Shown here: positions 1-64,000 of the stretch, piece by piece
How the letters are laid out: every line of letters begins with the position of its first letter
Position numbering within the stretch: position 1 is the stretch's first letter
From: Anaerolineae bacterium
GTDB taxonomy: Bacteria; Chloroflexota; Anaerolineae; Epilineales; JAHCIE01
Assembly: GCA_039810085.1 (NCBI GenBank)
Contig: JBDHWG010000009.1
Span: 12,609-76,608 of the forward strand
Length of the DNA stretch: 64,000 bases
Direction of reading: 5' to 3'
The notes under the pieces: model-generated
What the model was told of the DNA's origin: nothing
Seen by the model: the letters and a program-made list of their open reading frames with translations, nothing else
Database searches by the model: none
Program-made: the position numbers and the translations under genes

Positions 1-16
1 TAGAGTTATGCACCCG

Positions 17-67
17 TGAATAACCAGTTATGCAAGAATGAATATCTAGATATTCACTGGTGAATAT
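17..67. promoter_or_regulatory. Operator-like palindrome TGAATATCTAGATATTCA (39-56) flanked by additional TGAATA(A/T) half-sites (17-23, 61-67), immediately upstream of the minus-strand HTH gene 73-426
   Basis: Perfect 18-bp inverted repeat plus direct half-site repeats read directly in sequence; position matches an autoregulatory operator for the adjacent HTH protein. Confidence 0.4.
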
Positions 68-72
68 CAGCC

Positions 73-426
73 TCAAAATCTCTGTGTCACTCGGTATTTG
101 AGGCGATAGACATTCGTTTTTCCCTGACCTCTTCGCTCAATTTCCAACAATCCCGCTTCCTGCAACTCACTAATGGCACGCGCAATCGTCGGCTGAGACG
201 AGCCGATGTCTTTCGCCATGACGTCTTGCCCTGGGAACACGAGATCATTGTGCCAGGCGTACGAGAGGAGCTTGCTGTACACGACCTTCGCGTTGGACGA
301 GATACTTGGATTGTTCAAGATGAAGTTGGGAATCTGGGTGAAACCACCAGCGCTGATCGGGTCAAACCCTTCAAGGATGATGTTCTGACGTTCTTGAAAT
401 CGATTGATCTGGGCAAGTTTCTCCAT
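73..426 (-). CDS. Winged-helix/HTH_36-like DNA-binding protein (replication-initiator-like N-terminal domain)
   Basis: 117 aa; motif FTQIPNFIL...AKVVYSKLLSYA...FPGQDVMAKDIGSSQPTIARAISELQEAGLLEIERRG typical of PF13730-type HTH found in plasmid/phage Rep-like proteins. Confidence 0.55.
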   Translation of the reverse strand: MEKLAQINRFQERQNIILEGFDPISAGGFTQIPNFILNNPSISSNAKVVYSKLLSYAWHNDLVFPGQDVMAKDIGSSQPTIARAISELQEAGLLEIERRGQGKTNVYRLKYRVTQRF

Positions 427-461
427 GTTGTTGGGTTGCTGGTTTGCTGGCTAACTGGTTT

Positions 462-848
462 TTAGACACGTCTCCCGAGATACTCATCTACTGCTTCCTG
501 CAACACTTCATAATCGTTTCTATCTGTTTCAAGCGCAAGCCGCTTGATTGCCTTGATGCTCTCCGATGAGAGGTAGCTGGTAAACTTCTTTCCTGGTGAA
601 CTGACTTGCGGGCTTCCCTGCTTGATGGGTTGCCGACTTACCGGCTTCCCTCTTTGCTGGATAACTGGTTTGCTGGCAACCTGTCTTACTGGTTTAGAAG
701 GAATCTGGTTAACGGGTTTTATGGTTTGCGGACTAGTCGGCAAAACAGCGATCTGACTTTCTTCTTTACTGGTTTGCTGGTTTACAGGTTTGCTGGTAAA
801 CAGCTGCTGATCTAGGGCTGCTAGTCTTGAAAATGGGTCGTTGCTCAT
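462..848 (-). CDS. Hypothetical protein with KPV(N/R/I/S)Q tandem repeats and C-terminal ribbon-helix-helix-like segment
   Basis: 128 aa; repeats KPVNQ/KPVRQ/KPVIQ/KPVSRQ; C-term SESIKAIKRLALETDRNDYEVLQEAVDEYL resembles RHH/CopG-like DNA-binding fold; 12-bp gap to upstream ATPase gene. Confidence 0.4.
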   Translation of the reverse strand: MSNDPFSRLAALDQQLFTSKPVNQQTSKEESQIAVLPTSPQTIKPVNQIPSKPVRQVASKPVIQQRGKPVSRQPIKQGSPQVSSPGKKFTSYLSSESIKAIKRLALETDRNDYEVLQEAVDEYLGRRV

Positions 849-860
849 GGGCCTCCTTTC

Positions 861-1742
861 TTATTTTTTCTTTTTCGGCTTGCCAATATTATGTAATCGT
901 TCCTCGGCTGCGGTTTCAACCGTGGCGCGGTCAATGACTTTCTTGTCGTTGAGAAACGCTAAGAGTAAGGAATTGTCAGCCAAGATATTTGCTTCACGGG
1001 GAACACCTTCTGAGTGTCTAAAAAGAGCATCGAGCGCGGCCGGCTCGAATGGATGTGCTTGATTGCCACTGGCCACCCGCCAACGAAAATCTATCATCTG
1101 AGCGAGTTCCTCGGTGCCAATTGGATCAAGCGTCGAGGCCATGGCAATGCGCGATCGGAAGTTACGCGCCATTGGATGGGTGATCTTATTGCGCAGCTCC
1201 TCTTGTGCGAAGAGGACGAGCTGCAACAACTTCATCTCATTCGTTTCATAGTTGATTAGTTGACGCAGAAGCTCAAGTAAGGGGAGTCTGAGGGTCTGTG
1301 CCTCATCAATGATGAGTACAACCGTCTTGCCTTCCTCCACAGCCTTGTCGTAGAGAAACATCTTGAAGATGTCGAGATTGTCCTTGTACGACCTGGCAGT
1401 CTTATAGAGCTGAAACTCGGCGATGATCGAGCGGAGCAGATTGTTGGTGGTGGGATAGTTGGGGTTCGTCAATAAGACGGACTGGTAGCCTTTGTCTAGG
1501 AATTTCTGATGGAGTAGGCGAGCCAAGGATGATTTTCCAACGCCAGTGTCGCCAAAGACTATGGTGAGGCCCTTTTTCGAATCGACCGTGAATTCAGTTT
1601 TTCCAAGTGCAGTGGAGTGGATCGGGGTGAGGAAGAAGTAGCGCGGGTTGGGAACCGTGCTAAATGGCTCTTCTTTCAGACTGAAGTAACTTAGGTAGGG
1701 GACTGGCATAAGTTGCGCGAACTCACATACCAGCTTACGCAA
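861..1742 (-). CDS. AAA_22 family ATPase (ExeA/TniB-like, ORC/Cdc6 clade)
   Basis: 293 aa; Walker A GDTGVGKSS, Walker B VVLIIDEAQ, N-terminal FSLKEEPFSTVPNPRYFF motif typical of ExeA-like ATPases. Confidence 0.75.
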   Translation of the reverse strand: MRKLVCEFAQLMPVPYLSYFSLKEEPFSTVPNPRYFFLTPIHSTALGKTEFTVDSKKGLTIVFGDTGVGKSSLARLLHQKFLDKGYQSVLLTNPNYPTTNNLLRSIIAEFQLYKTARSYKDNLDIFKMFLYDKAVEEGKTVVLIIDEAQTLRLPLLELLRQLINYETNEMKLLQLVLFAQEELRNKITHPMARNFRSRIAMASTLDPIGTEELAQMIDFRWRVASGNQAHPFEPAALDALFRHSEGVPREANILADNSLLLAFLNDKKVIDRATVETAAEERLHNIGKPKKKK

Positions 1743-1784
1743 CTTGGGCCATTCATGTCAAGAAGGGAAATGAGAAACAAGACT

Positions 1785-2033
1785 TCAAAGCAAATCTTCC
1801 AGTTGCTCAGAAGAAAGACCGGCGTCTTTGATGATGCGCATTTGAAGACCTCGGCCAAGAGTGCGGTTGTGAATAGGGATAACCAGGGATTGAGGATGTC
1901 CAGGTTTCGACATTGAGAGATGGCTTCCGGTTTGCCTGCGTTTTATGAAACCGGCACGCTCAAGTGCTCGGATAAGTTCGGTGGGACGAAGAGCTTTCAG
2001 CCGGTCGGTCACGTCGGTCCTTGACGCGATCAA
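1785..2033 (-). CDS. hicA: HicA family toxin (mRNA interferase)
   Basis: 82 aa; LRPTELIRALERAGF...RQTGSHLSMSKPGHPQSLVIPIH..L..G.L..I.KDAGL matches HicA/YcfA fold; TTG start at 2033 (GTG alternative at 2012). Confidence 0.75.
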   Translation of the reverse strand: MIASRTDVTDRLKALRPTELIRALERAGFIKRRQTGSHLSMSKPGHPQSLVIPIHNRTLGRGLQMRIIKDAGLSSEQLEDLL

Positions 2034-2277
2034 GCCAGGCTTCCAAGTGCTCGGGGATTGTCCGTCCGTCTTCTTTATCCACCTCTAGCACCAATTGGAG
2101 TGCGTCCTCGATCATCGTCAAAGCCTCATCAATGGTTCGCCCCTCAGAGTACGCAGGCGGATAGTCAGCCACTTCGATGAGGTAGCCGCCTTCTTTCTCA
2201 GGGGTCAATCGGTAGGTCATACCGTCTTTGGTAATTTGGATAATTTCTGCTGGTTGTTTTTGGACCATATGCGTCAC
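1960..2277 (-). CDS. hicB: HicB family antitoxin
   Basis: 105 aa; YRLTPEKEGGYLIEVADYPPAYSEGRTIDEALTMIEDALQLVLE typical of HicB RNase H-like domain; overlaps hicA by 53-74 nt. Confidence 0.7.
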   Translation of the reverse strand: MTHMVQKQPAEIIQITKDGMTYRLTPEKEGGYLIEVADYPPAYSEGRTIDEALTMIEDALQLVLEVDKEDGRTIPEHLEAWLDRVKDRRDRPAESSSSHRTYPST

Positions 2278-2336
2278 TGCCTTTCAGCCACTATTATAAC
2301 ACGCGGCAGCTACCGCTGGCTTTCTTCCGATCCGGA

Positions 2337-2365
2337 TTGACAACGAAAAATAGGGTACATATACT
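2337..2365 (+). promoter_or_regulatory. Near-consensus sigma70-type promoter (TTGACA-N17-TATACT) upstream of DUF2321 gene
   Basis: TTGACA at 2337-2342, 17-nt spacer, TATACT at 2360-2365; about 80 nt upstream of ATG 2446. Confidence 0.4.
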
Positions 2366-2445
2366 TCTATAGCGACGAGGGATTTGTTGTACTAGCAAGC
2401 ATATTAAAGGCAAAATAACAGAAAGAGCGATGTCCGAGAGGCAGC

Positions 2446-2940
2446 ATGAGTAGAGGGTATTACGATACTGCACAGATTTGTCTCAACGGCCACCTCATCA
2501 ACGAGCGGGTCAATACGTTCCCCCCACATAACCAGGAGTATTGTTCTCTTTGCGGAGCCAAGACAATTACGAAGTGTCTGCATTGTCAGGCTGACATTCG
2601 AGGGGCGTATGACGTACCCGGAGTTGCGGTTTTTGGACTGCGGATTGCCGTTCCCAGATTTTGCCATGCCTGTGGTCATGCATACCCGTGGACAGAAGCC
2701 AGATTGCAAGCAGCAGAAGACTTGGCCGACGAGCTTGATAAACTCAACGATGAAGAGAAAACTTATCTGAAGGACAGCGTCAACGATATTGTGAGAGATA
2801 CTCCGCAAACACCGGTAGCAGCAACGCGATTTAAGCGCTTGGTTGCGAAAGCTGGCTCAGAAGCAGCATCGATGTTTCGTGATCTTCTTGTTGACATAGC
2901 AAGCGAAACCGCCAAGAAAATAATCTGGCCCGGGCCGTGA
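2446..2940 (+). CDS. DUF2321 family zinc-ribbon protein
   Basis: 164 aa; N-terminal MSRGYYDTAQICLNGH...CSLCGAK...CLHCQADIRGAYDV...FCHACGHAYPW matches the DUF2321 Cys-rich signature. Confidence 0.7.
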   Translation: MSRGYYDTAQICLNGHLINERVNTFPPHNQEYCSLCGAKTITKCLHCQADIRGAYDVPGVAVFGLRIAVPRFCHACGHAYPWTEARLQAAEDLADELDKLNDEEKTYLKDSVNDIVRDTPQTPVAATRFKRLVAKAGSEAASMFRDLLVDIASETAKKIIWPGP

Positions 2941-3062
2941 TTATGACAGCGAGTTCACTTCGATGTCCTCGAAAAGAACTCCGATTGACCCCTAGCTGAG
3001 TTCCGTTATAATCTGCCGACGTAACCGGCAAAGAACCCACTTCGATAGACCCGAGGACAAGC

Positions 3063-4343
3063 ATGGCCGAACCAACGAAATATGTCATGATGGACGATGC
3101 CGCTGAAATCCTAGGCTTGTCACCCGTCCGGATCCGAAAGCTGATTAAAGAGGGTGCCATTCGGACAGCCGGATCCAGCCGTGCACCCTTACTCGCCTGG
3201 GATGATGTTTGTCGGATAGCAGGAGCTCAACGTCCTCCTTGGGCACTTCTCACAAATGAGCTTGTTCATGGCTCTGTCTCGCCAGAAGGCTTGTTTCTCG
3301 CGAAACTAGAATCCGCGGATACCAACACTTCATTCGAGACCAACCAGGTCGCCAAAGGTCACTGCATTGACTGGATGAAAAAGATGCCGGCCGGTTCAGT
3401 TCAAACCGTTGTGACCTCTCCTCCATACTGGGGTGTACGCCGCTATAAAGGGGAGCAGGAGGTGCTCTGGTCTGATGGTACACGATGCGCATTTGGAGCA
3501 GAGGATACCCCTGAAGCGTATGTCCGGCATACAATGGATATCCTTAGGCACCTCAAGCGTGTGCTTCGCGATGATGGCGTCATCTGGTGGAATATTGGTG
3601 ACTCGTACCAAACGCGAACACACATTCGAGAGGGGAGTGTCGAACGGCTCCATGCCCTTGATGGACGTCGACAAGATGGGTGGAAGGACTATCCCCACAA
3701 GCGCTATTCAGCAGGGCACGATTACCTCAAGGACAAGGATCTCACCCTCGTGCCCTTCGCGGTCGCGATGGGTGCGCAACATTTAGGCTTCTGGGTGCGC
3801 TCAGTCATCATCTGGAGCAAAGAAAACACACTCCCTGAGCCGGTAAAAGATCGGCCGACCACCTCGCACGAGTATATTTTCATGCTAGTTAAGTCCCGCT
3901 TCTATTACTACGCGCATGACGTTGCTAAGGACCAAACCCGGTCAACGAAATGGGCACCCGAAGATATAGACGGCCAGCTAAAGAATTGGCGCACCGTTTG
4001 GACATTTGCGACTGCTGGGAGTGAAGACCGCAATCATACAGCAGCATTTCCTGAAGAGTTACCCAAGCGATGCATAGTAGTCAGTTCGAGACCGAACGAT
4101 CTCGTCTTTGATCCCTTTGCCGGTTCAGGAACAACGCTCGTAGTGGCAAAACGTCTTGGTCGTCAATACTTCGGCTGTGATCTGAGCGACGAATATGTTG
4201 ACGAGGCGTCTGCTCGACTGGAGCGAGAACGAGGAAGCCTTCAAGCCACACTTGAAGATGCGCTCCCACCAACAGAACTTGAGCGTGTTATAGACCAAGA
4301 GTCTGAAGCTCAGCCAAACAGAGAGCAGCTGCCACTCTTGTAA
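3063..4343 (+). CDS. DNA methyltransferase (beta-class N4-cytosine/N6-adenine) with N-terminal HTH_17/excisionase-like domain
   Basis: 426 aa; N-term DAAEILGLSPVRIRKLIKEGAIRT HTH; motif IV TSPPYWG precedes motif I FDPFAGSGTTLVVA (beta permutation). Confidence 0.85.
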   Translation: MAEPTKYVMMDDAAEILGLSPVRIRKLIKEGAIRTAGSSRAPLLAWDDVCRIAGAQRPPWALLTNELVHGSVSPEGLFLAKLESADTNTSFETNQVAKGHCIDWMKKMPAGSVQTVVTSPPYWGVRRYKGEQEVLWSDGTRCAFGAEDTPEAYVRHTMDILRHLKRVLRDDGVIWWNIGDSYQTRTHIREGSVERLHALDGRRQDGWKDYPHKRYSAGHDYLKDKDLTLVPFAVAMGAQHLGFWVRSVIIWSKENTLPEPVKDRPTTSHEYIFMLVKSRFYYYAHDVAKDQTRSTKWAPEDIDGQLKNWRTVWTFATAGSEDRNHTAAFPEELPKRCIVVSSRPNDLVFDPFAGSGTTLVVAKRLGRQYFGCDLSDEYVDEASARLERERGSLQATLEDALPPTELERVIDQESEAQPNREQLPLL

Positions 4344-4358
4344 GCTGTTGAGGAGAAT

Positions 4359-5678
4359 CTATAAAACTGTTCTAAGCCAGGAGCCCAGTCGAGTAACTTC
4401 TGCCGGTATCTGTGACAGGTCGAAGCCATACCCATATACCATACGGTCATCCGCTGTACGGGCTTCCTGGAGGGTCGCAGTCCCATCCGTGAGGAAGATG
4501 AAGCCTCCAATGGGCGCGTTGTATGCGCTCATGTAAGCCGCAAGCTGGTAATGATCACTGCTATCCGGTTCAAACTTATACTTCACATCAAGAAGTGCCG
4601 CTGTCGTCTGAAGGGTTGTGGACGGACGAATAACGATGTCTGGCTGAAGATTGGCGTTGAATCTGCTTGGCACGGCTCGCTGGTACATAAATGGGCGCCC
4701 GCCCAACCGCACATCATCGCGCCATGAGCGAACGGCGTACATTGGCTCAAGCGCACGCGCAACAATGTTGCGAACGGCTCGCTCAAACAACCGCTCCATC
4801 GGAAGACGCAACGGCGGATACTCAATCTCCGGATGACTCGCTTGGGTTAATGCAAATCGTTCCAGTAGAAGGCGACAGAAGCGCAACACCGGTTCATAGT
4901 ATTCACGGTTCGGCGGAATCCCTCCCCGCTCCTCCAGCAATCGACAGACCGACACCGCCTCGGCTGCGGATGCATACTCGGTGATCGGTGGTAGCGTAAG
5001 CATCTGAGAATACAGTCGTTCGCGGGTTGATGCGGTTAGGGTATCTGCAGAGGCGGCAAGAATAGAGAGCGTTGTTGCAATCACCTTGTTCAGGGAAATG
5101 TCGAGGGTATACCGAACAATACGTTGATCTATCAGGAGTTGACCTCGTTCAATGCTGGTCGTCAGACTCTCGAAAAAATCAATTTCCCCCTCGGGGAACG
5201 CAGAGAGAATCCGTCGGTCCTGATCACCACCCGCCCAACCAAGACGCACAACCTCCTCCAACGTACTCAGCAATTGATCCACCAAGACATCAAGAATGGT
5301 GACGTCGGCTTCAAGGCCATAGTACACCTGCTGATCGGGTATGGTCACGGTTGGTTCATCGGCGAGAAGAAGCAGGCGAACCAATGAGACCGGCCCGCAC
5401 TTGGCATCAACCTGGAGAATAACCCCGTCTCCCAGCAACTCGGTGGTTACGGTGGGTGGACTCTTGGCCGCAATCGTGTGATAGCCGGCAACGGTGGAGA
5501 GGGAAATATCAACAACGTCGAGGGCAAGTGGGTTGATAACTAAGGGCAATTGATCTGTGGGAACTAGATACCGACCAGTCTCGCTAATACGAATCCAGCG
5601 GACGAGCTTACCGCTTCTCGTCACGGCGTTTTCAATGGCAGCAAATTGAGTGTCGGGGGCCATACCAGTATTCGGCAA
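4359..5678 (-). CDS. mcrC: McrC-like 5-methylcytosine-specific restriction system nuclease subunit
   Basis: 439 aa; C-terminal PD-(D/E)xK signature PDIVIRP...LLDVKYKF; 1-bp gap to mcrB stop. Confidence 0.75.
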   Translation of the reverse strand: MPNTGMAPDTQFAAIENAVTRSGKLVRWIRISETGRYLVPTDQLPLVINPLALDVVDISLSTVAGYHTIAAKSPPTVTTELLGDGVILQVDAKCGPVSLVRLLLLADEPTVTIPDQQVYYGLEADVTILDVLVDQLLSTLEEVVRLGWAGGDQDRRILSAFPEGEIDFFESLTTSIERGQLLIDQRIVRYTLDISLNKVIATTLSILAASADTLTASTRERLYSQMLTLPPITEYASAAEAVSVCRLLEERGGIPPNREYYEPVLRFCRLLLERFALTQASHPEIEYPPLRLPMERLFERAVRNIVARALEPMYAVRSWRDDVRLGGRPFMYQRAVPSRFNANLQPDIVIRPSTTLQTTAALLDVKYKFEPDSSDHYQLAAYMSAYNAPIGGFIFLTDGTATLQEARTADDRMVYGYGFDLSQIPAEVTRLGSWLRTVL

Positions 5679-5679
5679 T

Positions 5680-7380
5680 CTATGATCGGAATGTAGCCAT
5701 CAACGGATCAACCTGATCGGTCACAACCGATTCCTGGCGTTGCGTCAAAAACAACTGAAGAGATGGTCGCAAAACGGTCATATACCAGTCCATCAGGTCT
5801 GGTTTATCCTTGATGTCGACGAAATGGGCGTGTCCGATTGGATACTTGGTCAACTCGGTGATCTGCCGCATGACGGCAACGATCTCCATTGCATCGTCCT
5901 CTGTGAATGTACTGTGATCCACAAGAAAATCAAACATCTGCTTGTAGCTAACGGCAAAATCGACAGTGCGAAATCGGGAGAGCAATGCGTAGTCGAGTGG
6001 GTACGTCAAGCGGTCGAGTGTGTTCATGGTTGCAATGAGCAGCAGTTGTTTGGGGATGACAATGTTGCCCCCGCCGTGTGGTAGCGGCAAAGACGTGCCC
6101 CGATAGCCCATCTCGATCAGATGAAACCCCTCTCCAAAGACGGCTGCAACATTGGCCCGATTCAGTTCTTCAATGATCACCACTGATGGTCGATCAGCAT
6201 TACGCTGACAATGCCGAAGAAACAGTCCGGGTTCAGCGGCGAAGTCGAGCGCACCTTGGGTCAGTTTCGGTGTGAGACGTTGGATAAAATCGCCATACCG
6301 CCATTCTTGATGAAACTGGACATGGAGAACGCGCTCCGCCCAGAGAGCGGGATCTGCTGCCTCGGTCGCCTGAAGGTAATCCTCCGCAATATGGACTGCG
6401 CTATACGACTTGCCCGTTCTGGGAGCGCCCGTCAACAGAACGTTCAGTTGACCCTTCTGGATTATTCGTCGCGTAAGTTCAATTGGATCAGTTGCATGCT
6501 CCTGGCTAATCCCCAGAAGCTGCGCGTTAAATTGCATTTGCGCCATGCTACTTGCCTCTCGTAGTCGGATCTCAAAAGGATCGACCTGGCCAAACAAGAT
6601 AAGGTGGTTGTATTCCTCTTCGTCACGATCTTGTTCGAAATCGTCTGTCTGAAGGTTAGGGGCTGATGATCGTTGCGTAAAAAGAAAATACAGTTCCTCG
6701 TCCGAAAGCGAGAGTCGTGACCGCACCAAATGCGCAAGCTGGTCAAAGTTCGGCTGGACCTCGAAAACTTCATTACGGCAACACCAAATGACAAATGGAA
6801 TCCAGGGGATACTACAAAGCCTATGCTCATCAGGCCCAAAGAAAATCGGTGCTGCATCAAGGTATTTAGGTCGCAGTCGAAGGCGCGCACCTTGACCTTG
6901 TTCAGCCTCGATAAGCTCGAAGAGAAACTCACGCGGTCTCAAACCGTATCGTTGCTCCTGCTTATCGAACCAATCGTTCTTGAGTCTGGTCCAGATAACG
7001 CTTCGGTTACTGTCCTCTTTGCGCAGGAGATACCGCCGGTTATCACTGATTGGGAAAAATAGGGGGTAGCCAACAGTTCTTGAAACGCCTTGAGGTGCAG
7101 AGGGGAGGGGCGGTTGATTATTCTGAAGGGTGCCATTTTCAACGCTTAATTGCACGAGTGAACTAAATGAGTCGCTGATCCACGCTAGATATCGAAGTGC
7201 GTCCGTCGGCTTGTTCGCTGACGTGATTTTTACCTCGCTGGCAATATTCCCCTCGATTCTAGCACCGTCATACTTCAATGCTAGAAAGACGATGATATCA
7301 CTATGTGCTGTTCCGAAGAGCGAGCGAGCTGCTCGGGCAATGAGTTTTGGTTTCAAGCGAAACACGGGACCGGACCTCAT
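5680..7380 (-). CDS. mcrB: McrB-like AAA+ GTPase subunit of type IV restriction system, with unassigned approximately 300-aa N-terminal DNA-reading domain
   Basis: 566 aa; LLTGAPRTGKS Walker A, VVIIEELNRANVAAVFGEGFHLIE and LLLIATMNTLDRL motifs characteristic of McrB. Confidence 0.85.
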   Translation of the reverse strand: MRSGPVFRLKPKLIARAARSLFGTAHSDIIVFLALKYDGARIEGNIASEVKITSANKPTDALRYLAWISDSFSSLVQLSVENGTLQNNQPPLPSAPQGVSRTVGYPLFFPISDNRRYLLRKEDSNRSVIWTRLKNDWFDKQEQRYGLRPREFLFELIEAEQGQGARLRLRPKYLDAAPIFFGPDEHRLCSIPWIPFVIWCCRNEVFEVQPNFDQLAHLVRSRLSLSDEELYFLFTQRSSAPNLQTDDFEQDRDEEEYNHLILFGQVDPFEIRLREASSMAQMQFNAQLLGISQEHATDPIELTRRIIQKGQLNVLLTGAPRTGKSYSAVHIAEDYLQATEAADPALWAERVLHVQFHQEWRYGDFIQRLTPKLTQGALDFAAEPGLFLRHCQRNADRPSVVIIEELNRANVAAVFGEGFHLIEMGYRGTSLPLPHGGGNIVIPKQLLLIATMNTLDRLTYPLDYALLSRFRTVDFAVSYKQMFDFLVDHSTFTEDDAMEIVAVMRQITELTKYPIGHAHFVDIKDKPDLMDWYMTVLRPSLQLFLTQRQESVVTDQVDPLMATFRS

Positions 7381-7664
7381 TCTGGGGGAGTGTCGGTGTC
7401 GAGAAAATAATCAATTGGCTTGCCGTACAGGGAAGCAAACGCCTCCAATTCGAGGGCATCCACGCGACGCTCGCCATTCTCGGATTTAGAGATAAACGAC
7501 TGGGGTTTGCCAAGCCGCTCAGCGACCTGTTCTTGCGTCAAGCTGGCGTCAAGTCGCGCTTGGCGAAGGCGCTTGAGAAACTGGCGATAGCGGCTGTCGT
7601 AATCCTGAAGGCTCACACCCTGCCTCAAATAGAGTGACATGAGAGTTGGCAAGTTGGCAGGCAT
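7377..7664 (-). CDS. XRE-family HTH transcriptional regulator, translationally coupled to mcrB (ATGA overlap)
   Basis: 95 aa; LTQEQVAERLGKPQSFISKSENGERRVDALELEAFASLYG is a canonical HTH_3 domain. Confidence 0.75.
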   Translation of the reverse strand: MPANLPTLMSLYLRQGVSLQDYDSRYRQFLKRLRQARLDASLTQEQVAERLGKPQSFISKSENGERRVDALELEAFASLYGKPIDYFLDTDTPPE

Positions 7665-7787
7665 TATGGCTCAGGGCAGAATTTATCCCAAGTTGGGATA
7701 TTGCTGATACAGGCAGTAGGATGACGGGCCTACCGACAGCAGCTGGGGGCAATGCACATTCATACTTGACAACGAGAGATAGAAATG

Positions 7788-7812
7788 GTACAACTCTACC
7801 ATGCAAGTTGTA
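7788..7812. promoter_or_regulatory. Inverted repeat GTACAACT-N9-AGTTGTAC upstream of vapB (putative operator)
   Basis: 8-bp perfect arms read in sequence about 22 nt upstream of the vapB RBS AGAGG. Confidence 0.3.
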
Positions 7813-7833
7813 CATGTTATTAGAGGTACAGAC

Positions 7834-8094
7834 ATGAAGGAATACATTAGCAGCGTCAGCCCGAAGGGGCAGATCACTATCCCCGCAGAGATTAGGGAAT
7901 TGCTAGGGATCAAGCCAAAGGATAAAGTGATCTTTGAAATGGGTGAGGAGGGAGTCAAAATCCGTCCTCTCGCTGCTCGGCTTGAAGCGAGCTATCAAGC
8001 GATACCCGCACTTACACCCGCGAGAACGCTCGAAGAGATGATGGAGATTGCTCATGAGGATCACGCACAGGAGGCTGCCCAAGAGGGCTTATAA
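7834..8094 (+). CDS. vapB: AbrB/MazE/SpoVT-type antitoxin (VapB-like)
   Basis: 86 aa from ATG 7834 (RBS AGAGG 8 nt upstream); GQITIPAEIRELLGIKPKDKVIFE swapped-hairpin motif. Confidence 0.75.
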   Translation: MKEYISSVSPKGQITIPAEIRELLGIKPKDKVIFEMGEEGVKIRPLAARLEASYQAIPALTPARTLEEMMEIAHEDHAQEAAQEGL

Positions 8095-8100
8095 CACATT

Positions 8101-8517
8101 ATGGCGGACCACTTTCTGGACACTAACCTCATTATCCGCTACTTGACCAAGGACAATACCGACCAGGCAGCTCGTGCCTATTATGTTTTCCAGAGGCTGG
8201 AGACCGGCCAATTAACAGTCGCAATGTGCGAAGGCGTGCTCATTGAAGCAGTGCAGGTACTTTCTTCCAAACGGCTCTATAATGTTTCGCGTCAAGACAT
8301 TCGCATGCATCTCTCGACCATCATCCAGCTCCAAGGAGTCAAAATCCCCAACAAGCGCACATACCTTCGCGCACTGGATCTGTACGCTTCAACAACTCTC
8401 GATTTTGTTGATGTGCTGATTGTCGCCCATATGGAGCGCACGAAGGTACGCAGCGTCCTTAGTTTCGACCAGGGCTTTGACAGTATCACGGGAATCAGCA
8501 GACAGGAACCCGAGTAG
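8101..8517 (+). CDS. vapC: PIN-domain toxin VapC
   Basis: 138 aa; FLDTNLIIRYL...VDVLIVAHME...SFD PIN acidic residues; 6-bp gap after vapB. Confidence 0.8.
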   Translation: MADHFLDTNLIIRYLTKDNTDQAARAYYVFQRLETGQLTVAMCEGVLIEAVQVLSSKRLYNVSRQDIRMHLSTIIQLQGVKIPNKRTYLRALDLYASTTLDFVDVLIVAHMERTKVRSVLSFDQGFDSITGISRQEPE

Positions 8518-8711
8518 TTGCGGTAAAGACGCGAAGGGATCGATTTTTTGGGACTCTGCTTCATCGTATGAAAGAGCAATGCCAATGTTGCTTGTTACAT
8601 AGTGTCAACATAGGCTGCGGTCACTCTCCCCATCGTTCAGCTGCGAGATAGTAGTGATCTCCACTTTGACCGAGGCTAATCAGTCCGGTATGAAAGGATG
8701 TTCTACAAAGA

Positions 8712-9977
8712 ATGGCCGCTCGCCTCTGGAAAGACGATAAACGAGCTGCGGTCCAGAAGGATATTTCCTTCCTACTCTCTGCCTACAATGGAACAGGTTG
8801 GAATGTCACCGTCGAGAACCGACTGGCAATGACTGAGTTAGGATGCTCCATTGACGGCACAAAACTCGAAAGAAATGTGGTGATGCAAGTCCTCCAGCAG
8901 ATGATAGCTGAACAAAAAACGAGTATTGACGACTTTGAGATTGTTCTAGAACAAGTAGTTCACGAACATGAACATCGCCGGCGAGCACAGGTCGGTAAGT
9001 GGACGTTCTTCATCCCTATTGAACTTGATGTAGCAGCAGACATTCCCCTTCCCACTACTCTACGTGTTTTTGGCAGGGATTTTGTGTTCCAGACACAAGC
9101 CGCGGTACGAGAACAAATGGATGCTGAAGCACTAGGGGAAATGCTACTGCGGTGGAAGTTCTATAACTCGTGGGAAGATATCCACCTGCCAGCCTGGTTC
9201 ATCTCTATTTCGACGTACGAGGCCGAATGGAATGCTGCCTGGAAGGACATCGAGCCAGCGTATGATGTATTCCGAGGTCTGATCGAGTTCACGCTCTGTT
9301 TTGGACCAACAGGATGGTCTTTCCCCCAACGAGAAGAGCCGCGTAGAAAAATACCGCATCCGTTATGGATGATTGCCAGCAAAGGTCGGCTTGCACTGGA
9401 GCCTATTCTGTTTGAGGCTGACGAATACCCTCTTAAAGAACGGTTTACTCTGACCCCAGATTGGCTGAACGCAATCTTGGAAAATGGCAAAGCTCTGCGC
9501 GAGCTTCCCGCAAAAAACTCAACCTTATCAGTTCTAGCGGACGCTCTCCGTCTATACGCGATAGCTATGGATGCACGTTCCAACTATGCCTGTTTCTTAG
9601 GATTATGGCAGATGGTAGAGGCAATCACGCGTTCAGAGACGACGAGAGGTAAGTCTGATGAGGTCGTCTCACGCCTAAGCTGGCATCGAGAGCGTATGAA
9701 ACTACCCACCTCCGGTTATGCAGCAATCCTAAAGCGACTGGCGGACAAGCGCAACAATCTTGTCCACAGAGGTATTCATGACATTACCCACGACGACGTA
9801 ATGTTCATGAAGTTCTTCGGCGACATAGTGCTTGTTTGGCTTCTGGGAGTTTACACATCCTTGCCAACCAAAACACATCTGGATGAGTTCTATAGATTGC
9901 GCTCTCAAGGAAAATACAGCGTTCGGGCAGCAAAGGAGACCGCTCAGTATCTCGAAGATTTCACCCAGGCTGAATAG
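8712..9977 (+). CDS. Hypothetical 421-aa protein with C-terminal HEPN-like Rx4HG motif (KRNNLVHRG)
   Basis: Rx4H motif embedded in predicted helical C-terminal approximately 120 aa; no other recognisable family; N-terminal 300 aa unassigned. Confidence 0.5.
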   Translation: MAARLWKDDKRAAVQKDISFLLSAYNGTGWNVTVENRLAMTELGCSIDGTKLERNVVMQVLQQMIAEQKTSIDDFEIVLEQVVHEHEHRRRAQVGKWTFFIPIELDVAADIPLPTTLRVFGRDFVFQTQAAVREQMDAEALGEMLLRWKFYNSWEDIHLPAWFISISTYEAEWNAAWKDIEPAYDVFRGLIEFTLCFGPTGWSFPQREEPRRKIPHPLWMIASKGRLALEPILFEADEYPLKERFTLTPDWLNAILENGKALRELPAKNSTLSVLADALRLYAIAMDARSNYACFLGLWQMVEAITRSETTRGKSDEVVSRLSWHRERMKLPTSGYAAILKRLADKRNNLVHRGIHDITHDDVMFMKFFGDIVLVWLLGVYTSLPTKTHLDEFYRLRSQGKYSVRAAKETAQYLEDFTQAE

Positions 9978-10032
9978 ACCCCCTCGGATGAAAGGAAACG
10001 ATTACCCTTGACCGGTTGCACAAGGTACAGCC

Positions 10033-11082
10033 TTACTGCGGCGTGAACGAGGTCCTCGCAGTATATAACGTACCGTTATATGTGACCTGCACGCCTATTG
10101 AAACTGTATAGCCAAGTGAAGCCCGCCCTATGTTGCGTGAGCAGCTTGCAAGCCCGTCGCTGCCCGTCACCCCATCGCATGATGAGGTCGTGGTCTTGTA
10201 GTTCCATACGGTGTGCATCGGCAGGCTTTCCACGCCGCGGCCGTTGTCGATCAGGCGCCCGTAGACCGTCTCTGTCGAATTCTGTGAGGGTGAAGCGTTC
10301 GAAACACTGGCACAGAGTTGGATGCTCCCTTGCTGTGTGCAAAGAAGATTCTGTCCTGGCGGTTGCGGCACCGCTGTTGGCTCCGGTGAGTTGGTTGATG
10401 TTGGTCGTGGGGTGCTGCTGGGGGTTTCGCTTGGAGATGGCGGCGGAAGGGGTGTCTCGGTTGGGGTCGGCGTGTTGGTCGGCAACATGATTGGCGAGAA
10501 TGCAGCACGTTGGATATAGGGAAGATATAACGGATAGGCGGTTGGGCTGATGGTGGCCGTTGGGGTAATCACTGGCGCGTCTGACCACTGGTAGAGAGGA
10601 TGCAACTCAGCCCATCCACCGTGCTCCAAGTCGAGCACATAGCGCCCTTGCATTACGACGTGCTGACCAATAGATGGGAACGGTCCGCTCATGGGGTGTG
10701 GGTCAGCAGCACAAACGGGGATCGCCGGCGCATAAGTTGGACTAATGACACAGACCGGCTCGACAACCAGGTCACCATGTTGGTTCGCATTGGCTGATGT
10801 AAGGTAATGCTGATAGGGAGGATCAAGCGTCACTCTGATGTGAAGGTCGCCGTCGTCCTCCTCAATAACGTTGGCAACCATCCCGCTCATTGTCAGACAT
10901 TGGTCGAGAACTTGGAGCCGGTCGGGATGATAGACGTAATTGTCCTGGTCGTTCGAGGTGCAGTCGGTTCTAGGAGCCGCCGTGAGCGGGAGTGTGGAGA
11001 GCGCAAGCCCATAGATGGCTAGACCGATTAGTCCAAGAAGGAGAAGACGAAGCATAATTTGGCGCATTGGAAGATCTCTCAT
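10033..11082 (-). CDS. Secreted/membrane-anchored protein with N-terminal signal/TM segment and Pro/Thr-rich linker
   Basis: 349 aa; N-term LRLLLLGLIGLAIYGLALSTLPLTAAP hydrophobic; TPTPTETPLPPPSPSETPSSTPRPTSTNSPEPT linker; Cys-containing flanking domains. Confidence 0.6.
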   Translation of the reverse strand: MRDLPMRQIMLRLLLLGLIGLAIYGLALSTLPLTAAPRTDCTSNDQDNYVYHPDRLQVLDQCLTMSGMVANVIEEDDGDLHIRVTLDPPYQHYLTSANANQHGDLVVEPVCVISPTYAPAIPVCAADPHPMSGPFPSIGQHVVMQGRYVLDLEHGGWAELHPLYQWSDAPVITPTATISPTAYPLYLPYIQRAAFSPIMLPTNTPTPTETPLPPPSPSETPSSTPRPTSTNSPEPTAVPQPPGQNLLCTQQGSIQLCASVSNASPSQNSTETVYGRLIDNGRGVESLPMHTVWNYKTTTSSCDGVTGSDGLASCSRNIGRASLGYTVSIGVQVTYNGTLYTARTSFTPQ

Positions 11083-11130
11083 GACTTACGTTCTGGGGAG
11101 TATAAATAAGTCTCACCCTGGAGTGAGGAA

Positions 11131-12588
11131 ATGGACGCATCCTTTCAGCAAATCAAAACCAATTTCCGTACGCTGCTCGTCGCCGCAGTAGACGAGGGTC
11201 TTGAACATGTTGCGCAGGTAATGAGTGACAGCAGATGGATCGGAACCTACTTCCAATGGCCGGTGATGTCGAAGTGGGAAAGCGGTCTTCCGAGTTTTAG
11301 ACTAAGTCAATTTGAAGGCCCGAAAGATTACAGCATGTTATTCACCGGCCCTGATCCAATAATCGATGCTGATACACTCAAATCATTCCAAGCGCTTGTG
11401 TCATACGTTAAGCAAGAGCCATTTTTGCAGGACAGGCTACTCCCAGTGACAGTGGGTCAGGACAGGCAGGGCGTTATCGAGGATGAGCGTCTTGTCCGGA
11501 TATTCGTGTACCAAATCCTCGAAGCGCTCATTGACCGATATATTCATACACACGCAAGAACCACCTTTGACATGACGGCGTTTGAGGTTGTTTACGAACC
11601 GTATGCCCGATATTTGTTCGAGGAGCAACTCTTAGCAGATATATATGTGCCAATCCTTTTTCTGAAATTTGCTGATGATACCATCACGATAGACGAAAAC
11701 ACAGCGATTGAGCGAATGAGCGATGCATTTCAGCTAGCACGCGCTCCTCTCAAAGCGTATGGGCCAGGTGTCCATGAAGCAGTTATGGGGGCAGCAACCC
11801 ACGCTCTAGTGCTTCGAAATTGGCCGGTCCGCAACGGGAACACGTGGGAGTTCTTACAGCGCCTTACAGAAGTGAGTGTATACCCGCTGGATGACATAGA
11901 CAACTTCTTCGCGGCTGTGAGAATTGTCACGGGCTTCGAAACGGGTTACGCACAACTGCTTGTGAACCCTAAGGGGTGGGCGGCTCACTATAAAGCTGAC
12001 CTCCCTCCGATTGAGGGAACGTCAAGACGAGCCTACCCTAATCGGTTCGAGAATTTCTACTGGCTAAGAAAAGAGGTGCCTGAGATAAACAAAGCAGGTG
12101 CTCAAGAAATAGGTCGTGTGTTCCTGAAGTTACTCCAAATTAAGGGAAATTCCGTGCAGATTGCCGCGAGACGGTTGAATCTTTGCTATCTCCGTGAGCA
12201 TGAAGAGGACTATATTCTTGACGCTACTATTGCGCTTGAAGCTCTTTTCTCTGACGATGAGCGAACAGAGATGACCCACAAACTAGCCTTGAGAGTTGCA
12301 GCACTAGCAACCATCTCCGACGTGTTTCGGCGCCCCCCAAAGCAAGTGTTTCGTGAGGTGAAGCAAATTTACGGGTATAGATCAGCCGTCGTCCATGGTA
12401 GCAAAAAGACTGACCGAGCACGAGACATTACGGTACATCATACGCAACGAGTACCCGCAGGTACTCTGGCCGTAGAATATCTCCGTCATGCATTGCTTAT
12501 CTTGATTGACCATCCCCAATATCGAGAGCCATCGCGCATTGATGAGGATTTGTTGCTTGGCAAAGGCGTCGATGAGCAATCTACATAA
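11131..12588 (+). CDS. Hypothetical 485-aa protein with C-terminal HEPN-like Rx4HG motif (YRSAVVHGS)
   Basis: Motif and surrounding helical pattern parallel the 8712-9977 protein; N-terminal region unassigned. Confidence 0.5.
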   Translation: MDASFQQIKTNFRTLLVAAVDEGLEHVAQVMSDSRWIGTYFQWPVMSKWESGLPSFRLSQFEGPKDYSMLFTGPDPIIDADTLKSFQALVSYVKQEPFLQDRLLPVTVGQDRQGVIEDERLVRIFVYQILEALIDRYIHTHARTTFDMTAFEVVYEPYARYLFEEQLLADIYVPILFLKFADDTITIDENTAIERMSDAFQLARAPLKAYGPGVHEAVMGAATHALVLRNWPVRNGNTWEFLQRLTEVSVYPLDDIDNFFAAVRIVTGFETGYAQLLVNPKGWAAHYKADLPPIEGTSRRAYPNRFENFYWLRKEVPEINKAGAQEIGRVFLKLLQIKGNSVQIAARRLNLCYLREHEEDYILDATIALEALFSDDERTEMTHKLALRVAALATISDVFRRPPKQVFREVKQIYGYRSAVVHGSKKTDRARDITVHHTQRVPAGTLAVEYLRHALLILIDHPQYREPSRIDEDLLLGKGVDEQST

Positions 12589-12781
12589 CGATGGTTGTTG
12601 CGTCAATCCTGATAGTCTTAATTTCGAAAAAAGGGACCAATATGAGGGTAGAGCAGAGAAGGCGACGCGCGTTGCGCAACATGGACGGCAACACCGTCGC
12701 GTTTCCACCTCTCTTTTCCATCCTCTGGTCCCTAGAATCATTCTCTGATCACCTCCTCTTGCGGTTGTGGTCGTTCATCGG

Positions 12782-13336
12782 TTATATCAGCCCCAACTCC
12801 GACAGCCACGACTTGCAGCCGTGTTCACAGATGCCGTCTGGTTCCACGGTGCAGCCATCGGTGGCCTCGCACTCGCCGTCCATCATCCACTCCATCAAAG
12901 TTTCCAAGTCTGGGACTTGCCGACGTTCATCGTTGAACGTGCTCACCCACAAGTGGGTGTTGGGATCCCAAGACATGCGGAAGCGTGGCTTCGGTGGATA
13001 TTCAAGAAAGCGCCTGAGCACGATCTCAATGTCCGCCATAAGTGGCGCCTGAACGATATGCACATACCGCCGGCTGGATTGCTCGATGTACATCTGACAA
13101 GCCACGGCTCGCGTGCCGTCCTCAGTCACCTGTAGGAGCTCGTACCCGCCAAAGGTCTCCTCAACGTCGCCAAGCCATGCGGGGTCCGCTGGCTGCGGTC
13201 TATCAACAACAAGCAACCCAACGAGCCAATCACGACGGCCGGGCTGCATCGCTAGGCCATAGCCGGAGAAGATATCCGGGACGTCGGGATGCCAAAGCCC
13301 GTAAACGGGGTCATTGGTCGAGGTCGCAAGCGTCAT
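12782..13336 (-). CDS. Hypothetical protein (184 aa, Cys-rich C-terminus)
   Basis: Last gene of a tightly coupled 4-gene minus-strand operon (ATGA overlap with upstream gene). Confidence 0.45.
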   Translation of the reverse strand: MTLATSTNDPVYGLWHPDVPDIFSGYGLAMQPGRRDWLVGLLVVDRPQPADPAWLGDVEETFGGYELLQVTEDGTRAVACQMYIEQSSRRYVHIVQAPLMADIEIVLRRFLEYPPKPRFRMSWDPNTHLWVSTFNDERRQVPDLETLMEWMMDGECEATDGCTVEPDGICEHGCKSWLSELGLI

Positions 13337-13545
13337 CGTTCCTCCTGAAGTGTGATGTTGATCGCCGCGGCGATCTCGGGTGGGAGATCATCGAGTGATT
13401 GCGTGTATTCCAGACCGATATAGTCGTCTCCCCAATTCGCTTCGTCGAGGTCGACCACGGCAAACATGACGGGGTTATCGCCGCAGAACACCGCAGCCAC
13501 GATGCCGTTCTCGACCTCAATCACGATCTGCGGCACATCATTCAT
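13333..13545 (-). CDS. Hypothetical small acidic protein (about 70 aa, start MNDVPQ)
   Basis: Start ATG overlaps stop of upstream gene (GATGAATGA); acidic composition. Confidence 0.4.
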   Translation of the reverse strand: MNDVPQIVIEVENGIVAAVFCGDNPVMFAVVDLDEANWGDDYIGLEYTQSLDDLPPEIAAAINITLQEER

Positions 13546-13768
13546 CAAGTTCCTCCTTGAGTATTGGCAGTCGAATACGGAACGTGTAGGACACAACGAG
13601 GTCGGCGTCCAGCTCCTCATCTGGTTGGACCACACCACGTTGTAGGTCGAATAGCAGGTTCTCAATCGCCTCCTCTCGGTCTTCTGCTTCGTTGTTGACC
13701 ACGACAACGGTCGCATCGGACCGCTTCAACTCATCCAGCATCTGTAGCGCCGTTATGGTTCGGATCAT
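13538..13768 (-). CDS. Hypothetical small acidic protein (about 76 aa, start MIRTITAL)
   Basis: 1-nt gap to upstream gene; internal start chosen over long ORF extension. Confidence 0.4.
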   Translation of the reverse strand: MIRTITALQMLDELKRSDATVVVVNNEAEDREEAIENLLFDLQRGVVQPDEELDADLVVSYTFRIRLPILKEELDE

Positions 13769-13769
13769 C

Positions 13770-14126
13770 TCAGTAGTCCTCCGGGAGCAAAATGGTTGTG
13801 ACTGAGCGATCCGCCTCGGTGATGACGTAGATCTTCGTCCCCGTTCTGAGGTGATAGGCACTCAAGATCCGAAAGCCCCGTTTGACGGACAATTCGTTCT
13901 CCGCCTTGTCCTCGTCATCGAGGTCTCCCCAATCACCACCAATATGGCGGCCGAGAAACTCCGCAGGGTGTTGCCCTGCCTCCTCTAGCGCCGCTAAGGC
14001 GCCAGGGGTAGCCACAATCTGGCCGAGGTCAAAGAGCTGTCTTGCCATAGATAGGTCTCCTTTGGGCAGAATGCCCGGTAGGTAATCTACTACCCCCGAA
14101 ATGGAGTAGCGCCCCGAGAACCTCAC
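13770..14126 (-). CDS. Conserved hypothetical protein (118 aa) of a type recurrently seen on plasmids/ICEs
   Basis: Motifs LGRHIGGDWGDLDDEDKAENE and KIYVITEADRSVTTILLPEDY; family not assigned with certainty. Confidence 0.45.
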   Translation of the reverse strand: MRFSGRYSISGVVDYLPGILPKGDLSMARQLFDLGQIVATPGALAALEEAGQHPAEFLGRHIGGDWGDLDDEDKAENELSVKRGFRILSAYHLRTGTKIYVITEADRSVTTILLPEDY

Positions 14127-14290
14127 GAAGAGATACCCAGAGCGCTACACCAACTGGGAAAGAAGCTATTCAGGTTCACCGCAAGGTTTCAAGGTGCAGA
14201 AATCAATGTGTGTCAGAAACGCAACAATCAGAGAGCCATCTCCCTGGTGTTACAGTCTCAAACACTCTCCAGTATATCCTGTTTCAGAAC

Positions 14291-14875
14291 TCAAAATCCC
14301 AGGCCACGCTCTTTCAGACTTGTGAAACCGCTTCGGCCAACAACAATGTGGTCGAGCAACTCCACTTCAAGGATCCGCCCGGCTTCAACTAGGGTCTTGG
14401 TCACCCGAACGTCATCTCTGCTGGGCGTCACATCGCCCGATGGGTGATTATGAACCATGATAATGGCGTGGGCGTTGTCGAGAATGGCCGGCCGAAACAC
14501 CTCAGCGGGGCGAACGGGGCTGCTATTGAGGGTGCCCTGGTACACCATCGGACAGGAGATGATCCGGTTCTTGGTGTCGAGTGTAATGACGCGGACCTGT
14601 TCTTGGTCAAGATCCTCCATCTCAACCCGAACAAATTCATAGGCATCACGGGGACTGGTGATCTGAAGTGCATCCTCCCGAGGTCGCCCGGTCTTTGCCT
14701 CATAAAGGCGTGAGGCTTCGGCGATAAACCAGCGTAGGAGGTGGACAAACTCGGCTTCATCGGGCCGCAAGAAACTCATTTGGGCTTCATGGACTCGTCG
14801 GACTCGTCGTTCTTGGGGCAGCGGCATAGTCGAGCCAGTATAGCATATGGGGTGTAGGACTGGTGTTGATATCAC
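14291..14875 (-). CDS. radC: RadC-like JAB/MPN domain protein
   Basis: 194 aa; JAMM motif HNHPSGDVTPSRDD and C-terminal LKERGLGF; start uncertain (GTG 14875 or ATG 14827). Confidence 0.8.
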   Translation of the reverse strand: MISTPVLHPICYTGSTMPLPQERRVRRVHEAQMSFLRPDEAEFVHLLRWFIAEASRLYEAKTGRPREDALQITSPRDAYEFVRVEMEDLDQEQVRVITLDTKNRIISCPMVYQGTLNSSPVRPAEVFRPAILDNAHAIIMVHNHPSGDVTPSRDDVRVTKTLVEAGRILEVELLDHIVVGRSGFTSLKERGLGF

Positions 14876-15068
14876 GAGTTAGTGCTCGGGACCTCCCCGA
14901 TGGGCGGGCCTCCACCTGACAAACGGGCAAGGCGTATCCGCGTGAGAGACGACCTTACAATCCGTTCTCGGGTGGAAGTATAGGAACTCATCTCTCATCC
15001 GGCGATTGGCGTCGTTGCTTGTGTGTTGACTACCGTCAGTCTTGGTGGAATCATACGGATGAGGTTGT

Positions 15069-15353
15069 GTGGCGAGGTCACGAGAAAAAGGGGGGGCTGT
15101 GGGGTTCGTCGCTGTGTTCGCGATCCTGCTGGTTGGTGGCTTCATTGCCAGCAGATTACACGGTCGTATCGTGGTCAGCAATCTAGCGATCTCCATCGTT
15201 TCGATTGCTCTGCTGCTGCTCGTCTACCTGATGCTCGCAAAGCTCATACTACCGGCGGTCTGGCCAAGCGCTGATGTCATCTCGACGCTGTTATTGACGA
15301 TTGTGATTGTAGGGCTCCTCTCGCGTGGTATCTTTCGGTGGCCGGGTATGTAG
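15069..15353 (+). CDS. Possible small membrane protein (94 aa, about 3 hydrophobic helices)
   Basis: Only hydrophobicity pattern; no family. Confidence 0.2.
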   Translation: MARSREKGGAVGFVAVFAILLVGGFIASRLHGRIVVSNLAISIVSIALLLLVYLMLAKLILPAVWPSADVISTLLLTIVIVGLLSRGIFRWPGM

Positions 15354-15554
15354 AGGGCGTGATTGAGGTACGTTTCTCGTGTAGCGGGTCGCCGTGTACA
15401 AGATGGTTCTGTTGCGCCAGAGCTGCCGCACTCCGCTCTCTCACTCCTCGTTAGTCGCCTATCGGCTCCCTCCTCGTCGTTCGCTCGCTCCGTTTGACCT
15501 TGGTAGGGTTGATGCAATGTATGACTAACCACGTACAGACGGGATATTGACCAT

Positions 15555-16535
15555 GTGACTTATAATGTCTGCATGACTACAGAACATGGTCGCCAAGTCT
15601 ATGACGAACAATTTAAGGACGAAACAGTACGGGCTCTCGGTGAAAGTGGAATGACACTTACTGCATTTGCTCGGGTTCGAGGGATACCACGAACAACCTT
15701 GTGGGATTGGAAACACGGAGGCATTCAGGGAGAAGAAGCTGTAGGAAGTCCAAGAAGCCTCCTATCCACTGAAGATGGGGAACGACTGCCAACTCGTCCT
15801 AAATTAGGTATATTTATTGACGACGAACCACTCAAATTTAAAAAATGGGAGAGAGTTTTTACACTGGAAGGCTTTGAAAGTCTCACTCCAGATCAAATGC
15901 TCCATGATGGCATGTCGGATACTCAAACTATTCAAGCTTTAGATCAATGGATGGATTTACTAATTCATCTTCCTGACCGAGCTCTCAAAGATGTTGAGAT
16001 TGTGGTCATCGATCAGTTCAATTTCTCTCAGTATCTACAGATGAAAGCAAAACACTTAATAAATCGACTTCGTAGCGTTAACACAATGGCATGGGTTTTG
16101 GAAACTAGTGGAGTGGTTGAGCCACATGTATATGAGGGAACAAATGCTGTTCTTGACGCGCTTGATACCACTCAGGCAATTGACCTAGTAGAAGATGCTC
16201 CATTAACTTTATCAGCTCGTATTCAAGCATTTAAAATATTTACATTGACCCCATTCCTTGAAGCACAAAAGGCCGATACAGTAAATGATGATGAAAAATA
16301 TAGTCCTTCGGAAGGATTGAACAAATTAATAAGTCACAGGAAATTCAATGAAGCACTGGCTGCTATAGGGATATCTGAGAGAGAGTTTTTTAGCATTTTA
16401 GCACTTAAGCGAGATGATGACCTGCGCCCTATTGTGCATGATTTAGGGAATCTCATGGGGCATATGATACTTGATCATGGTGATGAATATTACACAATGT
16501 CGGTAGACAAGCTGCGACGGCTTCTTCGAAGGTAA
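15555..16535 (+). CDS. Hypothetical protein with N-terminal IS3-OrfA-like HTH (HTH_Tnp_1-like) fused to an unassigned AT-rich-encoded domain
   Basis: 326 aa; YDEQFKDETVRALGESGMTLTAFARVRGIPRTTLWDWK resembles IS3/IS911 OrfA HTH; remainder of gene markedly AT-rich relative to surroundings. Confidence 0.5.
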   Translation: MTYNVCMTTEHGRQVYDEQFKDETVRALGESGMTLTAFARVRGIPRTTLWDWKHGGIQGEEAVGSPRSLLSTEDGERLPTRPKLGIFIDDEPLKFKKWERVFTLEGFESLTPDQMLHDGMSDTQTIQALDQWMDLLIHLPDRALKDVEIVVIDQFNFSQYLQMKAKHLINRLRSVNTMAWVLETSGVVEPHVYEGTNAVLDALDTTQAIDLVEDAPLTLSARIQAFKIFTLTPFLEAQKADTVNDDEKYSPSEGLNKLISHRKFNEALAAIGISEREFFSILALKRDDDLRPIVHDLGNLMGHMILDHGDEYYTMSVDKLRRLLRR

Positions 16536-16588
16536 TTCTTCTGACCAGCGCAATTCTTCTGGACGGCTCGGCAGGTCGTCATTCTGCT

Positions 16589-16987
16589 TTACCGTCGTGC
16601 CCATTGTTCCAGTGTATCTATGACACGTTTGATAGCCGAAACGCACCTTTGTGCATCGCTTACCGACACGTCACGCTCTGCGTTATGAATAATGTTGTTC
16701 CTCTTCTTGATGGCCTCAGCAACGACTTCAATATCGGTCTCATTTATACCTGCTAGTCCTTTGATCGTGCCAAGGCCAATGTTCACAAACGCGCTTAGCC
16801 CCATGTGTTCAATGAGTTTATCGAGGTGGTCCTGATTGAGCGAGGAAGCACCTGGAAGCCGGGTGATGGCCGTCGGAGCAACTTGTCGTGCAGTTGCCTC
16901 CAATGCTATGACAGCCTCTATAATCGCTATACGTCCGTTGCCTTCCTCTAGGTGGCTAATACTATTCGCTATAAGAACCTCACGCAC
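16589..16987 (-). CDS. Small HEPN-motif protein (KKRNNIIHN, Rx4H)
   Basis: 132 aa, all-helical; Rx4H motif near C-terminus as in HepT/DUF86-like HEPN toxins. Confidence 0.5.
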   Translation of the reverse strand: MREVLIANSISHLEEGNGRIAIIEAVIALEATARQVAPTAITRLPGASSLNQDHLDKLIEHMGLSAFVNIGLGTIKGLAGINETDIEVVAEAIKKRNNIIHNAERDVSVSDAQRCVSAIKRVIDTLEQWARR

Positions 16988-17101
16988 GGGAGGCTTCTTG
17001 TTACTGTCAACAAGTTGTTGAAGCTCCTGCCAGTTCGTGCTACCTAGTGGAGTCGATAACCTGGTGCCTACTTTTGCCCCTGCTCGGGAACCGATCTCGT
17101 G

Positions 17102-17644
17102 CTATTCGTGCTCGCTGTAGTAAGTCAAGCCAACATCGCCTATCCTTCTCATCGGAGGTTCAAAAACCAATGGACGCCATTTGCCATCTTCATCTAGCCA
17201 GAGTGAATGACCACAACTGTTAAATAGTTCGACGTATGGGCTTACTGGATCAACCGGGAGCGTCTCAAGCCAGTATTGTTTCAGGACGTTTCGAACGTAA
17301 CCTGCGAAGCGGTTGTAGGTTGTCGAGACAATCACCCAGACCAGCCGATAAAACTCCTTTAGCTCGTCAGTTATCTCGCCATCTCGAAGTGCTTGTATTA
17401 CTCTGGCATTTGGTGTCGGAAGATCTGTTTCGATAACGAGATCGTGCCAAAAATAGGCGGTTTGATCGGTCGGATCGTCGGTGTAGAGGATATTGCCTGA
17501 AGGCGCTCGGACAGAGAGCCAAACGGAGTATATTCCATTCTCGATGGTGAACTGCAATCGATTAGTTTCTACGAGTGGATCAGAAGGTGAGATCCACAAG
17601 GACTCCCACAGCATGAGGGATATCTTCAACTGCATGGTTGTCAC
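17102..17644 (-). CDS. Hypothetical protein (180 aa), upstream partner of small HEPN gene
   Basis: No recognisable motif (no GSx9-13DxD nucleotidyltransferase signature). Confidence 0.45.
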   Translation of the reverse strand: MTTMQLKISLMLWESLWISPSDPLVETNRLQFTIENGIYSVWLSVRAPSGNILYTDDPTDQTAYFWHDLVIETDLPTPNARVIQALRDGEITDELKEFYRLVWVIVSTTYNRFAGYVRNVLKQYWLETLPVDPVSPYVELFNSCGHSLWLDEDGKWRPLVFEPPMRRIGDVGLTYYSEHE

Positions 17645-17707
17645 CTGGCTTTAGTGAACGGAGAGCTCAAGCCGTAATTATAGCCTCGCCTCACGAATTG
17701 TCGAAGG

Positions 17708-18001
17708 TTAGGTGGTCTGATGCTGCCTCTTGAGTTCGTCTAGGCGCTCCAAAATCCACATACGAGCCAATGTGGTTGGCCCAATCCCTTTCTTTTTCGC
17801 CAGAGTGCGGAGTTCCTCCAATGTATCTGGGTCAAGCCGAACGGTCACACCGCCAGAGAGATTCTTGGCAAACCTAACATCTACGGGCTTCCATTGATGC
17901 CAGTAGTCAGTAAAGCTATGCGTATCCCAAAACGCTGCCTCTTCCTCCCTAGTTTTGAAGTCTGGGATTGGCAGTGATGTCTTCTTTGATGTATCGGTCA
18001 T
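17708..18001 (-). CDS. brnA: BrnA antitoxin (CopG/RHH-like)
   Basis: 97 aa; DPDTLEELRTLAKKKGIGPTTLARMWILERL typical of BrnA. Confidence 0.75.
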   Translation of the reverse strand: MTDTSKKTSLPIPDFKTREEEAAFWDTHSFTDYWHQWKPVDVRFAKNLSGGVTVRLDPDTLEELRTLAKKKGIGPTTLARMWILERLDELKRQHQTT

Positions 18002-18285
18002 GCTGCGTGTTCACCCCCTTTGTCTCTTTGGTAATCTCTTCTCTCTTTCTTATCTGCGGATCGAGCGGTGACGGGATAATAAACGCCCTGACCCTCTGGA
18101 TCGAGAACAACGGCAAGCATACGTCCATCGAGCGTTGGCCCAATGACCATAATGCGCCCTTTGTAGCTCTCGCGAATGATATAATCGCCCTGGCAAACAT
18201 CTTCAACGTCCTGCTGTGTGACCCCGTGCCGTGCAATATGCTCCGTGTTCCAGGTATCCCAAAGAAGGCGAGCAATGACTATCAT
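17998..18285 (-). CDS. brnT: BrnT toxin (RelE-like fold, DUF497)
   Basis: 95 aa; WDTWNTEHIARHGVTQQDVEDV...RIMVIG...RMLAVV typical BrnT; ATGA overlap with brnA. Confidence 0.75.
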   Translation of the reverse strand: MIVIARLLWDTWNTEHIARHGVTQQDVEDVCQGDYIIRESYKGRIMVIGPTLDGRMLAVVLDPEGQGVYYPVTARSADKKERRDYQRDKGGEHAA

Positions 18286-18287
18286 AC

Positions 18288-18318
18288 AACGAACGCATCA
18301 TAACATAATGCGTTCGTT
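18288..18318. promoter_or_regulatory. Inverted repeat AACGAACGCAT-N9-ATGCGTTCGTT immediately upstream of brnT start (putative operator)
   Basis: 11-bp perfect arms read in sequence, 3 nt from brnT ATG. Confidence 0.3.
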
Positions 18319-18652
18319 GAAACAAGGGGTTCGGTTGTACTCTATGTCGCCTAATGCTCATTTTACGTCATGAGGGCATAGTGGGGTTTTAGGCGTTGGG
18401 ATGAGGTTTTTTCAATTATGGAGAAGACGGGCGCAAGAGGGATGAGCCGAGTTTCAACCTATAACCGTCGGTCGAGCTGGCTCTAGGCCACAAAAAAAGA
18501 GAACTGACGACAGGAAGACTTGGGAGTAAAGAGAGCGCGTTTCGCGCAGAAGCACCAGTTGGCGCACTCTTCGTCCATTGTCGATCCTTTTTCTTGTCGT
18601 AGTTCTCTTTCTTCAGCGCTCCAAGCGCTGACCTCATTCCTCGCGGATGATT

Positions 18653-19471
18653 TTACTCGGCCGGGGTCGCGCCCGCGTTCTGATCGCGCATGTGGTTCTC
18701 AAGGATCTCCACAAGAAGGTGGACTTCAGCAGAACTGAGGAGGTACCACCACCCGGCAAGGTTGACCACTTTGGTAGCAGTCTGAGTAGTAGGCTCGTCT
18801 TCGCCCCGGAAAACGCTCATCGTCGCCCTCCTCTCATCCAGAGCCTTCCCAAGCTTCACTTGGAGGTCCGCATCCAGAAGGTACTCCTTGCCCTGGAGGG
18901 TGATCGTCACATGTGGGGGCTGAAGCGTCTCGGGGATCTCGAAGGGCTCGATGATCTCGTTCTCCCTCTCGGTCTTGAGTCTGAGCGCCCATGGCTCCCA
19001 ACTCTCCCAGAGGTCGGAGATGATCTTGTTGTCCGGGGTGCGCTTCCGCGGCAGCTTGTTCTCCTTCAGAGGTGTATCGAGGTAGGTGTGAAAGATGTCC
19101 GGTATGCGCGTCGGCGTGTACTTGTTGTTCTCGTACACGCTTTTCTCAATCAACGCGTTGATCAGCACCTGTTGGCTCGGACTGGCAGAGTCATAGATTT
19201 CGAGCATCGATGAGATCAGGTCGAAAGTGGAGGGACCGGCCTCCTCATCGGCGTTGATGCCTAGCGCCTTCTTCTCCACCAGGTCGACCTCCAGCTCATA
19301 TGAGATCACCACCTTTCCGCGCACGGTCTGCACCTCTCCCGCTTTGATTCTGCGGTTGAGCTCCTCTCTGGAGATCCCCAGGTGATTCGCCGCCTCATTC
19401 AAAGTCATGTTCTTGCTATCTACCGCCGTCATAGCCATCGCTGTCTCCTTCGGGCATTCTGCCCTTTGCAT
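18653..19471 (-). CDS. Hypothetical protein with N-terminal HTH_17/MerR-excisionase-like HTH
   Basis: 272 aa; MTLNEAANHLGISREELNRRIKAGEV; remainder unassigned. Confidence 0.5.
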   Translation of the reverse strand: MQRAECPKETAMAMTAVDSKNMTLNEAANHLGISREELNRRIKAGEVQTVRGKVVISYELEVDLVEKKALGINADEEAGPSTFDLISSMLEIYDSASPSQQVLINALIEKSVYENNKYTPTRIPDIFHTYLDTPLKENKLPRKRTPDNKIISDLWESWEPWALRLKTERENEIIEPFEIPETLQPPHVTITLQGKEYLLDADLQVKLGKALDERRATMSVFRGEDEPTTQTATKVVNLAGWWYLLSSAEVHLLVEILENHMRDQNAGATPAE

Positions 19472-19869
19472 GTTGTTACTGTCCCAAATAGAACAGCGCC
19501 CAGAGACCTCATTGTGAGATATCCAAGCGCTGTCCTATTCAGGCAAGGAGACGGTTGAACCGATTGAGTCAATTATTTGTCCGCAAAGAATTAATGTGCA
19601 TGCAAAACAGAGAAACATCTGAGACGCACTGCCTCTGTTTCTCAATCCGCAACCTCATATTATACCCTATAGTCTGATTTATGTCAATACCAACTCCCTC
19701 TCGTTCCCTACAGTCCCCCCTCTTCCTAACCACAGTCGAGGCAAAACCACCCCTATGGCCTCCACTTCCCCGCTCTCATCTTCCTGGCAGCGGCCACACT
19801 GACTGCCTGCGGCAGTCAGACCTCTTCGGCAAACCGCCGAAGGAGCACCCGGAGCCCGAAGCGCCGTAG

Positions 19870-20140
19870 CGGAGCCGTCCTGTGGCGAAGCGGTCAGCCG
19901 GAGCGAGCAAGCGACCGGCGCGAAACGAGCGGGGTACAAGCGGACGAGGCCAGGCGAGCAGTCTGACGAGGTTCGGGGAGTCAGTCTGCGAGCCGACTAG
20001 GGCCGAAGGCCGCAGCCCGCGAGTGCAGCAGAGGAAGCAGCGAGCGAAGGCCAGCGAAGCCACGAAGACCGGCGCAGTGGAGGCGCGAAGGGTCGCCGCG
20101 AAGCGAGCGAAAGCCCCGTGCTAACGGGGCTTCAGAGGGC
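19870..20140. repeat. GC-rich non-coding tract with at least 6 GCGAAG/GAGCGAA motif repeats and several hairpins
   Basis: Direct reading: GGCGAAGCGG, GCGAGCGAAGGCC, CAGCGAAGCC, GCGCGAAGGG, CGCGAAGCGAGCGAAAGCC; hairpins CTGACTGCC-TGC-GGCAGTCAG (about 19797) and GCCCCG-TGCTAA-CGGGGC (about 20115). Confidence 0.3.
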
Positions 20141-20275
20141 GCGGACGGAGGCGGTAGCTGGTTTGCCGGCTGTCAATACGTGTGTATACTCAGAGGTGAG
20201 GCCACTATCACATCTGGAACCGGATGGTTGTCCGAAACGGCACGGCAATTTGAGAGACCACATTGCGTATCAAAC

Positions 20276-20620
20276 ATGGTGATGCTGGAAATGTCGCTGC
20301 TCGACCATGAGCAGCTGCGCGTTTTGCTGCTCGACACAAAGAACAAGGTGCATGGCATTGTCACTGTCTATAAAGGCACAGTCAACAGTAGCCAGGTGCG
20401 CGTCGCCGAGGTATTCAAGGACGCCGTGCGCCACAATCACCCAGCGATCATCGTCGTCCACAACCACCCGTCGGGCGACCCGACGCCGAGCCGTGACGAC
20501 GTGCGCGTGACGCGAGAAATGGTGCAGGCGGGCGAGCTGCTGGGCATTAACGTGCTGGACCACATCGTCATCGGCCAGCAGAAGTTCGTCAGCATGAAAG
20601 AGCGCGGGCTAGGCTTTTGA
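20276..20620 (+). CDS. radC: RadC-like JAB domain protein, N-terminally truncated paralog
   Basis: 114 aa from ATG 20276; [18 protein letters not shown]...MKERGLGF, roughly two-thirds identical by eye to 14291-14875 product over the JAB domain. Confidence 0.7.
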
Positions 20621-20625
20621 CAGAT

Positions 20626-21282
20626 TTACGTCGATGACTTTTCGATGTCCGTCTTAGTCAGCATTTCCGACGCGTGGAGGATGAGTTCGACGCAGCGGTC
20701 TTCGCCCAAGAGCGACGTGTTCAACACGAAGTGGAACGGGCTGGGGTCGTGCCAATCAGCGTGGTAGAACTGGCGCAGGTAGTTGGCACGCCGCGTGTCT
20801 TCCTGGCGAATGTACTTCTCCGCCTCCGCCTGCTTCCAGTTGCGCAGCCGCATCATGCGCTGGACCCGGTAGGCGAGGGGCGCGATGCACTGGACGTGCA
20901 AGACACCTGGCTCGCCCGCCAGGACAAACTGCGAGCCGTGCCCGAAGATGACGACGTTGCCATGCTTCGTCGCTTCCCGAATCATCTGTTGCGTGATTTG
21001 CACTTCCTGCTGCGCCGGCGACTCAAAATCGACCGATACCTGCCCCATGTCCATCGGCACCAGGGTGGTGTTCGAGAGCCACATCACGCGGGTTAGACGG
21101 TCGATGAACGAGTCAGCGCGCTCTTCGCGCGCCTGCGCCGCCTGCTGCGAAATGCCCAGCCGACGGGCGACTTCCTGCACAATCTGGGTGTCGAGGTATT
21201 CCGCCCCCAGACGCTCGGCCACCTTCTGACCAATCGACTGTCCACCACTTCCCGTATAACGCGAAATCGTGATAACTGGCAT
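20626..21282 (-). CDS. Cytidylate kinase-like family protein (AAA_33-type P-loop)
   Basis: 218 aa from ATG 21282 (RBS AGGAAGGA); N-term MPVITISRYTGSGGQSIGQKVAERLG. Confidence 0.7.
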   Translation of the reverse strand: MPVITISRYTGSGGQSIGQKVAERLGAEYLDTQIVQEVARRLGISQQAAQAREERADSFIDRLTRVMWLSNTTLVPMDMGQVSVDFESPAQQEVQITQQMIREATKHGNVVIFGHGSQFVLAGEPGVLHVQCIAPLAYRVQRMMRLRNWKQAEAEKYIRQEDTRRANYLRQFYHADWHDPSPFHFVLNTSLLGEDRCVELILHASEMLTKTDIEKSST

Positions 21283-21320
21283 GCGTCTAAATCCTTCCTG
21301 AAAACGACGCCTCGCCCCAC

Positions 21321-22673
21321 TCAGGCGAGGGTGCGCAACCTGGGTGTGAATGCCCAGAACACAGCGGCCAAGGCGAGGGAGATGACGGCGCTGACGACGA
21401 TGGTCCAGGGGGCGCCGATGTAGTTCGCCAGGGCGCCCGCCCACAGCGCGCCGAGCGGCATGCCGCCGAAGAACGTCAGGCTATAGACCCCCATCGTCCG
21501 TCCGCGCATCTCGTCGGTCACCTGTGTCTGCACCAACGTATTCGCCATGTTGAACAGGACCATCGTCCCCCAACCGACCCCAGCCAACACGAGCAGCGAT
21601 AGCGAGAGGACCTGCGTCACGGCGAAAAGAATGAGCAGGATCGGATACACGATTGTTCCGATGGTCAGCAATTTGCCGCGCCGCAAGAACGGGCCCATCG
21701 AGGCAATCATCAACGCACCGACGAGTGAGCCAGCGCCGCGCGCCGATTGGAGCAAGCCGTTGGTCATCGCATCGCCCTTAAGCACATCGACAGCCCAGGC
21801 CGGCAGGAGGGTCGCGTATGCGCTGCCAAAGAGCGCGCCAACGGCTGCCACGGCGATGAGTGTCCGAATGATCGAGTGAGACATCGTATACCGCAGGCCC
21901 TCCTTGAGCTGGTCAAGCGCTCGGCCGTGGCGCGGCGCCCGGGCGATCTGCTGAATGTGCATCAGCGCCAGGGCGACGATGACGGCGATGAACGACAGGC
22001 CGTTAATCGTGAAGCACCACGCCGCGCCAAACGCTGCGTACGTCAGGCCCGCGACGGCCGGCCCCACGACGGTGGCCGCGTTGAACATGCCGGAGTTGAG
22101 CGCAATGGCGTTCGTCAGCGCCCGCCGGTCCACCAGCTCTAGAACGAACGCCTGGCGCGCTGGCGCATCGAAAGCGTTGGCGATGCCGAGCAGGAACGCC
22201 AGGACCACGATCTCCCACGGCTGGATGATGTTGAGGAACGTCAGGATGGCCTGGATGAACGCCAGGACCATCATCGTCGCCTGGGTGATGATGAGCAAGT
22301 TGCGGCGCGACATGCGGTCCGCGATCACGCCGCCGTAGAGCATGAAAATCCACGCGGGCGCGCCCGCCGCGAAGCCGACGTAGCCCAGATAGGCCGTCGA
22401 GTGCGTGAGCTGGAACACGAGGAAGCCCTGCGCGGTCGTCTGCATCCACGTCCCGACGAGAGAGACGAGCTGTCCGGCGAACCACAAGCGATAGTTCGGA
22501 TACTGCAACGCTTCAAAAGTACGCCCCATGACCCCGGCCTGGCTGCGCTCCTCGACTCGTCGGTCGAGCGCGTCGGCCTGGGCGGGAACGATAGCCTGGG
22601 AGGTTGCACGCGCTTGCGAGGCGTCTCCGCGCGCTGGGAGGTCCTGGGGAGAAACCGCTTCATTCTTGGACAT
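21321..22673 (-). CDS. MFS transporter
   Basis: 450 aa, about 12 TM helices, MFS-typical loops (GVIADRMSRRNLLI). Confidence 0.8.
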   Translation of the reverse strand: MSKNEAVSPQDLPARGDASQARATSQAIVPAQADALDRRVEERSQAGVMGRTFEALQYPNYRLWFAGQLVSLVGTWMQTTAQGFLVFQLTHSTAYLGYVGFAAGAPAWIFMLYGGVIADRMSRRNLLIITQATMMVLAFIQAILTFLNIIQPWEIVVLAFLLGIANAFDAPARQAFVLELVDRRALTNAIALNSGMFNAATVVGPAVAGLTYAAFGAAWCFTINGLSFIAVIVALALMHIQQIARAPRHGRALDQLKEGLRYTMSHSIIRTLIAVAAVGALFGSAYATLLPAWAVDVLKGDAMTNGLLQSARGAGSLVGALMIASMGPFLRRGKLLTIGTIVYPILLILFAVTQVLSLSLLVLAGVGWGTMVLFNMANTLVQTQVTDEMRGRTMGVYSLTFFGGMPLGALWAGALANYIGAPWTIVVSAVISLALAAVFWAFTPRLRTLA

Positions 22674-22773
22674 TGTCTTCGTCTACCCATCTTGCTTTTA
22701 TCAAACTGTCTTGAGCATAATATAGGCCAACAGACGCCAGACGTCGAAAATCCGTTCGCGGACGGGAGGCAGT

Positions 22774-23217
22774 TTGAAAACCAGCATCGTCCTTGGTCTC
22801 CTGCGCTCAGGCGACCGCGTGCTATTCGTGAAGCAGAACTACGGCAGCTACTCGTGGATGCTGCCCGGCGGCCACGTCCGCCCCGACGAGAGCCTGGCCC
22901 AGGCGATCATGCGCAAGATAGGTGAGGAGGTCGGCCTGGAGGTCAATGTGCAGGGCCTCGTCGCCTTGCGTGACCAGGCGGATGCCCAGGTAGCCGTGCT
23001 CGCCGTCGCGCCGCGTGGCGGAACGATGCACACTGAAACGCCGGTCGGCCTGGCTGGGATGCAGTGGCTCGACGTGTCCGACCTGAAAGCCCTCCAGGAG
23101 CCTGTGTTCGAATTCGACCGCTTCATTGCCCACCGCGCCTTGCAGCAAGGCTCCAACATGCTGCTCCATCAAATGTGGGAGGTCCCCGACGACCTGCCGA
23201 CGGACGCATACTACTGA
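22774..23217 (+). CDS. NUDIX hydrolase
   Basis: Nudix box [26 protein letters not shown]. Confidence 0.85.
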
Positions 23218-23254
23218 GATCGCCCCTCGCCCGTTATAAGGGAGGCCCCATGCG

Positions 23255-24148
23255 GTGGCCTCCTTTTTGCTTCCATCCGACTGCATGACAGAGCAGCGAC
23301 ACAGCCCTGAACCGCATCCGCAGCGAGACGAGCAGCCGGGGCGCTCCTGGCTGCGCATCGTCGCCGTCCTCGCTATGGGCGCGGCTCTTGTAATCCTCGC
23401 GTGGCGGCTGTATGCCGTACCCTGGACGGGCTTTGCAAGCAAGACGCTGTGGGACTGGCTGGACTTGCTCATCGTCCCCATCGTCCTGGCGATTGGCGGC
23501 TGGCTCCTCAACCGCTCCGAGAAGGAGCGCGAGGAAGCCGTCACGGGGAAGCGCGAGGCTATCAACCGCGACATCGCAAACGACACGCAGCGCGAGACAA
23601 CGCTACAGACGTATTTCGACCGGATGTCCGACCTGTTGCTGACCGAGGGATTACGAACGTCGGCGGAGAAATCTGAAGCGCGCGCCGTCGCGCGTGTGTG
23701 GACGCTCACCGTGCTGCGGCGGATGGACTACGAGCGCAAAGTCATCGTGCTGCGCTTTCTCTACGAAGCCGACCTGATCCACGCCGGCCGCAGTATCGTC
23801 AACCTGAACGGCGCCGATTTCGCCAGGGCCAATCTCGCCCACATCAATCTGGGCCAGGCCGACCTGCACCGCATTGACCTGACCCGTGCCAGTCTCTTCG
23901 AGACCTATCTGCGCAACGCCGACCTGCGCGGGGCGACGCTTCGGGCGGCCAACCTGCGGGGCACAAAGCTCTACAACGCGGCGCTCCAGGGCGCCGACTT
24001 ACGCAGCGCCGACCTGACCGGGGCCAAGCTCAAGAATGCCTCCCTGCAAGGCGCTAACCTGCGCGGCGCCCAGGTCACGGAGCAGCAACTTGCCGAAGCT
24101 CGCTCGCTGCGCGGCACGATCATGCCCGACGGGTCGCAGCACCCGTAG
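23255..24148 (+). CDS. Pentapeptide-repeat protein with N-terminal TM segment
   Basis: Tandem A(D/N)LxxA(D/N)L repeats: ANLAHINLGQADLHRIDLTRASL...ADLRGATLRAANLRG. Confidence 0.8.
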   Translation: MASFLLPSDCMTEQRHSPEPHPQRDEQPGRSWLRIVAVLAMGAALVILAWRLYAVPWTGFASKTLWDWLDLLIVPIVLAIGGWLLNRSEKEREEAVTGKREAINRDIANDTQRETTLQTYFDRMSDLLLTEGLRTSAEKSEARAVARVWTLTVLRRMDYERKVIVLRFLYEADLIHAGRSIVNLNGADFARANLAHINLGQADLHRIDLTRASLFETYLRNADLRGATLRAANLRGTKLYNAALQGADLRSADLTGAKLKNASLQGANLRGAQVTEQQLAEARSLRGTIMPDGSQHP

Positions 24149-24635
24149 CACCCTCGGCCTTCGCCATGTTGGCCGCCCCGCTACGCCCCCGGCGCACCAG
24201 CAGCCAGCCGACAATGGCAAGGAGCGCGCCGAACGCGAGAAACCCCATGTCGTAGGCGAACTCATTCGGCCCGGATCGCACGTGGTGAATGCCGAGAATC
24301 TGGTGGTCGATCAGACCCTCGACCAGGTCGAACAAGCCCCAGCCCATCAGCAGCGCCCCGACAAAGACGCTCGGCGACCAGAGGACATCGCTCCGCTGCC
24401 CCGCGCGCCAAAGCATCGCCAGGCCAATCGCCGTGATTACCCATGTCGCGGCATGGAACAGGCCGTCGGCGAGAGTATTCAGTTCTAGACTTGCGACAGA
24501 CGTGGGTGGAAAGCCGGCGCTCGTGAGCATGTGATGCCACTGTAGAATCTGATGCAACACGATGCCGTCCACGAAGCCGCCCAACCCAATCCCCAGGACA
24601 ATCCCTGCCCAGAACACGGGCTTATAGCTCTTCAT
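24120..24635 (-). CDS. DUF2243-like integral membrane protein
   Basis: 171 aa from ATG 24635 (RBS GGGG); MKSYKPVFWAGIVLGIGLGGFVDGIVLHQILQWHHM. Confidence 0.55.
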   Translation of the reverse strand: MKSYKPVFWAGIVLGIGLGGFVDGIVLHQILQWHHMLTSAGFPPTSVASLELNTLADGLFHAATWVITAIGLAMLWRAGQRSDVLWSPSVFVGALLMGWGLFDLVEGLIDHQILGIHHVRSGPNEFAYDMGFLAFGALLAIVGWLLVRRGRSGAANMAKAEGATGAATRRA

Positions 24636-24799
24636 TCCCCAACCTCTCTTGCATGGCGAGTCCCTACTGCGGCTGGGCCGGTGCAAGGAGTATGCCAGGT
24701 TGGATATCAGGGCCAGGAATGCAGCCGGGGCCAGGCGGCCACCCTGCCGTCTAGCCCCGCTCGGCTCACGTTTCGAATTTCGATTTGTGCCGTGAATAA

Positions 24800-25012
24800 T
24801 TAGTCGCGGCGGCCTATGCAGTGAACGTGCGACAGGCTTTCGAGCCAATCCACCGCCTGCTCACTCAGCTTCTGGGGAATAGCGATGGTCACCGGGCCTT
24901 GCCGTTCAAACGGAACGTGCTGATCTTTCAAAGCCTTCTCGAAGAGATTAGCCTCCAGCTGCGACCCAAAGCGTAGCTTGGTCATACTGTCCATAGCCCT
25001 TTCTAGGTCCAA
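24800..25012 (-). CDS. Hypothetical small protein (70 aa)
   Basis: ORF only. Confidence 0.2.
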   Translation of the reverse strand: MDLERAMDSMTKLRFGSQLEANLFEKALKDQHVPFERQGPVTIAIPQKLSEQAVDWLESLSHVHCIGRRD

Positions 25013-25284
25013 CCCAACGGACCGTCACTCCGTTAGACGCATAGCTCAGCAACATTTTACGCTTGACGAAAACTTGCTTTTCCGACCCATAGGGTATACA
25101 ATTCGGCTGTTGTAGAACAATGTCATAGAAGACATCGCGTCGCCTGGTACTTCTTGAGCGGCGCATTCACTCGGCCGTGAGCACTCGTCTCACGGCTGTA
25201 TTTGTTTGAGGGGACAGAGCGACCGATACGGACACCGTGTTCAACAACCAATATGGGTCGCGGTCCAGGAAGGAGTCGTTTGTG

Positions 25285-25752
25285 ATGGATTACACGAGTA
25301 TTCCTATCGAGCCGAAGCATATCGCCCTGGTGGCCCACGACAACAAGAAGAAGGAGTTGCTCGAGTGGGCCGAGTACAACCGTTTCGTCCTCGCGCAGCA
25401 CCACCTGTACGCGACCGGCACGACGGGCCGCCTGCTCGATGAGGTCCTCGGGGTCGAGGTCACCAAGCTACAGAGCGGTCCGCTCGGCGGGGACCAGCAG
25501 ATCGGTGCGAAAATCTCTGAGGGTGAAATCGACTTTCTCATCTTCTTCTGGGATCCGCTGGATGCGCATCCCCATGACCCTGACGTCAAGGCGCTGCTGC
25601 GCATCGCCGTGGTGTGGAACATCCCCGTCGCATGTAACCGCGCCACTGCCGACTTCATGATCGCCTCGCCGCTGCTGTCGAGCGAATATCAGCGCATTCT
25701 CCCCGACTATAACGACTATCGGGAGCGCCTGACGCCAGCCGTGCCCGCCTGA
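25285..25752 (+). CDS. mgsA: Methylglyoxal synthase
   Basis: [21 protein letters not shown]...ATGTTGRLL...[10 protein letters not shown] signature of MgsA. Confidence 0.9.
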
Positions 25753-25844
25753 TCCCCCGGCCCGTTGTCCGGGTTACATAGCCTGACAAAACACGCGGCC
25801 CTGAGCCATGATGCTCAGGGCCGTTCACGTTAAGTGCAAGTGGG

Positions 25845-28640
25845 CTAACGTGTTACGTCCAGCGGACCTAGAAATACCTGGTCACCTGGAACAGCCGCGC
25901 CGTCCACCCTCACCGGCAGCCGCTCGCCCGTCGCCGCATCGTACAGACCGACTTCGATCCGGTATTGCCCCGGCGCAGCATTGCGATCCAGCGGGATGAC
26001 GTAGCGGTCGGCGATGTATTCGCCTGGCCGCCAACCTGTCGTCGGGCGGCTCCCCTCGACGGGAATGGTGTCAAGCTGGCCGACGATTTTCCCGTCTGGC
26101 CCGACGACGTGGGTAAACACCTTGAGGCTCTTGTCGAGCCGCCCCTGCGGATGCCAGTACAACGTTAGATCGACAGTGCTACCCGGCTTCACGCTCGGCT
26201 GTGCGATGTCGTAGCCGGCCAGCGTCACCCGATCCCCCAACGTCGCACTCAACGGGTGGCCGATGGGCGGCGGCTGTAGATTGACGGCCACCGGGCGCAC
26301 CGTCAGCCGCCCGATCTCCGCCGCTTCACCCTGGGGCTGACCATCCCCGCCAACAAGCGACACTACAACGGCATAGTCGCCGCCGGGCGTGTCTGCGTCA
26401 ACAAGGTAGTTATACTGGCCGAGCACCGTCTGGCCGGATTCCGAGGTCAGTGCGTATGTCTGGCTGCTGATGCTCGTGCCATCTGCGCCCACCAATGCAA
26501 TTTGCGCGTTGGCGTTGGGCTGCTTCACCTGCCAGCCCAATTCAAGGTGGACACTGTCGCCCGCGTCAACCGACGTTCGCTCCTGCCCCGCGCCGATGAG
26601 TCGCGCTGCGCCGAGGTCCTTGTCCAGGGGCCGCGACAGCTTGAGCGCGTCGGCCGACGGCGGACGGGCGGGCGCCATCACATTCAGTTCGGCAATCTTG
26701 TACTCTGTGCCGACCGGATTGCCCGACTCGTTCAGAATGTTCAGCCGCTTGAGGTCCGGGCTGTAGACGCCGACGACCACGGAGTAGCGGCCGGCCGGCG
26801 TGCCGGGGCGCACGTAGAGCCGCATCCTGTCGCTGTTCAGCTCGTTCGCCATCCAGCTTGCCGTCTGCTTGCGCACCGAGTTGGTCAACGCGCCGTCGCC
26901 CTGCCCCCAGACATTCCCCTCCGCATCGACCAGGTGGATGAAGGCAAGGTAGTTCTGGTCCAGGGGTGAGCGGTCGGGGTCAGCAGGGGCGGGCGCGCGC
27001 ACGCCGAAGCGCAGCCCCACGTCCAGGTCGCCGCCGCTGGGCACGGCGTCCGTCGACAGGCTGCCGCTGAACAGGGTGAGCTTATTGTCGAAGTTCAACT
27101 CCGGCCCCAGCGGCGGCGCATCTTTGCGGCGGTAGATTTGCAGCAGTTGCGGCCCGCGTCGGAAGACGCCCAGCGGCTTGAAGTTCTGGTCGATGTACGC
27201 CTGGAACTCCTTGAGGTCGCGCAGGAAACGCAGCTTCCCGAACTCCGACTGGTCCACCACGACGGCCCGCGCCCCGTCCGCCTCCATCTCCTGGACAAGC
27301 CTTGCGCCGGTGGTCTGCCCACTCGACGCCGCGCCCTGGGAGAGCGACGCCGCCGCATAGCCCGCCGGACGCTGCGCGAAGTAGTTCAGCCCCGCGTAAT
27401 CTGAGAGGAAGGTCGCGTCTGGCCCAACCTCGTACTTGAGGAACTCTGCCACGCGCCACGTTCCGTCCTCGCTGTAGCTCGCCACAACGTTGTCGGCGAC
27501 GCCCCACGGCAAGATGATGGCAGCGACGATGGCAGGCAGCAGAAAGCCGCGCTTCGTCCAGGCGAGCATCGGCTCCAGGCTCATGGCGAATAGCCCGACG
27601 AGCGCCGGCACGAGGTAGACCAGGTGACGCGACCATAGTTCCCGCGACAGAAAGATGAACGCGATCAGGCTTGGCAGCTGCCACGCCAGGAGCGTTCGCC
27701 GCCCGCCCTGCCGCCACGTGACGATTGCCATGGGCAGCGCGAACACCAGGAGCGACGCGTACTGCGCCCCATACGTCCAGTAGAACTCGATGCCCTTGCG
27801 GAAGACTTCCCAGCGCGAGAGCTGGCTGCCCTGCATAAGCTGGTGGCCGAAGATGGCCGTCCATGTCTCCGGTATCAGCAGGATCAGCAAGCCCATGACG
27901 CCGCCCGCTAACATTGCGGCGGGCAGCCCAATCGCAAGCGTGTCGTAGATAGCGCCTTTGAGCGTCCAGGTCGGGCGCCCGCGCCAGGCCTTCGGCCACA
28001 GGAGGTAGAGGATGACACCTCCCAGGGCCAGCACGCCGAACAGCTTCGTCAAGATAGCGAGGCCGAACAGCAGGCCGGAGAACACCAGCCAGCGGCGCGA
28101 CTTCCGCTCCTCGGCGATGACGAAGACCCACAACCCCATTGCGATGAAGAAGAGCATGTAGTCTTCGGGGCGATACACCCGGGCGACCTGGTAGACATCC
28201 GGGTGGGCAAGGAATGCGGCCAGCGCGGCCAGCGCCAGCGCCGGACTCATCAGGCGGCGGAAGACGCGATAGAAGCCCCAGCCCGCGCCGCCAATGAGCA
28301 GGGCGCTCAGAATGCGTAGCGGCGCCGGTGTCGGCCCAAAGATGTGCTCCACCAACCCGCCGATGCCGAGAAACAGGGGAAGCTGAGGCGTCAGCAGGTC
28401 GCGGTACGGCAGCTCACCCAGGCTGACGCGCCAGGCCTGGTACAGGTACAGCCCTTCGTCATCGACGATGAACCAGCCCATCATGTTGTACAGGATGGCG
28501 GCGACCGCGACAAGGATGATGACCAGCGCAGCGATATCGGCGTGGTCGATGACGAACGCCCACACGCGGCTCCAGGAGAGCGCGCCGAGAGTTGGGCGCG
28601 AGGAGCGAGAGATTGATTCGGTCCGCGACTCAGTACTCAT
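25845..28640 (-). CDS. GT-C fold membrane glycosyltransferase (PMT_2/ArnT-like) with three tandem C-terminal beta-domain repeats (paralog 1)
   Basis: N-term TM1 + DDEGLY motif, multiple TM helices; C-term repeats ...LTLYWHPQG...VFTHVVGPDG...GQYRIEVGLYDAATGERLP; start ATG 28640 chosen (longer ORF would overlap upstream gene). Confidence 0.75.
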   Translation of the reverse strand: MSTESRTESISRSSRPTLGALSWSRVWAFVIDHADIAALVIILVAVAAILYNMMGWFIVDDEGLYLYQAWRVSLGELPYRDLLTPQLPLFLGIGGLVEHIFGPTPAPLRILSALLIGGAGWGFYRVFRRLMSPALALAALAAFLAHPDVYQVARVYRPEDYMLFFIAMGLWVFVIAEERKSRRWLVFSGLLFGLAILTKLFGVLALGGVILYLLWPKAWRGRPTWTLKGAIYDTLAIGLPAAMLAGGVMGLLILLIPETWTAIFGHQLMQGSQLSRWEVFRKGIEFYWTYGAQYASLLVFALPMAIVTWRQGGRRTLLAWQLPSLIAFIFLSRELWSRHLVYLVPALVGLFAMSLEPMLAWTKRGFLLPAIVAAIILPWGVADNVVASYSEDGTWRVAEFLKYEVGPDATFLSDYAGLNYFAQRPAGYAAASLSQGAASSGQTTGARLVQEMEADGARAVVVDQSEFGKLRFLRDLKEFQAYIDQNFKPLGVFRRGPQLLQIYRRKDAPPLGPELNFDNKLTLFSGSLSTDAVPSGGDLDVGLRFGVRAPAPADPDRSPLDQNYLAFIHLVDAEGNVWGQGDGALTNSVRKQTASWMANELNSDRMRLYVRPGTPAGRYSVVVGVYSPDLKRLNILNESGNPVGTEYKIAELNVMAPARPPSADALKLSRPLDKDLGAARLIGAGQERTSVDAGDSVHLELGWQVKQPNANAQIALVGADGTSISSQTYALTSESGQTVLGQYNYLVDADTPGGDYAVVVSLVGGDGQPQGEAAEIGRLTVRPVAVNLQPPPIGHPLSATLGDRVTLAGYDIAQPSVKPGSTVDLTLYWHPQGRLDKSLKVFTHVVGPDGKIVGQLDTIPVEGSRPTTGWRPGEYIADRYVIPLDRNAAPGQYRIEVGLYDAATGERLPVRVDGAAVPGDQVFLGPLDVTR

Positions 28641-28666
28641 TCGATAAAGACAACGCTTCTGCTCTC

Positions 28667-28703
28667 CAAGACCTGACAGGTTTTGGAAACCTGTCAGGTC
28701 TTG
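28667..28703. repeat. Perfect 37-bp palindrome CAAGACCTGACAGGTTTTGGAAACCTGTCAGGTCTTG in the 68-bp intergenic gap between two GT-C genes
   Basis: 17-bp arms read directly; core shared with 39372-39400. Confidence 0.5.
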
Positions 28704-28708
28704 CTTGC

Positions 28709-31700
28709 CTACTGAACATCCACATCCAGCAGCAGGCGATTGTCCGGCTGCGCTGCGCCCGACGTGTCCCGTATGGGAAGCCGCGCCCCAGCCGCGTCGT
28801 ACCACCCAACCGCGATTTGATACTTACCTGGCGCTGTGCCAGGCGGAACAGTGAGGGTGTAGGGGTCCACGACAACCTCGCCCGCCTGCCACCTGCTTGT
28901 CGGATAGTGGCCGAGGCCCGGCGCGCGGTCGACCTGGCTGATAATCGAGCCATCCGGCGCGAGCATATGCACGAAGACCTTATAGTCCACCGGCGTGGGC
29001 GCGTCAGCCTTCCAGTAGAGCGTCACATCCAACGGCGCGCCCGGCGTTGCCTGCACCGCATCGTAGCCGAGCAGATGCGTTGACGCGCCGATAGTCGCGC
29101 CCGCTGCGTGTTGCGGCGGTCGGGGCGGCTGCGTCAGCGCCGTCGGCCCATCTACCCACACCCGGCCTAACACGACCGGCGACGGGAGTAGCGTCGTTCC
29201 GCTCTCGTCGACGACCTGCAACTCCACCGTCGCCGGACCACGCACTGCATCCGCCGCGACCTTGGCATGGCGAATGCCGTTGAAGACGTCGCCCGGCTGC
29301 CAGGCTTCAGGCGCGAGTTGTACCGGCAACAGGCTCTGCGGTGTCTGGGCTGCCGCGCCGCGCGCGTCGCGCACGCTCAGCACGACCCGCGCACCCTTCA
29401 CCGGCCCCGTTGCCTGCCACCACAGCGGCACGTCCACGGTGTCCCCCGGCTTGACGTCCCTATCGCCCTGGAAGCCATGCCCCAGTAAACGCAGGCCCAC
29501 CAGCGTCAGGTCCGCGTCCAGCCGCGCCGGCACGTCCACCTTCGTCGGCGCAGCCCCACGAGCGACGGATACCTTGCCTAAGGTCACGCTCTCCACCGGC
29601 CCGACCGCCTCGTTGTTGTTCGGCTTTTTGAGCCGGACGCGTAGTGTATACTCGCCTGGCGGCGTCGTGGCGGGCAGTGTCAAAGGCATCAGAGTCGTGT
29701 TAGTCGTACCGAGCGCCCAGGTGGTCGCCGGACGCAGTGCGCTATCCCGCAATGGCCGCTCGGCTGTCAACACAATGCCGCCCTCGGGGTCGAGCACATC
29801 GACGGCAGCAACCAGCGGCTCGCTCACCGGCGCGTTGACGCGCCAGGCCAGGCTCACGCCCTCTGGCTTACCAGCTTGCAACGCCGCGCCGCCTGCCCCC
29901 CAGCCGCCAAGGCTCAGCGGCCCCAGGGCCGCATTGGCAGGTTGGCTCGCAGCGGGCGCCGTGCGGAAGCGCCACACTTCCACGTCGGGGAACTTCCTCG
30001 GACCGGACTCAAGTATAGCCGCTTCCCTGAGCGCGTCCAGGGCTGCGCCTGGGTCGCCTTCTGGATAGCGCAGATACCACAGGCGTTGGACGGGCGGCAG
30101 CGCCGCCAATGCCCCCGCCACATCTGACGCCTGGAAGTGGCCGAAGACCTGCGCCACGGGCATCCCCGGCGGCGTCGAGCGCGCCGCCAGCGATGCTCCG
30201 TTGACCACGAAGCCATCGCCGGGTTGCGCCGCCTGCGTGATATACGCCAGGGGGGCGGTCGCCGTCGTGTTGGTGTAGATCCAGGCGTAGTCGATGCCGT
30301 CGATGCTGACCACCTTCAGCGGCTTCTCATCCGGGTTGTCATAGTAGCGGTTCACGAGGCTCTGGTTGCGCTGGCGCTGTACTTCGTTGAGATAAAGGAC
30401 GATGTAGTCCGTCTGGTAGGGGCGAAAGCCCGGCGCGCTGCGTGTCTCGCCGACGAACAGCGGCGCGAACTGCGATACACCCCGCGCCGCCACCTGGAGG
30501 TCGTTCGCATTCGGCAGGGTGTTCAGAAACGCCGCTGCCTGGTCGTAGCCCTCACCCCACCCCACCAGCAGCCAGCGCACGGCCGCCTGCCCGCCACCGA
30601 GGAGCGGGTTGTAGTACGTCAGGTAGTAGGGCGCGTGGGAGACGGCTATCGCCGCTTCCGTCACCAACACCAGCACGACCGCCACGACAGGCAACCACCG
30701 AGCCAGGCTCAGGCTGGCCCGCGCCCGCCGCGCCGCCACCCACCCGGCCAGCCACGTGACAGCGGCGGCAAGCCCCGCGCCCGCCACGAGGTCCAGCGGC
30801 GGGAACATCGGCAGGATGTAGCGGTCGAATTTCTTCGGGCTGAAAGAAATGAGGACGGCGAAGATGAGAGCGTAGCTCGCCAACCCGACAACGGCGTAGA
30901 CGAACGGGGAGGGTGACAGAACGAGCTGGCGCAGCGATCTCCGCGCCCGATACACTGCCGTGCCGACGCCAACGACCACGATGCCCAGCCCCAGCAGCGT
31001 CCAGGGAGAGGCGCGGAAGCCGTAGGCGACGATATACATGAACGGGCCGGGGTCGTCCACAACCTCTTCGTCGAACACGTTGCCGCCCGCGTGGGGGTTA
31101 CCGCCCTCGACCGCCGCTTTGTCCGCCACGCCGCGCACCGTTCCGACCGGGTTACTCCACGCCGACGGCCAGATGAGCAGGACGGCGATCAGCCCACCGA
31201 CGGCGAACAGCAGTGTCGCTCGAATCACCCCCCGCAGCCGCCGGTCGCGCCAGCCGAGGTAGACCAGCATGAGAACGGCCCACGGCCATAGGAACACCGC
31301 CGCCACCTTCTGCACCAGGGCCGCGCCCGCGAGGGCTCCCGCTGCGATGAGCCAGCGCCACGAAGATTCCCCACCCTCGCTCAGATAGGACAGAAACGCC
31401 GAGGCGCTGAGGCGCTCAGAAGAAACGTTTTGATGTTCTTCCTCTGCGTCTCTGCGTCTCTGCGTTTCTATCCTCTTAGCGTCCTCGACTTGTGGGCGAG
31501 TCGTCAGCAGCGTGAGGACGCTCAGCACGAGCAGGCTGCTGAGCGTCGCGTCGAGGTGGAACACGCGACTGTGCGCCATCACGAACGGATCAAAGGCCAG
31601 CAGCGCCAGTCCCAACACCGCCGCGAGCGCGCCGAGCAGCCGCCGCGCCAGCCAGTAGATGGGGATGAGCAGGAGCCAGTTGAACAGGGCGGGCGCGAAG

Positions 31701-32038
31701 CGCATGCGGAACAGAAGCGCCGCCAGGCCAGCGAGCGCCTGGGCATCGACGCCGGACGGCGCGCTCGCATTCTCCGTCGCCCGGCACGTGGCGAGGACAT
31801 CGGGCGCAGCGCCGGGCGGAACGGCCAGCGTGCCCAGCCACATTGTAATGACGCCAGGGTGGCCGGTCAGAAACGTGCTGCGCGGTTGAAGCGACGCGAG
31901 CGCCTGGCCGAACGACAGCGAGCGGCACACCCAACGCAACTCGTCGGCGGCGACGAACACATCGAGGCGGCTCAGTCTTGCCATCAGCGCCGCGAGGAGG
32001 ATGACGACGGCCAGCGCGTCCAGCCAGCGACCTTTCAA
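28709..32038 (-). CDS. GT-C fold membrane glycosyltransferase (PMT_2/ArnT-like) with tandem C-terminal beta-domain repeats (paralog 2)
   Basis: 1109 aa; DEL motif after TM1, many TM helices, C-term repeats (GYDAVQATPGAPLDVTLYWKA...YKVFVHMLAPDG...GKYQIAVGWYDAAGARLP); ATGA overlap with upstream paralog. Confidence 0.75.
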   Translation of the reverse strand: MKGRWLDALAVVILLAALMARLSRLDVFVAADELRWVCRSLSFGQALASLQPRSTFLTGHPGVITMWLGTLAVPPGAAPDVLATCRATENASAPSGVDAQALAGLAALLFRMRFAPALFNWLLLIPIYWLARRLLGALAAVLGLALLAFDPFVMAHSRVFHLDATLSSLLVLSVLTLLTTRPQVEDAKRIETQRRRDAEEEHQNVSSERLSASAFLSYLSEGGESSWRWLIAAGALAGAALVQKVAAVFLWPWAVLMLVYLGWRDRRLRGVIRATLLFAVGGLIAVLLIWPSAWSNPVGTVRGVADKAAVEGGNPHAGGNVFDEEVVDDPGPFMYIVAYGFRASPWTLLGLGIVVVGVGTAVYRARRSLRQLVLSPSPFVYAVVGLASYALIFAVLISFSPKKFDRYILPMFPPLDLVAGAGLAAAVTWLAGWVAARRARASLSLARWLPVVAVVLVLVTEAAIAVSHAPYYLTYYNPLLGGGQAAVRWLLVGWGEGYDQAAAFLNTLPNANDLQVAARGVSQFAPLFVGETRSAPGFRPYQTDYIVLYLNEVQRQRNQSLVNRYYDNPDEKPLKVVSIDGIDYAWIYTNTTATAPLAYITQAAQPGDGFVVNGASLAARSTPPGMPVAQVFGHFQASDVAGALAALPPVQRLWYLRYPEGDPGAALDALREAAILESGPRKFPDVEVWRFRTAPAASQPANAALGPLSLGGWGAGGAALQAGKPEGVSLAWRVNAPVSEPLVAAVDVLDPEGGIVLTAERPLRDSALRPATTWALGTTNTTLMPLTLPATTPPGEYTLRVRLKKPNNNEAVGPVESVTLGKVSVARGAAPTKVDVPARLDADLTLVGLRLLGHGFQGDRDVKPGDTVDVPLWWQATGPVKGARVVLSVRDARGAAAQTPQSLLPVQLAPEAWQPGDVFNGIRHAKVAADAVRGPATVELQVVDESGTTLLPSPVVLGRVWVDGPTALTQPPRPPQHAAGATIGASTHLLGYDAVQATPGAPLDVTLYWKADAPTPVDYKVFVHMLAPDGSIISQVDRAPGLGHYPTSRWQAGEVVVDPYTLTVPPGTAPGKYQIAVGWYDAAGARLPIRDTSGAAQPDNRLLLDVDVQ

Positions 32039-34731
32039 GGCTTCACCGTAATGTGGCCCAGGACAGCGTGGTCGCCCTCGGTATCCGCGCCCTGAGCAAG
32101 CAGGCGCTGGAGCGTTTTGGCATCGTAGAGACCGACGCGCAAGGGGTAGCTGCCCGGCAGCGTGGACGGGTCAATCGAGATACTGCGCGACTCGATAATC
32201 GTCTCGCCCGGCTGCCACTGTGACGTGGGGCTGGCGCCGGATGCGGGCCAGCTGTCACTCTGGCCGTGAATAATGTCGTCCTCGACGTGGGCAAAAACAC
32301 TCAGGTCTGCCCCCACTTTATCCGTTGGCTGCCAGAAGAGCGTCAGGCCGAACGGCTCACCGGCTTTCACAATCGACGAGGTCAGCTCATAGCCCAACAA
32401 CCGCACCGAGCCGAGCATGGCGTCTGTGCGCATGGCGGGCGGCGCTTCCGCGAGCGCCTGGCCGATGGGGAAGGTCGGGCCGAGATATGGGTCGAAGCGC
32501 GCAGCATCCGCCAGGGTGTAGTAGCGCGGGGCAGCCACCGGGTCCCGGCTGTAGATGCGCAGCTTGGGCGCGCCGTCGGCATCCACGTCCGCCAACAGGT
32601 GATACTCCTTCTCGATGCGGTTGAGCGGAATTTTCACCGCGTCCTGCACATCCTGGGCAACGATGTAGTAGCGCGGGTTGGCGGCGGAGCGCACCGCTCC
32701 GCGCGTGTACCAGCCCGTGACCAGCGGCTCCTCGTTGCTGTCGTAGTCGCCCTGGAGCGTGCCGTCGGCGAAAAGCGAGCCGACGATGCTCCAGCCCGCC
32801 TGGTACGGGAAGCCGAAGTAGCCGCTACTCGGGGGACGATCACCATAGACGGCGGGGTACAACGGGCTGCGCGCCGCGGGATAGATGCGTTTATACTCTG
32901 GGCTGTGGCTCACGAACGCTATCCAGATGTAGCCGCCGAGCAACAAAACGAGTAGCCCGCCGACAGCCATGAGGGCAAAGCGCGCCGAGCGCCCGAATCG
33001 CGCCTGGACACCTTGCGCCAGTGCCGCCACGCCAAGGCCCGCGAGAAGCGCCGCGCCGGGCATCATGGTGTAGAAATGGGTGGTCGGCTTCTGCGTCAAG
33101 AAGCTCGCCACCAGGAACGGCCCCAGGAACCACAGGAGTGTCGCCTTCACGCCGTCGTCGAGGCGCGGCGCCAGCGCCCACAGCAAGAGCGGCAGAAAGA
33201 GAAATAGCGAGAGGTTGTACTTGCCAACGCGCAACGCTTCCGGCGCGGCGGCAGCGACCGCCAGGGCCAGCACAGGCCAGGCCAGGGCAAGCCACCGCCC
33301 GTGGCGGAAGCCACGCCAGCCGAGCCAGGCAAACACCGCGACGAGCGCCACGGCGAGCAGGACAATGTACCACGTCGAGTTGTAGAATGTCGCGCGCAGG
33401 AAGTAGTCGGCCAGCTTGTTATACAGCGGCCCACCAGCCGCCGCCGCATTGCCGACGCCGACGCGGCGGTTGATGATATAGTCAACTGTCTCACGGAAGT
33501 GGGGGTGCAGCGCGAACGGCGCGTAGAAGAAGGCCGCAATGGCCGCACATACCGCCGTCGGCGCCATCAGCCCACGCAGCCCACCCCGCCGCCACAGCAG
33601 GTACGCCACCGGCGGGATGGCGAAGACGGCCTCGTAGTGGCCCAGGCTCCCCGCCGCGACGAGCGCCCCTGCGACGACAGCCCACCGCATTCGCCCGCCC
33701 TGGTAGTAGCGCCACGCCGCCCATACCGCGACAATCGATGTGAGCGCGACGATGCTCTGGTACTGCACGATGCGGCCAAACGCCACAAAGTAGCCATCCA
33801 GCGCCAGGATCAGCGCAGCGACCAGCCCCTCACCCCCTAGCCCCCTCTCCCAAAATGGGAGAGGGGGAACAAGAGGGGCGTTCTGGCTCCCCTTCCCCGC
33901 TTGTGGGGGAAGGGGCTGCAAGAGCATGTCATCGCGAGCAGAGCGAAGCGATCCCTCACCGGGAGATTGCTTCGCTGACGCTCGCAATGACACATCAGGG
34001 CCTGACGAGAACAGCCGCCAGCCGAGCGCGCCGATGCCAAATACAGCGGCGACGTTCATCAGGGCGAAGGGCAACCGCGCCGAGGACTCGTCGATGCCAT
34101 CCGTCGCCGCCCAGACGAGCGCCGGCATGAGCACCTCGCCCGGCGCTTTCTTGTGGAAGAACAGGATTTCGCTGCGTCCCTGCCCCAACCCCGCCGCCAT
34201 CAGCATGGCGCGCGCCTCGTCGCCCTGGAACTCGGAGTAGCTCAGGAACGTCAGGCGGAAGACCAGGGCCAGGGCGACCGGGACCGCCAGCCACCACAGA
34301 GCGCGCACGCGAACAATTGCCGGACGCGCGGCGGTCGTTCCGAGGGCCAGCCAGCCCGCCAGAACGAGCAGCGCGCCGTCGAAAGCAAGTAGCACCGGGG
34401 CGCGGGTCATGGGCGTCGGCAGGTAAGCGACCGCGAGGCTCAAGACCAGAGCGCCCGCTACCGCTAGCGCCGCATCGAGGGCGAGGCGCTCCGGCCACGC
34501 GACGCTTTCGCCAGCCATCAACCGCTCGGCGACAAGCACACCGGGCAGAGCAAACAGAACGATGGCAGCCGTAGCGCGGACGAACAAGGGAACGGGGAGG
34601 AAGAGGAGGAGGTTCGCAACCAGCGCGACAGCAAGCGCAACCAGGGCAAACCATGCCCAAGGCCGCGCGGCGAGGCGTGTCGCGGGAGAAGCGGGGCCGG
34701 CGCCGGCCATCGGGAGACCCGAATCGGCCAT
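32035..34731 (-). CDS. GT-C fold membrane glycosyltransferase (paralog 3) carrying an approximately 57-aa low-complexity in-frame insertion
   Basis: 898 aa; GDE motif, TM-rich N-half, C-term LGYELTSSIVKAGEPFGLTLFWQP...VFAHVEDD...GSYPLRVGLYD repeat. Confidence 0.75.
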   Translation of the reverse strand: MADSGLPMAGAGPASPATRLAARPWAWFALVALAVALVANLLLFLPVPLFVRATAAIVLFALPGVLVAERLMAGESVAWPERLALDAALAVAGALVLSLAVAYLPTPMTRAPVLLAFDGALLVLAGWLALGTTAARPAIVRVRALWWLAVPVALALVFRLTFLSYSEFQGDEARAMLMAAGLGQGRSEILFFHKKAPGEVLMPALVWAATDGIDESSARLPFALMNVAAVFGIGALGWRLFSSGPDVSLRASAKQSPGEGSLRSARDDMLLQPLPPQAGKGSQNAPLVPPLPFWERGLGGEGLVAALILALDGYFVAFGRIVQYQSIVALTSIVAVWAAWRYYQGGRMRWAVVAGALVAAGSLGHYEAVFAIPPVAYLLWRRGGLRGLMAPTAVCAAIAAFFYAPFALHPHFRETVDYIINRRVGVGNAAAAGGPLYNKLADYFLRATFYNSTWYIVLLAVALVAVFAWLGWRGFRHGRWLALAWPVLALAVAAAAPEALRVGKYNLSLFLFLPLLLWALAPRLDDGVKATLLWFLGPFLVASFLTQKPTTHFYTMMPGAALLAGLGVAALAQGVQARFGRSARFALMAVGGLLVLLLGGYIWIAFVSHSPEYKRIYPAARSPLYPAVYGDRPPSSGYFGFPYQAGWSIVGSLFADGTLQGDYDSNEEPLVTGWYTRGAVRSAANPRYYIVAQDVQDAVKIPLNRIEKEYHLLADVDADGAPKLRIYSRDPVAAPRYYTLADAARFDPYLGPTFPIGQALAEAPPAMRTDAMLGSVRLLGYELTSSIVKAGEPFGLTLFWQPTDKVGADLSVFAHVEDDIIHGQSDSWPASGASPTSQWQPGETIIESRSISIDPSTLPGSYPLRVGLYDAKTLQRLLAQGADTEGDHAVLGHITVKP
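33826..33995. repeat. Composite palindromic element inside GT-C paralog 3 CDS: G-rich hairpins (33841-33867, 33889-33915) plus a 64-bp imperfect palindrome (33928-33991)
   Basis: CCCCCTCTCCCA-AAA-TGGGAGAGGGGG; CCCCTTCCCC-GCTTGT-GGGGGAAGGGG; GTCATCGCGAGC...GCTCGCAATGAC also seen at 50548-50610 and 59213-59249. Confidence 0.5.
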
Positions 34732-34735
34732 CGCG

Positions 34736-35728
34736 TTACGTCGCAGCGCCTACGGACTGCGGCGCTGCATCAATTGCGTCGTCGGCCAGGATTTCCCGCA
34801 CGGCGTAGATGGGCTTGTCCTGCGCTTCGTAATAGGTGCGCGTGAGAATCTCGGCCAGCAAGCCGGTGCTGATGAACTGGACGGCAAGGATGATGAGTAG
34901 GATCGCCAGCCACAGCAGCGGCCGGTCGCCGATGTTCTGGCCCAGGAACAGCTTGACGAAGGTGAGATACAGCGCGATGAGGATGCCCAGCCCGCCGGTC
35001 AAGAGGCCGATGGTGCCGAAGACGTACATCGGGCGCGTGTCGTAGGTGAGCAGGAAGCGCACCGTGAGCAGGTCCAGAAAGACGCGCACGGTGCGCGAGA
35101 TGCCGTACTTCGAGGAGCCGAACTTGCGCGCGCGGTGGTTAACGGGCATCTCGGCGACGTTGACGCCGAGCCGGTTGGCGAGGGCCGGGATGAAACGGTG
35201 CATCTCGCCGTACAGCCGCACACCCTTGACCACGTCGCGGTGATACACTTTGAGCGAGCAGCCGTAGTCGTGCAGCTTCACACCGGTGACGTTGCCGATG
35301 AGACGGTTCGCCATCATTGACGGCAGGCGGCGGCTGAGGAACTTGTCCTGGCGGTTGACGCGCCAGCCGCTGACAATGTCGTAGCCCGACTCGGCCTTCG
35401 CCACAAGCTCCGGGATGTTGTGCGGGTCATTCTGGAGGTCCGCGTCCATCGTGATGACCCAGGTTCCCCGCGCCTGGGCGAAGCCGGCGGCAAAGCCCGC
35501 TGTCTGCCCGAAGTTGCGGCGGAAGCGGATGACCTTCAACCGCGGGTCTTCCTGGTGCAGCCGCTTCAGGATCGAGAAACTCTTGTCCTTGCTACCGTCG
35601 TCGATGACGATGATCTCGTACGAGCGGCCATATTCTTCCAGGACTGACGTCAGCTCGTCGTACATCGCCTGAACGGACTCTTCCTCGTTGTAGAGAGGAA
35701 TCACGATGGAAATGTAGGGATCAGCCAC
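34736..35728 (-). CDS. GT2 polyprenyl-phosphate sugar synthase (GtrB/ArnC/DPM1-like) with C-terminal TM helices
   Basis: 330 aa from GTG 35728 (GGTGGAG RBS, 2 nt after epimerase stop); [11 protein letters not shown]...IVIDDGSKD...DADLQNDP motifs. Confidence 0.8.
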
Positions 35729-36644
35729 GTTGCCACTCCACCTGGGCGCGCAGCCCGGTTTCGATGTCGACCATTGGCTGCCAGCCCAAGACTCGCTGCG
35801 CTTTTGAGGTATCGGCGAGGGCGTGACGCTGTCCGCCCGGGCGCGGCGGACCGGGAATACGCGCCAGCTTTCGGCCGACAATCTCTTCGACCAGGGCAAT
35901 CGTTCGGTTCCAGCTAATGTTGCTCCCGCCACCGATGTTGAATGCCTCGCGCGTCGGGCCATGAGCCAGGGCCAGCAGATTGGCAGCGACGGCATCCGAG
36001 ATGTACGTATTACCCCGCGTCTGCTCCCCGTCGCCGAAGATCGTCATCGGCTTGCCGTTCATCACAGCGTCGATCAGGATATAGATTCCCATGTCGGGGC
36101 GCTGGCGCGGCCCGTACACCGAGAAGTAGCGCAGCATCGTGAACGGGACGCCGAACGTCTCGCCGTAGCTGCGCACAAGGTTCTCAGCGGCGAGCTTGGT
36201 GACGCCGTAGGGCGACACCGGGTTGAGGGGCCGAGTCTCGTCGCCCGTTGCCTCGCGCCCGTACACTGAGGACGTCGAGGCGTGGACGAAGTGTTTCACC
36301 CCAGCCCCTTTCGCCGCCTCCAGCAGGCGCTGCGTCGCCAACAGGTTACACGTCATGTACGACCCGAACTCGGTCCAGCTCCGCAGCAGGCCCGCCATCG
36401 CCGCTTCGTGGAAGATGACGTCTACGCCATCCACCATCGGCGCAAGGTCCGCCGAGCGCAGGTCGGCCTCGTAGAACGTGAAGCCGGGCGACTCGCGCAG
36501 ACACGCCAGGTTCGCCTCTTTGACCGGCCGCGGGTAGTAGTCGGTGAAACAGTCTACCCCGACGACGCTGTGGCCCTGGGCGACCAGCGCCTCCGCCAAA
36601 TGGCTGCCGATGAAACCCGCCGCGCCTGTGACAAGACACCGCAT
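35721..36644 (-). CDS. NAD-dependent epimerase/dehydratase (SDR; UDP-sugar 4-epimerase/UDP-glucuronate decarboxylase-like)
   Basis: [11 protein letters not shown] Rossmann motif; catalytic YGVTKLAAE. Confidence 0.85.
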
Positions 36645-36645
36645 G

Positions 36646-37638
36646 CTAGGCCCGCTTCGTGGAGGCCGTCTCGGCCGGCGCTGTGTCCTCGCGCGCGCCG
36701 CGAATGCCAGCCATCAAGTACAAAACACCGCCGACCGCGCCGGTCAAGAGGTTCACAGCGTAGAACGCCAACGACAGGGCGAGCGCCTGGTCCGACGGGA
36801 CGCCGACGCTGGTGAACAGGATGACGTACGCCGTCTCTCGCGCGCCCAGGCCACCCCACGAAATGGGCAGCGACAACACGAAAGACACGATGGGCACGAA
36901 CAGGAGGTAGTACACGAAGGGCAGGCTGATGTGCAGCGCCAGCCCCAGGCAGTAGTTGACGGCCACGAGCTGGAGGTTGAATAGGAACGACACCGCCAGG
37001 GCGCGATACAGGGCCGACCCGCGGTACGAGTTGAACGACTCGGCGAAGCGGTGGATGCCAGGCTTGTCCATCCAGTGCCCCAGGCCCGGCACAACCCTGA
37101 GCCAGCGCCGCAGGTAGTCCGCTCCCAATAGGCCAACCGTGCCGATGAGTGTGCCAACTGAGATGACGATAATTGCCAGGGCCACCGACGGCTGGATGAT
37201 GCCCGGCCAGACCGCCCAGGCGACAATGAGCGTGATGAGCGCCTGGGCCATGAGCGTTACGAGGCCGGTGGCGCGGTCCATCAGCACCGAGCTTGTGGCA
37301 TTCGCCGCGCCGCGCCCGTCCTTGCTCAGCTCGTAGATGCGCACCACGTCGCCGCCGACACCTGACGGCAGCATGACGTTGAAGAACATGCCGACAAAGT
37401 AGAGGTTGGTCAGCAGCCCAAGGCTGACGTGGAGATCGAGGGCGCGCAGGAGACCCTGCCAGCGCCATGCCCGCAGCCAGACGCCCAGGAAGTACAGCGC
37501 CACACCCAGGGCAAACCAGAGCGGGTCCATGTGGAGCAGGCGGTCAACCGTCTGCTGCGCGCCGACGCGCCAAAGCAGGAGGGCGAGCAGACCCAGGCTA
37601 ACGACAATTTTCGCCCAGTCAATCAGGCGTTTGCGCAT
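36646..37638 (-). CDS. Flippase-like membrane protein (lysyl-PG synthase TM-region / UPF0104 family)
   Basis: 330 aa, 8+ TM helices; family frequently partners GT2 polyprenyl-P-sugar synthases. Confidence 0.65.
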
Positions 37639-37768
37639 GAAGAATACTCACGGTAGACCATGAAAACGCCCGCTCGGCCGTCGCCTGGCGGGCCTGACGG
37701 TATGCGGCGGGCATAAGCAAGCCGTAATTATACTCCGCTACGTCTCGTTCGCAAAGTTACACGCGGAA

Positions 37769-37826
37769 TCCCCCTCATCCCCCGACCCCTTCTCCCACTG
37801 GGGAGCAGGGGAGTCGGAGTGGGGAA
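37769..37826. terminator. Nested G/C-rich hairpin overlapping the stop codon of GT-C paralog 4
   Basis: CCCCTCATCCCC...CCCCTTCTCCCA-CTG-GGGAGCAGGGG...GGGGTGAGGG; no T-tract, so terminator function is uncertain. Confidence 0.3.
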
Positions 37827-39878
37827 CTAGGGGTGAGGGACCGGCGTCGCCAACTGCACGTAATCGCCTTCGACGCGCTGCCCGTCCACTGTGACCGGCA
37901 GCCGCGCGCCGCTCGCCAGGTCATACATGCCTACCTGGAGCCATAGCTCGCTCGGCGCGTCAGGCGGGAGGGTGATGGAGCGTTCGTCGACGATAATCTG
38001 CCCTGGGTCCCAGGTCGAGGCTGGCGAGACGCCATGCTCGGGCTGGCCGTCGCTCTGCCCGTAGCCCTTGCCACTCGCATCCACCAGGTGCGCGAACACC
38101 GTGTAGTCGATGTCTTGCCCCGCAATGGCGCGCGAGTAGAGCGTGAGGTTAACCTTCTTGCCGTCGGTCGCCAGGGCATAGCCGAGCAGGTCGGCGGCAT
38201 CGCCGAGACGGGCACTCTGCGGGTGCTGAATCTCGGCCGGGTCGAAGCGGCGATAGAGAACGCGGTCCTTCTCGCGCATCGCCGGCACGTAGCGCGCCTT
38301 GATCCAGGCCATGTAACCGTCGAGGCGGTCCAGCCGTCCGTTCCAGAGGACGATGGCGGGCGGATTATACTTAGCCACCGTTGCGATGGCTTCCTCGTTG
38401 GTGAGCTGCCCGGTCTCGATGCGCTTGGAACTTTGCGCCGCAAGCCACGGAATCTGCGTGCGACCGGCGCGAAAAGCAATCATGGGCGGGTCGGCGACGA
38501 TGATGTCCGTCGGCGTCGTGTGCGTCTTGACCCAGTCGGCCGCCGCCAGGAGCGAGCGGTACGGGCCAGGGTCAATCAGATCGCCCAGGTCGGACGCCTG
38601 CCCCGGCGCACGCACCGCGATGAGCGCCAGGGCCGCCAGGGTAACGGCGACCGACACCGCGCCCGATTGACGCGGCGCACGCAGGCTGTCCCATACCCCG
38701 GCGACACCGACAGCGGCCAGAGCGACCAGGGGAAAAAGGAACAGCATGAAGTGATGCTTGGCGAACAGCGGGCGCTGATTGACCAGGACAAGCGCCGTGA
38801 GCGCCAGCCAGCCGAGCATGACCAGGCCGGCATAGCTCCGCCGCCGCAAGAGCGTCCACGCGCCGACAACCGCGAGCGCCGTCACGCCCAGGTTCTCGAC
38901 GGTCATGTACTCCAGAAGCCACTGGGCATACTCCGGCGTCCGGTTAGGCCAAACGTCTCGCGCGGCGAGAGGTGTTGCAAGCGCCTGCGCCATGAAGCCG
39001 CGTACATCGAAAAACAGGAGAAAGGGCGCCCCCACGAGAAGTAGGCCGACGGCCAGGGCAGCCATGCCGCGCCCCGCCTCGCGTACGCGGTTCGGCGCGC
39101 GCCAGACGCCGGGTAGGGCAAAGGCGGCGAGCGGCGCGCTGTAGAGCGCGGCGGTCAGCTTGAGCCACAGCCCCCCGCTGAGGAACACACCCGCCAGGAA
39201 CAGCCAACGCGCCCGTCCCGTATGACCATAGATCAATGCCAGAGCTACCGCCAGCGTTGCCAGACTGACAGAGGGAATGTCGTGGCTGACGGAGCGCGCC
39301 AGCCAGAAGAAATTGGGCGCGAGCGCCATAAGCAGAGGCGCGGCGACAGCGGCGATACCCGGGTTGAGCAGACCTGACAGGTTTTGAAAACCTGTCAGGT
39401 ATGTGCCGGTAATGCGATCCCGCCGCGCCGAGACGCAGATGCCGGCGGCGAGACTCGCGACGGCGGCCAGGCCGAGCAGCCCATACAGAAGAACGACGAG
39501 CCGCCCGCTCTCGACACTCTCACCGAAGACGCGGAAGCCAGCCAACAGCGACAGGGGAACGCCCGGCGGCTGGTCCAGCCAGATGTCGCTGTACAGCCGA
39601 TACCCCTGTCCCATGAGCTGCGCCTGCACAAGCTGGATGCCCTCGTCCGCGTCCCACTGCGTCGCCGACAGCCAGCGCGAGTAGACAAGCCCGACGACGA
39701 CAACCACAAGCGCAACGCCAATTACCGCCACTACCGTCGCCAGCCCCCATTGTACAAGTGGCTTATTGAATTCTTTCGTCTGGACCTCGGTAGCCAGCTT
39801 CTCTCTCCCTACCCCGCCGTTTTTCCTCTGTGTCCTCTGTGACATCTCTCCGTTCACAACGGCTTCAATGGTACGCAA
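37827..39878 (-). CDS. GT-C fold membrane glycosyltransferase (PMT_2/ArnT-like, paralog 4) with one C-terminal beta-domain
   Basis: 683 aa; WDADEGIQL motif after TM1; C-term NLTLYSRAIAGQDIDYTVFAHLVDASG...WLQVGMYDLASGARLP. Confidence 0.75.
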   Translation of the reverse strand: MRTIEAVVNGEMSQRTQRKNGGVGREKLATEVQTKEFNKPLVQWGLATVVAVIGVALVVVVVGLVYSRWLSATQWDADEGIQLVQAQLMGQGYRLYSDIWLDQPPGVPLSLLAGFRVFGESVESGRLVVLLYGLLGLAAVASLAAGICVSARRDRITGTYLTGFQNLSGLLNPGIAAVAAPLLMALAPNFFWLARSVSHDIPSVSLATLAVALALIYGHTGRARWLFLAGVFLSGGLWLKLTAALYSAPLAAFALPGVWRAPNRVREAGRGMAALAVGLLLVGAPFLLFFDVRGFMAQALATPLAARDVWPNRTPEYAQWLLEYMTVENLGVTALAVVGAWTLLRRRSYAGLVMLGWLALTALVLVNQRPLFAKHHFMLFLFPLVALAAVGVAGVWDSLRAPRQSGAVSVAVTLAALALIAVRAPGQASDLGDLIDPGPYRSLLAAADWVKTHTTPTDIIVADPPMIAFRAGRTQIPWLAAQSSKRIETGQLTNEEAIATVAKYNPPAIVLWNGRLDRLDGYMAWIKARYVPAMREKDRVLYRRFDPAEIQHPQSARLGDAADLLGYALATDGKKVNLTLYSRAIAGQDIDYTVFAHLVDASGKGYGQSDGQPEHGVSPASTWDPGQIIVDERSITLPPDAPSELWLQVGMYDLASGARLPVTVDGQRVEGDYVQLATPVPHP
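39372..39400. repeat. Perfect 29-bp palindrome ACCTGACAGGTTTT-G-AAAACCTGTCAGGT embedded in-frame in GT-C paralog 4 (encodes TGFQNLSGL)
   Basis: 14-bp arms read directly; same core as 28667-28703. Confidence 0.5.
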
Positions 39879-40018
39879 GATGTTCCGAAATCGCCAATTA
39901 GGGCAGGATTTTGACTTCGCGCCACGAGAACTCTACAATAGCCTGTCTTTTCCGCGAGCCACGCCTATGCAACCCGTTCAGCCCAGTTACACGCACACCC
40001 CGCGCCGGCAGCCCCAAT

Positions 40019-42820
40019 ATGCCGGATAATACCCTCGACCGCCTCAGCAAGCGCCTGGACGCGCACCCCCGCTGGCGCGACGTCGCCCTGGTTGCGCTGC
40101 TATGGCTCGTCGCTGCGACGTTCCTCGGCCCGGCGCTCCTGCCGGACAAGGCGCTCGTCCCCTTCGACCTGCTGACGATTACAAAGCCGTGGACGAATGT
40201 GGGCCTGCCGCCGGCGCACAACATATTGCCATCGGACGTCCTGTTCGAGAACTATCCCAACCGGGTCTTCTTCGATGAGAGCCTGCGCCAGGGGCAGCTG
40301 CCGCTGTGGGACCCCAACGCCCTCGCCGGACGCTCCCTCATGGGTGACCCCAACGCCCAGCCGTTCTACCCACTGAACTATCTGCTGTTCTGGCTGCCCG
40401 CAGCGCGGGGCATGACCCTCGCCGTGTTCATCAACCTGGGCCTGGCCGGCAGCCTGATGTTCGCTTTCCTGCGTGTGTCTGGCCTGGGCGGCCTGGCCGC
40501 CTTCCTGGGCGCGGTCACGTACATGCTCAACGGCGCGCTCGTCGTCTGGCTGGAGTACCCGCCCTTCTCTGCGACGAGCGCCTGGATACCCGGCGCGCTC
40601 CTGGGCTACGCGATAGCCGTGCGGCGGCAGCGCTGGCTCTACGCGGGCCTGGGCGGTCTGGCGCTGGGTCTTGCCTTCCTCGGCGGCCAGATCGAATACC
40701 CGGTGCTGCTCGGCCTCATCATCGGCGCGTATGGCATCCTGCTCGCGGCGACGGCCCGCCGCTGGCAGCCCTTCGGCATGGCCGTGCTCCTGGGCATCGT
40801 GGGCATTGCCACCGCAGCGGTGCAAATTCTCCCCGCCTGGGAAGCCATCCGCCTCAGCGAGCGCGTCCTCAACGACTACGCGGGCCTATTGGCAACGCGC
40901 GTGCCCCTCTCCAGCCTCGTCCTGCTCCTTGCGCCGGACTTCTTCGGCAACCAGGTCACAAGCCATTACTGGGGCGCGAGCAACTACAACGAGCAGACGG
41001 CCTACTTCGCCGTTGCGCCACTACTCCTGGCCGTCGCCGCGCCCTTCCTGCGCCGCAACCTCACCACGCTGTTCTGGGCGGCCATCGCCGTCCTTACGAC
41101 GCTGTGGGTGACCGGGACACCCCTGCTGCGCCTGGCCGAGCTAGTGCCGGGCCTGGGTTACTTTGGCCTCTCACGCCTGGTCTTCCTCTATCCCCTTGCC
41201 GGCGCGATCCTCGCCGCCAATGCGCTGGATGCCCTGATGAAGCCCCAGCCGCGCGGCAGGGTAATGCACGTGCTGGCCTTCGCCGCCGTCGCGCTGGCCC
41301 TCGCCTACGCTGCCAGTCTCGCCTACCATGCCAGGGACCTCCAGGCGCAGTGGCCTCTGCCCGTGCGCTCCTACGTCGGCCCGCTGGTCTGGCTCGGCCT
41401 TGTCACGGCAGCCGCGCTGCTGGCGGTTCGCTTCCCTCGCGCCATTGTCCTCGTCGTCGCCCTTACGGTCGTGGATCTGTTTGTATTCGGCGCGGGCTAC
41501 AACACGGTCTCAGACACCGCCTGGGCTTACCCGACCACAGATCTCATTACACATCTACGCGCCGACCGCGAGAAAGAAGTCTTCCGCATCGCCACGCTCC
41601 AGGCCGAACAGCTTGTCTTCGGCCCCAACATCCCGAATGCCCTGGGCCTTGCCGAGCTAGGCGGCTACACGTCGATCCCGCCGGCGCGCACGCGGCGGCT
41701 CTGGAGCCAGGCCGAAAACTTCGTGCCAATCCCGTGGATCAACGACAACACGCTGATCCTGCAATTCGGGCAGGTGCGCGAGCGCCTCATGGGCATGCTC
41801 AACGTGAAGTACTTCGTCGTCCCCGGCGACCCCAGTCTGCCTGAGTTCAAACTCACTGACCGCTGCGACGGCGACACGGGCGAAATCTACGGGGCACGGC
41901 GCGTCGGCCAGACGTTCACCCCGGTTCAGAACGGCCTGCACCGCATCGACGTGCGCTTCCAAACCTATGGCCGCCCCAACATAGGCAAGATCGGCCTGCA
42001 CCTTACCAACGGCCCGACGAGTGACAACCACCTGGCCTATATGCAGGTGGATGCAGCCACGATCAAGGACAACGCGCCGGTCACTCTCTTCTTCGACAAG
42101 ATCCCCGACTCGGAGAACCGGCCGTTCTACTTTTATGTCGATGCGCCCAACAGCGCGCCTGGCTCGGCCGTTGGAGTGTGCCTGGCGAACACGGGCATCC
42201 CGCGCAAGGGCCAGCGGTTCGACAACGGCCAGCCTGTCAGTGGCGCTAGTAGCCTGGCGCTCGGCGTGTACAGCCTGCCGACGCCGCTCCTCAAGCGCCG
42301 TGGCACGTGGGACGACGTGCGCGTCTACCACAACCCGGCCTATCTACCTCGCGCTTATGTCGTCTACCACGTCCAGGGCGTCGAGAGCGACGGCGAAGCG
42401 CGCGAAACGGTTCTCAATCCAGCGTTCGACCCCGGCACCAGCGCCGTCGTGGAAGCCCCGCTGCCCCCCGACATCGCCGCCCTGACCCAGAATGCGGCCA
42501 CCCCCTACAGCGAAGTTGAGGACATCGAGCACACGGCGCAGCGCGTGACCCTCGACGTCGAGACGCAACAGCCGGGGTTGCTCGTCCTCTCCGACCAATA
42601 CTGGCCCGGCTGGGAGGCGACGGTGGACAATCAGCCGACCGCCATCGTCCACGCCAACTATGTTGTGCGCGGCGTTTACCTACCCGCCGGCAAGCACCAG
42701 GTTGTGTTCGCGTTCCGCCCCCTCTCGTTCTATCTGGGCCTGGCGATAAGCCTGGCGACCGTTGCCTTCGTCGCAGCACTCGGATTGTGGGAAAGACAAC
42801 GCCGTCGAGCGTCACTGTAG
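40019..42820 (+). CDS. YfhO-family membrane glycosyltransferase-like protein
   Basis: 934 aa from ATG 40019; DPNAQPFYPLNYLLFWLP motif and multi-TM N-half typical of YfhO; large extracytoplasmic C-terminal domain. Confidence 0.7.
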   Translation: MPDNTLDRLSKRLDAHPRWRDVALVALLWLVAATFLGPALLPDKALVPFDLLTITKPWTNVGLPPAHNILPSDVLFENYPNRVFFDESLRQGQLPLWDPNALAGRSLMGDPNAQPFYPLNYLLFWLPAARGMTLAVFINLGLAGSLMFAFLRVSGLGGLAAFLGAVTYMLNGALVVWLEYPPFSATSAWIPGALLGYAIAVRRQRWLYAGLGGLALGLAFLGGQIEYPVLLGLIIGAYGILLAATARRWQPFGMAVLLGIVGIATAAVQILPAWEAIRLSERVLNDYAGLLATRVPLSSLVLLLAPDFFGNQVTSHYWGASNYNEQTAYFAVAPLLLAVAAPFLRRNLTTLFWAAIAVLTTLWVTGTPLLRLAELVPGLGYFGLSRLVFLYPLAGAILAANALDALMKPQPRGRVMHVLAFAAVALALAYAASLAYHARDLQAQWPLPVRSYVGPLVWLGLVTAAALLAVRFPRAIVLVVALTVVDLFVFGAGYNTVSDTAWAYPTTDLITHLRADREKEVFRIATLQAEQLVFGPNIPNALGLAELGGYTSIPPARTRRLWSQAENFVPIPWINDNTLILQFGQVRERLMGMLNVKYFVVPGDPSLPEFKLTDRCDGDTGEIYGARRVGQTFTPVQNGLHRIDVRFQTYGRPNIGKIGLHLTNGPTSDNHLAYMQVDAATIKDNAPVTLFFDKIPDSENRPFYFYVDAPNSAPGSAVGVCLANTGIPRKGQRFDNGQPVSGASSLALGVYSLPTPLLKRRGTWDDVRVYHNPAYLPRAYVVYHVQGVESDGEARETVLNPAFDPGTSAVVEAPLPPDIAALTQNAATPYSEVEDIEHTAQRVTLDVETQQPGLLVLSDQYWPGWEATVDNQPTAIVHANYVVRGVYLPAGKHQVVFAFRPLSFYLGLAISLATVAFVAALGLWERQRRRASL

Positions 42821-42858
42821 TGTCCCACTCAGCCAGCTCCGCGCCCAAGAACACTCTG

Positions 42859-44863
42859 TCATTTTAGTAGCATCTCCGGTGTCACCTGGACTTTGCCCAG
42901 CGACACGCTCTCGCCCAACGGTCTGCCATCCGGCCCACTCACCGCCAGGTTGTGCTGCTCGCGCGCGTCCCACATGCGCACCTGCACGTCATACCCGCCA
43001 GGCGCCAGGTCTTTCGGGAGGTCGAGGACGGTCACACCGCGCACGGGCACACCGACGGGAAAGGCGGCGGTCGCCAGCCAGGCCGTGCTCGGCGCCTGGT
43101 TGTGTGTCGCCACAACGCGGCCCGAGGCATCCACCAGGTTGACGGTAACGGTGTAGTCTCGGTCGAGCGTCTGCTCAGCCCGCCAGTAGAAGATCCAGCG
43201 CAGCGCGCCCGGCTCGTCGCCGAACGGATCGACGCCGGTGAGCGTGAGCCGGTCGGCGTATGTCGCGCCCACTGGCTGCTGCGGCGTCGGGATGGCGACG
43301 ACGGGCGACCAGTCCTTGATGTTGAAGCGCATCAGGGTGTAGCCCGGTATCTGGGTGCGGATGAACGGCTCCCCCTCGCTGCGCCGGGACAGCTCAGCCA
43401 GCACCATCCCCGTGGGATCGGCAAACTCGTGGTGCCACAGGATGACCCAGACGCGCCCGGGGTGACGCGCCAGGAGATCGTTCAGCACACGCGCGCCGTT
43501 CTCGAAGTCGTAGCCAACGTGGATGCCCCACTGGGGCGTCGTGCCCTTGTAGTAATAGTTGAAGGCATACGGCGCATCTTCGACCAGCACGATGGCGTCA
43601 TCGTCGGCGCGGGCGCGGTCCATGAGGTACTGCGCCATCCGACGCGCGTCCTCCTGCGGCGACCACGAGGTTTGCGCAGCGCGCACGGCCTCGCGTCCTG
43701 AGAAGGCGAGCGCTGCGACGAGAATGACAACGTAGGCCAGGCGAAAGACCTGCTGACGCCGCCACAGGGCCTCGAACGCGAGCATCACCAGCGCCACGTA
43801 GAGCGCCGGCGCAGCGACGATGGCATAGCGCGCCGCGAACTTGGGCGCAAGCGTTACGGCCACCCCTGTGAGAGCAATCGGAATCGCCGCCGCGAGGACG
43901 ACCAACAGCTCACGCCGCGCCAGGCTCTTGTCTCGCAGCCAGCGTCGAATCAGGAACAGCGCCGCGCCCACGACCGCGAGCCCCAGCAAGAGCAGCGCCA
44001 GACGTGTCGAACCGATGGCGAGGAAGCTGCCCAGGATGCGGCCAATGACGCCTAGCGGATCCAACTCCGCCGGGAAGAAGTCGGGGTGGGCGGCCAGCCG
44101 CGCCATCTGGGCTGCCGTAGGCGCAAGCCACGGGAGATAGGCGATGAACGCCAGGGATGCAGCCGCCAGCCAGCGCAGGAACACACGGCGTCCGGCTAGC
44201 GCCGCATAGATGAACAGGGCGGGCAGCAGAAGCGCGGTGAGGTAGAGCGTGTACAGCATCCCGGCCAGCGCCGCGCCATGCAACGCCCACGGCCACACGT
44301 CTATCCAGTTTCTGATACCCCTCTGCTCCCCCTCTCCCTTTGTGGGAGAGGGGGGTGGGGGGGGGGGTACTCCGCGTCGCCCGCAGCAGGGTTGCCACGG
44401 CTAGTAGACCCCACATCGCAGCCAGGCTGTACATGCGCGCTTCCTGCGACGTGTAGATGAGGAACGGCGATAGGGCGACCAGGAGCGCGGCGGGAACGGC
44501 CGCGAACAGCGCTGCGATGCTCGAGCGCGTGCGGCCCGCGTAGACTTCGGCCAGGGTGACGTAGGCGAGGGGAATCAGCAGAACGCCGGGCGCGAGGCTG
44601 ACCCAGCGCACGGCAAACTCGCTCTGGCCCGCGACAAGCATCCAGGCATGGAGGAGCAGATAGTACAGCGGGGGGTGCAGGTCCTCCCGCACCAGGGTGG
44701 TCATCATGGCGGGCAAGGGGCGGCCCGCGAAATTGACGCTCAACCCCTCGTCAAACCACAGGCTCGCATCGCCCAGGGACCAGACCCTAGCAGTGAAGGC
44801 GACAAGTGTCACCCCCAGCATCGCCAAGGATGCCCAGCGCAACGGGCCAAACGATTTCGTCAT
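42859..44863 (-). pseudogene. GT-C fold glycosyltransferase (paralog 5) interrupted by a single frameshift at a G11/C11 homopolymer; N-part 44368-44863, C-part 42859-44367
   Basis: ORF 43910-44863 has WFDEGLSVNFA GT-C N-terminus then loses frame at TPPPTPLS (poly-C); ORF 42859-44298 continues the TM-rich body in another frame. Confidence 0.6.
44350..44367. repeat. Homopolymeric tract G6-T-G11
   Basis: Read directly: GGGGGGTGGGGGGGGGGG; coincides with the frame switch between ORFs 43910-44863 and 42859-44298. Confidence 0.6.
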
Positions 44864-46044
44864 GTCACGCTCAGAACTTCTCGATACAGCGCCATGTGCT
44901 GCCGCGCGATATTCTCCCAGCGAAATTGCGCCGCGAGTTTCCGCGCGCCTTCACCCAGGCGAGCACGGCGCGCTGGATCCGCCAGCAGCGCTGCAATGGT
45001 GTCCGCCAGCGCCGCCGCATCCTCAGCTAGCGCGAGAGCCGCATCCACACCATCGGTCAGGCCAGGGAGCGGTCCAGGCGTCGGGTTCGTCGGGCGCGTC
45101 GCAATGATGGGCAGGCCGTGGGCCAGCGCCGCCATGAGTGTGCCGCGCTGGAGCGACACACCACCGCGATACGGTAGCACCGCGATATCGGCGGCCGTGA
45201 GCGCCGCTGAGACCTCGGCCTCCGGCAGAAAGTCGGTCCAGAGCATGGCGTCACCGACACTCAGATGGTCGGCCTGGGCGCGAACCTGCGCCAGAAAGGC
45301 GCGATTCGTCGGGTCGCTTGCCCCTACCTGGCCGCCCAGCATCAGCAGGCGTGCCGGCGTTCCCGCCGCGCGCAGCCGCGCCAGCGCATCCACCAGGATG
45401 TCGGCGCCCTTCGCGCGATTCACAAAACCGAAGTATACCAGGAGGGGAACGGCTGGGCTAATTCCGAGGCGTCCTCTGAACGCGACGCCGTCGGCTGGTG
45501 TGGCCGTCGGCGTGATGTTCGAGCCGATGGGGATGACGGCAAGGCGGCGGGCCACCGGGCGCAGCACGGCGGCATCCTCATTGTTGGTGGCGATGGTGAT
45601 GTCCGACCAGCGCGCCAGGGCGAGGGTCACCCAGTTGCGCACAGGGCCGGCTTTCGGGAACAGGTAGGGAATTCGCGTGTCGTGGTACGTGGTGACGACG
45701 GGGATGCGCTGGCGGCGCAGAAGCCAGGGCAGGGCGTTGGCGACCGGGTGCATCCCATATGCCGCCGTCTGGTACTGGATGTGGACGATGCCGGCCTTGG
45801 CCGCCGCGCCGCGCACCTGGGGCCACGCACGCCAGTTCCAGCGGCGTACAGTCCGAGAGACGGGCGGGTCGTGCGGGGCGTCAATCACAGTCTCCAACGA
45901 ACTGGAGCCGGACAGGGTCATCACTTGGCACGCCTGACCCGCCGCAATCAGCGCCCGCCCCAATTCACGCGTGTAGTCGCCCAGGCCGCCCTGGACCGGC
46001 GGGTACTCGCCCGCCACGAACAGCACCGTCGGTGGACGGATCAC
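44860..46044 (-). CDS. GT4 (GT1-like) family glycosyltransferase
   Basis: 394 aa from GTG 46044 (GTGA overlap with upstream GT2 stop); N-term VLFVAGEYPPVQGGLGDY; C-term EGLP-type motif region. Confidence 0.8.
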   Translation of the reverse strand: MIRPPTVLFVAGEYPPVQGGLGDYTRELGRALIAAGQACQVMTLSGSSSLETVIDAPHDPPVSRTVRRWNWRAWPQVRGAAAKAGIVHIQYQTAAYGMHPVANALPWLLRRQRIPVVTTYHDTRIPYLFPKAGPVRNWVTLALARWSDITIATNNEDAAVLRPVARRLAVIPIGSNITPTATPADGVAFRGRLGISPAVPLLVYFGFVNRAKGADILVDALARLRAAGTPARLLMLGGQVGASDPTNRAFLAQVRAQADHLSVGDAMLWTDFLPEAEVSAALTAADIAVLPYRGGVSLQRGTLMAALAHGLPIIATRPTNPTPGPLPGLTDGVDAALALAEDAAALADTIAALLADPARRARLGEGARKLAAQFRWENIARQHMALYREVLSVT

Positions 46045-47057
46045 GAACGCAGCCTCGACCGGAGCACCTGGGCGTAGGCGCGCATCCGTTCCCGGCGCAT
46101 CGCCCGCTTGTGGCCGAGGAGCCACTTGGCGCCCTCCTCCACCATCTGCCACACGTAGGTGGCAAGGAGGAACAGCCGCAACGTTTCGGCCATGCCCGGC
46201 CCATGCCACTTGCGATAGTAGCGCACCTTGCTCGTCTGAAAGTAGATGTGCCGCTGTGCGACGACCTGCTCAGTGCTGCGACCCTCGTAGTGTATGACTT
46301 CGGCTGTGGGTAGGTAGACGACGCGCCAGCCCGCCTGCTTGAGACGCCTACCCCAATCGACCTCTTCCGAGTACATGAAAAAGCCTTCGTCCAGCAGCCC
46401 CACATCGGTGAGCGCTGCACCGCGCACGAGCATGCACGCGCCAGTGAGCCAGTCCACGTCCTGGACGATATCGTCGGAACGGTCCGCGACGTAGAAACGG
46501 CGCAGCGACGGCTGGTTCGGCCACCACTGCTGGAAGAGGGTGCTTTCGAGAAAGGCGGTCTGTCGAGTCGGGAAGCGCCGCCGCGCGGGCTGAATGCTAC
46601 CATCGGCATAGCGCAGGCGCGGTCCAAGCAGCCCGACATCCGGGTGCGCCGCCATGTAGGCGAGCATGGTCCCCAGCGCGTCGCCGACAATCTCCGTGTC
46701 GGGGTTGAGCAGCATGACATACGGGGGCGTCGAAGCCGCGATAGCAGTGTGCGCACTACTGATGTCGGCCGTGAATACATCAGTGCGAGGCGTCTCACCG
46801 CCCTGGGGACCAAAGCCCAGCGCGCGCAGCGCCAGGTTGTTGCCGGCCGTAAAGCCCAGGTTTTGCTCGGCGCGAACCAGGTGAACCCAGGGAAACTCGA
46901 CACGCACCATGTCGGCGCTGCCGTCGGTCGATGCGTTGTCTACGACGATAACAGCCACTGCTGCCCGAGTCGCCGCGCGTGCGGCTTCCAGCGACCGCAG
47001 GCACTGCCGCAGCAGGTCACGCACATTCCAGTTGAGAACGATAATTGCGAGGTCCAC
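46041..47057 (-). CDS. GT2 family glycosyltransferase (WbbL/rhamnosyltransferase-like)
   Basis: IIVLNWN...VIVVDNASTDGS...DTE motifs. Confidence 0.8.
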   Translation of the reverse strand: MDLAIIVLNWNVRDLLRQCLRSLEAARAATRAAVAVIVVDNASTDGSADMVRVEFPWVHLVRAEQNLGFTAGNNLALRALGFGPQGGETPRTDVFTADISSAHTAIAASTPPYVMLLNPDTEIVGDALGTMLAYMAAHPDVGLLGPRLRYADGSIQPARRRFPTRQTAFLESTLFQQWWPNQPSLRRFYVADRSDDIVQDVDWLTGACMLVRGAALTDVGLLDEGFFMYSEEVDWGRRLKQAGWRVVYLPTAEVIHYEGRSTEQVVAQRHIYFQTSKVRYYRKWHGPGMAETLRLFLLATYVWQMVEEGAKWLLGHKRAMRRERMRAYAQVLRSRLRS

Positions 47058-47087
47058 GGGAGTCAGGAACGCGGGGGAGCCACGGAG

Positions 47088-48158
47088 CTACTCGTGGCGG
47101 GCCACGGTGTACGCGCCGATGTCTTCGAGCACGCGGCGCGCGGGCACATCGGGGAGAGAAGCGAGCGCAGCATTTGCACGCTCGACGAACTCGGCCGCGA
47201 CCGAGCGCGCCGCCTCGATGGCGGGCGACTCGCGCACAGCAGCGACGAGCGCATCGACCGCGGCAAGCCTGTCTGCGCCTGGCGCCGCATCGAAGTAACG
47301 GCGCAGGAAGGGCGACTCTGGTTCGGCCTCGGCGTAGAGCATCACCGGCAGTGTCACGATGCCCTCGCGGAGGTCGCCGCCGACTGGCTTGCCGACCTGA
47401 GCCTGCGAGCCGGTGAAATCCAGGATGTCGTCGATAATCTGGAACGCCATGCCCAGGTTGTAGCCGTAGTCGTGCAAACGGGCGACGATATCCGGCGATG
47501 CGCCGCCCAGCTCGCCTGCCGCTTCCGCAGCGGTTGTAAACAGCGCCGCCGTCTTGCCGTAGATGCGCTCCAGGTACGCCTCACGGCTTGGCAGGCCGAC
47601 CGGACGATTGTAGAGCTGTTGCAATTCGCCGCCGACAATTGTCTTGAGGGTCTCGGCGAATAGACTAATCACCCGCGGGTTGTCGGTCTCGGCCACGTAG
47701 CGTGCGGCCCGCCCGAACATGTAGTCGCCAGCGAGGATTGTGGCGACCGGCGTCCAGACGGTGTTGAGGGTGGGGATGCCCCGGCGGAGAACAGCCTGGT
47801 CGATGAGGTCATCGTGGACGAGGGTCGCGGTATGCAGCATCTCAAGACCAGCCGCCAGGGACAGGGCGCGCTCGGTATCGCAGGGATAGATTTTGCACAC
47901 CAGGAGGGAGACGGCGGGACGCAGCCGCTTACCGCCTGCGCTCACTAGGTGAGTCAGGACTTCGGCGAGGGGCTGGTAGGGTACGTCGGACATGTTCCGC
48001 AGTTTGGCTTCGAGCCGCGTCATCTCGTCGCGGACGAGGCCGAGGTCCGGGTGGCCGACAACGCGCGTCGGTGCGGACGAGATGTTTACCCCGCCCCCAT
48101 CGTTCGCAGTCACACCATTATTATGTCCGCCGCCCATCATCGGATGTTGCTCGTTCAT
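47088..48158 (-). CDS. Polyprenyl diphosphate synthase (trans-IPPS, IspB/hepta-octaprenyl-like)
   Basis: First and second Asp-rich motifs LVHDDLID and QIIDDILDF. Confidence 0.85.
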   Translation of the reverse strand: MNEQHPMMGGGHNNGVTANDGGGVNISSAPTRVVGHPDLGLVRDEMTRLEAKLRNMSDVPYQPLAEVLTHLVSAGGKRLRPAVSLLVCKIYPCDTERALSLAAGLEMLHTATLVHDDLIDQAVLRRGIPTLNTVWTPVATILAGDYMFGRAARYVAETDNPRVISLFAETLKTIVGGELQQLYNRPVGLPSREAYLERIYGKTAALFTTAAEAAGELGGASPDIVARLHDYGYNLGMAFQIIDDILDFTGSQAQVGKPVGGDLREGIVTLPVMLYAEAEPESPFLRRYFDAAPGADRLAAVDALVAAVRESPAIEAARSVAAEFVERANAALASLPDVPARRVLEDIGAYTVARHE

Positions 48159-48244
48159 GCCCTATCGGTTTCCCCCGCAGCTACAATTCCACCCCGCATC
48201 CTATCCTCTGATGCAATGACCACGCCGCATATTTCGTCGCGGCG

Positions 48245-49057
48245 CTAGGCGCTGAGTCGGAAGAGCCGCTCCGCCGCCGTCGTCGTTTCCTGGGCGACCT
48301 GCTCCAGCGACACGCCCCGCAGCTCGGCCAGCTTCTCCGCCACCAAGCGCACATAGACCGGCTCGTTGCGCTTGCCCCGGTGTGGATGCGGTGTCAGGTA
48401 TGGGGAGTCTGTCTCTACGACGACCCGCTCGGCGGGCCATGTCGCCGCCATCGCTTGGAGCGCTCGCGAGCTTTTGTATGTCAGCGGCCCGTCCAGACCG
48501 AGACAGAAGCCCGCCGCGAGCGCGGCATCGGCGAGCGCCGCGTCGCCCGAGAAGCAGTGCAGCACACCTAGTGGGCGACGGCGGCCATGCCACGGGTGGT
48601 GCGCTGCCCACGCCGCCAGAATGTCCCACGTCGCGGCGTGGGCGTCGTGGCCTGGCTCGTCTTTACTGCGCATGTGGATGACAATGGGCAAGCCCATCTC
48701 CACCGCCAGGTCGAGCTGCGCCTGGAATACCTGGACCTGGACATCGCGCGGCGCGGCATCCCAATAGTAGTCAAGCCCAATCTCGCCGATGGCGACGACT
48801 TCCGGATGCGCGGCCAACTCGCGCAGCTCGTCCAGCGTCGTCGGTTCCCACTCCGCTGCTGAGTTCGGGTGCAGGCCAACCGTGGCGTAGACGCCCTCAT
48901 AGCGCTTCGCAAGGGCGATAGCGGCGCGGCTCGACGGCATGTCGCTGGCAATCGTGACGATGCGCGTGACCCCAGCTTTGGCGGCGCGGGCGATCACTTC
49001 GTCGCGGTCCGCGTCGAAATGCGGCATGTCGAGGTGGGCGTGGGTGTCAACCAGCAT
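48245..49057 (-). CDS. tatD: TatD family metal-dependent hydrolase
   Basis: MLVDTHAHLDMPHFDADRDEVIARA N-terminus and conserved His/Asp pattern. Confidence 0.85.
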   Translation of the reverse strand: MLVDTHAHLDMPHFDADRDEVIARAAKAGVTRIVTIASDMPSSRAAIALAKRYEGVYATVGLHPNSAAEWEPTTLDELRELAAHPEVVAIGEIGLDYYWDAAPRDVQVQVFQAQLDLAVEMGLPIVIHMRSKDEPGHDAHAATWDILAAWAAHHPWHGRRRPLGVLHCFSGDAALADAALAAGFCLGLDGPLTYKSSRALQAMAATWPAERVVVETDSPYLTPHPHRGKRNEPVYVRLVAEKLAELRGVSLEQVAQETTTAAERLFRLSA

Positions 49058-49084
49058 CGCGTCCGCCAGTGTCCACGGTTCCGG

Positions 49085-50536
49085 TCACGCCTCAGCCTTG
49101 ACGCCGGCCAGCGCCACGCCGGCCCGCAAGATATCCTGCACCTTGTCCTGGCGCGTCGTCTCGGTGTACACGCGCATCAACGGCTCGGTGCCGGAGAAGC
49201 GAATGAGCAGCCAGCCCGCTCCGTCCAACTCGTACTTGTAGCCATCCATGCGGTTGACACGGTTGACCTTGATTCCCGCAATCTCCTGGGGGTCGTCGCC
49301 ATCAAGCCTGGCCTTGATTTCCGCCCGCTGCGATGAGGGGAAGGTCATGTCAATGCGGTCGTAGTAGTGCGCTCCGACTTTGTCGAAGAGCATCTGCACG
49401 AGCTGCGACGGCGTCTTGCCTGTGCGCACCATGAAGTCCATGAGGTACAGGCCCGCCAGGATGCCGTCGCGCTCCGGCAGGCCACGGAAGGCGAAGCCGC
49501 CGCTCTCCTCGCCGCCCATCATCGCGTTCGTCTCGACCATCTTGGGGCCGACGTACTTAAAGCCAACGCCCGTCTCATACACCGGCACGTCATACAGCCG
49601 CCCTAGGCTCTCCAACATGGAAGTGGTCGAGAGTGTCTTCACAATCGGGCCGCGCTCGCCGCGATACTCCAGGAGATACAGGGCGAGCAGGCCGTAGACC
49701 TGCAACTGGTTGATGAAGACGCCGTGTTCGTCGCCCGCGCCGACCCGGTCGGCGTCGCCGTCGGTCATGATGGCGATATCGGCGCCTACCTCGCGCACCT
49801 TCGCCAGCGCCACGTCGATGTTGGGTGGAATTGGCTCCGGCCGCGACATCTCGGGAAACACCGGGTTGCGCACATCGTGCAGGAACGTCGGTTGCGTCTT
49901 GCCACCGACCAGCAGGCGCTTCCAGTAGGGCGCGCCCACGCCCCACATCGGCTCGATCACCACCTTCAGCCCGGCGTCGCGGATCTTCTCGACGTCCACG
50001 TTGGGGTAGATGCGGCGCTCGAAGTAGGCCGGCGCCGGGTCGAACAGCTCCACCAGGCCCTTCGCCTGGGCCTCCTTAAGCGGCATCCGCCGGGCGTTCG
50101 CCGCGTCGCCGATGCGCGCCTCGATCTCTTTCAAGGCATCAGGGGCAATCGCCGCGCCAGTCTCCGAGCGCACCTTGTAGCCACAGTCCCACGGCGGGTT
50201 GTGGCTGGCGGTGATGTTAATGGCCGCCGCCGCGCCCCGGTCGACGACCGAGAACGAGATCACCGGCGTCGGCGTGCCGCGGTCGGTCAGGTGCGCCTTG
50301 ATGCCGTTCCCCGCCATGACCTCGGCAGCAGCGGCGGCGAAGAACTCGGCCTCGAAACGGTTGTCGTAGCCGACGATGACACCGCCATCGGCCGCACCGA
50401 TCAGCTTGAGATAGTCTGCGAACGCCTGGCTGACGCGGCGAACGTTGTCGAATGTGTAATCCTCGGCGATGCGGGCGCGCCAGCCGTCCGTGCCGAAAAC
50501 AATATTACCGGCCATTCCGCTCTCCACTTGTGACAA
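49085..50536 (-). CDS. Phosphomannomutase/phosphoglucomutase (alpha-D-phosphohexomutase)
   Basis: Active-site [12 protein letters not shown]; four-domain length (483 aa). Confidence 0.85.
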
Positions 50537-50547
50537 AGTATATTACC

Positions 50548-50610
50548 GTCGTTGCGAGCGTCAGCGAAGCAACCTCCCGTCGCGGGATCGCGTCGCTCCG
50601 CTCGCGATGA
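50548..50610. repeat. 63-bp imperfect-palindromic repeat filling the PMM-gmd intergenic gap (copy 2 of family)
   Basis: Reverse complement GTCATCGCGAGCGGAGCGACGCGATCCC...GGGAGGTTGCTTCGCTGACGCTCGCAACGAC roughly 90% identical by eye to 33928-33991. Confidence 0.5.
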
Positions 50611-50611
50611 C

Positions 50612-51628
50612 TTAAACCCGGCTTGGGACGCGCTCGTTGCGCAGCGCCGTCAGGTCCGCCTCGACCATCATCTCCACCATCTGCTCGAACGAGACGTCCG
50701 GTGTCCACCCCAACTCCGTCCGCGCCTTGGTCGCGTCGCCAACCAGCAAATCCACCTCGGCCGGGCGCAAGTCCGACGGGTTGACGTAGACGTAGTCTTC
50801 CCAATTGAGGCCCACACACCCAAACGCCACCTCGCACAGCCGACGGACCGAGTGGGTCATCCCCGTCGCCACAACGTAGTCGCCGGGCGCGGGCTGCTGG
50901 AGCATCAGCCACATGGCGCGAACGTAGTCCGGCGCGAAGCCCCAGTCGCGCTGCGCCTCCAGGTTGCCCAGGGGCAGGCGGTCGACCAGGCCGAGCTTGA
51001 TCTTGGCGGCGTGATACGTCACCTTGTGGGTCACGAACTCAAGGCCACGGCGCGGCGACTCGTGGTTGAACAGAATGCCGGAGCAGGCGAACAGGTCGTA
51101 GCTCTCGCGGTAGTTGACCGTGATCCAGTGGCCGTAGACCTTTGCCACGCCGTAGGGACTGCGCGGGTAGAACGGCGTGCGCTCAGTCTGCGGCACCTCC
51201 TGCACCTTGCCGAACATCTCGGAGCTGGATGCCTGGTAAAACCGGATGTCCGGATCCACCATCCGAATCGCGTCGAGGACGCGCGTGACGCCAAGCGCGG
51301 TCGCCTCGCCGGTGAACACCGGCTGCACCCATGACGTTGGCACGAAGCTCTGCGCGGCAAGATTGTAGACCTCGTGGGGCCGCGTCTCACGGAGGATGGA
51401 CATGAGCGACACTTCGTCCATCAAGTCGCCCGGTACGAGGGTAATCTGATCCTGGATGTGGCGGATGCGGTCGAAGTTGACGGTGCTGGTGCGCCGCACC
51501 ATGCCGATGACCTCGTAGCCCTGCTCCAGGAGCAGTTCTGCCAGATACGAACCATCCTGGCCGGTGATTCCGGTAATCAATGCGCGCTTTCGCTGCGACA
51601 CGCTTGGTACTCCCTTCTTGTGCCCCAC
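50612..51628 (-). CDS. gmd: GDP-mannose 4,6-dehydratase
   Basis: [25 protein letters not shown]...[11 protein letters not shown]...[10 protein letters not shown] canonical GMD. Confidence 0.9.
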
Positions 51629-51668
51629 AACGGGACGAGCGCCGCCGAATGAATGCTTGGACCACGAC

Positions 51669-52634
51669 CTACACTTCTGGCCGCGTCACCTGACTCACTC
51701 GGCCACGCCAATAATCCAGGATATCCTGGAGACTCTGTTGGAATGGAATTTCAGGCTCCCACCCCGTGGCCGCTTTGAGACGACGCGGGTCACACACCGT
51801 CAGGGGCATGTCGACCGGGCGGAAGCGCGCCGGGTCAACCTCCACGCGAATCTCGGCATGGCTGAGAGCAATCAAACCTTCGAGCAAACTCCGCACACTG
51901 CGTGCAACCCCGCTGCCGACATTGTAGACCTCGCCAGGCTCGCCGTGGAGAGCGAGCAGCCAGTAGGCGCGCACAACGTCCCGCACGTCCGTGTAATCGC
52001 GTTCGGCCGCCAGGTTGCCCACCTTTACCACCGCGTCCCGCTCGCCCGCCTCGATCTGTGCAATCTGCTCCGCAAACGCAGCGGCAACGAAGTCTGGCCG
52101 CTGGCGCGGGCCGATATGCGGGAAGGGGCGCACACGAATGGCGGGAATGCCGTGGCTGAGGAAGTATTGCAGACCTAGCAAGTCCTGCGTCACCTTACTC
52201 ACGGCATACGGGCTTGTCGGGCGCAGCGGCGTGTCCTCGTCGATGGGCAGGTCCGCCGGGCGAACAGCGCCATACTCTTGCTCAGAGCCGACGACGATGA
52301 TACGCGCGCCTAGGCCCAGCTCGGCCATAACAGAGAGGAGGTTGACCTGGGTATGGATATTCGTCTCCAGGGTGTCCCACGGGTCACGCCAGGAGATGGC
52401 AACAGCCGCCTGAGCCGCCAGGTGGAAGATGACGTCCGGCATGGCGGCGCGCAAGATGGCGACCACCGCATCTCGGTCGCGGAGGTCGCCGTATAAGAGC
52501 TTCACATCGGCTGGTAGGGGCGCTAATGGCGCTTCGAGGACGACGCCCCACACCTGGCATTCTGTGTGGGATGTCAGATAATCCGCCAGATGGCTGCCGG
52601 CAAAGCCGGCGATACCGGTCACTAAAGCACGCAC
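51669..52634 (-). CDS. NAD-dependent epimerase/dehydratase, GDP-4-keto-6-deoxy-D-mannose reductase (Rmd)-like
   Basis: 321 aa from GTG 52634 (RBS AAGGGGG); [14 protein letters not shown], catalytic SPYAVSKV; adjacent to gmd. Confidence 0.7.
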
Positions 52635-52701
52635 GTCGCCCCCTTTCGGGTCAATCCTATGCAAAATGAGCGCAGAACGCAAAATACCATTGGACAAACT
52701 G

Positions 52702-52730
52702 CTTGACAAGTGGTTATGTATGCGATACAA
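52702..52730 (+). promoter_or_regulatory. Consensus sigma70-type promoter TTGACA-N17-TACAAT upstream of DUF4332 gene
   Basis: TTGACA 52702-52707, 17-nt spacer, TACAAT 52725-52730; RBS GAAGGAGG precedes ATG 52793. Confidence 0.5.
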
Positions 52731-52792
52731 TGCCTAGTGAGTAGTCGCCACTTTACTACCCTACTACCTAGCTTGGGCGAAGGAGGCCCGCG

Positions 52793-53200
52793 ATGGCAAA
52801 CATGCGCATTGGTGAGATTCGGGGGATGACCGCGGATGTAGCGACGAAGCTGAAAGCCCTCGGCATCACCGACTCCAACAGACTCTTCGAGAAAGCCCAC
52901 ACTCTTGTCGACCGTCGAAATCTAGCGAAGGAATTGGGGGTGGAGGCCAGCCAGGTCCTCGAGTACTTCAACCGCGCCGACCTGGCTCGTATCAAAGGTA
53001 TCGGGCCGCAGTTCTCGAACCTCCTCGAGGACGCCGGCGTCGATAGTGTCAAGGAACTGGCTCACCGCCGCGCCGACAACCTCTATCAGAAGCTGACAGA
53101 GGTGGCGAAGGCCGGCGGCCAGGTCAAGCGTCTGCCGCGCCCGGCTGACGTTGAGAAGTGGATCGATCAGGCGAAGGAGATAGCGAAAGCCGGCGAATAG
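52793..53200 (+). CDS. DUF4332-like HhH-containing protein
   Basis: 135 aa; two LxxIKGIGPxxxxxLxxAGV-like helix-hairpin-helix segments. Confidence 0.55.
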   Translation: MANMRIGEIRGMTADVATKLKALGITDSNRLFEKAHTLVDRRNLAKELGVEASQVLEYFNRADLARIKGIGPQFSNLLEDAGVDSVKELAHRRADNLYQKLTEVAKAGGQVKRLPRPADVEKWIDQAKEIAKAGE

Positions 53201-53302
53201 CCCGCCTGTCGCCCTGAGCCTTGTCCTTGAGCTATGCGAAGGAAGTGCGAAGGGCCTCGACGGACAGGGGATGTTTCGCTTACCATGACATCGGCGCAGA
53301 GA

Positions 53303-53333
53303 GTGGCCCGCGCATGCGCGCGGGCCACTTTGC
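53303..53333. terminator. Hairpin GTGGCCCGCGC-ATG-GCGCGGGCCAC followed by TTTG between convergent DUF4332 and metK genes
   Basis: 11-bp GC stem read directly; T-tract short. Confidence 0.45.
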
Positions 53334-53345
53334 ATTCGCAGTCAC

Positions 53346-54587
53346 TCAGTCGCCCACCGGCACGCCAACCTCGGCGGGCAGGCCCGCTTCACGGCGCAGC
53401 GTCTCGGCCTTATCCGTCGCTTCCCAGGGCGCATCGATGTCCGTTCGACCGAAGTGGCCGTACGCCGCCGTCGCACGATAAATCGGCCGGCGCAGGCGCA
53501 GGTCACGGATGATCGCGCCGGGGCGCAGATCAAAGTGCGCGAAGATGAGGTCCCGAATCGTCGCCTCGGACACGCGCGCCGTGTCGAACGTCTCGAAGGT
53601 AATGGAGACAGGGTGCGCCACACCGATGGCGTAGGCCAGTTGAACCTCAAAGCGGTCCGCCAGGCCCGCCGCGACGACGTTCTTCGCCACGTAGCGCGCC
53701 GCGTACGCTGCGGAGCGGTCCACCTTCGTCGGGTCCTTGCCGGAGAACGCGCCGCCGCCGTGCCGCGCCATGCCGCCGTACGTGTCGGCGATAATCTTGC
53801 GGCCGGTCACGCCGGAGTCACCCATCGGGCCGCCGGTTACGAAGCGGCCGGTGGGGTTGATATAGTAGTGCGTCTTGTCGTCCAGCAGGTACGCGGGAAC
53901 GGCGTGCTTGACGACTGTATCGATGACTGCATCGGTCAACGCGCGGTGACTAATCTCCGGGCTGTGCTGGGTGGAGACGACGATGGTGTCCACGCGCACC
54001 GGACGGCCGCGCTTGTACTCCACGGTGACCTGCGACTTGCCGTCGGGGCGCAGGAAGGGTAGCTCGCCCGACTTGCGTACCGCCGACAGGCGGCGGGTGA
54101 TGTCGTGGGCGAGGGAGATGGGCATGGGCATAAGCGTGTCGGTCTCGCGGCACGCGAAGCCGAACATCATCCCCTGATCGCCCGCGCCCACCGCCTCGAC
54201 GTCTTCCTCGGTCATGTGGCCGACCTTCGCCTCCAGGGCTTTGTCGACGCCGAGGGCGATGTCGGGTGACTGCTCGTGGATCGAGCTAATGACCGCGCAG
54301 GTATTGAAGTCGAACCCGTAGTCGGCGTGGGTATAGCCGATATCCCGGACCGTCTCACGAATCAGGGTCGGCACATCCGCCCAGGCGTTGGTCGTCACCT
54401 CGCCGATGACCATGACCATGCCCGTCGTCGTGGCCGTCTCGACAGCGACGCGGGACAGCGGGTCCTGGGCGATGAGGGCGTCGAGAATAGCGTCCGACAC
54501 CTGGTCGCAAATCTTGTCCGGGTGCCCCTCCGTCACCGACTCGGAGGTAAACACGTATCGATCCGCCGACATGAAAGAATCTGACAT
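53346..54587 (-). CDS. metK: S-adenosylmethionine synthetase
   Basis: [25 protein letters not shown]...[12 protein letters not shown]...hexapeptide [19 protein letters not shown]. Confidence 0.95.
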
Positions 54588-54668
54588 GGCAATCCTCTTA
54601 AGGCTTCAAAGGCGTCGCTCAATGGGTGCCGCGCCGGAGCGACCCGCGGCGCGCGTCGATGGGTCGGA

Positions 54669-55943
<1,275 letters not shown>

Positions 55944-55987
55944 TCATTCTCCTTCAACAGTTCGTTGTAATTAGCTTAGTTATGCGG

Positions 55988-56776
55988 TCACGGGCGGCGG
56001 ACGCCGCTGACCTCGATGAACTCGCACCACGGGCGAAAGCCCAATCGCGTGTATGCTGCGCGAGCCGGCGCGTTGTCGCGAGCGACGTTCAGCACCACAT
56101 CCTGCACGCCCAACTCATAACACGCCGCGACGACGGCGCTCGTGCATGTCTGCGCCAGGCCGCGCCCGCGATAGGTCGGCGCGGTGTAGACGTTGCCCAC
56201 GGCCGCGACGCCCATCTCCGGCGCTACCAGGTGCGTCCCTGCCACGGCCACAAGCCCGCCGTCGCTCTCGATTCCATAAAACAGCCCTTGCGCGACCTGG
56301 AACGGCGCGAAAGCATCAGGCCCATCGCCCATGCCCGACGCGTACAACCGCGTCAGCGCCGCCATGTCCGACGCCACAAGCCGTCGGGGCGCGTCGCCGT
56401 TCACGGCCGGCGGGCGGAAGTCCGCCCGCGACAGCCCCATGCGCAACATCGCGTCGGGCCGGCCTAGCTCATAAGCATTGTCGATAGGGGGCCAGTGGCC
56501 CGGCTCCATCACAAAGTGCAGCCACTCCGGCAGGCCGCCTTCGGCAATCAGCGCCGCGACGCCGTTTACTGCACCGATGGTGAGGCAAATCGACGGCGTC
56601 AGGCCGCGGAACAGTAGCGCCAATGCCACATCCTGCCCTGCCTCAACCGCGAACGTCCATTCGCATAACGCGAACAGCGACGGCTCCAGGTCGCCCAGGG
56701 CATACGCGCCCCAGACGCGGTCCTGGTTCAGGAACGCCTCGATACGCGCGCGGTCCGCCGTGCGCTGAATCTCCAC
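55988..56776 (-). CDS. GNAT family N-acetyltransferase
   Basis: Motif A YRGRGLAQTCTSAVVAAC...NAPARAAYTRLGF. Confidence 0.7.
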   Translation of the reverse strand: MEIQRTADRARIEAFLNQDRVWGAYALGDLEPSLFALCEWTFAVEAGQDVALALLFRGLTPSICLTIGAVNGVAALIAEGGLPEWLHFVMEPGHWPPIDNAYELGRPDAMLRMGLSRADFRPPAVNGDAPRRLVASDMAALTRLYASGMGDGPDAFAPFQVAQGLFYGIESDGGLVAVAGTHLVAPEMGVAAVGNVYTAPTYRGRGLAQTCTSAVVAACYELGVQDVVLNVARDNAPARAAYTRLGFRPWCEFIEVSGVRRP

Positions 56777-57753
56777 TAGCCGCGCACCGCCAGCCGCTCC
56801 CAGACCTGGCCGGTCGGGCGCATGTCGTAGGCGAAGTGCTCGAAGTGGGTGAAGTGCTTGAACTCCTCGTAGCGAGCAGCAATTTCCTCCGTCTCGAGAG
56901 TCTTGAGACGGTTGACGCTGAAATCTTCGACGACGAACGAGGCGACGACGCTGCCATGCACGATAGCCCGCTTCATGGCGCCAATCGTGATCGCCCCGCT
57001 GCGCGCCAGGTAGCCCATGAAGCCGCCGGCGAAGGAGTCGCCCGCGCCCGTCGGGTCCTGGATTTTCTCTAGAGGGTAGGCAGGAATAAAGAAGTTGGAC
57101 GAGATGGGATTCTCGCCGTTGGCGAACATGGCCGCGCCGTACTCGCCCTTCTTGATAATCAGCACGCTCGGCCCCAGGTCCAAAATCTTGCGCGCCGCGC
57201 GGATGAGACTGAACGTCTTGGCGAACTGCTTGGTCTCAGCCTCGTTGATAATGATGACATCGGCCAGGCGGAATGCCTCGGTCAAGACATCACGCTTGTA
57301 GTCGATCCAGTAATTCATCGTGTCCAGGACGACGAGCTTGGGCTTGCGCACCTGCTGGAGCACTTCGATCTGAACCTCCGGGTCGATGTTCGCCAGGAAC
57401 ACGTACTCCGCGTCCTTGTACGACTCGGGCAGCGTCGGGTGGAACGTGGCGAACACGTTGAGCTGCGTGTCGAGCGTCTGGGCGGTGTTCATGTCGTAGT
57501 CGTAGCGGCCCGACCAGCGGAAAGTCTTGCCGTCGGCCACCTGTAGCCCCGACAGGTCAATGTTGCGCGAGCGCAAGAAGTCGATGCCTTCAGCCGGAAA
57601 GTCCGCGCCAACCACCCCGACAAGATCAACTTGGTCGAACAGGCTGGCTGCCGCTGAGAAGTAGACGGCCGAGCCGCCCAGGGCATCCTTGACCTTGCCG
57701 AAAGGTGTCTGGATCGAGTCCAGCGCCAGTGAACCCACAACGAGAATACTCAC
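56776..57753 (-). CDS. PfkB-family carbohydrate/nucleoside kinase (adenosine kinase-like)
   Basis: N-term GSLALDSI...GGSA and C-term DPTGAGDSFAGGF signature; lies between mtnA and ahcY/metK. Confidence 0.8.
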   Translation of the reverse strand: MSILVVGSLALDSIQTPFGKVKDALGGSAVYFSAAASLFDQVDLVGVVGADFPAEGIDFLRSRNIDLSGLQVADGKTFRWSGRYDYDMNTAQTLDTQLNVFATFHPTLPESYKDAEYVFLANIDPEVQIEVLQQVRKPKLVVLDTMNYWIDYKRDVLTEAFRLADVIIINEAETKQFAKTFSLIRAARKILDLGPSVLIIKKGEYGAAMFANGENPISSNFFIPAYPLEKIQDPTGAGDSFAGGFMGYLARSGAITIGAMKRAIVHGSVVASFVVEDFSVNRLKTLETEEIAARYEEFKHFTHFEHFAYDMRPTGQVWERLAVRG

Positions 57754-57765
57754 GAGCGACTCCCC

Positions 57766-58830
57766 TTACTCTGCGATGTTCGAGCTTGACCGCTGGCGGG
57801 CGCGCTCGACGGCTTCGCGCAGGCCCGTCTCATACGGCGGGCGCACAACGCCCTCCTCGGTAATGATAGCCGTGATGTAGCGCGCAGGCGTCACATCAAA
57901 GGCCGGGTTTGCCACAGCCACACCCTCCGGCGCGACACGTTCGCTCCCGACGTGGGTCACTTCACGCGGGTCGCGCTCCTCGATGGGAATGTCCGCGCCG
58001 GTCGGCGTGTTGAGGTCAACAGTCGATGTCGGCGCAACGACGTAGAACGGGATGCCGTTCTCTTTCGCCACGACCGCCAGCTTGTACGTGCCAATCTTGT
58101 TGGCCGTGTCGCCGTTGGCCGCGATGCGGTCCGCGCCGACGAGGCACAGGTCCACCTTGCCCGACGCCAGGAAGTAGCCGGACGCGTTGTCGGCGATGAG
58201 GGTCTGGGGAATGCCCATCTCCTTCAGCTCCCACGCCGTGAGCTTGGCCCCCTGGAGCCGGGGGCGCGTCTCGTCCACCAGGACGTGCAGGTGCTTGCCT
58301 TGCTCGTGGGCCGCCCGGACGACGCCCAGCGCCGTCCCGAAGTCTACCGTCGCTAGTGCGCCGGTGTTGCAGTGGTGGATGACCGTCGCGCCATCCGGGA
58401 CGAGATCCGCGCCGAACGTGCCCATGCGCCGGTTCAAGGCGACGTCTTCATCCGCCAGAGCCTCGGCCTCGTCGAGCACCGCCGCGCGAATCGCGTCCGC
58501 GTCGCCTTCGGTAGCCTGCGCCCGCCGCAGCAGACGGTCCAGGCCCCAGCGCAGATTGGCCGCCGTGGGTCGCGCGGCGTCAATCTCGTCGGCTGCCCGC
58601 TCCAACTCGGTCAGCAGGGCAGCGCGGTCTGTCGCAGGGCTGCTGGCCGCCGCGAGGGCCAGAGCGAACGCGCCCGTTGCCCCAATCGCCGGCGCACCGC
58701 GCACCACCATGTCCTTGATCGCCGCGGCCACGTCCCGGTAGTCGGTGTACTCGACGACGACAAACTGGTTGGGCAGCGCCCGCTGGTCGATCATTCTCAC
58801 TTTGCCGTCATGCCAATCGACGGTTCGCAT
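57766..58830 (-). CDS. mtnA: Methylthioribose-1-phosphate isomerase (eIF-2B alpha/beta/delta family)
   Basis: [56 protein letters not shown]. Confidence 0.85.
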
Positions 58831-58861
58831 CAGCCTTCTCTTGTCGTTGGTGCGTCAACAC

Positions 58862-59049
58862 AAAAAAATGTCTCTCCATGCGCACAGAGAGACACTGCTG
58901 CAAGGTCTCTCATCTTTCAGGCGCTTCGCCTGCCGGAGTTGGCACCAGGCGCGGATGATCTCGGCTGGCGAGCTTACGCTCGCGTCACGATCCGGGCTGG
59001 TTGCCGGGGCTTCACAGGGCCGTTCCCTCCACCCCTCTGGATAAGAGCC
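58862..59049 (-). ncRNA. SAM-I (S-box) riboswitch with intrinsic terminator, in the leader of the mtnA-pfkB-GNAT-ahcY-metK operon
   Basis: Minus-strand RNA reads CUCUUAUCCAGAGGGGUGGAGGGAACGGCCCUGUGAAGCCCCGGCAACC...GGUGCCAACUCCGGCAGGCGAAGCGCCUGAAAGAUGAGAG, then terminator GUCUCUC-N10-GAGAGAC-AUUUUUUU. Confidence 0.8.
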
Positions 59050-59212
59050 AATCTTTAATTGTCGCAGAATACTAGCACACTCACGCCGCCGGGTCAAATT
59101 AGGGCCGGCCCTTGTGAAGAGGACGGCCGGGGTGCGGGGGCGATAGCCCCTGCCGACAAAGCAATCTTTCGGCAGGCGACAGACGGTCTGAGCGGTTATA
59201 GCGTGACTATCA

Positions 59213-59249
59213 CCCGTCGGGAGATTGCTTCGCGTTCGCTCGCAACGAC
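59213..59249. repeat. Partial (3-prime half) copy of the 64-bp palindromic repeat family, just downstream of ccmC stop
   Basis: CCCGTCGGGAGATTGCTTCGCGTTCGCTCGCAACGAC matches CGGGAGATTGCTTCGCTGACGCTCGCAATGAC of copy 1. Confidence 0.35.
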
Positions 59250-59253
59250 GCGG

Positions 59254-59967
59254 TTAGCTCGGTTGCACTTCAGCCGTGACGGGCTGCGGGTGGGCAGCGA
59301 CCTCGATCCGGTCGCGCTCCACTTCCAGGGACACGCGCAGCGCCATCAAGAAGACATACACCAGGGTGAACGAGAGCATGCCGGCCACCAGGGCCAAGAC
59401 CATCGGCTCGCTCATCGCCGGGCCGCCGGGCCGCACGACAATGGGCTGCGGGTGCAGCGTGCGCCACCAGAGGACGGCGAAGTGGATGATGGGGATGTCC
59501 AGCGCCCCGACGATACCAACGATGGCGGCGAGGCGGGCGCGGCGCTCCGGGTCGTCCAGCGCGCTGCGCAGCATCAGGTAGCCCACGTAGATGAGCCACA
59601 TGATGAGGAAGCTGGTCAGGCGCGCATCCCAGGTCCAGTACGTGCCCCACTCCAGCTTACCCCACAGCATGCCGGAAATGAGGGTAATCGTCGTGAACAG
59701 CACGCCGATTTCGGCTGACGCCAGGGCGATAATATCCCAGACATGGGTGCGCCGCCACAGGTAGAGGATGCTGGCGATAGCGACGACGCCAACGGCGAGA
59801 TACGACGCCCAGGCGGATGGCGCGTGGAAATACAGAATGCGGATCGTGTCCCCCATCGTGCGCTCTGGGGGCGACCAGACCAGGCCCAGGTAGAGGGTAA
59901 CGAGCATCGAGATGGCCGTGGCAATCCCCAGACCCCCCACAATCGGTCTCAAACGTTTGGTGGTCAT
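59254..59967 (-). CDS. ccmC: Cytochrome c-type biogenesis heme exporter protein C
   Basis: WWD domain LWGKLEWGTYWTWDARLTSF. Confidence 0.85.
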   Translation of the reverse strand: MTTKRLRPIVGGLGIATAISMLVTLYLGLVWSPPERTMGDTIRILYFHAPSAWASYLAVGVVAIASILYLWRRTHVWDIIALASAEIGVLFTTITLISGMLWGKLEWGTYWTWDARLTSFLIMWLIYVGYLMLRSALDDPERRARLAAIVGIVGALDIPIIHFAVLWWRTLHPQPIVVRPGGPAMSEPMVLALVAGMLSFTLVYVFLMALRVSLEVERDRIEVAAHPQPVTAEVQPS

Positions 59968-59969
59968 GT

Positions 59970-60755
59970 TTACTCCTCAATCACATAGCCAAAGACAAGC
60001 ATACCGACAACCAGGAACACGATATCGAAGGCGGCCAGCATTGTCAACGGCGGGCCGAGGTCCTCACCGCCGCCCCGCAGAACGATGCCCGTCGCGCCGA
60101 CCGCCGTGATGACGACGGGCACGAGAATCGGGAAGAGCAGGATGGGCAAAAGGACCTCGCGGGTGCGCGTATTGGCGGCAATCGCCGCGAAGATCGTCCC
60201 GGCCGCCACGAAACCAAGCGTTCCCATGAATATTACGGGAATCAGGTCGAGTCGGATGGGTTGGTTGTTGAGCAGGCTGTAGACCGGCACAATCACCAGC
60301 TCCATGACTGACATGAAGATGAGCGTGCTGATGAGCTTGCCCAGGTAGATGGCGCTGCGGTCCATCGGGGCGAGCATCAGCCCCTCCAGCGCGCCGCGAT
60401 CCTTTTCCAAGGCAAAGCTGCGGTTCAGGCCCAGGATACCTGCGAAGATGAAGGCCACCCAGAGAATACCCGGCCCGATGAGGTCCATCTCCGCTCGGCG
60501 CAGGTCGAACGCGAAGTTGAAGATGAGCACGACGAGCAGGCCGAAGACCAGCGTCGCCGACAGAATCTCTTTGGTGCGCCGCTCGGCGAGGAGGTCCTTC
60601 CAGACCAAGGCCCATACCTGGCGCGCATACTGCGTCGGCCCGTAGGCCGGGGCGGGGCGGGCCGTCCAGCGCTCGGCCGGCGCAGGAAACACCTCCGGCG
60701 CGTCCACCGCCATCTCCGGCGCATCAGACATCGCCGGGCTAGGAGGGCGGCTCAC
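59970..60755 (-). CDS. ccmB: Heme exporter protein B (ABC permease)
   Basis: 261 aa, 6 TM; 4-nt overlap with ccmA and 2-nt gap to ccmC. Confidence 0.8.
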   Translation of the reverse strand: MSRPPSPAMSDAPEMAVDAPEVFPAPAERWTARPAPAYGPTQYARQVWALVWKDLLAERRTKEILSATLVFGLLVVLIFNFAFDLRRAEMDLIGPGILWVAFIFAGILGLNRSFALEKDRGALEGLMLAPMDRSAIYLGKLISTLIFMSVMELVIVPVYSLLNNQPIRLDLIPVIFMGTLGFVAAGTIFAAIAANTRTREVLLPILLFPILVPVVITAVGATGIVLRGGGEDLGPPLTMLAAFDIVFLVVGMLVFGYVIEE

Positions 60756-61513
60756 GCGCTAGCTCCTGCAGCGGCGTGGGACGCAGCGACATACGCCTCA
60801 GCCAGCTCGCCTGGTCGTAGCGACGCGCAGTCGGCGGCGTACACCAGGCGGCCGCCCGCCAGAATCGCAACGCGGTCCGCGATGGCAGCGCCGCGATCCA
60901 GGTCGTGGCTTGTCATGAGAATGGTGTGGCCCTGGCGCTTCAGCACCCCGAGCATCTCCGTCAGCCAGTCCATCGCCGCCGGGTCCAGCCCTGTATACGG
61001 CTCGTCTAGCAAGAGGAGGCGTGGGTCATGGAGCAGAGCACGAGCAATGGCAACACGCTGCTGCATGCCGCGCGAGAACTGCCGCACCGGCTGGTTGGCG
61101 CGGTGGATAAGGCCAACGCGCTCCAGAAGCTCGGCGGCTCGGATTGTTCCCTGGGGCAAATCATACAGTCGGGCGAAGAAGACGAGGTTTTCCCGCGCGG
61201 TCAGGTCGGGGTAGAGCAAGGGCTGATGCGAGACGAAGCCCAGGAGGCGACGCGCGGCGATATCGTTGGCCTGCGCCACCATCCCGCTCAGGCGAATCTC
61301 GCCGCCGGTCGCTTTGCCGAGGCCGGCGACGATGCGCATCAACGTTGTCTTGCCCGCGCCGTTGGGGCCAAAGAGCGTCACGACCTCGCCGTCGCGGATA
61401 TCCACGTCAACCTCGCGCAGCGCCCAGAAGCTGCCAAAACGCTTGGAGAGACGCCGAACGCTGAGGAGCGCGGGAGCATCGGAAACTGGGGTGGAAGAGA
61501 ATACCTGACTCAT
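60752..61513 (-). CDS. ccmA: Heme exporter ATP-binding protein A (ABC ATPase)
   Basis: Walker A FGPNGAGKTTL, signature/Walker B LLLDEPYTGLD. Confidence 0.85.
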   Translation of the reverse strand: MSQVFSSTPVSDAPALLSVRRLSKRFGSFWALREVDVDIRDGEVVTLFGPNGAGKTTLMRIVAGLGKATGGEIRLSGMVAQANDIAARRLLGFVSHQPLLYPDLTARENLVFFARLYDLPQGTIRAAELLERVGLIHRANQPVRQFSRGMQQRVAIARALLHDPRLLLLDEPYTGLDPAAMDWLTEMLGVLKRQGHTILMTSHDLDRGAAIADRVAILAGGRLVYAADCASLRPGELAEAYVAASHAAAGASA

Positions 61514-61563
61514 ACCACCCTAAGTATAGGATGACGCAGCGCGCGGGTCAACGTCTGCGACAG

Positions 61564-63387
61564 CTACGGCGTAGGCTGCGGCGCGGCCACATAGATGAGC
61601 GGCAAATAGACAAGATGCGGCGTCGGTGTGGGCGTCGGTGTGGCCGTCGAGGTATGCGTTGGCGTGACCGTCGACGTGCTCGTCACCGTCCGCGTCGGTG
61701 TTGACGGGCGCGTCGACGTCGGGGTGGTCGTCGCCGTTAGCGTACTCGTCGGCGTCAGTGTGATTGTCGCCGTTTCGGTCGGCGTCTCGGTGAGGAGCGG
61801 AGTCGGCGTGAGCGTAGCCGTCTCTGTCGGAGTGAGAGTCAGCGTAGCCGTTGGGGTTACCGTCGGCGTCTTGGTGGCCGTTGCCGTGGGTGTCACGGTG
61901 GGTGTGAATGTGGCTGTCGGTGTGGACGTCACCGTCGGAGTCGTGGTCAAGGTTGGCGTGCGCGTCACCGTGGGTGTGTTGGCGGCCACGATGTTTGTGA
62001 TGGTTGTCGAGCCGACCATGCCTTGCCTCGGCACAAAGCTGACATTCAGCGTCGTGGGGCTTGAAGTGACCGGCGGGCTGCTGGCAATAGCTTCATACGT
62101 CACGCCGACATAGCTGTAGCCAGACGCCGCCGATGGGACATGCACCTCGGACAGGACGCACGAGCTAATCGCCGGAATGTACGGGATGTTGAAGAGAACG
62201 GCGCCATTGGGGGCGACATTCTGGGTGGCGTTGGTTCCGGCGACGGGCTGGCCGTTACTATCAAAGCAGCCGAGGAACAACGTGAAGACGTCGCCGGCCA
62301 CATAGCCCTCCACAGGCCCTTGCAGCCGCTTCGTAACCGTCAATACGCCGAGGCCAAACGGCGTGGCGGTGGGCGTCATCGTGCTGGTCGGCGTCACCGT
62401 CGCGGTTGCCGTGTGCGTCGGCGTGTGGGATGGGGTTGATGTGCTGGTCGGTGTGGCGGTGGACGTGGGCATGGGCGTATTGGTCGGGGTAGGCGTATCC
62501 GTCGTGGTAGGCGTATCGGTCGCGGTGGCTGTGGCTGTGTTCGGTAGCGTGGGTGTAATGGACGGTGTGTAGGTCGTTGTCGGGGTCAGCGTGATCGTCG
62601 GCGTGAGCGTGATGGTCGGGGTCGGCAGGTCAGGCTCGAAGTCATACGCCGTGCTGTTGTCGTCCAGGCCAACGGTCAGGGCGTCGACATTCCCGTCGAA
62701 CGAGTTCCAGCCTGTCCCCGCCCGGAGCGCCAGGCTACCCACAACGTAGCGGATGCCTGCGTTGGGGAAGCGCTCAAGGAAGTCGTGAAGGGTGCAGGGC
62801 AGGGCAGGGACGCAATAGTTGTTGCCGGGCGAATCGGTGGCGTACCAGCCCGCTGTGTGAAGGGCGTCCCACGTCTGCCACGCGCCGGTGTTGACGGTCG
62901 CCCCCGTCACCGACGGGTCGAAGATGAAATCGCCCTGGTAAGAGTTGTCGGCGTCGAGAAGATTATAGTCAATGCTCAAGTGGAGCTTGGCGGCCTGGCC
63001 GGGCGGATCGCTGGCAGTTTGATACGTGCTGTACGTCAGTTGAGTGAGTCGGCTCAGAGGAGTTCCCGCGTAGGATCGTGTATATATAGCGCCGCTGGCC
63101 CATGCGCTGTTGATGAGGAAGTGGAAGCTGCCAATGCCCATCGGCGGAATGTCAGGCCCGGTAACGAATTCCAGCACGGGCGCTAGAGCGTCAGGCGCGT
63201 ACGCCCAACCGTTCAGGGCCAAGGGCCGTACCGTGACCGTGGACAGGCTCTTGGGTGTCACCGTTGGGGTCGGGGTAAAGAAAGGGCCTTGGGCCGCCGC
63301 AGGTAACGGCCCAGTGGCCGCCAGGCATACGCCCACGAGCAAGCCACACCCCATCAGCCACAGCAGTGGATGCTGCCACATTTTCAT
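61564..63387 (-). CDS. Secreted protein with signal peptide and long (T/P)TxTPT linker repeats
   Basis: 607 aa; MKMWQHPLLWLMGCGLLVGVCLAATG signal; three PT-rich tracts separating globular segments. Confidence 0.65.
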   Translation of the reverse strand: MKMWQHPLLWLMGCGLLVGVCLAATGPLPAAAQGPFFTPTPTVTPKSLSTVTVRPLALNGWAYAPDALAPVLEFVTGPDIPPMGIGSFHFLINSAWASGAIYTRSYAGTPLSRLTQLTYSTYQTASDPPGQAAKLHLSIDYNLLDADNSYQGDFIFDPSVTGATVNTGAWQTWDALHTAGWYATDSPGNNYCVPALPCTLHDFLERFPNAGIRYVVGSLALRAGTGWNSFDGNVDALTVGLDDNSTAYDFEPDLPTPTITLTPTITLTPTTTYTPSITPTLPNTATATATDTPTTTDTPTPTNTPMPTSTATPTSTSTPSHTPTHTATATVTPTSTMTPTATPFGLGVLTVTKRLQGPVEGYVAGDVFTLFLGCFDSNGQPVAGTNATQNVAPNGAVLFNIPYIPAISSCVLSEVHVPSAASGYSYVGVTYEAIASSPPVTSSPTTLNVSFVPRQGMVGSTTITNIVAANTPTVTRTPTLTTTPTVTSTPTATFTPTVTPTATATKTPTVTPTATLTLTPTETATLTPTPLLTETPTETATITLTPTSTLTATTTPTSTRPSTPTRTVTSTSTVTPTHTSTATPTPTPTPHLVYLPLIYVAAPQPTP

Positions 63388-63543
63388 GTTTCCCCCGCGC
63401 CCCGACTATGTTAGGCTCTTCAAGCTGTCCCAGGGCTGGAACCATGCTCAGCTAAGAGCCGATGTGAGTGCTCTCTGAAGGACCGCCTCCTTCACAGGCA
63501 TGGTAAGATGCCTGATTGGTATAACGAACGAGCGCGTGAAGTG

Positions 63544-64000
63544 TTATTCACCGACTGGCTCAGGCGCACGGCGCTGCAAACGCTGCATGAGGATACGCGG
63601 CAGCAGGCGGGCTTCGTCCAGCCCGAGCAGCAGGACACCCGCCCCGTAGACAATCGCGCCGGCGAGACCGGCGACGACGAGAACAATGATGGAGCGCTGG
63701 TCGGCGAGCATGGTGCGCAGGACGAGCATGACGACACCGGCGACGGCGGCGCTCCCCGTGATCTTCGCCAGGCCGCCCAACAGCCAAGGGCCAGCAATGC
63801 CGTCAATCCGTCGGCGGAGAATCACAAGCAGCACCAGCGTCTCAATTGAGAAGGCGATGGAGTTGGCGAGGGCGAGGCCGGTCACGCCGAGCGGGCCACG
63901 CAGGGCGAAGGCAAGGCCCATGTTGATGAGCATCGAGACAACGGCGACCTTGAGCGGCGTCAGCGTGTCCTTCGTGGCGAAGAAGGTGCGGGCCACGATT
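63544..64000 (-). CDS. murJ: Lipid II flippase MurJ (C-terminal part; gene continues beyond window end)
   Basis: RTFFATKDTLTPLKVAVVSMLINMGLAFAL...GLALANSIAFSIETLVLLVILRRRI matches MurJ TM11-14. Confidence 0.7.
   Translation of the reverse strand, partial: IVARTFFATKDTLTPLKVAVVSMLINMGLAFALRGPLGVTGLALANSIAFSIETLVLLVILRRRIDGIAGPWLLGGLAKITGSAAVAGVVMLVLRTMLADQRSIIVLVVAGLAGAIVYGAGVLLLGLDEARLLPRILMQRLQRRAPEPVGE

Follow-up and report, generated by a model that had tools for sequence, protein, structure and literature searches.

How does a run of DNA palindromes come to lie inside an open reading frame encoding a membrane glycosyltransferase, and where do such palindromes come from? This question is raised by a gene in the 64-kb stretch of DNA analyzed here (hereafter, the window), from an uncultured member of the Anaerolineae (Chloroflexota), in which a preliminary description had reported a palindromic element of about 170 bp inserted in frame, with a behavior like that of the Rickettsia palindromic elements.

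A Frame-Preserving Insertion in a GT-C Glycosyltransferase Gene

The host gene and its additional segment are as follows:
32035-34731, minus strand: host gene, an 898-aa GT-C glycosyltransferase, PMT_2/GT39-like ("paralog 3"), from its ORF, PF13231, AF2 model, and Foldseek matches
33835-34005, minus strand: inserted coding segment, residues 243-299 (57 residues, 171 bases), of low pLDDT and without counterpart in homologs P0012-P0035

The host protein (P0001) and its homologs match PF13231, and its AF2 model (pTM 0.90, pLDDT 88.9) finds its best Foldseek matches in STT3, Pmt4, ALG9/12, and EmbA/B, with a probability of 1.00 and TM-scores of only 0.3-0.5; the gene thus combines a PMT_2 domain with the multi-helix fold of GT-C enzymes. 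The low-complexity stretch of about 57 aa had been read correctly from ORF 32035-34731 and is a true insertion: in the homologs P0012-P0035 (35-43% identity), the RRLF...P loop runs directly into the next helix and the insert is absent, and residues 243-299, between helices 215-242 and 300-310, form the only disordered internal segment of the AlphaFold model (pLDDT 43-58, zero secondary structure). The receiving loop, located between two transmembrane helices, is probably cytoplasmic. All five close orthologs keep an open frame and have an insert whose length is divisible by three, although their downstream parts differ; judging from this conservation of frame, the insert is presumably translated as a disordered loop.

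An Inverted Doublet of Self-Folding Hairpins

Two hairpins (33841-33867 and 33889-33915) and an imperfect palindrome (33927-33992) were found in the insert where the preliminary description had placed them. The palindrome and its relatives in the window are:
33927-33992, minus strand: inverted doublet of 66 nt made of SRM-like hairpin units; coding strand TGTCATTGCGAGCGTCAGCGAAGCAATCTCCCGGTGAGGGATCGCTTCGCTCTGCTCGCGATGACA, encoding VSLRASAKQSPGEGSLRSARDD (nhmmer E 4e-23)
33961-33992, minus strand: unit 1, with TGTC tag, basal stem ATTGC:GCAAT, internal loop, 2-bp apical stem, and tail CTCCC (exact family-pattern match, fold, covariation)
33927-33955, plus strand: unit 2, with TGTC tag and compensated basal stem ATCGC:GCGAT (fold, covariation, ortholog comparison)
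50547-50612, plus strand: second full doublet, intergenic, directly 3' of an epimerase stop codon and 31 nt before a phosphomannomutase start (similarity and pattern matches)
59198-59250, minus strand: third copy, with one intact unit (59221-59249), the loop, and a degenerate upstream partner unit (aligned with intact L024, L044, and L120)

The in-gene doublet consists of two units of ~30 nt whose YGTC tags point outward, covers exactly 22 codons, and is accompanied by no target duplication. The palindrome had been described as 64 bp long and recurrent in intergenic regions: the recurrence holds, in full at 50547-50612 and in part at 59198-59250, whereas the length has to be revised to 66 nt with conserved end bases. 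As a matter of statistics, a 29-nt unit searched with ≤3 mismatches gives three matches in the window (33963-33991, 50548-50576, and 59221-59249) and 0 in 100 shuffles, positions 33928-33987 are 90% identical over 60 nt to the reverse complement of 50611-50552 (E 3e-15), and 33960-33975 is identical to 59218-59233. Only one of the three copies is intragenic. At 50547-50612, both stems are compensated (GTTGC:GCAAC and ATCGC:GCGAT), and in L208 and L209 the orthologous spacers, of 9 and 15 nt, respectively, contain no doublet and represent an empty site. The flanks of 59198-59250 fail to align with those of L024, L044, and L120, a comparison that leaves the orthology of this copy unsettled.

Rather than one long hairpin, the imperfect palindrome comprises two hairpin units in inverted orientation, each of which folds on itself. 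A single long hairpin was considered as the conserved unit and rejected: it is favored thermodynamically (-24 kcal/mol for the inter-unit hairpin vs. -3 to -6.5 kcal/mol for single units, which are not significant on their own), yet the arms stay self-complementary while diverging from each other.

A Widespread Unit Class Tied to a GIY-YIG Nuclease

Beyond the window, the units share a common layout. Behind the YGTC tag lies a basal stem of 5 bp that begins with AT; a 2x3 internal loop separates it from the apical stem, which measures 2 bp in the short form and more otherwise, and a C comes directly after the stem, within a CTC/CCC tail. The pattern TTGCGAGCGNNNGCGAAGCAAYCTC occurs in dozens of phyla, in >118 genome stretches whose GC contents span 31-70%, for a chance expectation of <1; the units are mostly intergenic, and 79 of 122 pattern hits have a partner unit ≤140 nt away. 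Among 471 units, 390 are paired (shuffle maximum 349), and Watson-Crick compensation is found in 28 of the 38 units in which the stem is doubly changed. Elements end in Y and R (YGTC...GACR) in 54 and 56 of 65 cases, respectively. Target duplications, which the preliminary description had suggested looking for at insertion sites, are absent: none of ≥4 nt is found in 65 elements, in contrast to classical MITEs, in which terminal inverted repeats go together with a target-site duplication. A full-text search of the literature with the repeat sequences retrieved unrelated primers only.

In its long form, the element consists of two units, tags outward, that bracket a gene for a 93-95-aa single-domain GIY-YIG nuclease. 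This association is clear only from the protein side: when the ORFs lying up to 1.2 kb from 122 repeat hits were clustered without bias, neither a dominant family nor a transposase family emerged, and the nuclease gene is present at only 3 of 118 randomly hit repeat loci. When 80 metagenome loci were collected through the GIY-YIG protein itself, a left unit was found ≤150 nt upstream of the gene in 61 of 75 loci and a right unit ≤120 nt downstream in 62 of 76, with all four motifs present at 51 of 71. A unit abuts the stop codon in 38 of 76 loci, and GAGATTGC adjoins the stop codon at loci found by protein alone. The background density of the motifs is 0.28 per kb. L079 and L210, the latter from Chloroflexota, are worked examples of this arrangement, and more distant nuclease homologs (47% identity) are also bracketed, by canonical CGTCATTCCCGCGAAGGCGGGAATCCAG units. 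The unit-flanked nuclease, probably of the Ssn family, matches PF01541 only, and its nearest solved structures are the UPF0213 proteins 1ZG2 and 1YWL; its family comprises at least 2,600 clusters at 90% identity, and the gene appears to be multi-copy and horizontally spread. The same architecture, NTS/SRM-ssnA-SRM, was published in 2025 for the Ssn ssDNA nucleases (Chenal et al., Nat Commun, PMC11893778).

The G-Rich Module

Next to the doublet, the insert carries a second module, made of two perfect hairpins and a GGGGTGAGGGG tail:
33841-33867, unstranded: G-rich perfect hairpin 1, CCCCCTCTCCCA AAA TGGGAGAGGGGG, 12/12 bp (hairpin and motif scans)
33889-33915, unstranded: G-rich perfect hairpin 2, CCCCTTCCCC N7 GGGGAAGGGG, 10/10 bp (hairpin scan; collinear in L004)
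33826-33840, minus strand: tail of the G-rich element, coding strand CTAGGGGGTGAGGGG (hairpin plus GGGTGAGGG layout elsewhere)
44328-44354, unstranded: second copy of hairpin 1, inside another GT-C paralog and adjoining a G6TG10 run (motif and hairpin scans)

The combination of a hairpin with GGGTGAGGG is also found at 10 unrelated loci. Searched with ≤3 mismatches, the G-rich hairpin has two matches in the window (33842-33866 and 44329-44353) and 0 in 100 shuffles, so that both repeat motifs recur far beyond chance. More generally, hairpins with stems ≥9 bp give 19 matches (9 distinct), compared with 0-6 in Markov shuffles. The copy of hairpin 1 in the other GT-C paralog had escaped the preliminary description; an ortholog of that frameshifted paralog at 44.3 kb was sought in L002 and L030 and not found, the genes there being different paralogs.

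In sum, repeats from at least two families with no relation to each other, the doublet and the G-rich module, are nested in the insert.

Origin and Maintenance of the Insert

What has been observed comprises the units and the way they are dispersed, the empty sites, the lack of target duplication, the association with a gene, and the in-frame retention; these observations are likely to be best explained by nested dispersed hairpin repeats, related to the Ssn system, within a permissive GT-C loop. According to this explanation, small dispersed hairpin repeats would have landed in a permissive short loop of the glycosyltransferase, the 66-nt REPIN-like inverted doublet being the presumed oldest part of the insert, and the G-rich hairpins with their GGGGTGAGGGG tail would have nested beside it later. 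The insertion would have been frame-neutral because the element is 66 nt long and creates no duplication, and selection would remove gene-breaking copies, so that only loop insertions survive. As for the spread of the doublet, which has no ORF of its own, it may be ensured, or at least the doublet maintained, in trans, through recognition and nicking of ssDNA hairpins by an Ssn-type nuclease followed by host repair. This mechanism is a conjecture, since what has been demonstrated for the Ssn nucleases is cleavage of ssDNA and an effect on transformation, not transposition (PMC11893778). Also weighing against the explanation are the lack of an ssn gene in the window and in the orthologous loci searched, the small share of randomly hit repeat loci with the nuclease gene (3 of 118), the mismatch between the units and the published SRM search motif, and the greater stability of the long inter-unit hairpin.

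The comparison of orthologs establishes that the insertion is ancestral to five lineages, and it also provides an argument for a different reading, in which the units, instead of being a passive selfish insert, are kept by the host for a DNA-level function, for instance as Ssn sites limiting or shaping ssDNA recombination in a variable cluster of cell-envelope glycosyltransferases. The doublet, complete in L002, L003, and L004, is 85-97% identical among orthologs, compared with 60-69% at synonymous third positions, and the stem changes are compensated within the coding doublet, such that the amino acids S/L and D/N covary; moreover, GT-C paralogs harbor 4 of the window's 9 perfect hairpins, and the NTS repeats of Neisseria are concentrated around genes for membrane proteins and lower transformation 5-fold (PMC11893778). 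Against such a function, a profile search of the 64-kb window and of 70 kb of orthologous loci (L001-L004) revealed no ssn gene, L001 retains only the left half of the doublet and its gene is intact, the remainder of the insert turns over freely, and the similarity among orthologs could reflect gene conversion toward the family consensus or quasi-palindrome template switching, without benefit to the host. We therefore hold a host function to be rather unlikely. With slightly more reserve still, one may speculate that the ATTGCGAG-type doublet is a functional intragenic Ssn target kept by selection on the DNA hairpin, acting as a boundary for recombination or ssDNA restriction in a rapidly diversifying glycosyltransferase cluster, and that the cross-phylum class constitutes a large unrecognized part of the Ssn system; were this the case, covarying amino acid changes would be forced by the structure of a DNA hairpin.

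The preliminary description had itself favored one composite, MITE-like element of 170 bp inserted as a single unit. The frame-preserving insertion that it proposed is upheld by the open frame in five orthologs, but a single element is by now largely refuted. The three palindromes are adjacent and form one very stable fold, and the window and L004 share the entire arrangement, matching collinearly throughout, with hairpin 1 of L004 in the compensated form CCCCCTCGCCC/GGGCGAGGGGG. The parts, however, belong to different cross-phylum families and occur separately (the doublet at 50547-50612, hairpin 1 at 44328-44354), no terminal inverted repeats span the whole, and no target duplication surrounds it. 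Furthermore, in L002 and L003 the G-rich hairpins are missing and unrelated sequence comes after the doublet, and L001 combines its half doublet with a G-rich hairpin in the opposite orientation. In the favored explanation of nested repeats, the region would keep turning over by insertion and deletion.

It is still harder to believe that the cell removes the segment, either before translation or after it, in the manner of an intron or an intein, in which case frame would be irrelevant. The strong secondary structure (-113 kcal/mol for the RNA fold of 33820-34000, z = -7.8) does recall bulge-helix-bulge or self-splicing elements, but Rfam, applied with gathering thresholds to the entire window, detected a SAM riboswitch only and no family at the insert, an open frame with a length in multiples of three in all five orthologs is unexpected for an excised segment, the units are DNA-level repeats found mostly between genes, and the published Ssn nuclease is inactive on RNA (PMC11893778). 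Finally, a native low-complexity linker with coincidental palindromes, conceivable in that GC-rich genomes abound in chance inverted repeats (up to 6 hairpin hits per Markov shuffle against the 19 observed), is already refuted by the absence of matches to either motif in 100 shuffles, the 60-nt match, the presence of one 25-nt pattern in >118 genome stretches, and the lack of the segment in distant homologs.

Implications

With these observations, in-frame "coding palindromes", described in Rickettsia and in a few Proteobacteria and Verrucomicrobia, now include a case in a free-living lineage of Chloroflexota, and this behavior is tied to the recently described Ssn nuclease/repeat system. They also bring to light a very widespread class of hairpins, present in dozens of phyla and missed by the published SRM search motif, so that the numbers of Ssn-related repeats counted to date are probably too low. 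The locus further offers a natural case of DNA-hairpin constraints shaping a protein sequence. From a practical standpoint, such repeats yield spurious peptides (VSLRASAKQS, LLRSARND, GEGLGGEG) and break assemblies, and annotators should recognize them.

Comparison with Known Systems

The insert adds one more example to a phenomenon already known, and its main repeat belongs to a family recently tied to the Ssn nucleases. Like the Ssn/SRM repeats, the present units are oriented hairpins of ~30 nt with GTC just 5' and a C immediately 3' of the stem, both being determinants of cleavage and binding in Ssn; in both cases, inverted units bracket a single-domain GIY-YIG gene of ~94 aa, and hundreds of ORF-less copies, mostly intergenic, are spread over many phyla. 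The stems differ: here, ATTGC...GCAAT enclose an internal loop and an apical stem that varies, and SRMs have ATTCCCGC...GCGGGAAT. The published search motif, HGTCWYN(0-2)YYVSBRHN(0-5)WNVSBRGN(0-2)RNCYNB, which recovers the Neisseria NTS used as a positive control, matches 0 of 472 units of the present class and none of the four units in the window. Unlike in Ssn/SRM loci, the copy studied here sits inside a coding region and is presumably translated, in a window devoid of an ssn gene.

With the CGTC-tagged REPs, which include the Neisseria dRS3 (Di Nocera et al. 2013, PMC3733652), the units share the CGTC/TGTC terminal tag, the AT at the start of the stem, a short tail left unpaired, a frequent arrangement as inverted dimers, and occasional in-frame dimers or clusters in ORFs, encoding 20-82 residues. 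CGTC REPs, however, have an uninterrupted stem of 8-9 bp, a loop of 4-5 nt, and a CCA tail, whereas in the present units the basal stem has 5 bp, an internal loop comes next, and the tail reads CTC; in addition, Chloroflexi were not among the CGTC phyla and no dedicated enzyme was found in that study. In our preferred explanation, the units would represent a distinct sequence class of a CGTC-REP/SRM superfamily. The REPIN-RAYT system (Bertels and Rainey 2011, PMC3116915) also features inverted REP pairs with a short spacer, which are the unit of replication, no target duplication, and a cognate gene flanked by inverted REPs, but it relies on a Y1 HUH (IS200/IS605-like) transposase encoded by a single-copy, vertically inherited gene and on a GTAG tag, in contrast with the GIY-YIG nuclease and YGTC tag found here.

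The Rickettsia palindromic elements (Ogata et al. 2000; PMC10969869) differ in their obligate intracellular hosts and their length of ~100-150 nt, as opposed to 66 nt in a free-living environmental Chloroflexota. They share with the present insert the in-frame insertion of a palindrome and the addition of a fold-compatible peptide, and the behavior that the preliminary description had likened to theirs is indeed observed, with a dispersed palindrome inserted in frame at a fold-compatible site of an intact gene. In this respect, RPE-4 and RPE-6 have been assigned to the CGTC-tagged REPs (PMC3733652), and the list of genomes rich in SRMs includes Rickettsia (PMC11893778); on the basis of the TGTC/CGTC tag, the link between the Rickettsia elements and the doublet described here is probably more than an analogy.

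A hairpin-rich insertion in the reading frame of a GT-C gene

The insertion and its host gene, which lie in a window of 60.8% G+C, comprise the following features:

32035..34731, minus strand: host gene, an ORF of 898 aa
33841-33867: 12-bp perfect hairpin (G-rich hairpin 1)
33889-33915: 10-bp perfect hairpin (hairpin 2)
33927-33992: imperfect palindrome (the doublet, copy A)

A protein identical to the host gene product (P0001) is recorded on a 203-kb NCBI contig; its named homologs come from Anaerolineae MAGs, and Pfam PMT_2 (PF13231) is found on P0001 and on the majority of its homologs. The AlphaFold model, built with 42 homologs as input, is confident (mean pLDDT 88.9, pTM 0.90); Foldseek ranks GT-C enzymes highest, STT3, Pmt4, ALG9/12 and EmbA/B among them (probability 1.00), with modest TM-scores (0.3-0.5). 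Four orthologs at syntenic loci (L001-L004) share 80-84% identity with the host protein. Outside the insert, nucleotide identity among the ortholog genes is 80-84% with all positions counted but only 60-69% at third positions of conserved codons, so the host gene is not a pseudogene and evolves under purifying selection.

The alignment of paralogs and orthologs called for by the preliminary description bears out the insertion that it had proposed: across 35 proteins, homologs at ~35-43% identity run from a short basic loop (RRLFPRHP) straight into the next hydrophobic helix, and the query has 57 additional residues at this point. These residues (243-299), flanked by helices 215-242 and 300-310, form the sole internal low-confidence segment of the structure model (pLDDT 43-58, no secondary structure); the flanking basic residues and the positive-inside rule suggest that the loop is cytoplasmic. 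An insert sits at the identical place in all four orthologs, in frame every time and devoid of stop codons, so that the supposed preservation of the reading frame holds in the window and in L001-L004, and this conservation of frame suggests that the insert is translated.

The two perfect hairpins and the imperfect palindrome of the preliminary description were all found, and these DNA features are far above chance. The palindrome aligns with 50611-50552 at 90% identity across 60 nt (E 3e-15); with at most three mismatches allowed, the window has three matches to the 29-nt unit and two to the G-rich hairpin, versus none to either in 100 shuffles. For 33820-34000, the predicted folding energy of the sense RNA is -113 kcal/mol (z = -7.8).

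The palindrome as a doublet of hairpin units

The palindrome had been described as 64 bp long; it is a real repeat, but measures 66 nt (22 codons) and reads TGTCATTGCGAGCGTCAGCGAAGCAATCTCCC-GGTGA-GGGATCGCTTCGCTCTGCTCGCGATGACA on the coding strand, as two inverted units with a YGTC tag on the outside. The base of each unit is self-complementary, and because the stems differ within one copy (ATTGC:GCAAT and ATCGC:GCGAT in copy A; GTTGC:GCAAC and ATCGC:GCGAT in copy B, at 50547-50612), the two units are not fully complementary to each other. Among 471 units taken from ~1.1 Mb of fetched loci, with anchors that left three variable stem positions free, 38 had both stem sides altered, 28 of them with Watson-Crick compensation (ATC/GAT 13, ACT/AGT 9, GTT/AAC 5, TTT/AAA 1), and 390 were paired, versus a shuffle mean of 337 and maximum of 349. 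Compensation and pairing excess together mark the ~30-nt hairpin unit as the conserved object. Single units are predicted to fold at -3 to -6.5 kcal/mol, which is not significant; in this short form, the long inter-unit hairpin is the more stable structure (-24 kcal/mol, z = -6.7), and both may occur.

In 65 complete elements, the base preceding GTC is a pyrimidine (54/65) and that following GAC a purine (56/65), beyond which the flanks are not conserved. The target duplications that the preliminary description had proposed to look for are absent: no flanking direct repeat of at least 4 nt was found at any of the 65. With 66 nt and no duplication, the reading frame is kept by the insertion itself.

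Within the coding region, the doublet is, unexpectedly, 85-97% identical between the window, L002, L003 and L004, versus 60-69% at synonymous sites of the same gene, which are near saturation. Window and L003 differ by two non-synonymous changes, TCG/TTG and GAT/AAT, which lie opposite each other in one stem pair, so that serine/leucine and aspartate/asparagine covary among orthologs; in G-rich hairpin 1, a compensated pair (T-A to G-C) separates the window from L004. Selection on the hairpins, conversion toward a strongly conserved family consensus and quasi-palindrome template switching are all possible explanations.

A composite insert at a recurrent landing site

The preliminary description saw one composite element of ~170 bp. 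Its features and its insertion stand, but it is a composite of several families rather than one element, whose parts are also found by themselves, the palindrome at 50547-50612 and hairpin 1 at 44328-44354, within another GT-C paralog. The insert starts with the same palindrome in all five orthologs (window included; left half only in L001), and the sequence that follows varies. In the window and L004, it consists of both G-rich hairpins and a GGGGGTGA(G/A)GG tail, arranged alike; the sequence in L002 and L003 is a different one, and L001 has a G-rich hairpin in opposite orientation, with CCCTCACCC before it. In more distant homologs, this loop houses other small inserts; in P0010 (~50% identity, gene in L249), it is a different GC-rich hairpin, GGGCAGGC-ACGGGC-GCCTGCCC, which encodes GRHGRLPL. 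The loop thus appears to be a permissive site, colonised repeatedly by hairpin repeats.

The G-rich hairpin CCCTCTCCC-N4-6-GGGAGAGGG, mostly with a GGGTGAGGG tail, also occurs in unrelated taxa (loci L019, L057, L078, L084, L159, L162, L170, L177, L192 and L198). With 10 strict matches in 1.05 Mb versus ~0.002 by chance, this is the second hairpin family here that spans phyla.

Other GT-C paralogs behave alike, with different repeats, and four of the nine distinct perfect hairpins of the window (stem of at least 9 bp) lie inside GT-C genes. One family, ACCTGACAGGTTT-N3-AAACCTGTCAGGT, is found both in frame in paralog D and in an intergenic insertion:

28667-28703: perfect 17-bp-stem hairpin, CAAGACCTGACAGGTTT TGG AAACCTGTCAGGTCTTG, in a 63-nt insertion between a GT-C paralog stop and the next start
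39372-39400: hairpin of the same family, in frame in GT-C paralog 37827..39878, peptide LTGFQNLSGL

The window and L001 carry both; L002 and L003 have a spacer of 5 nt, and unrelated sequence of equal length at the in-frame position. Paralog B (28709..32038) carries in frame, at 31380-31500, a GCAGAGAC-rich imperfect palindrome of ~85 nt (peptide ETQRRRDAEEEHQ...LSASAF), absent from the L002 ortholog, which has a degenerate G-rich hairpin instead. At 44327-44368, a G6TG10 run comes after a G-rich hairpin, and ORFs 43910..44863 and 42859..44298 make one GT-C gene only given a one-base shift there; a pseudogene, phase variation or a sequencing error in the homopolymer could account for this.

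Dispersal of the doublet

Copy B starts right after an epimerase stop codon and ends 31 nt before a phosphomannomutase start, when two orthologous loci (75% protein identity) have a spacer of only 9 or 15 nt and no repeat. We count this absence as evidence for mobility, together with exact-pattern copies on at least three contigs of the relative STL-CHL22 (L024, L030, L058) and with seven copies of identical loop sequence in one deltaproteobacterial MAG, which indicate that the doublet spread as a unit within that genome.

The 25-nt pattern TTGCGAGCGNNNGCGAAGCAAYCTC (~22 specified bases) is expected by chance less than once in 596 Gb; the matches listed include more than 118 stretches, of 31-70% G+C, in Bacteroidota, several candidate-phyla-radiation groups, Cyanobacteria, Proteobacteria, Planctomycetota, Nitrospirota, Clostridia, Chloroflexota and others. 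Among 122 listed matches, 79 are paired with a second unit no more than 140 nt away and form elements of 55-161 nt, and only ~6 lie inside long ORFs. How the element spreads and what it may do for the host are inferences. Two loci (L018, 6894-6958; L041, 50-114) repeat the short unit in tandem, head to tail, every 40 nt rather than as the usual inverted doublet, and a SAM riboswitch (RF00162, 85.8 bits; 58907-59047, minus strand) lies ~110 nt from the third unit copy of the window.

An associated GIY-YIG gene

Clustering of the ORFs neighbouring the matches gave no dominant family; a small GIY-YIG gene is present in three of those loci. In L079, it lies exactly between left and right unit, its stop codon overlapping the right unit, a junction also seen in a Chloroflexota genome. 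A protein-side search retrieved 546 relatives in metagenome contigs; among the best 80 of these, 61/75 have both left-unit motifs no more than 150 nt upstream, 62/76 both right-unit motifs no more than 120 nt downstream, and 51/71 all four (background, 0.28 motifs per kb), and GATTGC starts at the base following the stop codon in 38/76. The protein (93-95 aa) matches Pfam PF01541 only, has the UPF0213 proteins 1ZG2 and 1YWL as closest solved structures, and is represented by 2,601 or more clusters (90% identity) under the sole name "GIY-YIG nuclease family protein".

More distant homologs in viral-contig data lie between canonical CGTCATTCCCGCGAAGGCGGGAATCCAG ... CTGGATTCCCGCCTTCGCGGGAATGACG units; one of these shares 47% identity with the ATTGCGAG-associated protein. 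In L067 (4440-4800), a GIY-YIG homolog that appears to be frameshifted internally lies between two differing canonical units, TGTCATTCCCGCGAAAGCGGGAATCCAG upstream and CTGGATGCCCGATCAAGTCGGGCATGACA downstream. Many nuclease genes (many of loci L128-L207) lie on short contigs of ~1-3 kb, and that of L210 (1-330) at a contig end, as a multi-copy element that interrupts assembly would be expected to produce.

Comparison with known systems

SsnA (CDD cd10448), a single-domain GIY-YIG protein of 94 aa from Neisseria meningitidis, binds NTS, a hairpin repeat (CGTCATTCCCGCGMAVGCGGGAATCYRG), exclusively in its single-stranded DNA form; it cuts upstream of the repeat, by a few nucleotides, and reduces transformation by NTS-containing DNA; its homologs number thousands in many phyla, with "Ssn-related motifs" (SRM) on their flanks, and SRM-rich genomes include Rickettsia and Wolbachia (Chenal et al. 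2025, PMC11893778). NTS-ssnA-NTS resembles an insertion sequence of undemonstrated mobility, and intragenic NTS are rare (2%) (PMC11893778). CGTC/TGTC-tagged REPs, with which Rickettsia RPE-4/RPE-6 (Rickettsia palindromic elements) and Neisseria dRS3 were equated, have AT-starting stems and common inverted dimers, and in-frame dimers or clusters encode 20-82 residues within ORFs; no dedicated enzyme was known for them (Di Nocera et al. 2013, PMC3733652).

The element described here has in common with the SRM/NTS and CGTC-REP families its tag, a C following the stem, the arrangement as a dimer and an associated gene. Unlike them, its stem is interrupted, its apical hairpin is variable, and it is intragenic and, judging from its frame, translated; at the level of sequence motif, the degenerate published SRM matches none of 472 units, with canonical NTS as positive control. 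The element probably works like an SRM/REPIN doublet. The architecture and the phenomenon are already published; this instance and this class of unit are new.

Follow-up and report, generated by a model that had tools for sequence, protein, structure and literature searches.

What is a perfect palindrome doing inside the coding sequence of a membrane glycosyltransferase? In the window, by which we mean the whole 64,000-nt stretch of Anaerolineae DNA analysed, such a palindrome (ACCTGACAGGTTTTGAAAACCTGTCAGGT; two fully complementary 14-nt arms around a central G) occupies positions 39372-39400. It lies within a gene on the minus strand (37827-39878) that encodes a membrane glycosyltransferase of GT-C type (PMT_2 / GT39-like), with a beta-rich domain at its C-terminus. 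Dinucleotide-preserving shuffles yielded 0 matches with up to 3 mismatches allowed. A sequence-only reading had placed the palindrome in a 683-aa GT-C ORF, and this was borne out: on the minus strand the copy is read in frame as (Y)LTGFQNLSGL, with the coding strand CTG ACA GGT TTT CAA AAC CTG TCA GGT CTG giving LTGFQNLSGL at residues 161-170. The same reading had offered two explanations, an internal regulatory or attenuation site and a small mobile palindrome that the loop tolerates.

The host gene is a genuine coding sequence, as had been claimed, since the WDADEGI-type N-terminus ahead of the palindrome is conserved in 16 of 16 aligned homologues. The 683-aa ORF starts at a TTG, and the database copy of the protein (P0001, 672 aa) starts at an ATG 11 codons downstream. 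The Pfam PMT_2 match begins only at residue 175, which corresponds to profile position 50. In an AlphaFold2 model (pLDDT 79.8), residues 161-170 lie in the loop joining helices 122-151 and 167-186, and the only internal segment below 50 is 162-165. The same loop holds other palindrome families in a paralog (32035-34731) and in a distant ortholog (P0014), showing that this inter-helix loop repeatedly collects different palindromic repeats. At this site the loop is short and variable in length, joins two transmembrane helices and is permissive for insertions. A metagenome scan for further orthologs of the host protein found none.

The window contains two copies of the hairpin, and on the evidence of 128 copies elsewhere its natural unit is 33 nt rather than 29 bp. 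The intragenic unit spans 39370-39402, with the core CCTGACAGGTTT-TGA-AAACCTGTCAGG at 39373-39399. Its flanks are AGA...TAT where AGA...TCT would pair fully, leaving pairs 1 and 3 intact and pair 2 of the outer stem mismatched. The second unit, AGA-CCTGACAGGTTT-TGG-AAACCTGTCAGG-TCT at 28669-28701, lies between the stop codon of a GT-C ORF on the minus strand (28709-32038) and the probable ATG (~28640) of the next GT-C gene. The two copies had been described as identical. The second is indeed intergenic, but the palindromes agree at 28 of 29 bases, the intergenic one (28671-28699) having TTTTGGAAA where the intragenic one has TTTTGAAAA, and the intergenic stem is longer, extending to 17 bp (28667-28703). 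Both copies folded on either strand at -24 to -30 kcal/mol (z-scores -5.5 to -6.7), with -24 kcal/mol and z = -5.9 for the intragenic stem. Across the whole window, a search for degenerate copies or lone half-sites (ACCTGWCAGGT, at most 1 mismatch) recovered nothing beyond the 4 half-sites of the two known copies, and Rfam at gathering thresholds returned nothing at either palindrome. The sole Rfam match in the window is a SAM riboswitch at 58907-59047.

Outside the window the hairpin belongs to a dispersed family. An exact-match scan with CCTGACAGGTTTNNNAAACCTGTCAGG recovered at least 119 genome stretches. Among the matches listed (at least 119), record titles assigned ~51 to Bacteroidota, 33 to Chloroflexota and 31 to Gammaproteobacteria (mostly Beggiatoa-like), the remainder being Rhodothermales or Balneolaceae (3) and Betaproteobacteria (1). 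Single assemblies hold several copies or loci (at least 7 contigs in the case of MAG CSMAG_1672), and locus L211 carries 7 copies within 5.6 kb. The family unit is A-R-A-CCTGACAGGTTT-NNN-AAACCTGTCAGG-T-Y-T, a 15-bp stem with a 3-nt loop. Of 128 copies, 97%, 92% and 91% have Watson-Crick pairing at flanking pairs 1, 2 and 3, pair 2 showing covariation (GC 71, AT 35, CG 8, TA 4), and pairs 4-6 are at chance (23-34%). This drop past pair 3 indicates sharp unit boundaries, and the 33-nt unit is a short hairpin with defined ends, as REPs are (~20-40 nt). Most described REPs are marked by a GT[AG]G or CGTC tag (PMC3733652); no such tag was present at the hairpin foot, at either end, in the 128 copies. 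The identical hairpin also sits in frame in unrelated genes, including those for MurD, an amidohydrolase, a Type ISP restriction enzyme, PKS/NRPS proteins and the transposase itself, and the phase of in-frame copies in unrelated Pfam-supported genes is always DLTGFxNLSGL. A phage origin is unlikely, given that only 6 viral contigs carry the hairpin. Full-text searching of the literature for the hairpin sequence gave only unrelated primer-type matches.

The family is linked to a transposase. In an all-vs-all comparison of flanking ORFs, among the matches listed, the only recurrent neighbour was a RayT-like Y1 transposase (YHIYNRG...MPNHFHLLV...FSNLFNAYTKAFN...YIHNNP). This ORF was present in 10 of the at least 119 loci, those 10 being from Bacteroidota or Balneolaceae, and adjoined or overlapped the hairpin in 9. 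Two hairpin copies bracket the gene in L004, L065, L074 and L109, and the hairpin lies in frame within it in L001, L003, L066, L074 and L109. The protein matches NCBIfam REP_Tyr_transpos (E 1e-14 to 2e-19), and relatives are named 'REP element-mobilizing transposase RayT' by JGI. A first homology search returned Flavobacterium-type matches only; Chloroflexota RayTs were reached through the GC-rich metagenome RayT L135 together with a further search. In 5 of 5 GC-rich RayT loci examined (L135, from a metagenome contig; two from Anaerolineae, L210 and L211; L212 from Thermoflexales; L213 from Chloroflexota), the hairpin directly adjoins the gene on its upstream or downstream side or is embedded in frame within it, so the link extends to Anaerolineae. 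The closest named relatives of the window belong to the phylum Chloroflexota, as do 4 of the 5 GC-rich loci. No RayT gene is present within the 64-kb window. Copies bracket or lie inside a RayT-like gene at 15 loci in two phyla. Across phyla the 24-nt core stays the same although the transposases are only ~50% identical, a cross-phylum sharing for which we found no description in the literature.

Comparison with known systems places these transposases provisionally, by motifs and length, in TnpAREP subclass 2.4 (Quentin et al. 2018, PMC6006769), known as RAYT group 4 in the scheme of Bertels et al. 2017 (PMC5581495). The published subclass has an NH[IFV]H HuH motif, a YIxNNP Y motif and a length of ~194 aa, and ranges over Bacteroidetes, 'various phyla' and Caldilineae (PMC6006769). 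In agreement, the associated proteins carry NHFH with YIHNNP or YIHQNP, are 190-215 aa long (~190-205 aa for those compared) and accompany a short hairpin repeat that, in the family as a whole, is dispersed in the genome. A further published trait of the subclass was found in L001, L003, L066, L074, L109, L135, L211 and L212. They differ in that the hairpin has no GT[AG]G foot and that the 'WQ' motif is replaced by F-K/N/Q/G (aligned position PF(K/N/Q/G)R). The homology extends to the E. coli REP/BIME system, which shares a hairpin substrate: TnpAREP (4ER8, E 4.8e-9) was the only match of the RayT-like protein among solved structures. The REPs of E. coli, however, are imperfect palindromes that carry the GTAG tag, lie outside genes and stay within their lineage, whereas the unit described here pairs perfectly over 15 bp around a 3-nt loop and crosses phyla. 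REPs in frame within subclass 2.4 RayT genes and within other genes are already documented (PMC6006769, PMC3733652). The intragenic REPs of Di Nocera et al. 2013 (PMC3733652) and the Rickettsia RPEs are likewise in-frame palindromic repeats that add a short peptide to varied unrelated proteins, usually in loops or linkers, and leave genes apparently functional. Our family differs from them in sequence and in being neither GTAG- nor CGTC-tagged, and its hosts are Chloroflexota, Bacteroidota and Beggiatoa-like bacteria; RPE-1 is also a longer palindromic insertion (PMC3733652) than the 33-nt unit.

We therefore regard the palindrome, with a probability of roughly 0.8, as a REP-type element of a RayT-linked family that is carried as a tolerated passenger in a permissive GT-C loop. 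A RayT/TnpAREP-like HUH Y1 transposase would recognise the single-stranded hairpin, cut and rejoin it, and so seed copies around the genome, one of which would have come to occupy the glycosyltransferase coding sequence. Since 33 nt is exactly 11 codons, the reading frame is kept. The copy would survive for this reason and because this phase contains no stop, encodes the small flexible (D)LTGFxNLSGL and falls in an insertion-tolerant loop. The gene would remain functional and the hairpin, presumably neutral for the enzyme, would not be a regulator of this gene. Thus the suggestion of a mobile palindromic element tolerated in a loop is supported by the absence of the peptide from paralogs and from ~50%-identity orthologs, the dispersed family, the RayT link and the low-confidence loop.

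The history of the loop complicates this picture. Aligning the paralogs showed that the LTGFQNLSGL residues are missing from them. The orthologs are divided: the peptide is present, with nearly identical nucleotides, in an 83% ortholog (L120, whose protein is P0002), and is absent from L121 and L122 (77-79% orthologs) and from ~50%-identity orthologs. L121 and L122, which share the gene order of the window, have a loop of exactly equal length with no palindrome or hairpin. A simple 33-nt insertion in the lineage of the window and L120 explains this poorly; what is required is an older insertion, since decayed in L121 and L122, or a replacement-type event. When these two loops were tested as decayed hairpins there was no folding signal (z = 0.15 and 0.37), and their residual identity to the REP is weak (13-15 of 33 nt, hand count). 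At the intergenic site, 63 nt are present in the window but missing from L121 and L122, which have a clean empty site (TAG-CAAG-AATG). When the coding copy arrived is inferred. It is possible, but rather unlikely, that it has been actively maintained since before the four close genomes split, or that it overwrote a loop of equal length in a replacement-type event. Under maintenance, selection or RayT-driven correction from other copies may have kept it near-intact in two lineages as the loop drifted to ~50% identity in the other two. If true, this, taken with a 24-nt core that is identical in three phyla despite the divergence of the transposases to ~50% identity, would point to a homogenising mechanism so far undescribed for REPs and to a REP-RayT recognition code that is shared horizontally and unusually rigid.

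Conservation also bears on the proposal that the intragenic hairpin is a selected cis-regulatory mRNA element of the operon, acting as a pause/attenuation, stability or processing site. Between the window and L120, 5 of 6 A/T-ending hairpin codons are kept compared with 19% gene-wide (P ~0.001). Hairpin nucleotides are thus conserved above the synonymous background, and the intragenic copy may not be purely neutral. The stem is also very stable, and REP effects on mRNA stability and translation have been reported elsewhere (cited in PMC6006769 and PMC3733652). However, the substitutions seen in the L120 copies replace base pairs by C·A, T·C and A·G mismatches and not by wobbles that would keep the structure, and L121 and L122 lack any hairpin despite the same gene order. 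Because the identical hairpin occurs in frame across unrelated genes and phyla, it is not specific to the GT-C gene. Terminator and promoter scans at both copies returned nothing associated with the hairpins. An intrinsic terminator or attenuator was rejected, as the T-run that should follow a GC-rich stem is missing on both strands at both copies. We consider a regulatory role improbable, and the internal regulatory or attenuation site proposed from sequence was not upheld.

A different kind of element, namely an operator bound by a dimeric protein or a MITE moved by a DDE transposase rather than a RayT-dependent REP, is very improbable. It would account for the missing canonical GTAG tag and for a half-site (ACCTGWCAGGT) that is itself palindromic, with longer-spaced half-sites in L061, L135 and L211. 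However, the flanks of the unit are inverted complements with no direct target-site duplications, no DDE transposase or regulator gene recurs beside the copies among the matches listed, and the one gene that does recur is the RayT-like transposase bracketed or invaded by them. A MITE, with terminal inverted repeats, direct target-site duplications and a usual length of 70-300 bp, was also rejected on the 33-nt size of the unit. Finally, the idea that LTGFQNLSGL is an ancestral GT-C protein motif and the palindrome a by-product of coding has next to no chance and is already contradicted: although P0002, the nearest ortholog, has this peptide too, its near-identical DNA includes codons rare in a 65% GC genome, paralogs and ~50%-identity orthologs lack the residues, P0003 and P0004 have unrelated residues at this position, and the same DNA is intergenic in the window and present in hundreds of unrelated places. 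The outcome that the sequence-only reading had named as a refutation, one peptide with divergent DNA in all paralogs and orthologs, did not appear.

For annotation, the appropriate label for the hairpin is a REP insertion in an intact GT-C gene; it is not to be recorded as a frameshift, pseudogene or regulatory site, and models of the enzyme should leave its 11 extra residues out of account. Insertion of REPs in genes is already known, and the case described here is an ordinary one, a new member of a known element type. It does provide a well-documented example from the Anaerolineae of an in-frame REP whose presence and absence are traced among orthologs. In addition, the family shows that RayT systems in Bacteroidota, in Chloroflexota and in Beggiatoa-like bacteria have one REP sequence in common, a finding relevant to the debated question of whether REP-RayT inheritance is strictly vertical.

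The segment at 39372-39400 (ACCTGACAGGTTTTGAAAACCTGTCAGGT) is a perfect palindrome (14+1+14) lying in frame within a 683-aa minus-strand ORF (37827-39878) for a GT-C (PMT_2-like) membrane glycosyltransferase, which confirms what the sequence-only reading had described. The codons CTG ACA GGT TTT CAA AAC CTG TCA GGT CTG are read as LTGFQNLSGL (residues 161-170). This ORF is a real gene, because it matches Pfam PMT_2 and can be aligned with 16 homologues, with residues that are invariant both before and after the palindrome, including a WDxDEG motif upstream. The PMT_2 match breaks exactly at the palindrome and resumes at residue 175 (profile position 50). In an AlphaFold2 model (mean pLDDT 79.8), residues 152-166 form a coil between helices 122-151 and 167-186, and pLDDT drops below 50 internally only at residues 162-165. 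With up to three mismatches allowed, the only other match in the window was at 28671-28699, and 100 shuffles gave none. This intergenic copy, previously described as identical, does exist but has one mismatch; it has a 17-bp stem, follows the stop of the GT-C ORF 28709-32038 and precedes the probable start of the following GT-C gene. Folding of the two copies gave -24 to -30 kcal/mol (z-scores -5.5 to -6.7).

The LTGFQNLSGL stretch appears to be an insertion and not a protein motif. The paralog comparison proposed in the sequence-only reading pointed this way, with a short loop at the equivalent place in paralogs 25845-28640 and 28709-32038. The palindrome is present at the same codons in P0002, an 83% ortholog on locus L120, with one synonymous stem change (GGT to GGC) and an intact outer stem, where the window has TAC instead of GAC. 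It is absent from P0005-P0011 (~50% identity), which lack ~20 residues there, and from P0003 and P0004, the 77-79% orthologs on L121 and L122, which share the gene order and have a loop of equal length composed of unrelated residues. The L121/L122 loops showed no hairpin potential (folding z = 0.15 and 0.37), and CCTGWCAGG does not occur in the 44 kb of these two loci together. The intergenic site holds 67 nt, hairpin included, in the window and L120, but just CCAG or CAAG from the stop codon to AATGAGC in L121 and L122. This is a clean contrast between filled and empty sites, and the intergenic copy has the look of a simple indel. Decay has begun in both L120 copies, by changes that are not structure-preserving.

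Scanning one genome per species for the exact pattern CCTGACAGGTTTNNNAAACCTGTCAGG returned at least 119 genome stretches. By record titles, the matches listed comprised about 51 Bacteroidota, 33 Chloroflexota (Anaerolineae, Caldilineae, Ardenticatenaceae and others), 31 Gammaproteobacteria (mostly Beggiatoa, Thioploca or Marithrix types), 3 Rhodothermales/Balneolaceae and 1 Betaproteobacteria, with many contigs contributed by several single assemblies. Flank pairs 1-3, just outside the core, were complementary in 97%, 92% and 91% of 128 copies, and the middle one covaried (GC 71, AT 35, CG 8, TA 4). Since pairs 4-6 were at chance level (23-34%) and sequence beyond the flank pairs was unconserved, the unit is a 33-nt hairpin, A-R-A-CCTGACAGGTTT-NNN-AAACCTGTCAGG-T-Y-T. 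It shows neither a target-site duplication nor a GTAG or CGTC tag. In Beggiatoa-like Gammaproteobacteria, the hairpin sits in longer conserved flanks (L010 3627, L038 6156 and L093 3828, and likewise L045 5953, L071 4345 and L086 6846; for example TAACTTCCAAAAC.TTTGAGCCAAA-REP-TTTAGTTTCGTGTATTATTCAATTC), which suggests larger composite repeat units. Just six viral contigs carried the hairpin; one from IMG/VR (L127) has four copies (4839, 12951, 13002 and 13053), three of them in tandem with 51-bp spacing.

Of the 119 listed loci, 10 contained an ORF bearing the motifs YHIYNRG, MPNHFHLLV, FSNLFNAYTKAFN and YIHNNP. It adjoined or overlapped the hairpin in nine, had hairpins on both sides in L004, L065, L074 and L109, and contained an in-frame copy in L001, L003, L066, L074 and L109. 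When the 1,388 ORFs located within 2 kb of hairpins were compared all against all, this family was the sole recurrent neighbour, locally syntenic Flavobacterium genes aside. The protein is a relative of the RayT/TnpAREP transposases, because it matches NCBIfam REP_Tyr_transpos (E 1e-14 to 2e-19, short of the curated cut-off), weakly matches Pfam Y1_Tnp, has E. coli TnpAREP (4ER8, E 4.8e-9) as its sole solved-structure match, and has thousands of relatives, many called 'REP element-mobilizing transposase RayT' by JGI. All ten RayT-carrying loci of the scan were Bacteroidota or Balneolaceae, and we therefore turned to GC-rich genomes for the link. Scanning metagenomes with a RayT profile yielded L135, a 67% GC contig with the hairpin upstream, inside and downstream of RayT, and this RayT found named matches only in Chloroflexota (Anaerolineae, Thermoflexales and 'Chloroflexota bacterium'). 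The exact hairpin directly adjoins the RayT gene in all four contigs of these matches (L210-L213) and is additionally in frame within it in L211 and L212. The nearest named relatives of the window are Anaerolineae, so the REP-RayT link holds in the relevant class; the 64-kb window itself has no RayT gene. We identified the element at 39372-39400 as a RayT-associated REP. The RayT genes of L211-L213 are located in defence loci. In L211 (2501-3115) the gene separates hsdM from hsdS of type I restriction-modification, in L212 (2501-3103) it comes just after hsdS, and in L213 (2501-3073) it lies just downstream of cas1-cas2. L211 has 7 REP copies in 5.6 kb, including pairs whose half-sites lie 82 nt apart. 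Elsewhere in the window, positions 1-20000 have about 50% GC versus about 65% at 20-64 kb, and their large ORFs match DNA methylase (N6_N4_Mtase), McrBC and AAA ATPase families, a pattern suggestive of a defence-type island gained by horizontal transfer, or else of a chimeric contig. The window's sole Rfam match at gathering thresholds is a SAM riboswitch (RF00162, 58907-59047, minus strand, 85.8 bits).

The hairpin-linked proteins match the motifs of TnpAREP subclass 2.4 (RAYT group 4; NH[IFV]H and YIxNNP, about 194 aa), the 'WQ' position excepted. This subclass is hosted by Cyanobacteria, Bacteroidetes and various phyla (PMC6006769, Quentin et al. 2018), and group 4 is common in Caldilineae (PMC5581495, Bertels et al. 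2017). The hairpin here has no GT[AG]G foot, and a literature search found its sequence in no paper. REPs in frame are a known phenomenon: REPs within the coding sequence of a wide range of unrelated genes have been documented in a paper that also mentions the Rickettsia RPEs (PMC3733652, Di Nocera et al. 2013).

At 33 nt, the unit spans exactly 11 codons. A TGA occurs in one of the three phases, and the others read (D/N)LTGFxNLSGL and RPDRFxKPVRS. The (D/N)LTGFxNLSGL phase is the one used by all copies found within Pfam-supported genes, those in RayT genes included. Such copies lie in a Type ISP restriction enzyme (L084), MurD (L069), an amidohydrolase (L052), PKS/NRPS (two, L091) and a TMEM260-like GT-C of an uncultured Anaerolineales (L107 5453-5479, Pfam E 4.9e-34, reading DLTGFRNLSGL). 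The last is an independent insertion between two hydrophobic segments, in a different GT-C family from the host. The host's inter-helix loop is also a sink for other palindromic repeats. In the equivalent loop of the 898-aa minus-strand paralog (32035-34731), three other in-frame inverted repeats at 33841-33867 (CCCCCTCTCCCA/TGGGAGAGGGGG), 33889-33915 (CCCCTTCCCC/GGGGAAGGGG) and 33942-33976 (AGCGAAGCGATC/GATTGCTTCGCT) encode ...VSLRASAKQSPGEGSLRSARDDM...PLPPQAGKG...PPLPFWERGLGGEG..., and the PMT_2 match resumes just past them at profile position 51. The same loop of ortholog P0014 (L123 2339-4357, about 47% identical) has a ~45-aa insert built of inverted repeats of a different palindromic family (CCCTCTCCC/GGGAGAGGG and CCCTCACCC/GGGTGAGGG). 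The 1109-aa minus-strand paralog (28709-32038) has a charged insert, QVEDAKRIETQRRRDAEEEHQNVSSERLSASAFLSYLSEGGESS, at residues about 180-225, where the PMT_2 match stops (profile position 91). The proposal of a mobile palindrome tolerated in a loop is supported.

Between the window and L120, conservation of the intragenic hairpin is higher than at synonymous positions overall. Third-codon-position identity for this pair is 0.60 gene-wide and 0.19 for A/T-ending codons, yet five of the six A/T-ending codons of the hairpin are kept (P about 0.001). By hand count from the alignment, the 60-nt loop is about 90% identical between the window and L120 (80% gene-wide) and about 53% between L121 and L122 (82% gene-wide). 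Loop length is equal in all four genomes, and therefore either their common ancestor already carried the REP, which then decayed in one lineage and was maintained in the other, or the REP replaced a stretch of equal length. The weak residual identity of the L121/L122 loops to the REP (13-15/33 nt by hand count) fits either. The other role suggested in the sequence-only reading, an internal regulatory or attenuation site, has no support, since the hairpin is outside any terminator context at either window copy, is not specific to the host gene and can be dispensed with in close orthologs. The locus itself is unexceptional, in-frame REPs being known already; the identical core in three phyla, the recurrent use of one GT-C loop and the better-than-synonymous conservation may be of specialist interest.

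Follow-up and report, generated by a model that had tools for sequence, protein, structure and literature searches.

A gene for a GT-C glycosyltransferase was found to be split by a single frame error at a run of 11 G nucleotides (C11 on the coding strand) in the window, by which we mean the whole 64-kb stretch of DNA that was analysed. The run was the tail of a short palindromic element inserted in the gene. Our tentative first choice, to which we give slightly less than an even chance, is that the window carries a real and reversible off-length allele of a tract that is de facto phase-variable. A miscount of the run during assembly is a serious competitor, and the real off state and the miscount were judged about equally likely. 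The evidence on the gene, on the element, and on related and independently assembled DNA is given below.

The split gene and its surroundings

The features of the locus are listed in Table 1. The initial annotation had placed a G6-T-G11 tract at 44350-44367, and its sequence and coordinates agreed with ours. It had also described one ORF (43910-44863) that begins as a GT-C protein and loses its meaning at C11, and a second ORF (42859-44298) that continues the same protein in another frame. Both descriptions held. Only codons 1-165 of the first ORF made sense, and this N-terminal part aligned without gaps to intact orthologues. The second ORF lay in the +1 frame and matched intact relatives. 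As assembled, the loop had 3n+1 nt, and G11 gave a true N-terminus of 165 aa followed by nonsense. The protein of about 668 aa that a one-nucleotide change had been proposed to restore was recovered at 667 aa with one G deleted (G10), and at 668 aa with two added (G13). This single frame error was the only lesion in the gene. In the restored protein, the peptide across the tract would read ATRSTPPPPPSPTKGEGEQR.

Table 1. Features of the split gene, the tract and the palindromic element, in window coordinates
Feature	Position	Strand	Detail
N-terminal 165 codons of the GT-C gene (MTKS...LLRATRS)	44369-44863	-	contains WFDEGLS, the acidic motif of the first loop
Out-of-frame tail of the N-terminal ORF (TPPPTPLSHKGRGG...)	43910-44368	-	no homology to anything
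C-terminal ~497 codons, +1 frame (PSPTKGEGEQRGIRNWIDVWPWALHG... to stop)	42859-44349	-	ORF with start codon, 42859-44298
Whole palindromic element, ~50 nt	44318-44367	+	outer arm CCCCTC, inner hairpin, G-rich tail; encodes a variable protein loop
11-bp G/C hairpin	44328-44354		arms CCCCCTCTCCC (44328-44338) and GGGAGAGGGGG (44344-44354), loop TTTGT
G6	44350-44355		Gs 1-5 close the right arm of the hairpin
Interrupting T	44356		between G6 and G11
G11 run (C11 on the coding strand)	44357-44367		in relatives, this slot holds the 11-nt tail GGGGGTGAGGG
Tract flanks			...GGGAGAGGGGGGT on one side, TACTCCGCG onward on the other
Copy A of the element	33826-33878	-	tail GGGGGTGAGGGG; reads PPLPFWERGLGGEG in frame

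Alignment with five intact relatives placed the frame error between 'ATRS' and 'PSPTKGEGE'. Several orthologues read the same hairpin in the frame of the C-terminal half, and the error of the window was therefore located within 44350-44368. In this interval, the G11 run was the most probable place of both the frame error and slippage. No other homopolymer in the window reached 8 nt, and 0.002 runs of 11 or more were expected there by extrapolation from the window's own G/C run-length distribution. The run was not a chance feature. A second homopolymer of 8 or more was absent from the 206 kb examined (the 64-kb window and about 140 kb of related loci), which is a small part of the genome, and a repertoire of contingency tracts was likewise not found in these 206 kb.

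The class of the enzyme was examined with the restored protein and an orthologue. The restored protein scored 18.6 bits against Pfam PMT_2 (PF13231), for which the gathering cut-off is 26.1. It had 172 homologues with E-values up to 1e-10, and many of them, in Anaerolineae MAGs, carried PF13231 or the NCBI name 'glycosyltransferase family 39'. A sequence profile compared with PDB sequences gave spurious matches only, so that the GT-C fold had to be established by structural search. The AlphaFold (AF2) model of orthologue P0002 (82% identical) had a pLDDT of 93 and a pTM of 0.90. It was matched by Foldseek to ArnT, Pmt4, ALG12/9, AftD/A/B and EmbAB, with E from 1e-7 to 1e-4. These results supported the GT-C label at the level of the predicted fold, not by Pfam. 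Among 55 homologues, the E of the WFDEGLS motif (D38/E39) was invariant, and the D was kept in 90% or more. The model contained only one low-confidence unstructured stretch between two TM helices, at residues ~162-180 with pLDDT 60-71. Since this loop was unstructured in an otherwise confident GT-C model, variable loop lengths should be tolerated there.

The enzyme resembled the GT-Cs of the ArnT and PMT type (GT83/GT39) in the match of the orthologue model to ArnT (5EZM, E 1.4e-7), Pmt4 and ALG12/9, and in a first loop with the DE motif. Genes for a polyprenyl synthetase and for a GT2 enzyme of the polyprenyl-phosphate-sugar type adjoined the GT-C gene, which is a further likeness. However, sequence identity to these enzymes was just 10-18%, the restored protein stayed under the Pfam PMT_2 threshold, and an extra C-terminal beta-rich domain of ~250 aa was present. 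The neighbourhood as a whole comprised five PMT_2 paralogues, a YfhO protein, GT2 and GT4 enzymes, the polyprenyl synthetase, a GDP-mannose dehydratase and a phosphomannomutase. It is a surface-glycan locus. With five PMT_2 paralogues in it, both the gene class and the redundancy would be typical of phase-variable surface modification.

The palindromic element and its copies

A G-rich hairpin beside the tract had also been noted before. The hairpin exists, with a stem of 11 bp that is slightly longer than first described. However, it did not stand as a separate feature. The comparison of copies showed that the hairpin and the G-run belong to one dispersed palindromic element, which is read in frame in the disordered loop. 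The hairpin was strong: compared with shuffled sequences, it folded with a z-score of -3.7 for RNA and of -4.0 for DNA. When the 111-nt stretch was folded whole, the MFE was -57 kcal/mol, and the extended stem was present in the MFE fold.

Another copy of the element (copy A) was located inside the paralogous GT-C gene at 32035-34731, in the opposite orientation relative to its gene. The hairpin arms recurred exactly at 33841-33867 (0 expected by chance), and the copy adjoined two other palindromic elements. Further copies were present in related loci, namely L002 and L007 (two loci each), L005 (a tandem pair) and L025. The copies in these loci and those in the window shared a layout of outer arm CCCCTC, inner hairpin, a spacer of 1-3 nt and a G-rich tail. 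The tail was GGGGGTGAGGG (11 nt) in L001, L002 and L025 and the 9-nt GGGTGAGGG in L005, and G7-TGAGGG was the tail in a paralogue. From this comparison, G11 looks like the product of two substitutions (T>G and A>G) in the 11-nt tail slot.

The alignment of copies also bore on the location of the surplus base. L025 read CCCTCACCCCC-A-CCCCCTCTCCC, compared with C11-A-CCCCCCTCTCCC in the window, where the neighbouring run was one base longer (G6 vs G5). The sixth G of G6 was thus surplus relative to the copy in L025. On these comparative data, G11, G6 and the spacer are equally good candidates for the place of the surplus base.

The element was read differently by different homologues. Its hairpin was translated as PSPTKGEGE, PLSQNGRGG or PLPEGEG, and on the reverse strand as PFWERGLGGEG, and the orthologue readings in the frame of the C-terminal half were PSPTRGEGE and PSPLVGEGE. 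The differing frames and the use of both orientations among homologues showed that the element had been inserted or rearranged independently in them, each time in the one permissive loop. A different dispersed hairpin, TGACAGGTTTTGRAAACCTGTCA at 39375-39397, was translated in frame in a third paralogue, and three GT-C paralogues in the window carried palindromic inserts. Terminal repeats and target sites were also checked, and TA flanked the target copy and not copy A. A long in-frame C-run had seemed possible in homologue P0006, which has the loop 'SPPPPLP'. Its DNA, CCCTCACCCCCACCCCC, contained no long run, and this candidate was rejected.

In-frame palindromes in coding genes are known from the Rickettsia palindromic elements (RPEs), which served as the comparison case. 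Prokaryotic MITEs have been reviewed (PMC10969869). As with RPEs and MITEs, a short dispersed palindrome was found inside ORFs, was translated in different frames and orientations, and appeared to be tolerated at permissive surface or loop sites. Unlike them, the element here was far shorter (~50 nt) and extremely G/C-rich, with a G-rich tail. In the DNA examined, a partner transposase was not identified, and neither were terminal inverted repeats accompanied by a target-site duplication. All copies seen in the 206 kb examined were inside GT-C loops.

Related genes and independent contigs at the tract

Related genes were compared to determine whether the gene was broken elsewhere. Orthologues P0001-P0004 (79-86% identity, 666-689 aa) were all intact. 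A closer relative, P0121 (680 aa), was also intact, and its C-terminal 466 aa were 100% identical to those encoded in the window. The element was carried in frame by five or six relatives, with an interrupted tail and no homopolymer. It had been suggested that a gene truncated in all relatives would point to a fixed pseudogene. The comparison refuted such a truncation, because the gene was intact in six relatives. Against five relatives, dN/dS was 0.08-0.14 in each half of the gene (164 codons on the N-terminal side, 477 on the C-terminal side), which meant that any inactivation was very recent. An old, fixed pseudogene was excluded by the intact relatives, the low dN/dS in both halves and the absence of secondary lesions.

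A recent loss is a separate matter. The window might hold a simple loss-of-function allele of a redundant GT-C paralogue, caused by accidental slippage or an indel, which has no switching role and is heading to a pseudogene. The redundancy given by at least five PMT_2 paralogues in the window would fit such an allele. The loop was also hypervariable among relatives, and no other contingency-like tract was seen in the 206 kb. However, both halves were strongly constrained and free of secondary lesions, and the C-terminal protein was identical to that of an intact relative. A G11 run would in any case revert at a high rate, so that this explanation differs from the phase-variable one in adaptive value alone. 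We consider it unlikely.

The locus encoding P0121 (L005) was nearly identical to the window over 39381-44267, with 7 base differences (~99.86% identity). Six clustered mismatches followed at 44268-44283, and identity was 84% from there to 46102. This mosaic boundary near 44268 reflects allele exchange within the GT-C gene. As a consequence of the boundary, the tract lies in a segment without a close intact relative for comparison. When related loci were sought in genomes, just relatives at 82-83% were found. A chimeric join was considered as the cause of the frameshift and was rejected on two counts. The break in identity to L005 was in frame and 90 bp from the tract, and an independent contig (L019) tied the window-type loop to the right flank.

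Independent assemblies of the same DNA were then compared with the window. Exact-protein look-up of the flanking GT2, GT4 and YfhO genes gave 13 independent short-read contigs, which represent about 10 samples. They came from ENA assemblies (ERZ27298999, ERZ27299003, ERZ27299004 and ERZ27299006) and from Logan runs (SRR14610235, SRR14610236, SRR14610241, SRR14610244, SRR8929693 and SRR8929705). Over 39370-44356 and 44348-49129 (~9.8 kb), they showed no gaps and 2 mismatches in total against the window, and one of the two was at T44356, inside the tract. The gap-free match on both sides indicated that the window was accurate to the left and right of the run. Bases on both sides were confirmed by independent contigs, and the overall architecture of the tract was therefore real. 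None of the 13 contigs crossed the G-run. Tract-length polymorphism was not seen, but no contig from the ~10 samples spanned the run. The count of 11 Gs was supported by the window's own assembly alone.

The way in which the contigs ended at the tract was informative. Six contig ends from six samples fell within 44348-44427, at most 80 bp from the run, with 0.23 expected (Poisson p 1.7e-7). L019, in which the window-type loop and the right flank were contiguous as far as ...GGGAGAGGGGGGT, stopped exactly at T44356. Another contig (L011) entered the run from the left and ended in G20-TACTCC, where G stood in place of both T44356 and A44349. We infer that this G20 is the pattern expected of a post-homopolymer phasing error.

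These contig ends gave weight to an assembly or consensus artefact. In this case, the gene would be intact in the organism, with a true G10 or G13 or a slightly different T44356-T44368 sequence, and the G count would be miscalled. Such an error could arise as an unpolished long-read homopolymer error where short reads fail, or as a short-read join across an ambiguous G-run. The frame error lay in the one uncorroborated segment of ~9.8 kb that were otherwise essentially identical among assemblies, none of the six contigs that stopped there crossed the run, and two non-G bases were read as G in L011. The artefact was also consistent with the pristine state of the gene and with relatives that were all intact. 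The + strand tract, read by eye, fits a predicted G-quadruplex motif. However, L011 independently showed at least 11 Gs beside TACTCC. The contigs also broke at the other dispersed hairpin (39370-39414), where there is no homopolymer. The breaks therefore reflect repeats and low coverage too, and alone they are no proof of read failure. The assembly was not generally prone to indels. The high-GC part of the window was tiled by long intact ORFs of 700-1150 aa, and runs of 6-7 in confident genes kept their frame throughout. Widespread indel error was rejected because no other broken genes were found, a check that covers run lengths shorter than 11, as all other runs in the window are. On balance, we regard the artefact as a substantial possibility that falls somewhat short of an even chance.

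Searches of wider collections for the junction gave no match. The exact 53-nt pattern across the junction had no match in genome contigs. Neither a gapped pattern allowing any tract length nor a 29-mer shared with L005 was matched in JGI metagenomes. The 317-aa and 479-aa ORFs, and the partial products at contig ends, had no exact match in the protein collection. In the case of the paralogue with the hairpin copy at 33842, an exact look-up also gave no match, and the choice of start codon makes this result ambiguous. The contigs found via the epimerase gene ended short of that copy.

The proposed switch and known systems

The reading of a phase-variable tract would work as follows. The ~50-nt palindromic element sits in frame in an insertion-tolerant loop between two TM helices of a PMT_2/ArnT-like GT-C. 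In this lineage, the GGGGGTGAGGG arm of relatives would have become an uninterrupted G11 after G6-T. The resulting loop of 3n+1 nt would split an otherwise intact gene. A G/C run of such length would slip in replication, and the frame would flip at high frequency between on lengths (G10 and G13, 667-668 aa) and off lengths (G11 and G12). The locus would thus behave as a de facto phase-variable gene that was caught at an off length. Slip-prone G/C runs at contingency loci have about 8 or more bases and lie in an ORF or promoter. The tract had been proposed to be long enough to slip, and with 11 Gs within an ORF it was over this threshold of ~8. From general knowledge of homopolymer mutability, we infer that the tract is genuinely slippage-prone. 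The initial annotation had set phase variation against sequencing error, and this framing was right. However, error weighed more than it had implied, because of the evidence that short reads fail at the tract, where the contigs end.

Recoding was also considered. In this explanation, G11 is real, and the full-length protein would still arise because tRNA-Pro slips by +1 on the C-run in the ribosome, or because slippage occurs during transcription. The downstream 11-bp mRNA hairpin would be a roadblock. The order in the mRNA, C11-A followed by a stable hairpin (z -3.7), would suit it. CCC-C is a known +1-prone site, the shift needed here is +1, and the C-run gives proline codons in every frame, which would allow perfect re-pairing after the shift. 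However, the best-documented cases of transcriptional slippage are at A/T runs. The site was conserved in no orthologue, all of which were in frame and without a homopolymer, unlike genuine programmed frameshifts. For this reason, recoding seems highly improbable.

Phase-variable glycosyltransferase genes with poly-G tracts are well known, as in Neisseria lgtA/C/D, Campylobacter jejuni wlaN/cgtA and Helicobacter pylori futA/B. If the tract of the window is a real switch, its mechanism would be the classical poly-G switch of glycosyltransferase genes, which is already known. Three aspects would go beyond the textbook case: the phylum, the membership of the enzyme in the GT-C class, and a tract that arose from a palindromic repeat translated in frame. 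We know of no documented case of phase variation in Chloroflexota. A G11 length that is real and variable would be the first documented case in this phylum of a glycan-modifying enzyme that is phase-variable through a homopolymer, and it would give a concrete route from a selfish palindrome in a protein loop to a genetic switch. If it is a miscount, MAG consensus at G-rich hairpin repeats with long G-runs is not to be trusted, and a 'frameshifted' gene at such a site needs the support of anchored reads before it is annotated as a pseudogene.

A wider role is speculative, and we hold it to be improbable. G-rich palindromes in frame in GT-C loops might be raw material for contingency switches in Chloroflexota, reached via two substitutions. 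They might provide stochastic on/off control of glycans in an environmental filamentous bacterium, for example against phage or grazers, and the mosaic boundary 90 bp away might add allele shuffling.

The closest known system was pgtA of Neisseria gonorrhoeae, in which G11 and G14 alleles phase-vary and other strains carry an interrupted, constitutive GGGAGCGGGG (PMC2193922). As in genes of this type, a G/C homopolymer of ~11 lay inside the ORF of a surface-glycan transferase, and one base would toggle between full-length and truncated products. Interrupted, non-slipping related alleles were also found in both cases, with GGGAGCGGGG in pgtA and GGGGGTGAGGG here. However, several differences were apparent. 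Switching has been observed in the pgtA-type genes, in contrast to the tract here, which is known from its sequence. The enzyme here was a polytopic GT-C and not a soluble GT-A or GT-B, and its source was an uncultured environmental Anaerolineae MAG and not a host-adapted pathogen. There were no nearby contingency tracts, and the tract was derived from a palindromic element.

A second comparison was made with the 7C tract of glpK in Mycobacterium tuberculosis, where a reversible frameshift occurs in a high-GC bacterium (bioRxiv 10.1101/717272). Variants of glpK were seen directly in isolates and reads, in contrast to the tract length here, which comes from a single assembly. The two cases were similar in that a single homopolymer in a conserved gene would cause a transient and reversible loss of function without a repertoire of contingency genes.

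Identity break within the GT-C gene

The split GT-C glycosyltransferase gene was compared with L005 (ENA ERZ27282907; 1-6760), a related contig encoding an intact relative. Just 7 base differences from the window were found across 39381-44267. From about 44284 to 46102, a stretch comprising the GT4 gene and the GT-C N-terminus, identity dropped to 84%. The break was sharp and lay at 44268-44283, within the GT-C gene. This alignment pattern suggested that an allele of the glycan locus might have been replaced by homologous recombination, or else that a contig is chimeric.

The G-run in a short-read contig

In L011, a Logan contig from SRR14610235, the sequence ended in an unbroken run of 20 C residues (3609-3628; window 44348-44367), corresponding to G20 on the plus strand of the window. 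The run took the place of T44356 and A44349 of the window. Either the reads are systematically wrong here, or the contig represents a variant with a longer tract. Judged by eye, GGGAGAGGGGGGTGGGGGGGGGGG on the plus strand, which is the template strand, matched a G-quadruplex motif (44344-44367). A putative quadruplex at this position could be one factor in replication slippage or stalling, and also in sequencing dropout.

Hairpin elements and contig ends

Three palindromic repeat elements lay side by side in the paralogue GT-C 32035-34731 and were translated in frame into a loop of about 60 amino acids (SLRASAKQSPGEGSLRSARDDMLLQPLPPQAGKGSQNAPLVPPLPFWERGLGGEG). Another dispersed hairpin family had two copies in the window. 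A third PMT_2 paralogue (37827-39878) contained the second of these, read in frame as TYLTGFQNLSGLL, and 4 independent contig ends (39370-39414) fell at this copy. In the polyprenyl synthetase gene, the left ends of 5 independent short-read contigs (L014-L018) gathered within 190 bp (47284-47476), which hinted at a further strain-variable or hard-to-assemble site.

Wider window

A low-GC block (1-20000; 47-55% GC, GC3 0.3-0.55) adjoined the remaining window, with about 65% GC and GC3 of about 0.8. The block may be an island gained by horizontal transfer; alternatively, this part of the contig may be mis-binned or chimeric. A riboswitch was also detected.

Repeat elements and riboswitch in the window
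Feature	Coordinates	Strand	Description
Element 1 of three	within 33826-33990		GGGAGAGGGG hairpin
Element 2 of three	within 33826-33990		CCTTCCCC/GGGGAAGG hairpin
Element 3 of three	within 33826-33990		longer palindrome GTCATCGCGAGC...GCTCGCAATGAC
Dispersed hairpin, first copy	28674-28696		TGACAGGTTTTGRAAACCTGTCA
Dispersed hairpin, second copy	39375-39397		TGACAGGTTTTGRAAACCTGTCA
SAM (S-box) riboswitch	58907-59047	-	85.8 bits, full length

Follow-up and report, generated by a model that had tools for sequence, protein, structure and literature searches.

Three places in one stretch of a genome from an uncultured Anaerolineae lineage (Chloroflexota) carry the same palindromic sequence, one of them directly behind the stop codon of a GDP-mannose 4,6-dehydratase gene (gmd). 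What are these repeats, how did they come to lie where they do, and do they matter to the genes beside them? In this study we followed them through the window, by which we mean the whole 64-kb stretch of DNA analysed, as well as through the genomes of relatives and through collections of viral and species-representative genomes. The explanation that we favour overall, at a probability of roughly 0.75, is that they are non-coding, non-autonomous repeats of the CGTC-type REP class, spread in trans.

Repeat copies in the window and anatomy of the unit

An earlier note on this DNA had described three loci sharing a palindromic sequence, of which two were full copies approximately 90% identical by eye. 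The three loci hold up in place and in content: the right-arm pattern GGGAGRTTGCTTCGCNNNCGCTCGCAAYGAC (31 nt) occurs three times in the window and not once in 100 dinucleotide-preserving shuffles, and a unit profile trained solely on units of other genomes, when run on the window, recovers exactly five units, at least one at each locus, with no other match (Table 1). Copies 1 and 2 are mutual reverse complements over 64 nt, with 89% of positions matching by alignment. This identity, together with profile E-values down to 1e-12, shows the common descent of the copies.

Table 1 Repeat copies, matched units, neighbouring genes and state of the orthologous sites
Feature	Position	Strand	Description
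Copy 1	33928-33991	-	compact 64-bp doublet, two inverted units, TGTC tags outward
Copy 1, units	33928-33955; 33961-33991		stems ATCGC/GCGAT and ATTGC/GCAAT, respectively
Copy 1, profile matches	33961-33992; 33926-33953		E 1.5e-12 and 4.5e-6, respectively
Copy 2	50548-50611	-	compact 64-bp doublet, units ATCGC/GCGAT and GTTGC/GCAAC
Copy 2, profile matches	50547-50578; 50593-50611		E 1.6e-9 and 0.02, respectively
Copy 3, intact unit	59217-59249	-	minus strand CGTC-GTTGC...GCAAT-CTCCC
Copy 3, profile match	59219-59250		E 1.7e-9
Copy 3 doublet, remainder	59129-59216		decayed second unit 59129-59170, spacer 59171-59216
Copy 3, whole doublet	59129-59249		about 120 bp, long spacer
GT39/PMT_2-type membrane glycosyltransferase gene	32035-34731	-	898 aa, uninterrupted ORF, Pfam
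Two palindromes of other families	33828-33871; 33880-33918	-	stacked beside copy 1
Phosphomannomutase-family gene (PMM)	49085-50515	-	476 aa, downstream of copy 2, ATG at 50515
gmd	50612-51628	-	upstream of copy 2, stop codon 50612-50614
SAM riboswitch	58907-59047		Rfam
Promoter-like site of the riboswitch	59097-59069
ccmC-type cytochrome c assembly gene	59254-59967	-	upstream of copy 3, stop codon 59254-59256
gmd-PMM junction, window and L247			compact doublet
gmd-PMM junction, L246			long type-L doublet
gmd-PMM junction, L245			empty, 5 nt from stop codon to ribosome-binding site
gmd-PMM junction, L244 (more distant)			empty
ccmC site, L245			singlet with GAAC loop, same as window copy 3
ccmC site, L247			no recognisable element
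ccmC site, L246			unit of related GTCATGCTGAGC type

As read from the units of the window, the repeat is built from modules of about 28-31 nt. Each comprises an unpaired YGTC tag and a 5-bp basal stem with the consensus ATYGC/GCRAT; next to the stem comes an internal loop rich in G and A, which reads GA in its 5' strand and GAA (in one case GAC) in its 3' strand, and beyond this loop an apex. The tail is rich in C (CCA, CTC or CCC). The apex is either GC-G(N)NA-GC or a longer, covarying apical stem. The tags of the five window units are TGTC, TGTC, AGTC, CGTC and CGTC, the A of AGTC in copy 2 being part of the gmd stop codon TAA; their apex loops are AGA, GTCA, GGA, GTCA and GAAC, and their tails are CCC or CTCCC. 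The basal stem is ATCGC/GCGAT or ATTGC/GCAAT in three of the five, and GTTGC in the other two.

Copies 1 and 2 are heterodimers of two hairpin units, with the tags pointing outward and a centre of 4-5 nt between them. Within each doublet the basal stems of the two units differ, each being perfectly self-complementary within its own unit, whereas pairing from arm to arm leaves mismatches or wobbles; compensation therefore takes place within the unit. Structure prediction agrees with the palindromic character noticed earlier, as both full copies are predicted to fold into long, stable hairpins (-36 to -44 kcal/mol, z -3.3 to -6.7), while the copy 3 fragment folded alone gives no stable fold (z about 0). 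Copy 3 had been regarded as a partial copy. One intact unit is indeed present, but it belongs to a long-spacer doublet whose partner unit has decayed: when positions 59095-59257 are aligned with the doublets of STL-CHL21 and STL-CHL22 (L139, L158, L223 and L231), the decayed unit is seen to retain the GGGGC-GATA-GCCCC apical hairpin, GACAAAGCAATCT and its 3' half, its 5' basal half being gone. The tally for the 64 kb is two doublets and one decayed doublet.

Gene context of the copies and turnover among relatives

Copy 2 was said to fill exactly the gap between gmd and PMM. It occupies 64 of the 96 nt: it begins 0 nt after the gmd stop codon, and the 32 nt left between it and the PMM ATG contain the GGAGAG ribosome-binding site of PMM, whose start is backed by a database protein (P0121) identical over 476 aa. 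A weak promoter-like match overlies the 3' arm of copy 2 and may be due to chance. Copy 3 begins 4 nt after the ccmC stop codon and lies upstream of the promoter-like site of a SAM riboswitch, which heads the gene row mtnA-like / PfkB / GNAT / AdoHcy hydrolase / metK. The suggestion that these intergenic copies act as terminators is not borne out: no T-run follows the stem of copy 2 or copy 3 on either strand, a terminator scan makes no call at 50300-50800 (copy 2) nor at copy 3, and the hairpin of copy 2 stands between the two genes of the gmd-PMM pair.

Copy 1 lies in frame within the GT39 gene. Its minus-strand translation, VSLRASAKQSPGEGSLRSARDD, had been dismissed as a spurious peptide, but at this locus it is a stretch of 22 residues translated as part of the GT39 protein within the 898-codon ORF. 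Together with the two neighbouring palindromes, copy 1 forms a 54-codon in-frame insertion in one protein loop, and the GT39 match to Pfam picks up again at residue 301, at position 51 of the 160 in the profile. No database record matches the GT39 protein of the window exactly, and relatives were therefore compared. The same loop contains the repeat-encoded peptide in four close homologues (80-86% identity), and homologues at 35-44% identity lack any insertion there. At the DNA level, copy 1 begins at the identical gene offset, nt 740, in the window and in the orthologues L123, L124 and L125. Its first unit is 90-100% identical among these four genomes, compared with 78-81% for the 600 nt of coding sequence upstream of it and 56-61% for third codon positions. 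L123 retains solely the first unit of the doublet, and 3' of the doublet the four genomes have unrelated sequence, with the reading frame kept in all. It follows from these comparisons that the insertion is old and that the GT39 gene is still under selection. The unit itself has changed far less than neutral or even coding sequence, a constancy that may come either from selection on its sequence or from homogenisation by other copies. A paralogue carries a fourth palindrome family in the equivalent loop. A loose-pattern match in L123 (12819-12838) was rejected as a chance match in coding sequence.

The earlier note had also called the family mobile, and the orthologous sites bear this out. An element lies at the gmd-PMM site in the window, L247 and L246 but not in L245 and L244, and the ccmC site varies as well (Table 1). 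Such occupied, empty, remodelled and decayed states among relatives are direct evidence of turnover. Moreover, the idea that the family might consist of these copies only is contradicted in the relatives, which carry further related copies elsewhere in their genomes (L139, L145, L158, L223 and L231). Near-identical doublets, spacer included, recur on six contigs of one deltaproteobacterial MAG and on four contigs of one Elusimicrobia MAG, and the doublet must therefore have been amplified as one piece. Judging from these sequences, it is very likely that the family has been mobile, in the past or at present.

Distribution across phyla and assignment to the CGTC-tagged REPs

A looser pattern, GCTTCGCN{3,4}GCTCGCRAYGAC, matched at least 120 stretches of the viral collection, on contigs of 33-72% G+C, and a stricter pattern with 26 specified bases matched at least 118 stretches in species-representative genomes; the 238 loci discussed below are the 120 viral and 118 genome loci among the matches listed. 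A core of about 27 nt is nearly unchanged in more than 20 phylum-level lineages, as judged from record titles, and in virus-like contigs, across 31-72% G+C. By title the carriers include Bacteroidota, Alpha-, Beta- and Gammaproteobacteria, several Patescibacteria groups, Chloroflexota, WOR-3, Desulfobacterota-type lineages, Zixibacteria, Nitrospirota, Nitrospinota, Elusimicrobiota, Calditrichota, Cyanobacteria, Clostridia, Planctomycetota, KSB1, Atribacterota, Latescibacterota, Oligoflexales, Auribacterota, Schekmanbacteria, Campylobacterales, Caldisericales, Ratteibacteria and Aerophobetes. Cultured isolates with the core are Calothrix sp. CCY 0018, Mucilaginibacter rivuli and M. pedocola. 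Since the flanks of the core have the composition of their hosts (31-70% G+C), reagent contamination is no explanation. A BLAST search with the consensus doublet places the family on finished replicons of Novosphingobium, Methylobacterium, Methylosinus, Legionella, Aulosira and Calothrix, one Novosphingobium replicon carrying it at no fewer than 40 places, and prophages of Helicobacter canis carry the core. No occurrence of the core was found in 5,426 E. coli genomes, and a BLAST search of plasmids with the window copy gave no match. A literature look-up by sequence strings and repeat-encoded peptides returned nothing relevant.

The wider set repeats the anatomy of the window units. Among the viral-locus matches listed, the tag is CGTC (142) or TGTC (77) in 219 of 228 units (96%), and the tail is CCA in 88 of the 228 and CTC or CCC otherwise. 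Among the matches listed, too, the apex loop is GNA in 108 of 135 three- or four-base loops (80%; GAA 51, GCA 25, GTA 17, GGA 15) and GNNA, with N free, in 106 of 120 four-base loops (88%), while the first basal pair is A-T in 116 of 134 units. The rare basal change from T-A to C-G is compensated inside the unit, in the wider set and the window alike. Many doublets have one unit with a longer apical stem of unrelated sequence that nevertheless folds at the same place; 51% of these stems, for the matches listed, are individually significant against shuffles (p <= 0.05).

Gene context was counted at low-G+C loci, where ORFs are reliable. There, 56 elements lie between unidirectional genes, 16 between convergent and four between divergent genes. 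The distance to the upstream stop codon has a median of about 50 nt, with 17% of elements within 15 nt, and orientation with respect to transcription is unbiased (15 vs 22), as it is mixed in the window.

Di Nocera, De Gregorio and Rocco (2013, BMC Genomics 14:522; PMC3733652) split REPs into GTAG- and CGTC-tagged superfamilies. In their account, CGTC repeats have the tag CGTC (variants TGTC, often, and CCTC), a stem that almost always opens with A-T pairs at positions 1 and 2, and mostly a CCA tail; they are mostly inverted dimers with variable spacers, often heterodimers, they lie within 20 bp of ORF 3' ends, and some dimers are found in frame within genes, where they encode 20-30 aa. Members include dRS3 of Neisseria and RPE-4 and RPE-6 of Rickettsia. 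The paper reports no associated transposase, and describes the tyrosine-transposase genes of CGTC-positive species as having no flanking CGTC repeats; the hosts that it names belong to five phyla, Chloroflexi not among them. The repeats studied here share with those so described the unpaired CGTC/TGTC tag at one end, the AT-first stem and the C-rich tail (CCA in the wider family), as well as the predominance of inverted dimers, the position near ORF 3' ends, the in-frame intragenic dimer and the lack of a linked transposase, here in the window and near the motif at the 238 loci. On these sequence features we are confident that the window repeats are CGTC-type REPs.

The outer frame CGTC-ATTGC...GCAAT-CCA is common to the present unit and the published family CGTC-3 (PMC3733652), the CGTC-3 peptide VIAGLDPAIH corresponding to GTCATTGCCGGG...CCCGGCAATCCA. 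The four families described there have stems of 8 bp (families 1 and 2) or 9 bp (families 3 and 4) with loops of 4 or 5 nt, whereas here the stem has 5 bp, and beyond it come a GA/GAA internal loop, an apical stem of at least 2 bp and a loop of 3-4 nt. In Additional file 3 of the same paper, CGTC-1 (VIPAKAGI, DSRFRGND) and CGTC-3 have peptides unlike those of the present repeat, families 2 and 4 being compared by text alone. Because stem, loop and peptides differ from those published, we regard the present repeats as a further CGTC family in a new host phylum, and not as members of families 1-4 (for 2 and 4, by description). They differ further from the CGTC repeats of that account in being one sequence type found across more than 20 phylum-level lineages.

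Several other known systems were compared. GTAG REPs, BIMEs and REPINs are alike in their short palindromic units, in doublets forming long hairpins, in singlets that are decayed doublets and in the position 3' of genes; a further listed trait is hundreds of copies per genome, to be set beside five units in the 64 kb of the window. They differ in that the present tag is YGTC, with no GTAG or CTAC flanking any unit, in the lack of a flanking RAYT in the 64-kb window or at the 238 loci, and in that the present sequence is not lineage-specific. Rickettsia palindromic elements (RPE) resemble copy 1 as in-frame palindromic repeats tolerated in loops and kept in orthologues of several species, but are of another sequence type and host, and copy 1 shares its loop with palindromes of two further families. 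Rfam gave no match at the repeats, neither in the window at the gathering threshold, where the SAM riboswitch was the only hit, nor at 16 loci with typical doublets at the same threshold, nor for the two full copies at relaxed E <= 10, microRNA-type hairpin noise apart. A tRNA/tmRNA scan found none. To our knowledge, attC sites, ribozymes, kink-turns and tRNA-like CCA minihelices offer no convincing fit to the unit. The apex does fit, N being free, the consensus of the DNA mini-hairpins d(GCGNAGC)/d(GCGNNAGC) of Hirao and co-workers, described as ultra-stable and as resistant to nucleases and heat (PMC13037366). This is a resemblance in sequence only: the mini-hairpins were defined biophysically on oligonucleotides, and the abstract of that review states no link to dispersed genomic repeats.

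Spread, possible effects and significance

We propose that the folded single-stranded unit would be recognised, and copied to new sites, by a trans-acting activity rather than by a neighbouring transposase. New copies would be retained mainly close behind genes, on the 3' side, and now and then in protein loops that tolerate them, where the harm is small. Where transcribed, a doublet would form a very stable hairpin, which could protect the upstream mRNA against 3' exonucleases; if it starts no more than about 15 nt from a stop codon, as do copies 2 and 3 (0 and 4 nt), it could also damp termination and expression of the upstream gene, as E. coli REPs do. Indeed, REPs less than 16 nt from a stop codon lower translation in E. 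coli (Liang et al. 2015, as summarised in PMC12306157). Copy 1 would be a passenger that simply adds 22 residues to an inter-helix loop of the GT39 enzyme. By analogy, the role of mRNA stabiliser raised by the earlier note is plausible, and an RNA-level effect of the repeat on its upstream gene is a tentative idea that we hold to be somewhat doubtful. The unbiased orientation and the mini-hairpin apex fit a constraint at the DNA level at least as well as one at the RNA level. A picture of purely selfish, drifting repeats is also incomplete, because the core is near-invariant across phyla and inside a coding loop.

These last observations lead to a different explanation, in which the repeats are DNA-level elements selected by the host, for example an ssDNA or cruciform site for a conserved replication, repair, topology or recombination protein, and have not spread selfishly. 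Such a site would agree with a core that hardly varies between contigs of 31-72% G+C, with the 90-100% conservation of the coding-loop unit against third codon positions at 56-61%, with compensation inside the unit and not between the arms, with the lack of orientation bias with respect to transcription, and with an apex fitting the consensus of DNA mini-hairpins that resist nucleases and heat. However, the spread is patchy, to the point of absence from 5,426 E. coli genomes, close relatives differ in whether a site is occupied, decayed units are tolerated, and no candidate partner protein was found. The copies also lie 3' of genes and are rare in divergent promoter regions, a placement that points to effects at the transcript level or to tolerance of insertion. 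We consider host selection as the explanation of the family quite unlikely.

Spread as REPINs, the doublets being moved by a single-copy RAYT encoded elsewhere in the genome as for the GTAG REPs of Pseudomonas and E. coli, has a slim chance of being correct. It would account for the inverted doublets, for singlets that resemble decayed doublets and for whole doublets amplified within a genome, and the source genome was examined over 64 kb only. The lack of target-site duplications at the copies also agrees with it, as none is expected from Y1 transposition. The tag is YGTC and not GTAG, however, and the search for a cognate RAYT that the earlier note had proposed came out negative over the range covered. 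With a single E. coli RayT query, phmmer (E <= 10) gave no hit in frames of at least 70 aa in the window, the 120 viral loci and L121, nor within about 2.5 kb of the motif in the 118 genome loci, and a Pfam scan of 30 window ORFs found no Y1_Tnp and no other transposase. RAYT-linked REPs are lineage-specific, whereas the present core is the same in more than 20 phyla. The account of tyrosine-transposase genes without flanking CGTC repeats in CGTC-positive species (PMC3733652) likewise speaks against it. When proteins within about 2.5 kb of the motif were clustered, only ordinary phage or GTA structural genes (portal, terminase, capsid, tail) recurred at the viral loci, and no family was present at more than five of the 118 genome loci. 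A small GIY-YIG-like protein lies near the motif at three of these 118 loci. Regarding the mobilising agent, we lean towards one other than a classic flanking RAYT.

The earlier description of the repeats as REP/MITE-like stands for its first half, a dispersed REP-like palindromic family, and falls for the second. A classical MITE would be a deletion derivative of an IS with terminal inverted repeats, moved by the DDE transposase of that IS, and the small size, inverted-repeat ends, dispersal and presence/absence polymorphism would suit it; but there is no target-site duplication at copies 1-3, either arm folds into a hairpin of its own that shows covariation, singlets are common, and neither a parent IS with these ends nor a transposase near the motif at the 238 loci was found, which leaves it highly improbable. 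That the copies are independent functional hairpins (terminators, cis-regulatory or small RNAs), alike by function and not by origin, is scarcely credible: very stable hairpins do stand directly after the gmd and ccmC stop codons, but they have no T-run on either strand and no terminator call, copy 2 separates gmd from PMM and is closely followed by the ribosome-binding site of PMM, copy 1 lies within coding sequence, and Rfam gives no match at gathering or relaxed thresholds.

The annotation of the window is corrected in two respects. What copy 1 encodes is no spurious peptide but 22 residues of a glycosyltransferase loop, and the 3' regions at gmd-PMM and ccmC have a predicted hairpin at a position from which REPs of E. 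coli are known to lower the expression of the upstream gene. A bolder possibility is that the core YGTC-ATTGC-GA-GC-G(N)NA-GC-GAA-GCAAT, as some of the most widely conserved non-coding DNA of bacteria, and 90-100% identical in a protein loop with neighbouring codons diverged to saturation, implies a phylum-spanning partner that spreads and homogenises the repeats; we think this unlikely. If true, this partner could be an enzyme recognising the GNA mini-hairpin on ssDNA, or a templated copying process, and either would be a new type of machinery that mobilises or maintains the 'orphan' CGTC REPs. With a core identical across phyla, phylogenetic profiling is a feasible way to look for the missing partner, and the lineage offers natural contrasts between occupied and empty orthologous sites, compact and long-spacer doublets, and intact and decayed units. 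Thus the lineage and the pattern scans together make two old questions more testable, namely what moves the CGTC-type REPs and why their core is the same across phyla.

Palindromes of other types in the window

Besides the CGTC-type REP units, a second palindromic family, ACCTGACAGGTTTTG(G/A)AAACCTGTCAGGT, was found in the window, with two copies that match at 94%. The copy lying within the GT39/PMT_2 paralogue translates as TYLTGFQNLSGLLNP, a 15-residue insertion that is lacking in the paralogues and sits in the loop equivalent to the one that hosts copy 1 of the CGTC units. Palindromes of two more types, the first of which encodes the peptides PLPFWERG and PLSQNGRGG, are listed with the other features in the table.

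Features located in the window
Feature	Position	Strand	Remarks
ACCTGACAGGTTTTG(G/A)AAACCTGTCAGGT copy	28671-28701		Intergenic, immediately past the stop of ORF 28709-32038
ACCTGACAGGTTTTG(G/A)AAACCTGTCAGGT copy	39370-39400		In-frame within ORF 37827-39878, another GT39/PMT_2 paralogue
Palindromes	33828-33871, 44324-44367, 33880-33918		Types CCCCCTCTCCC-N4-GGGAGAGGGGG and CCCCTTCCCC-GCTTGT-GGGGGAAGGGG
SAM riboswitch, complete	58907-59047	minus	RF00162, 85.8 bits
Promoter-like site of the riboswitch	59097-59069	minus	
Terminator-like hairpin	58896-58867	minus	

Repeat types and a small ORF in other genomes

The CCCCCTCTCCC-N4-GGGAGAGGGGG type directly adjoins CGTC units in five phage-like contigs (L002, L009, L068, L070 and L116), and is also found in protein loops of paralogues in the relatives L245 and L246. 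Furthermore, a related unit type, GTCATGCTGAGC...GCGAAGCA, whose peptide family is '...AQHD', was observed in the relatives L124 (4500-4730) and L246 (about 900-960). In these sister genomes it adjoins or replaces the ATTGCGAGC type, one unit of which, in the L124/L246 regions, bears a 36-nt apical insertion.

At three of the 118 listed loci from genomes (L159, L179 and L190), the repeat unit is accompanied, at a distance of up to about 2.5 kb, by a small GIY-YIG-like ORF (MTNKRHSVLYVGVTSKL...), at 2115-2441 in L159. These three loci come from different phyla and are too few for an association to be called.

Surroundings of copies 2 and 3

At copy 2, a weak sigma-70-like match (9/12) was seen on the minus strand at 50537-50564, comprising CTGACG, a 16-nt spacing and TATACT; chance alone would give 0.2 such matches over the surrounding 500 nt. 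The 3' arm of copy 2 holds the -35 element, and the -10 element lies just before the ribosome-binding site of the phosphomannomutase-family gene. Downstream of copy 3, the riboswitch region (58867-59097) precedes a row of genes comprising mtnA-like, PfkB, GNAT, AdoHcy hydrolase and metK.

Other features of the window

The stretch 1-20000 resembles a defence island, with an AAA_22 ATPase, an N6_N4 DNA methylase, McrBC and its AAA_5 partner, RadC and DUF2321; several of its ORFs (8712-9977, 10033-11082, 11131-12588 and 15555-16535) gave no Pfam match. Imperfect short-period tandem repeats (6/12-nt and 8-nt) occur at 428-803 and, on the minus strand, at 61564-63387. The latter fall within a 607-codon ORF that has no Pfam match, which suggests that this ORF encodes a low-complexity repeat protein.
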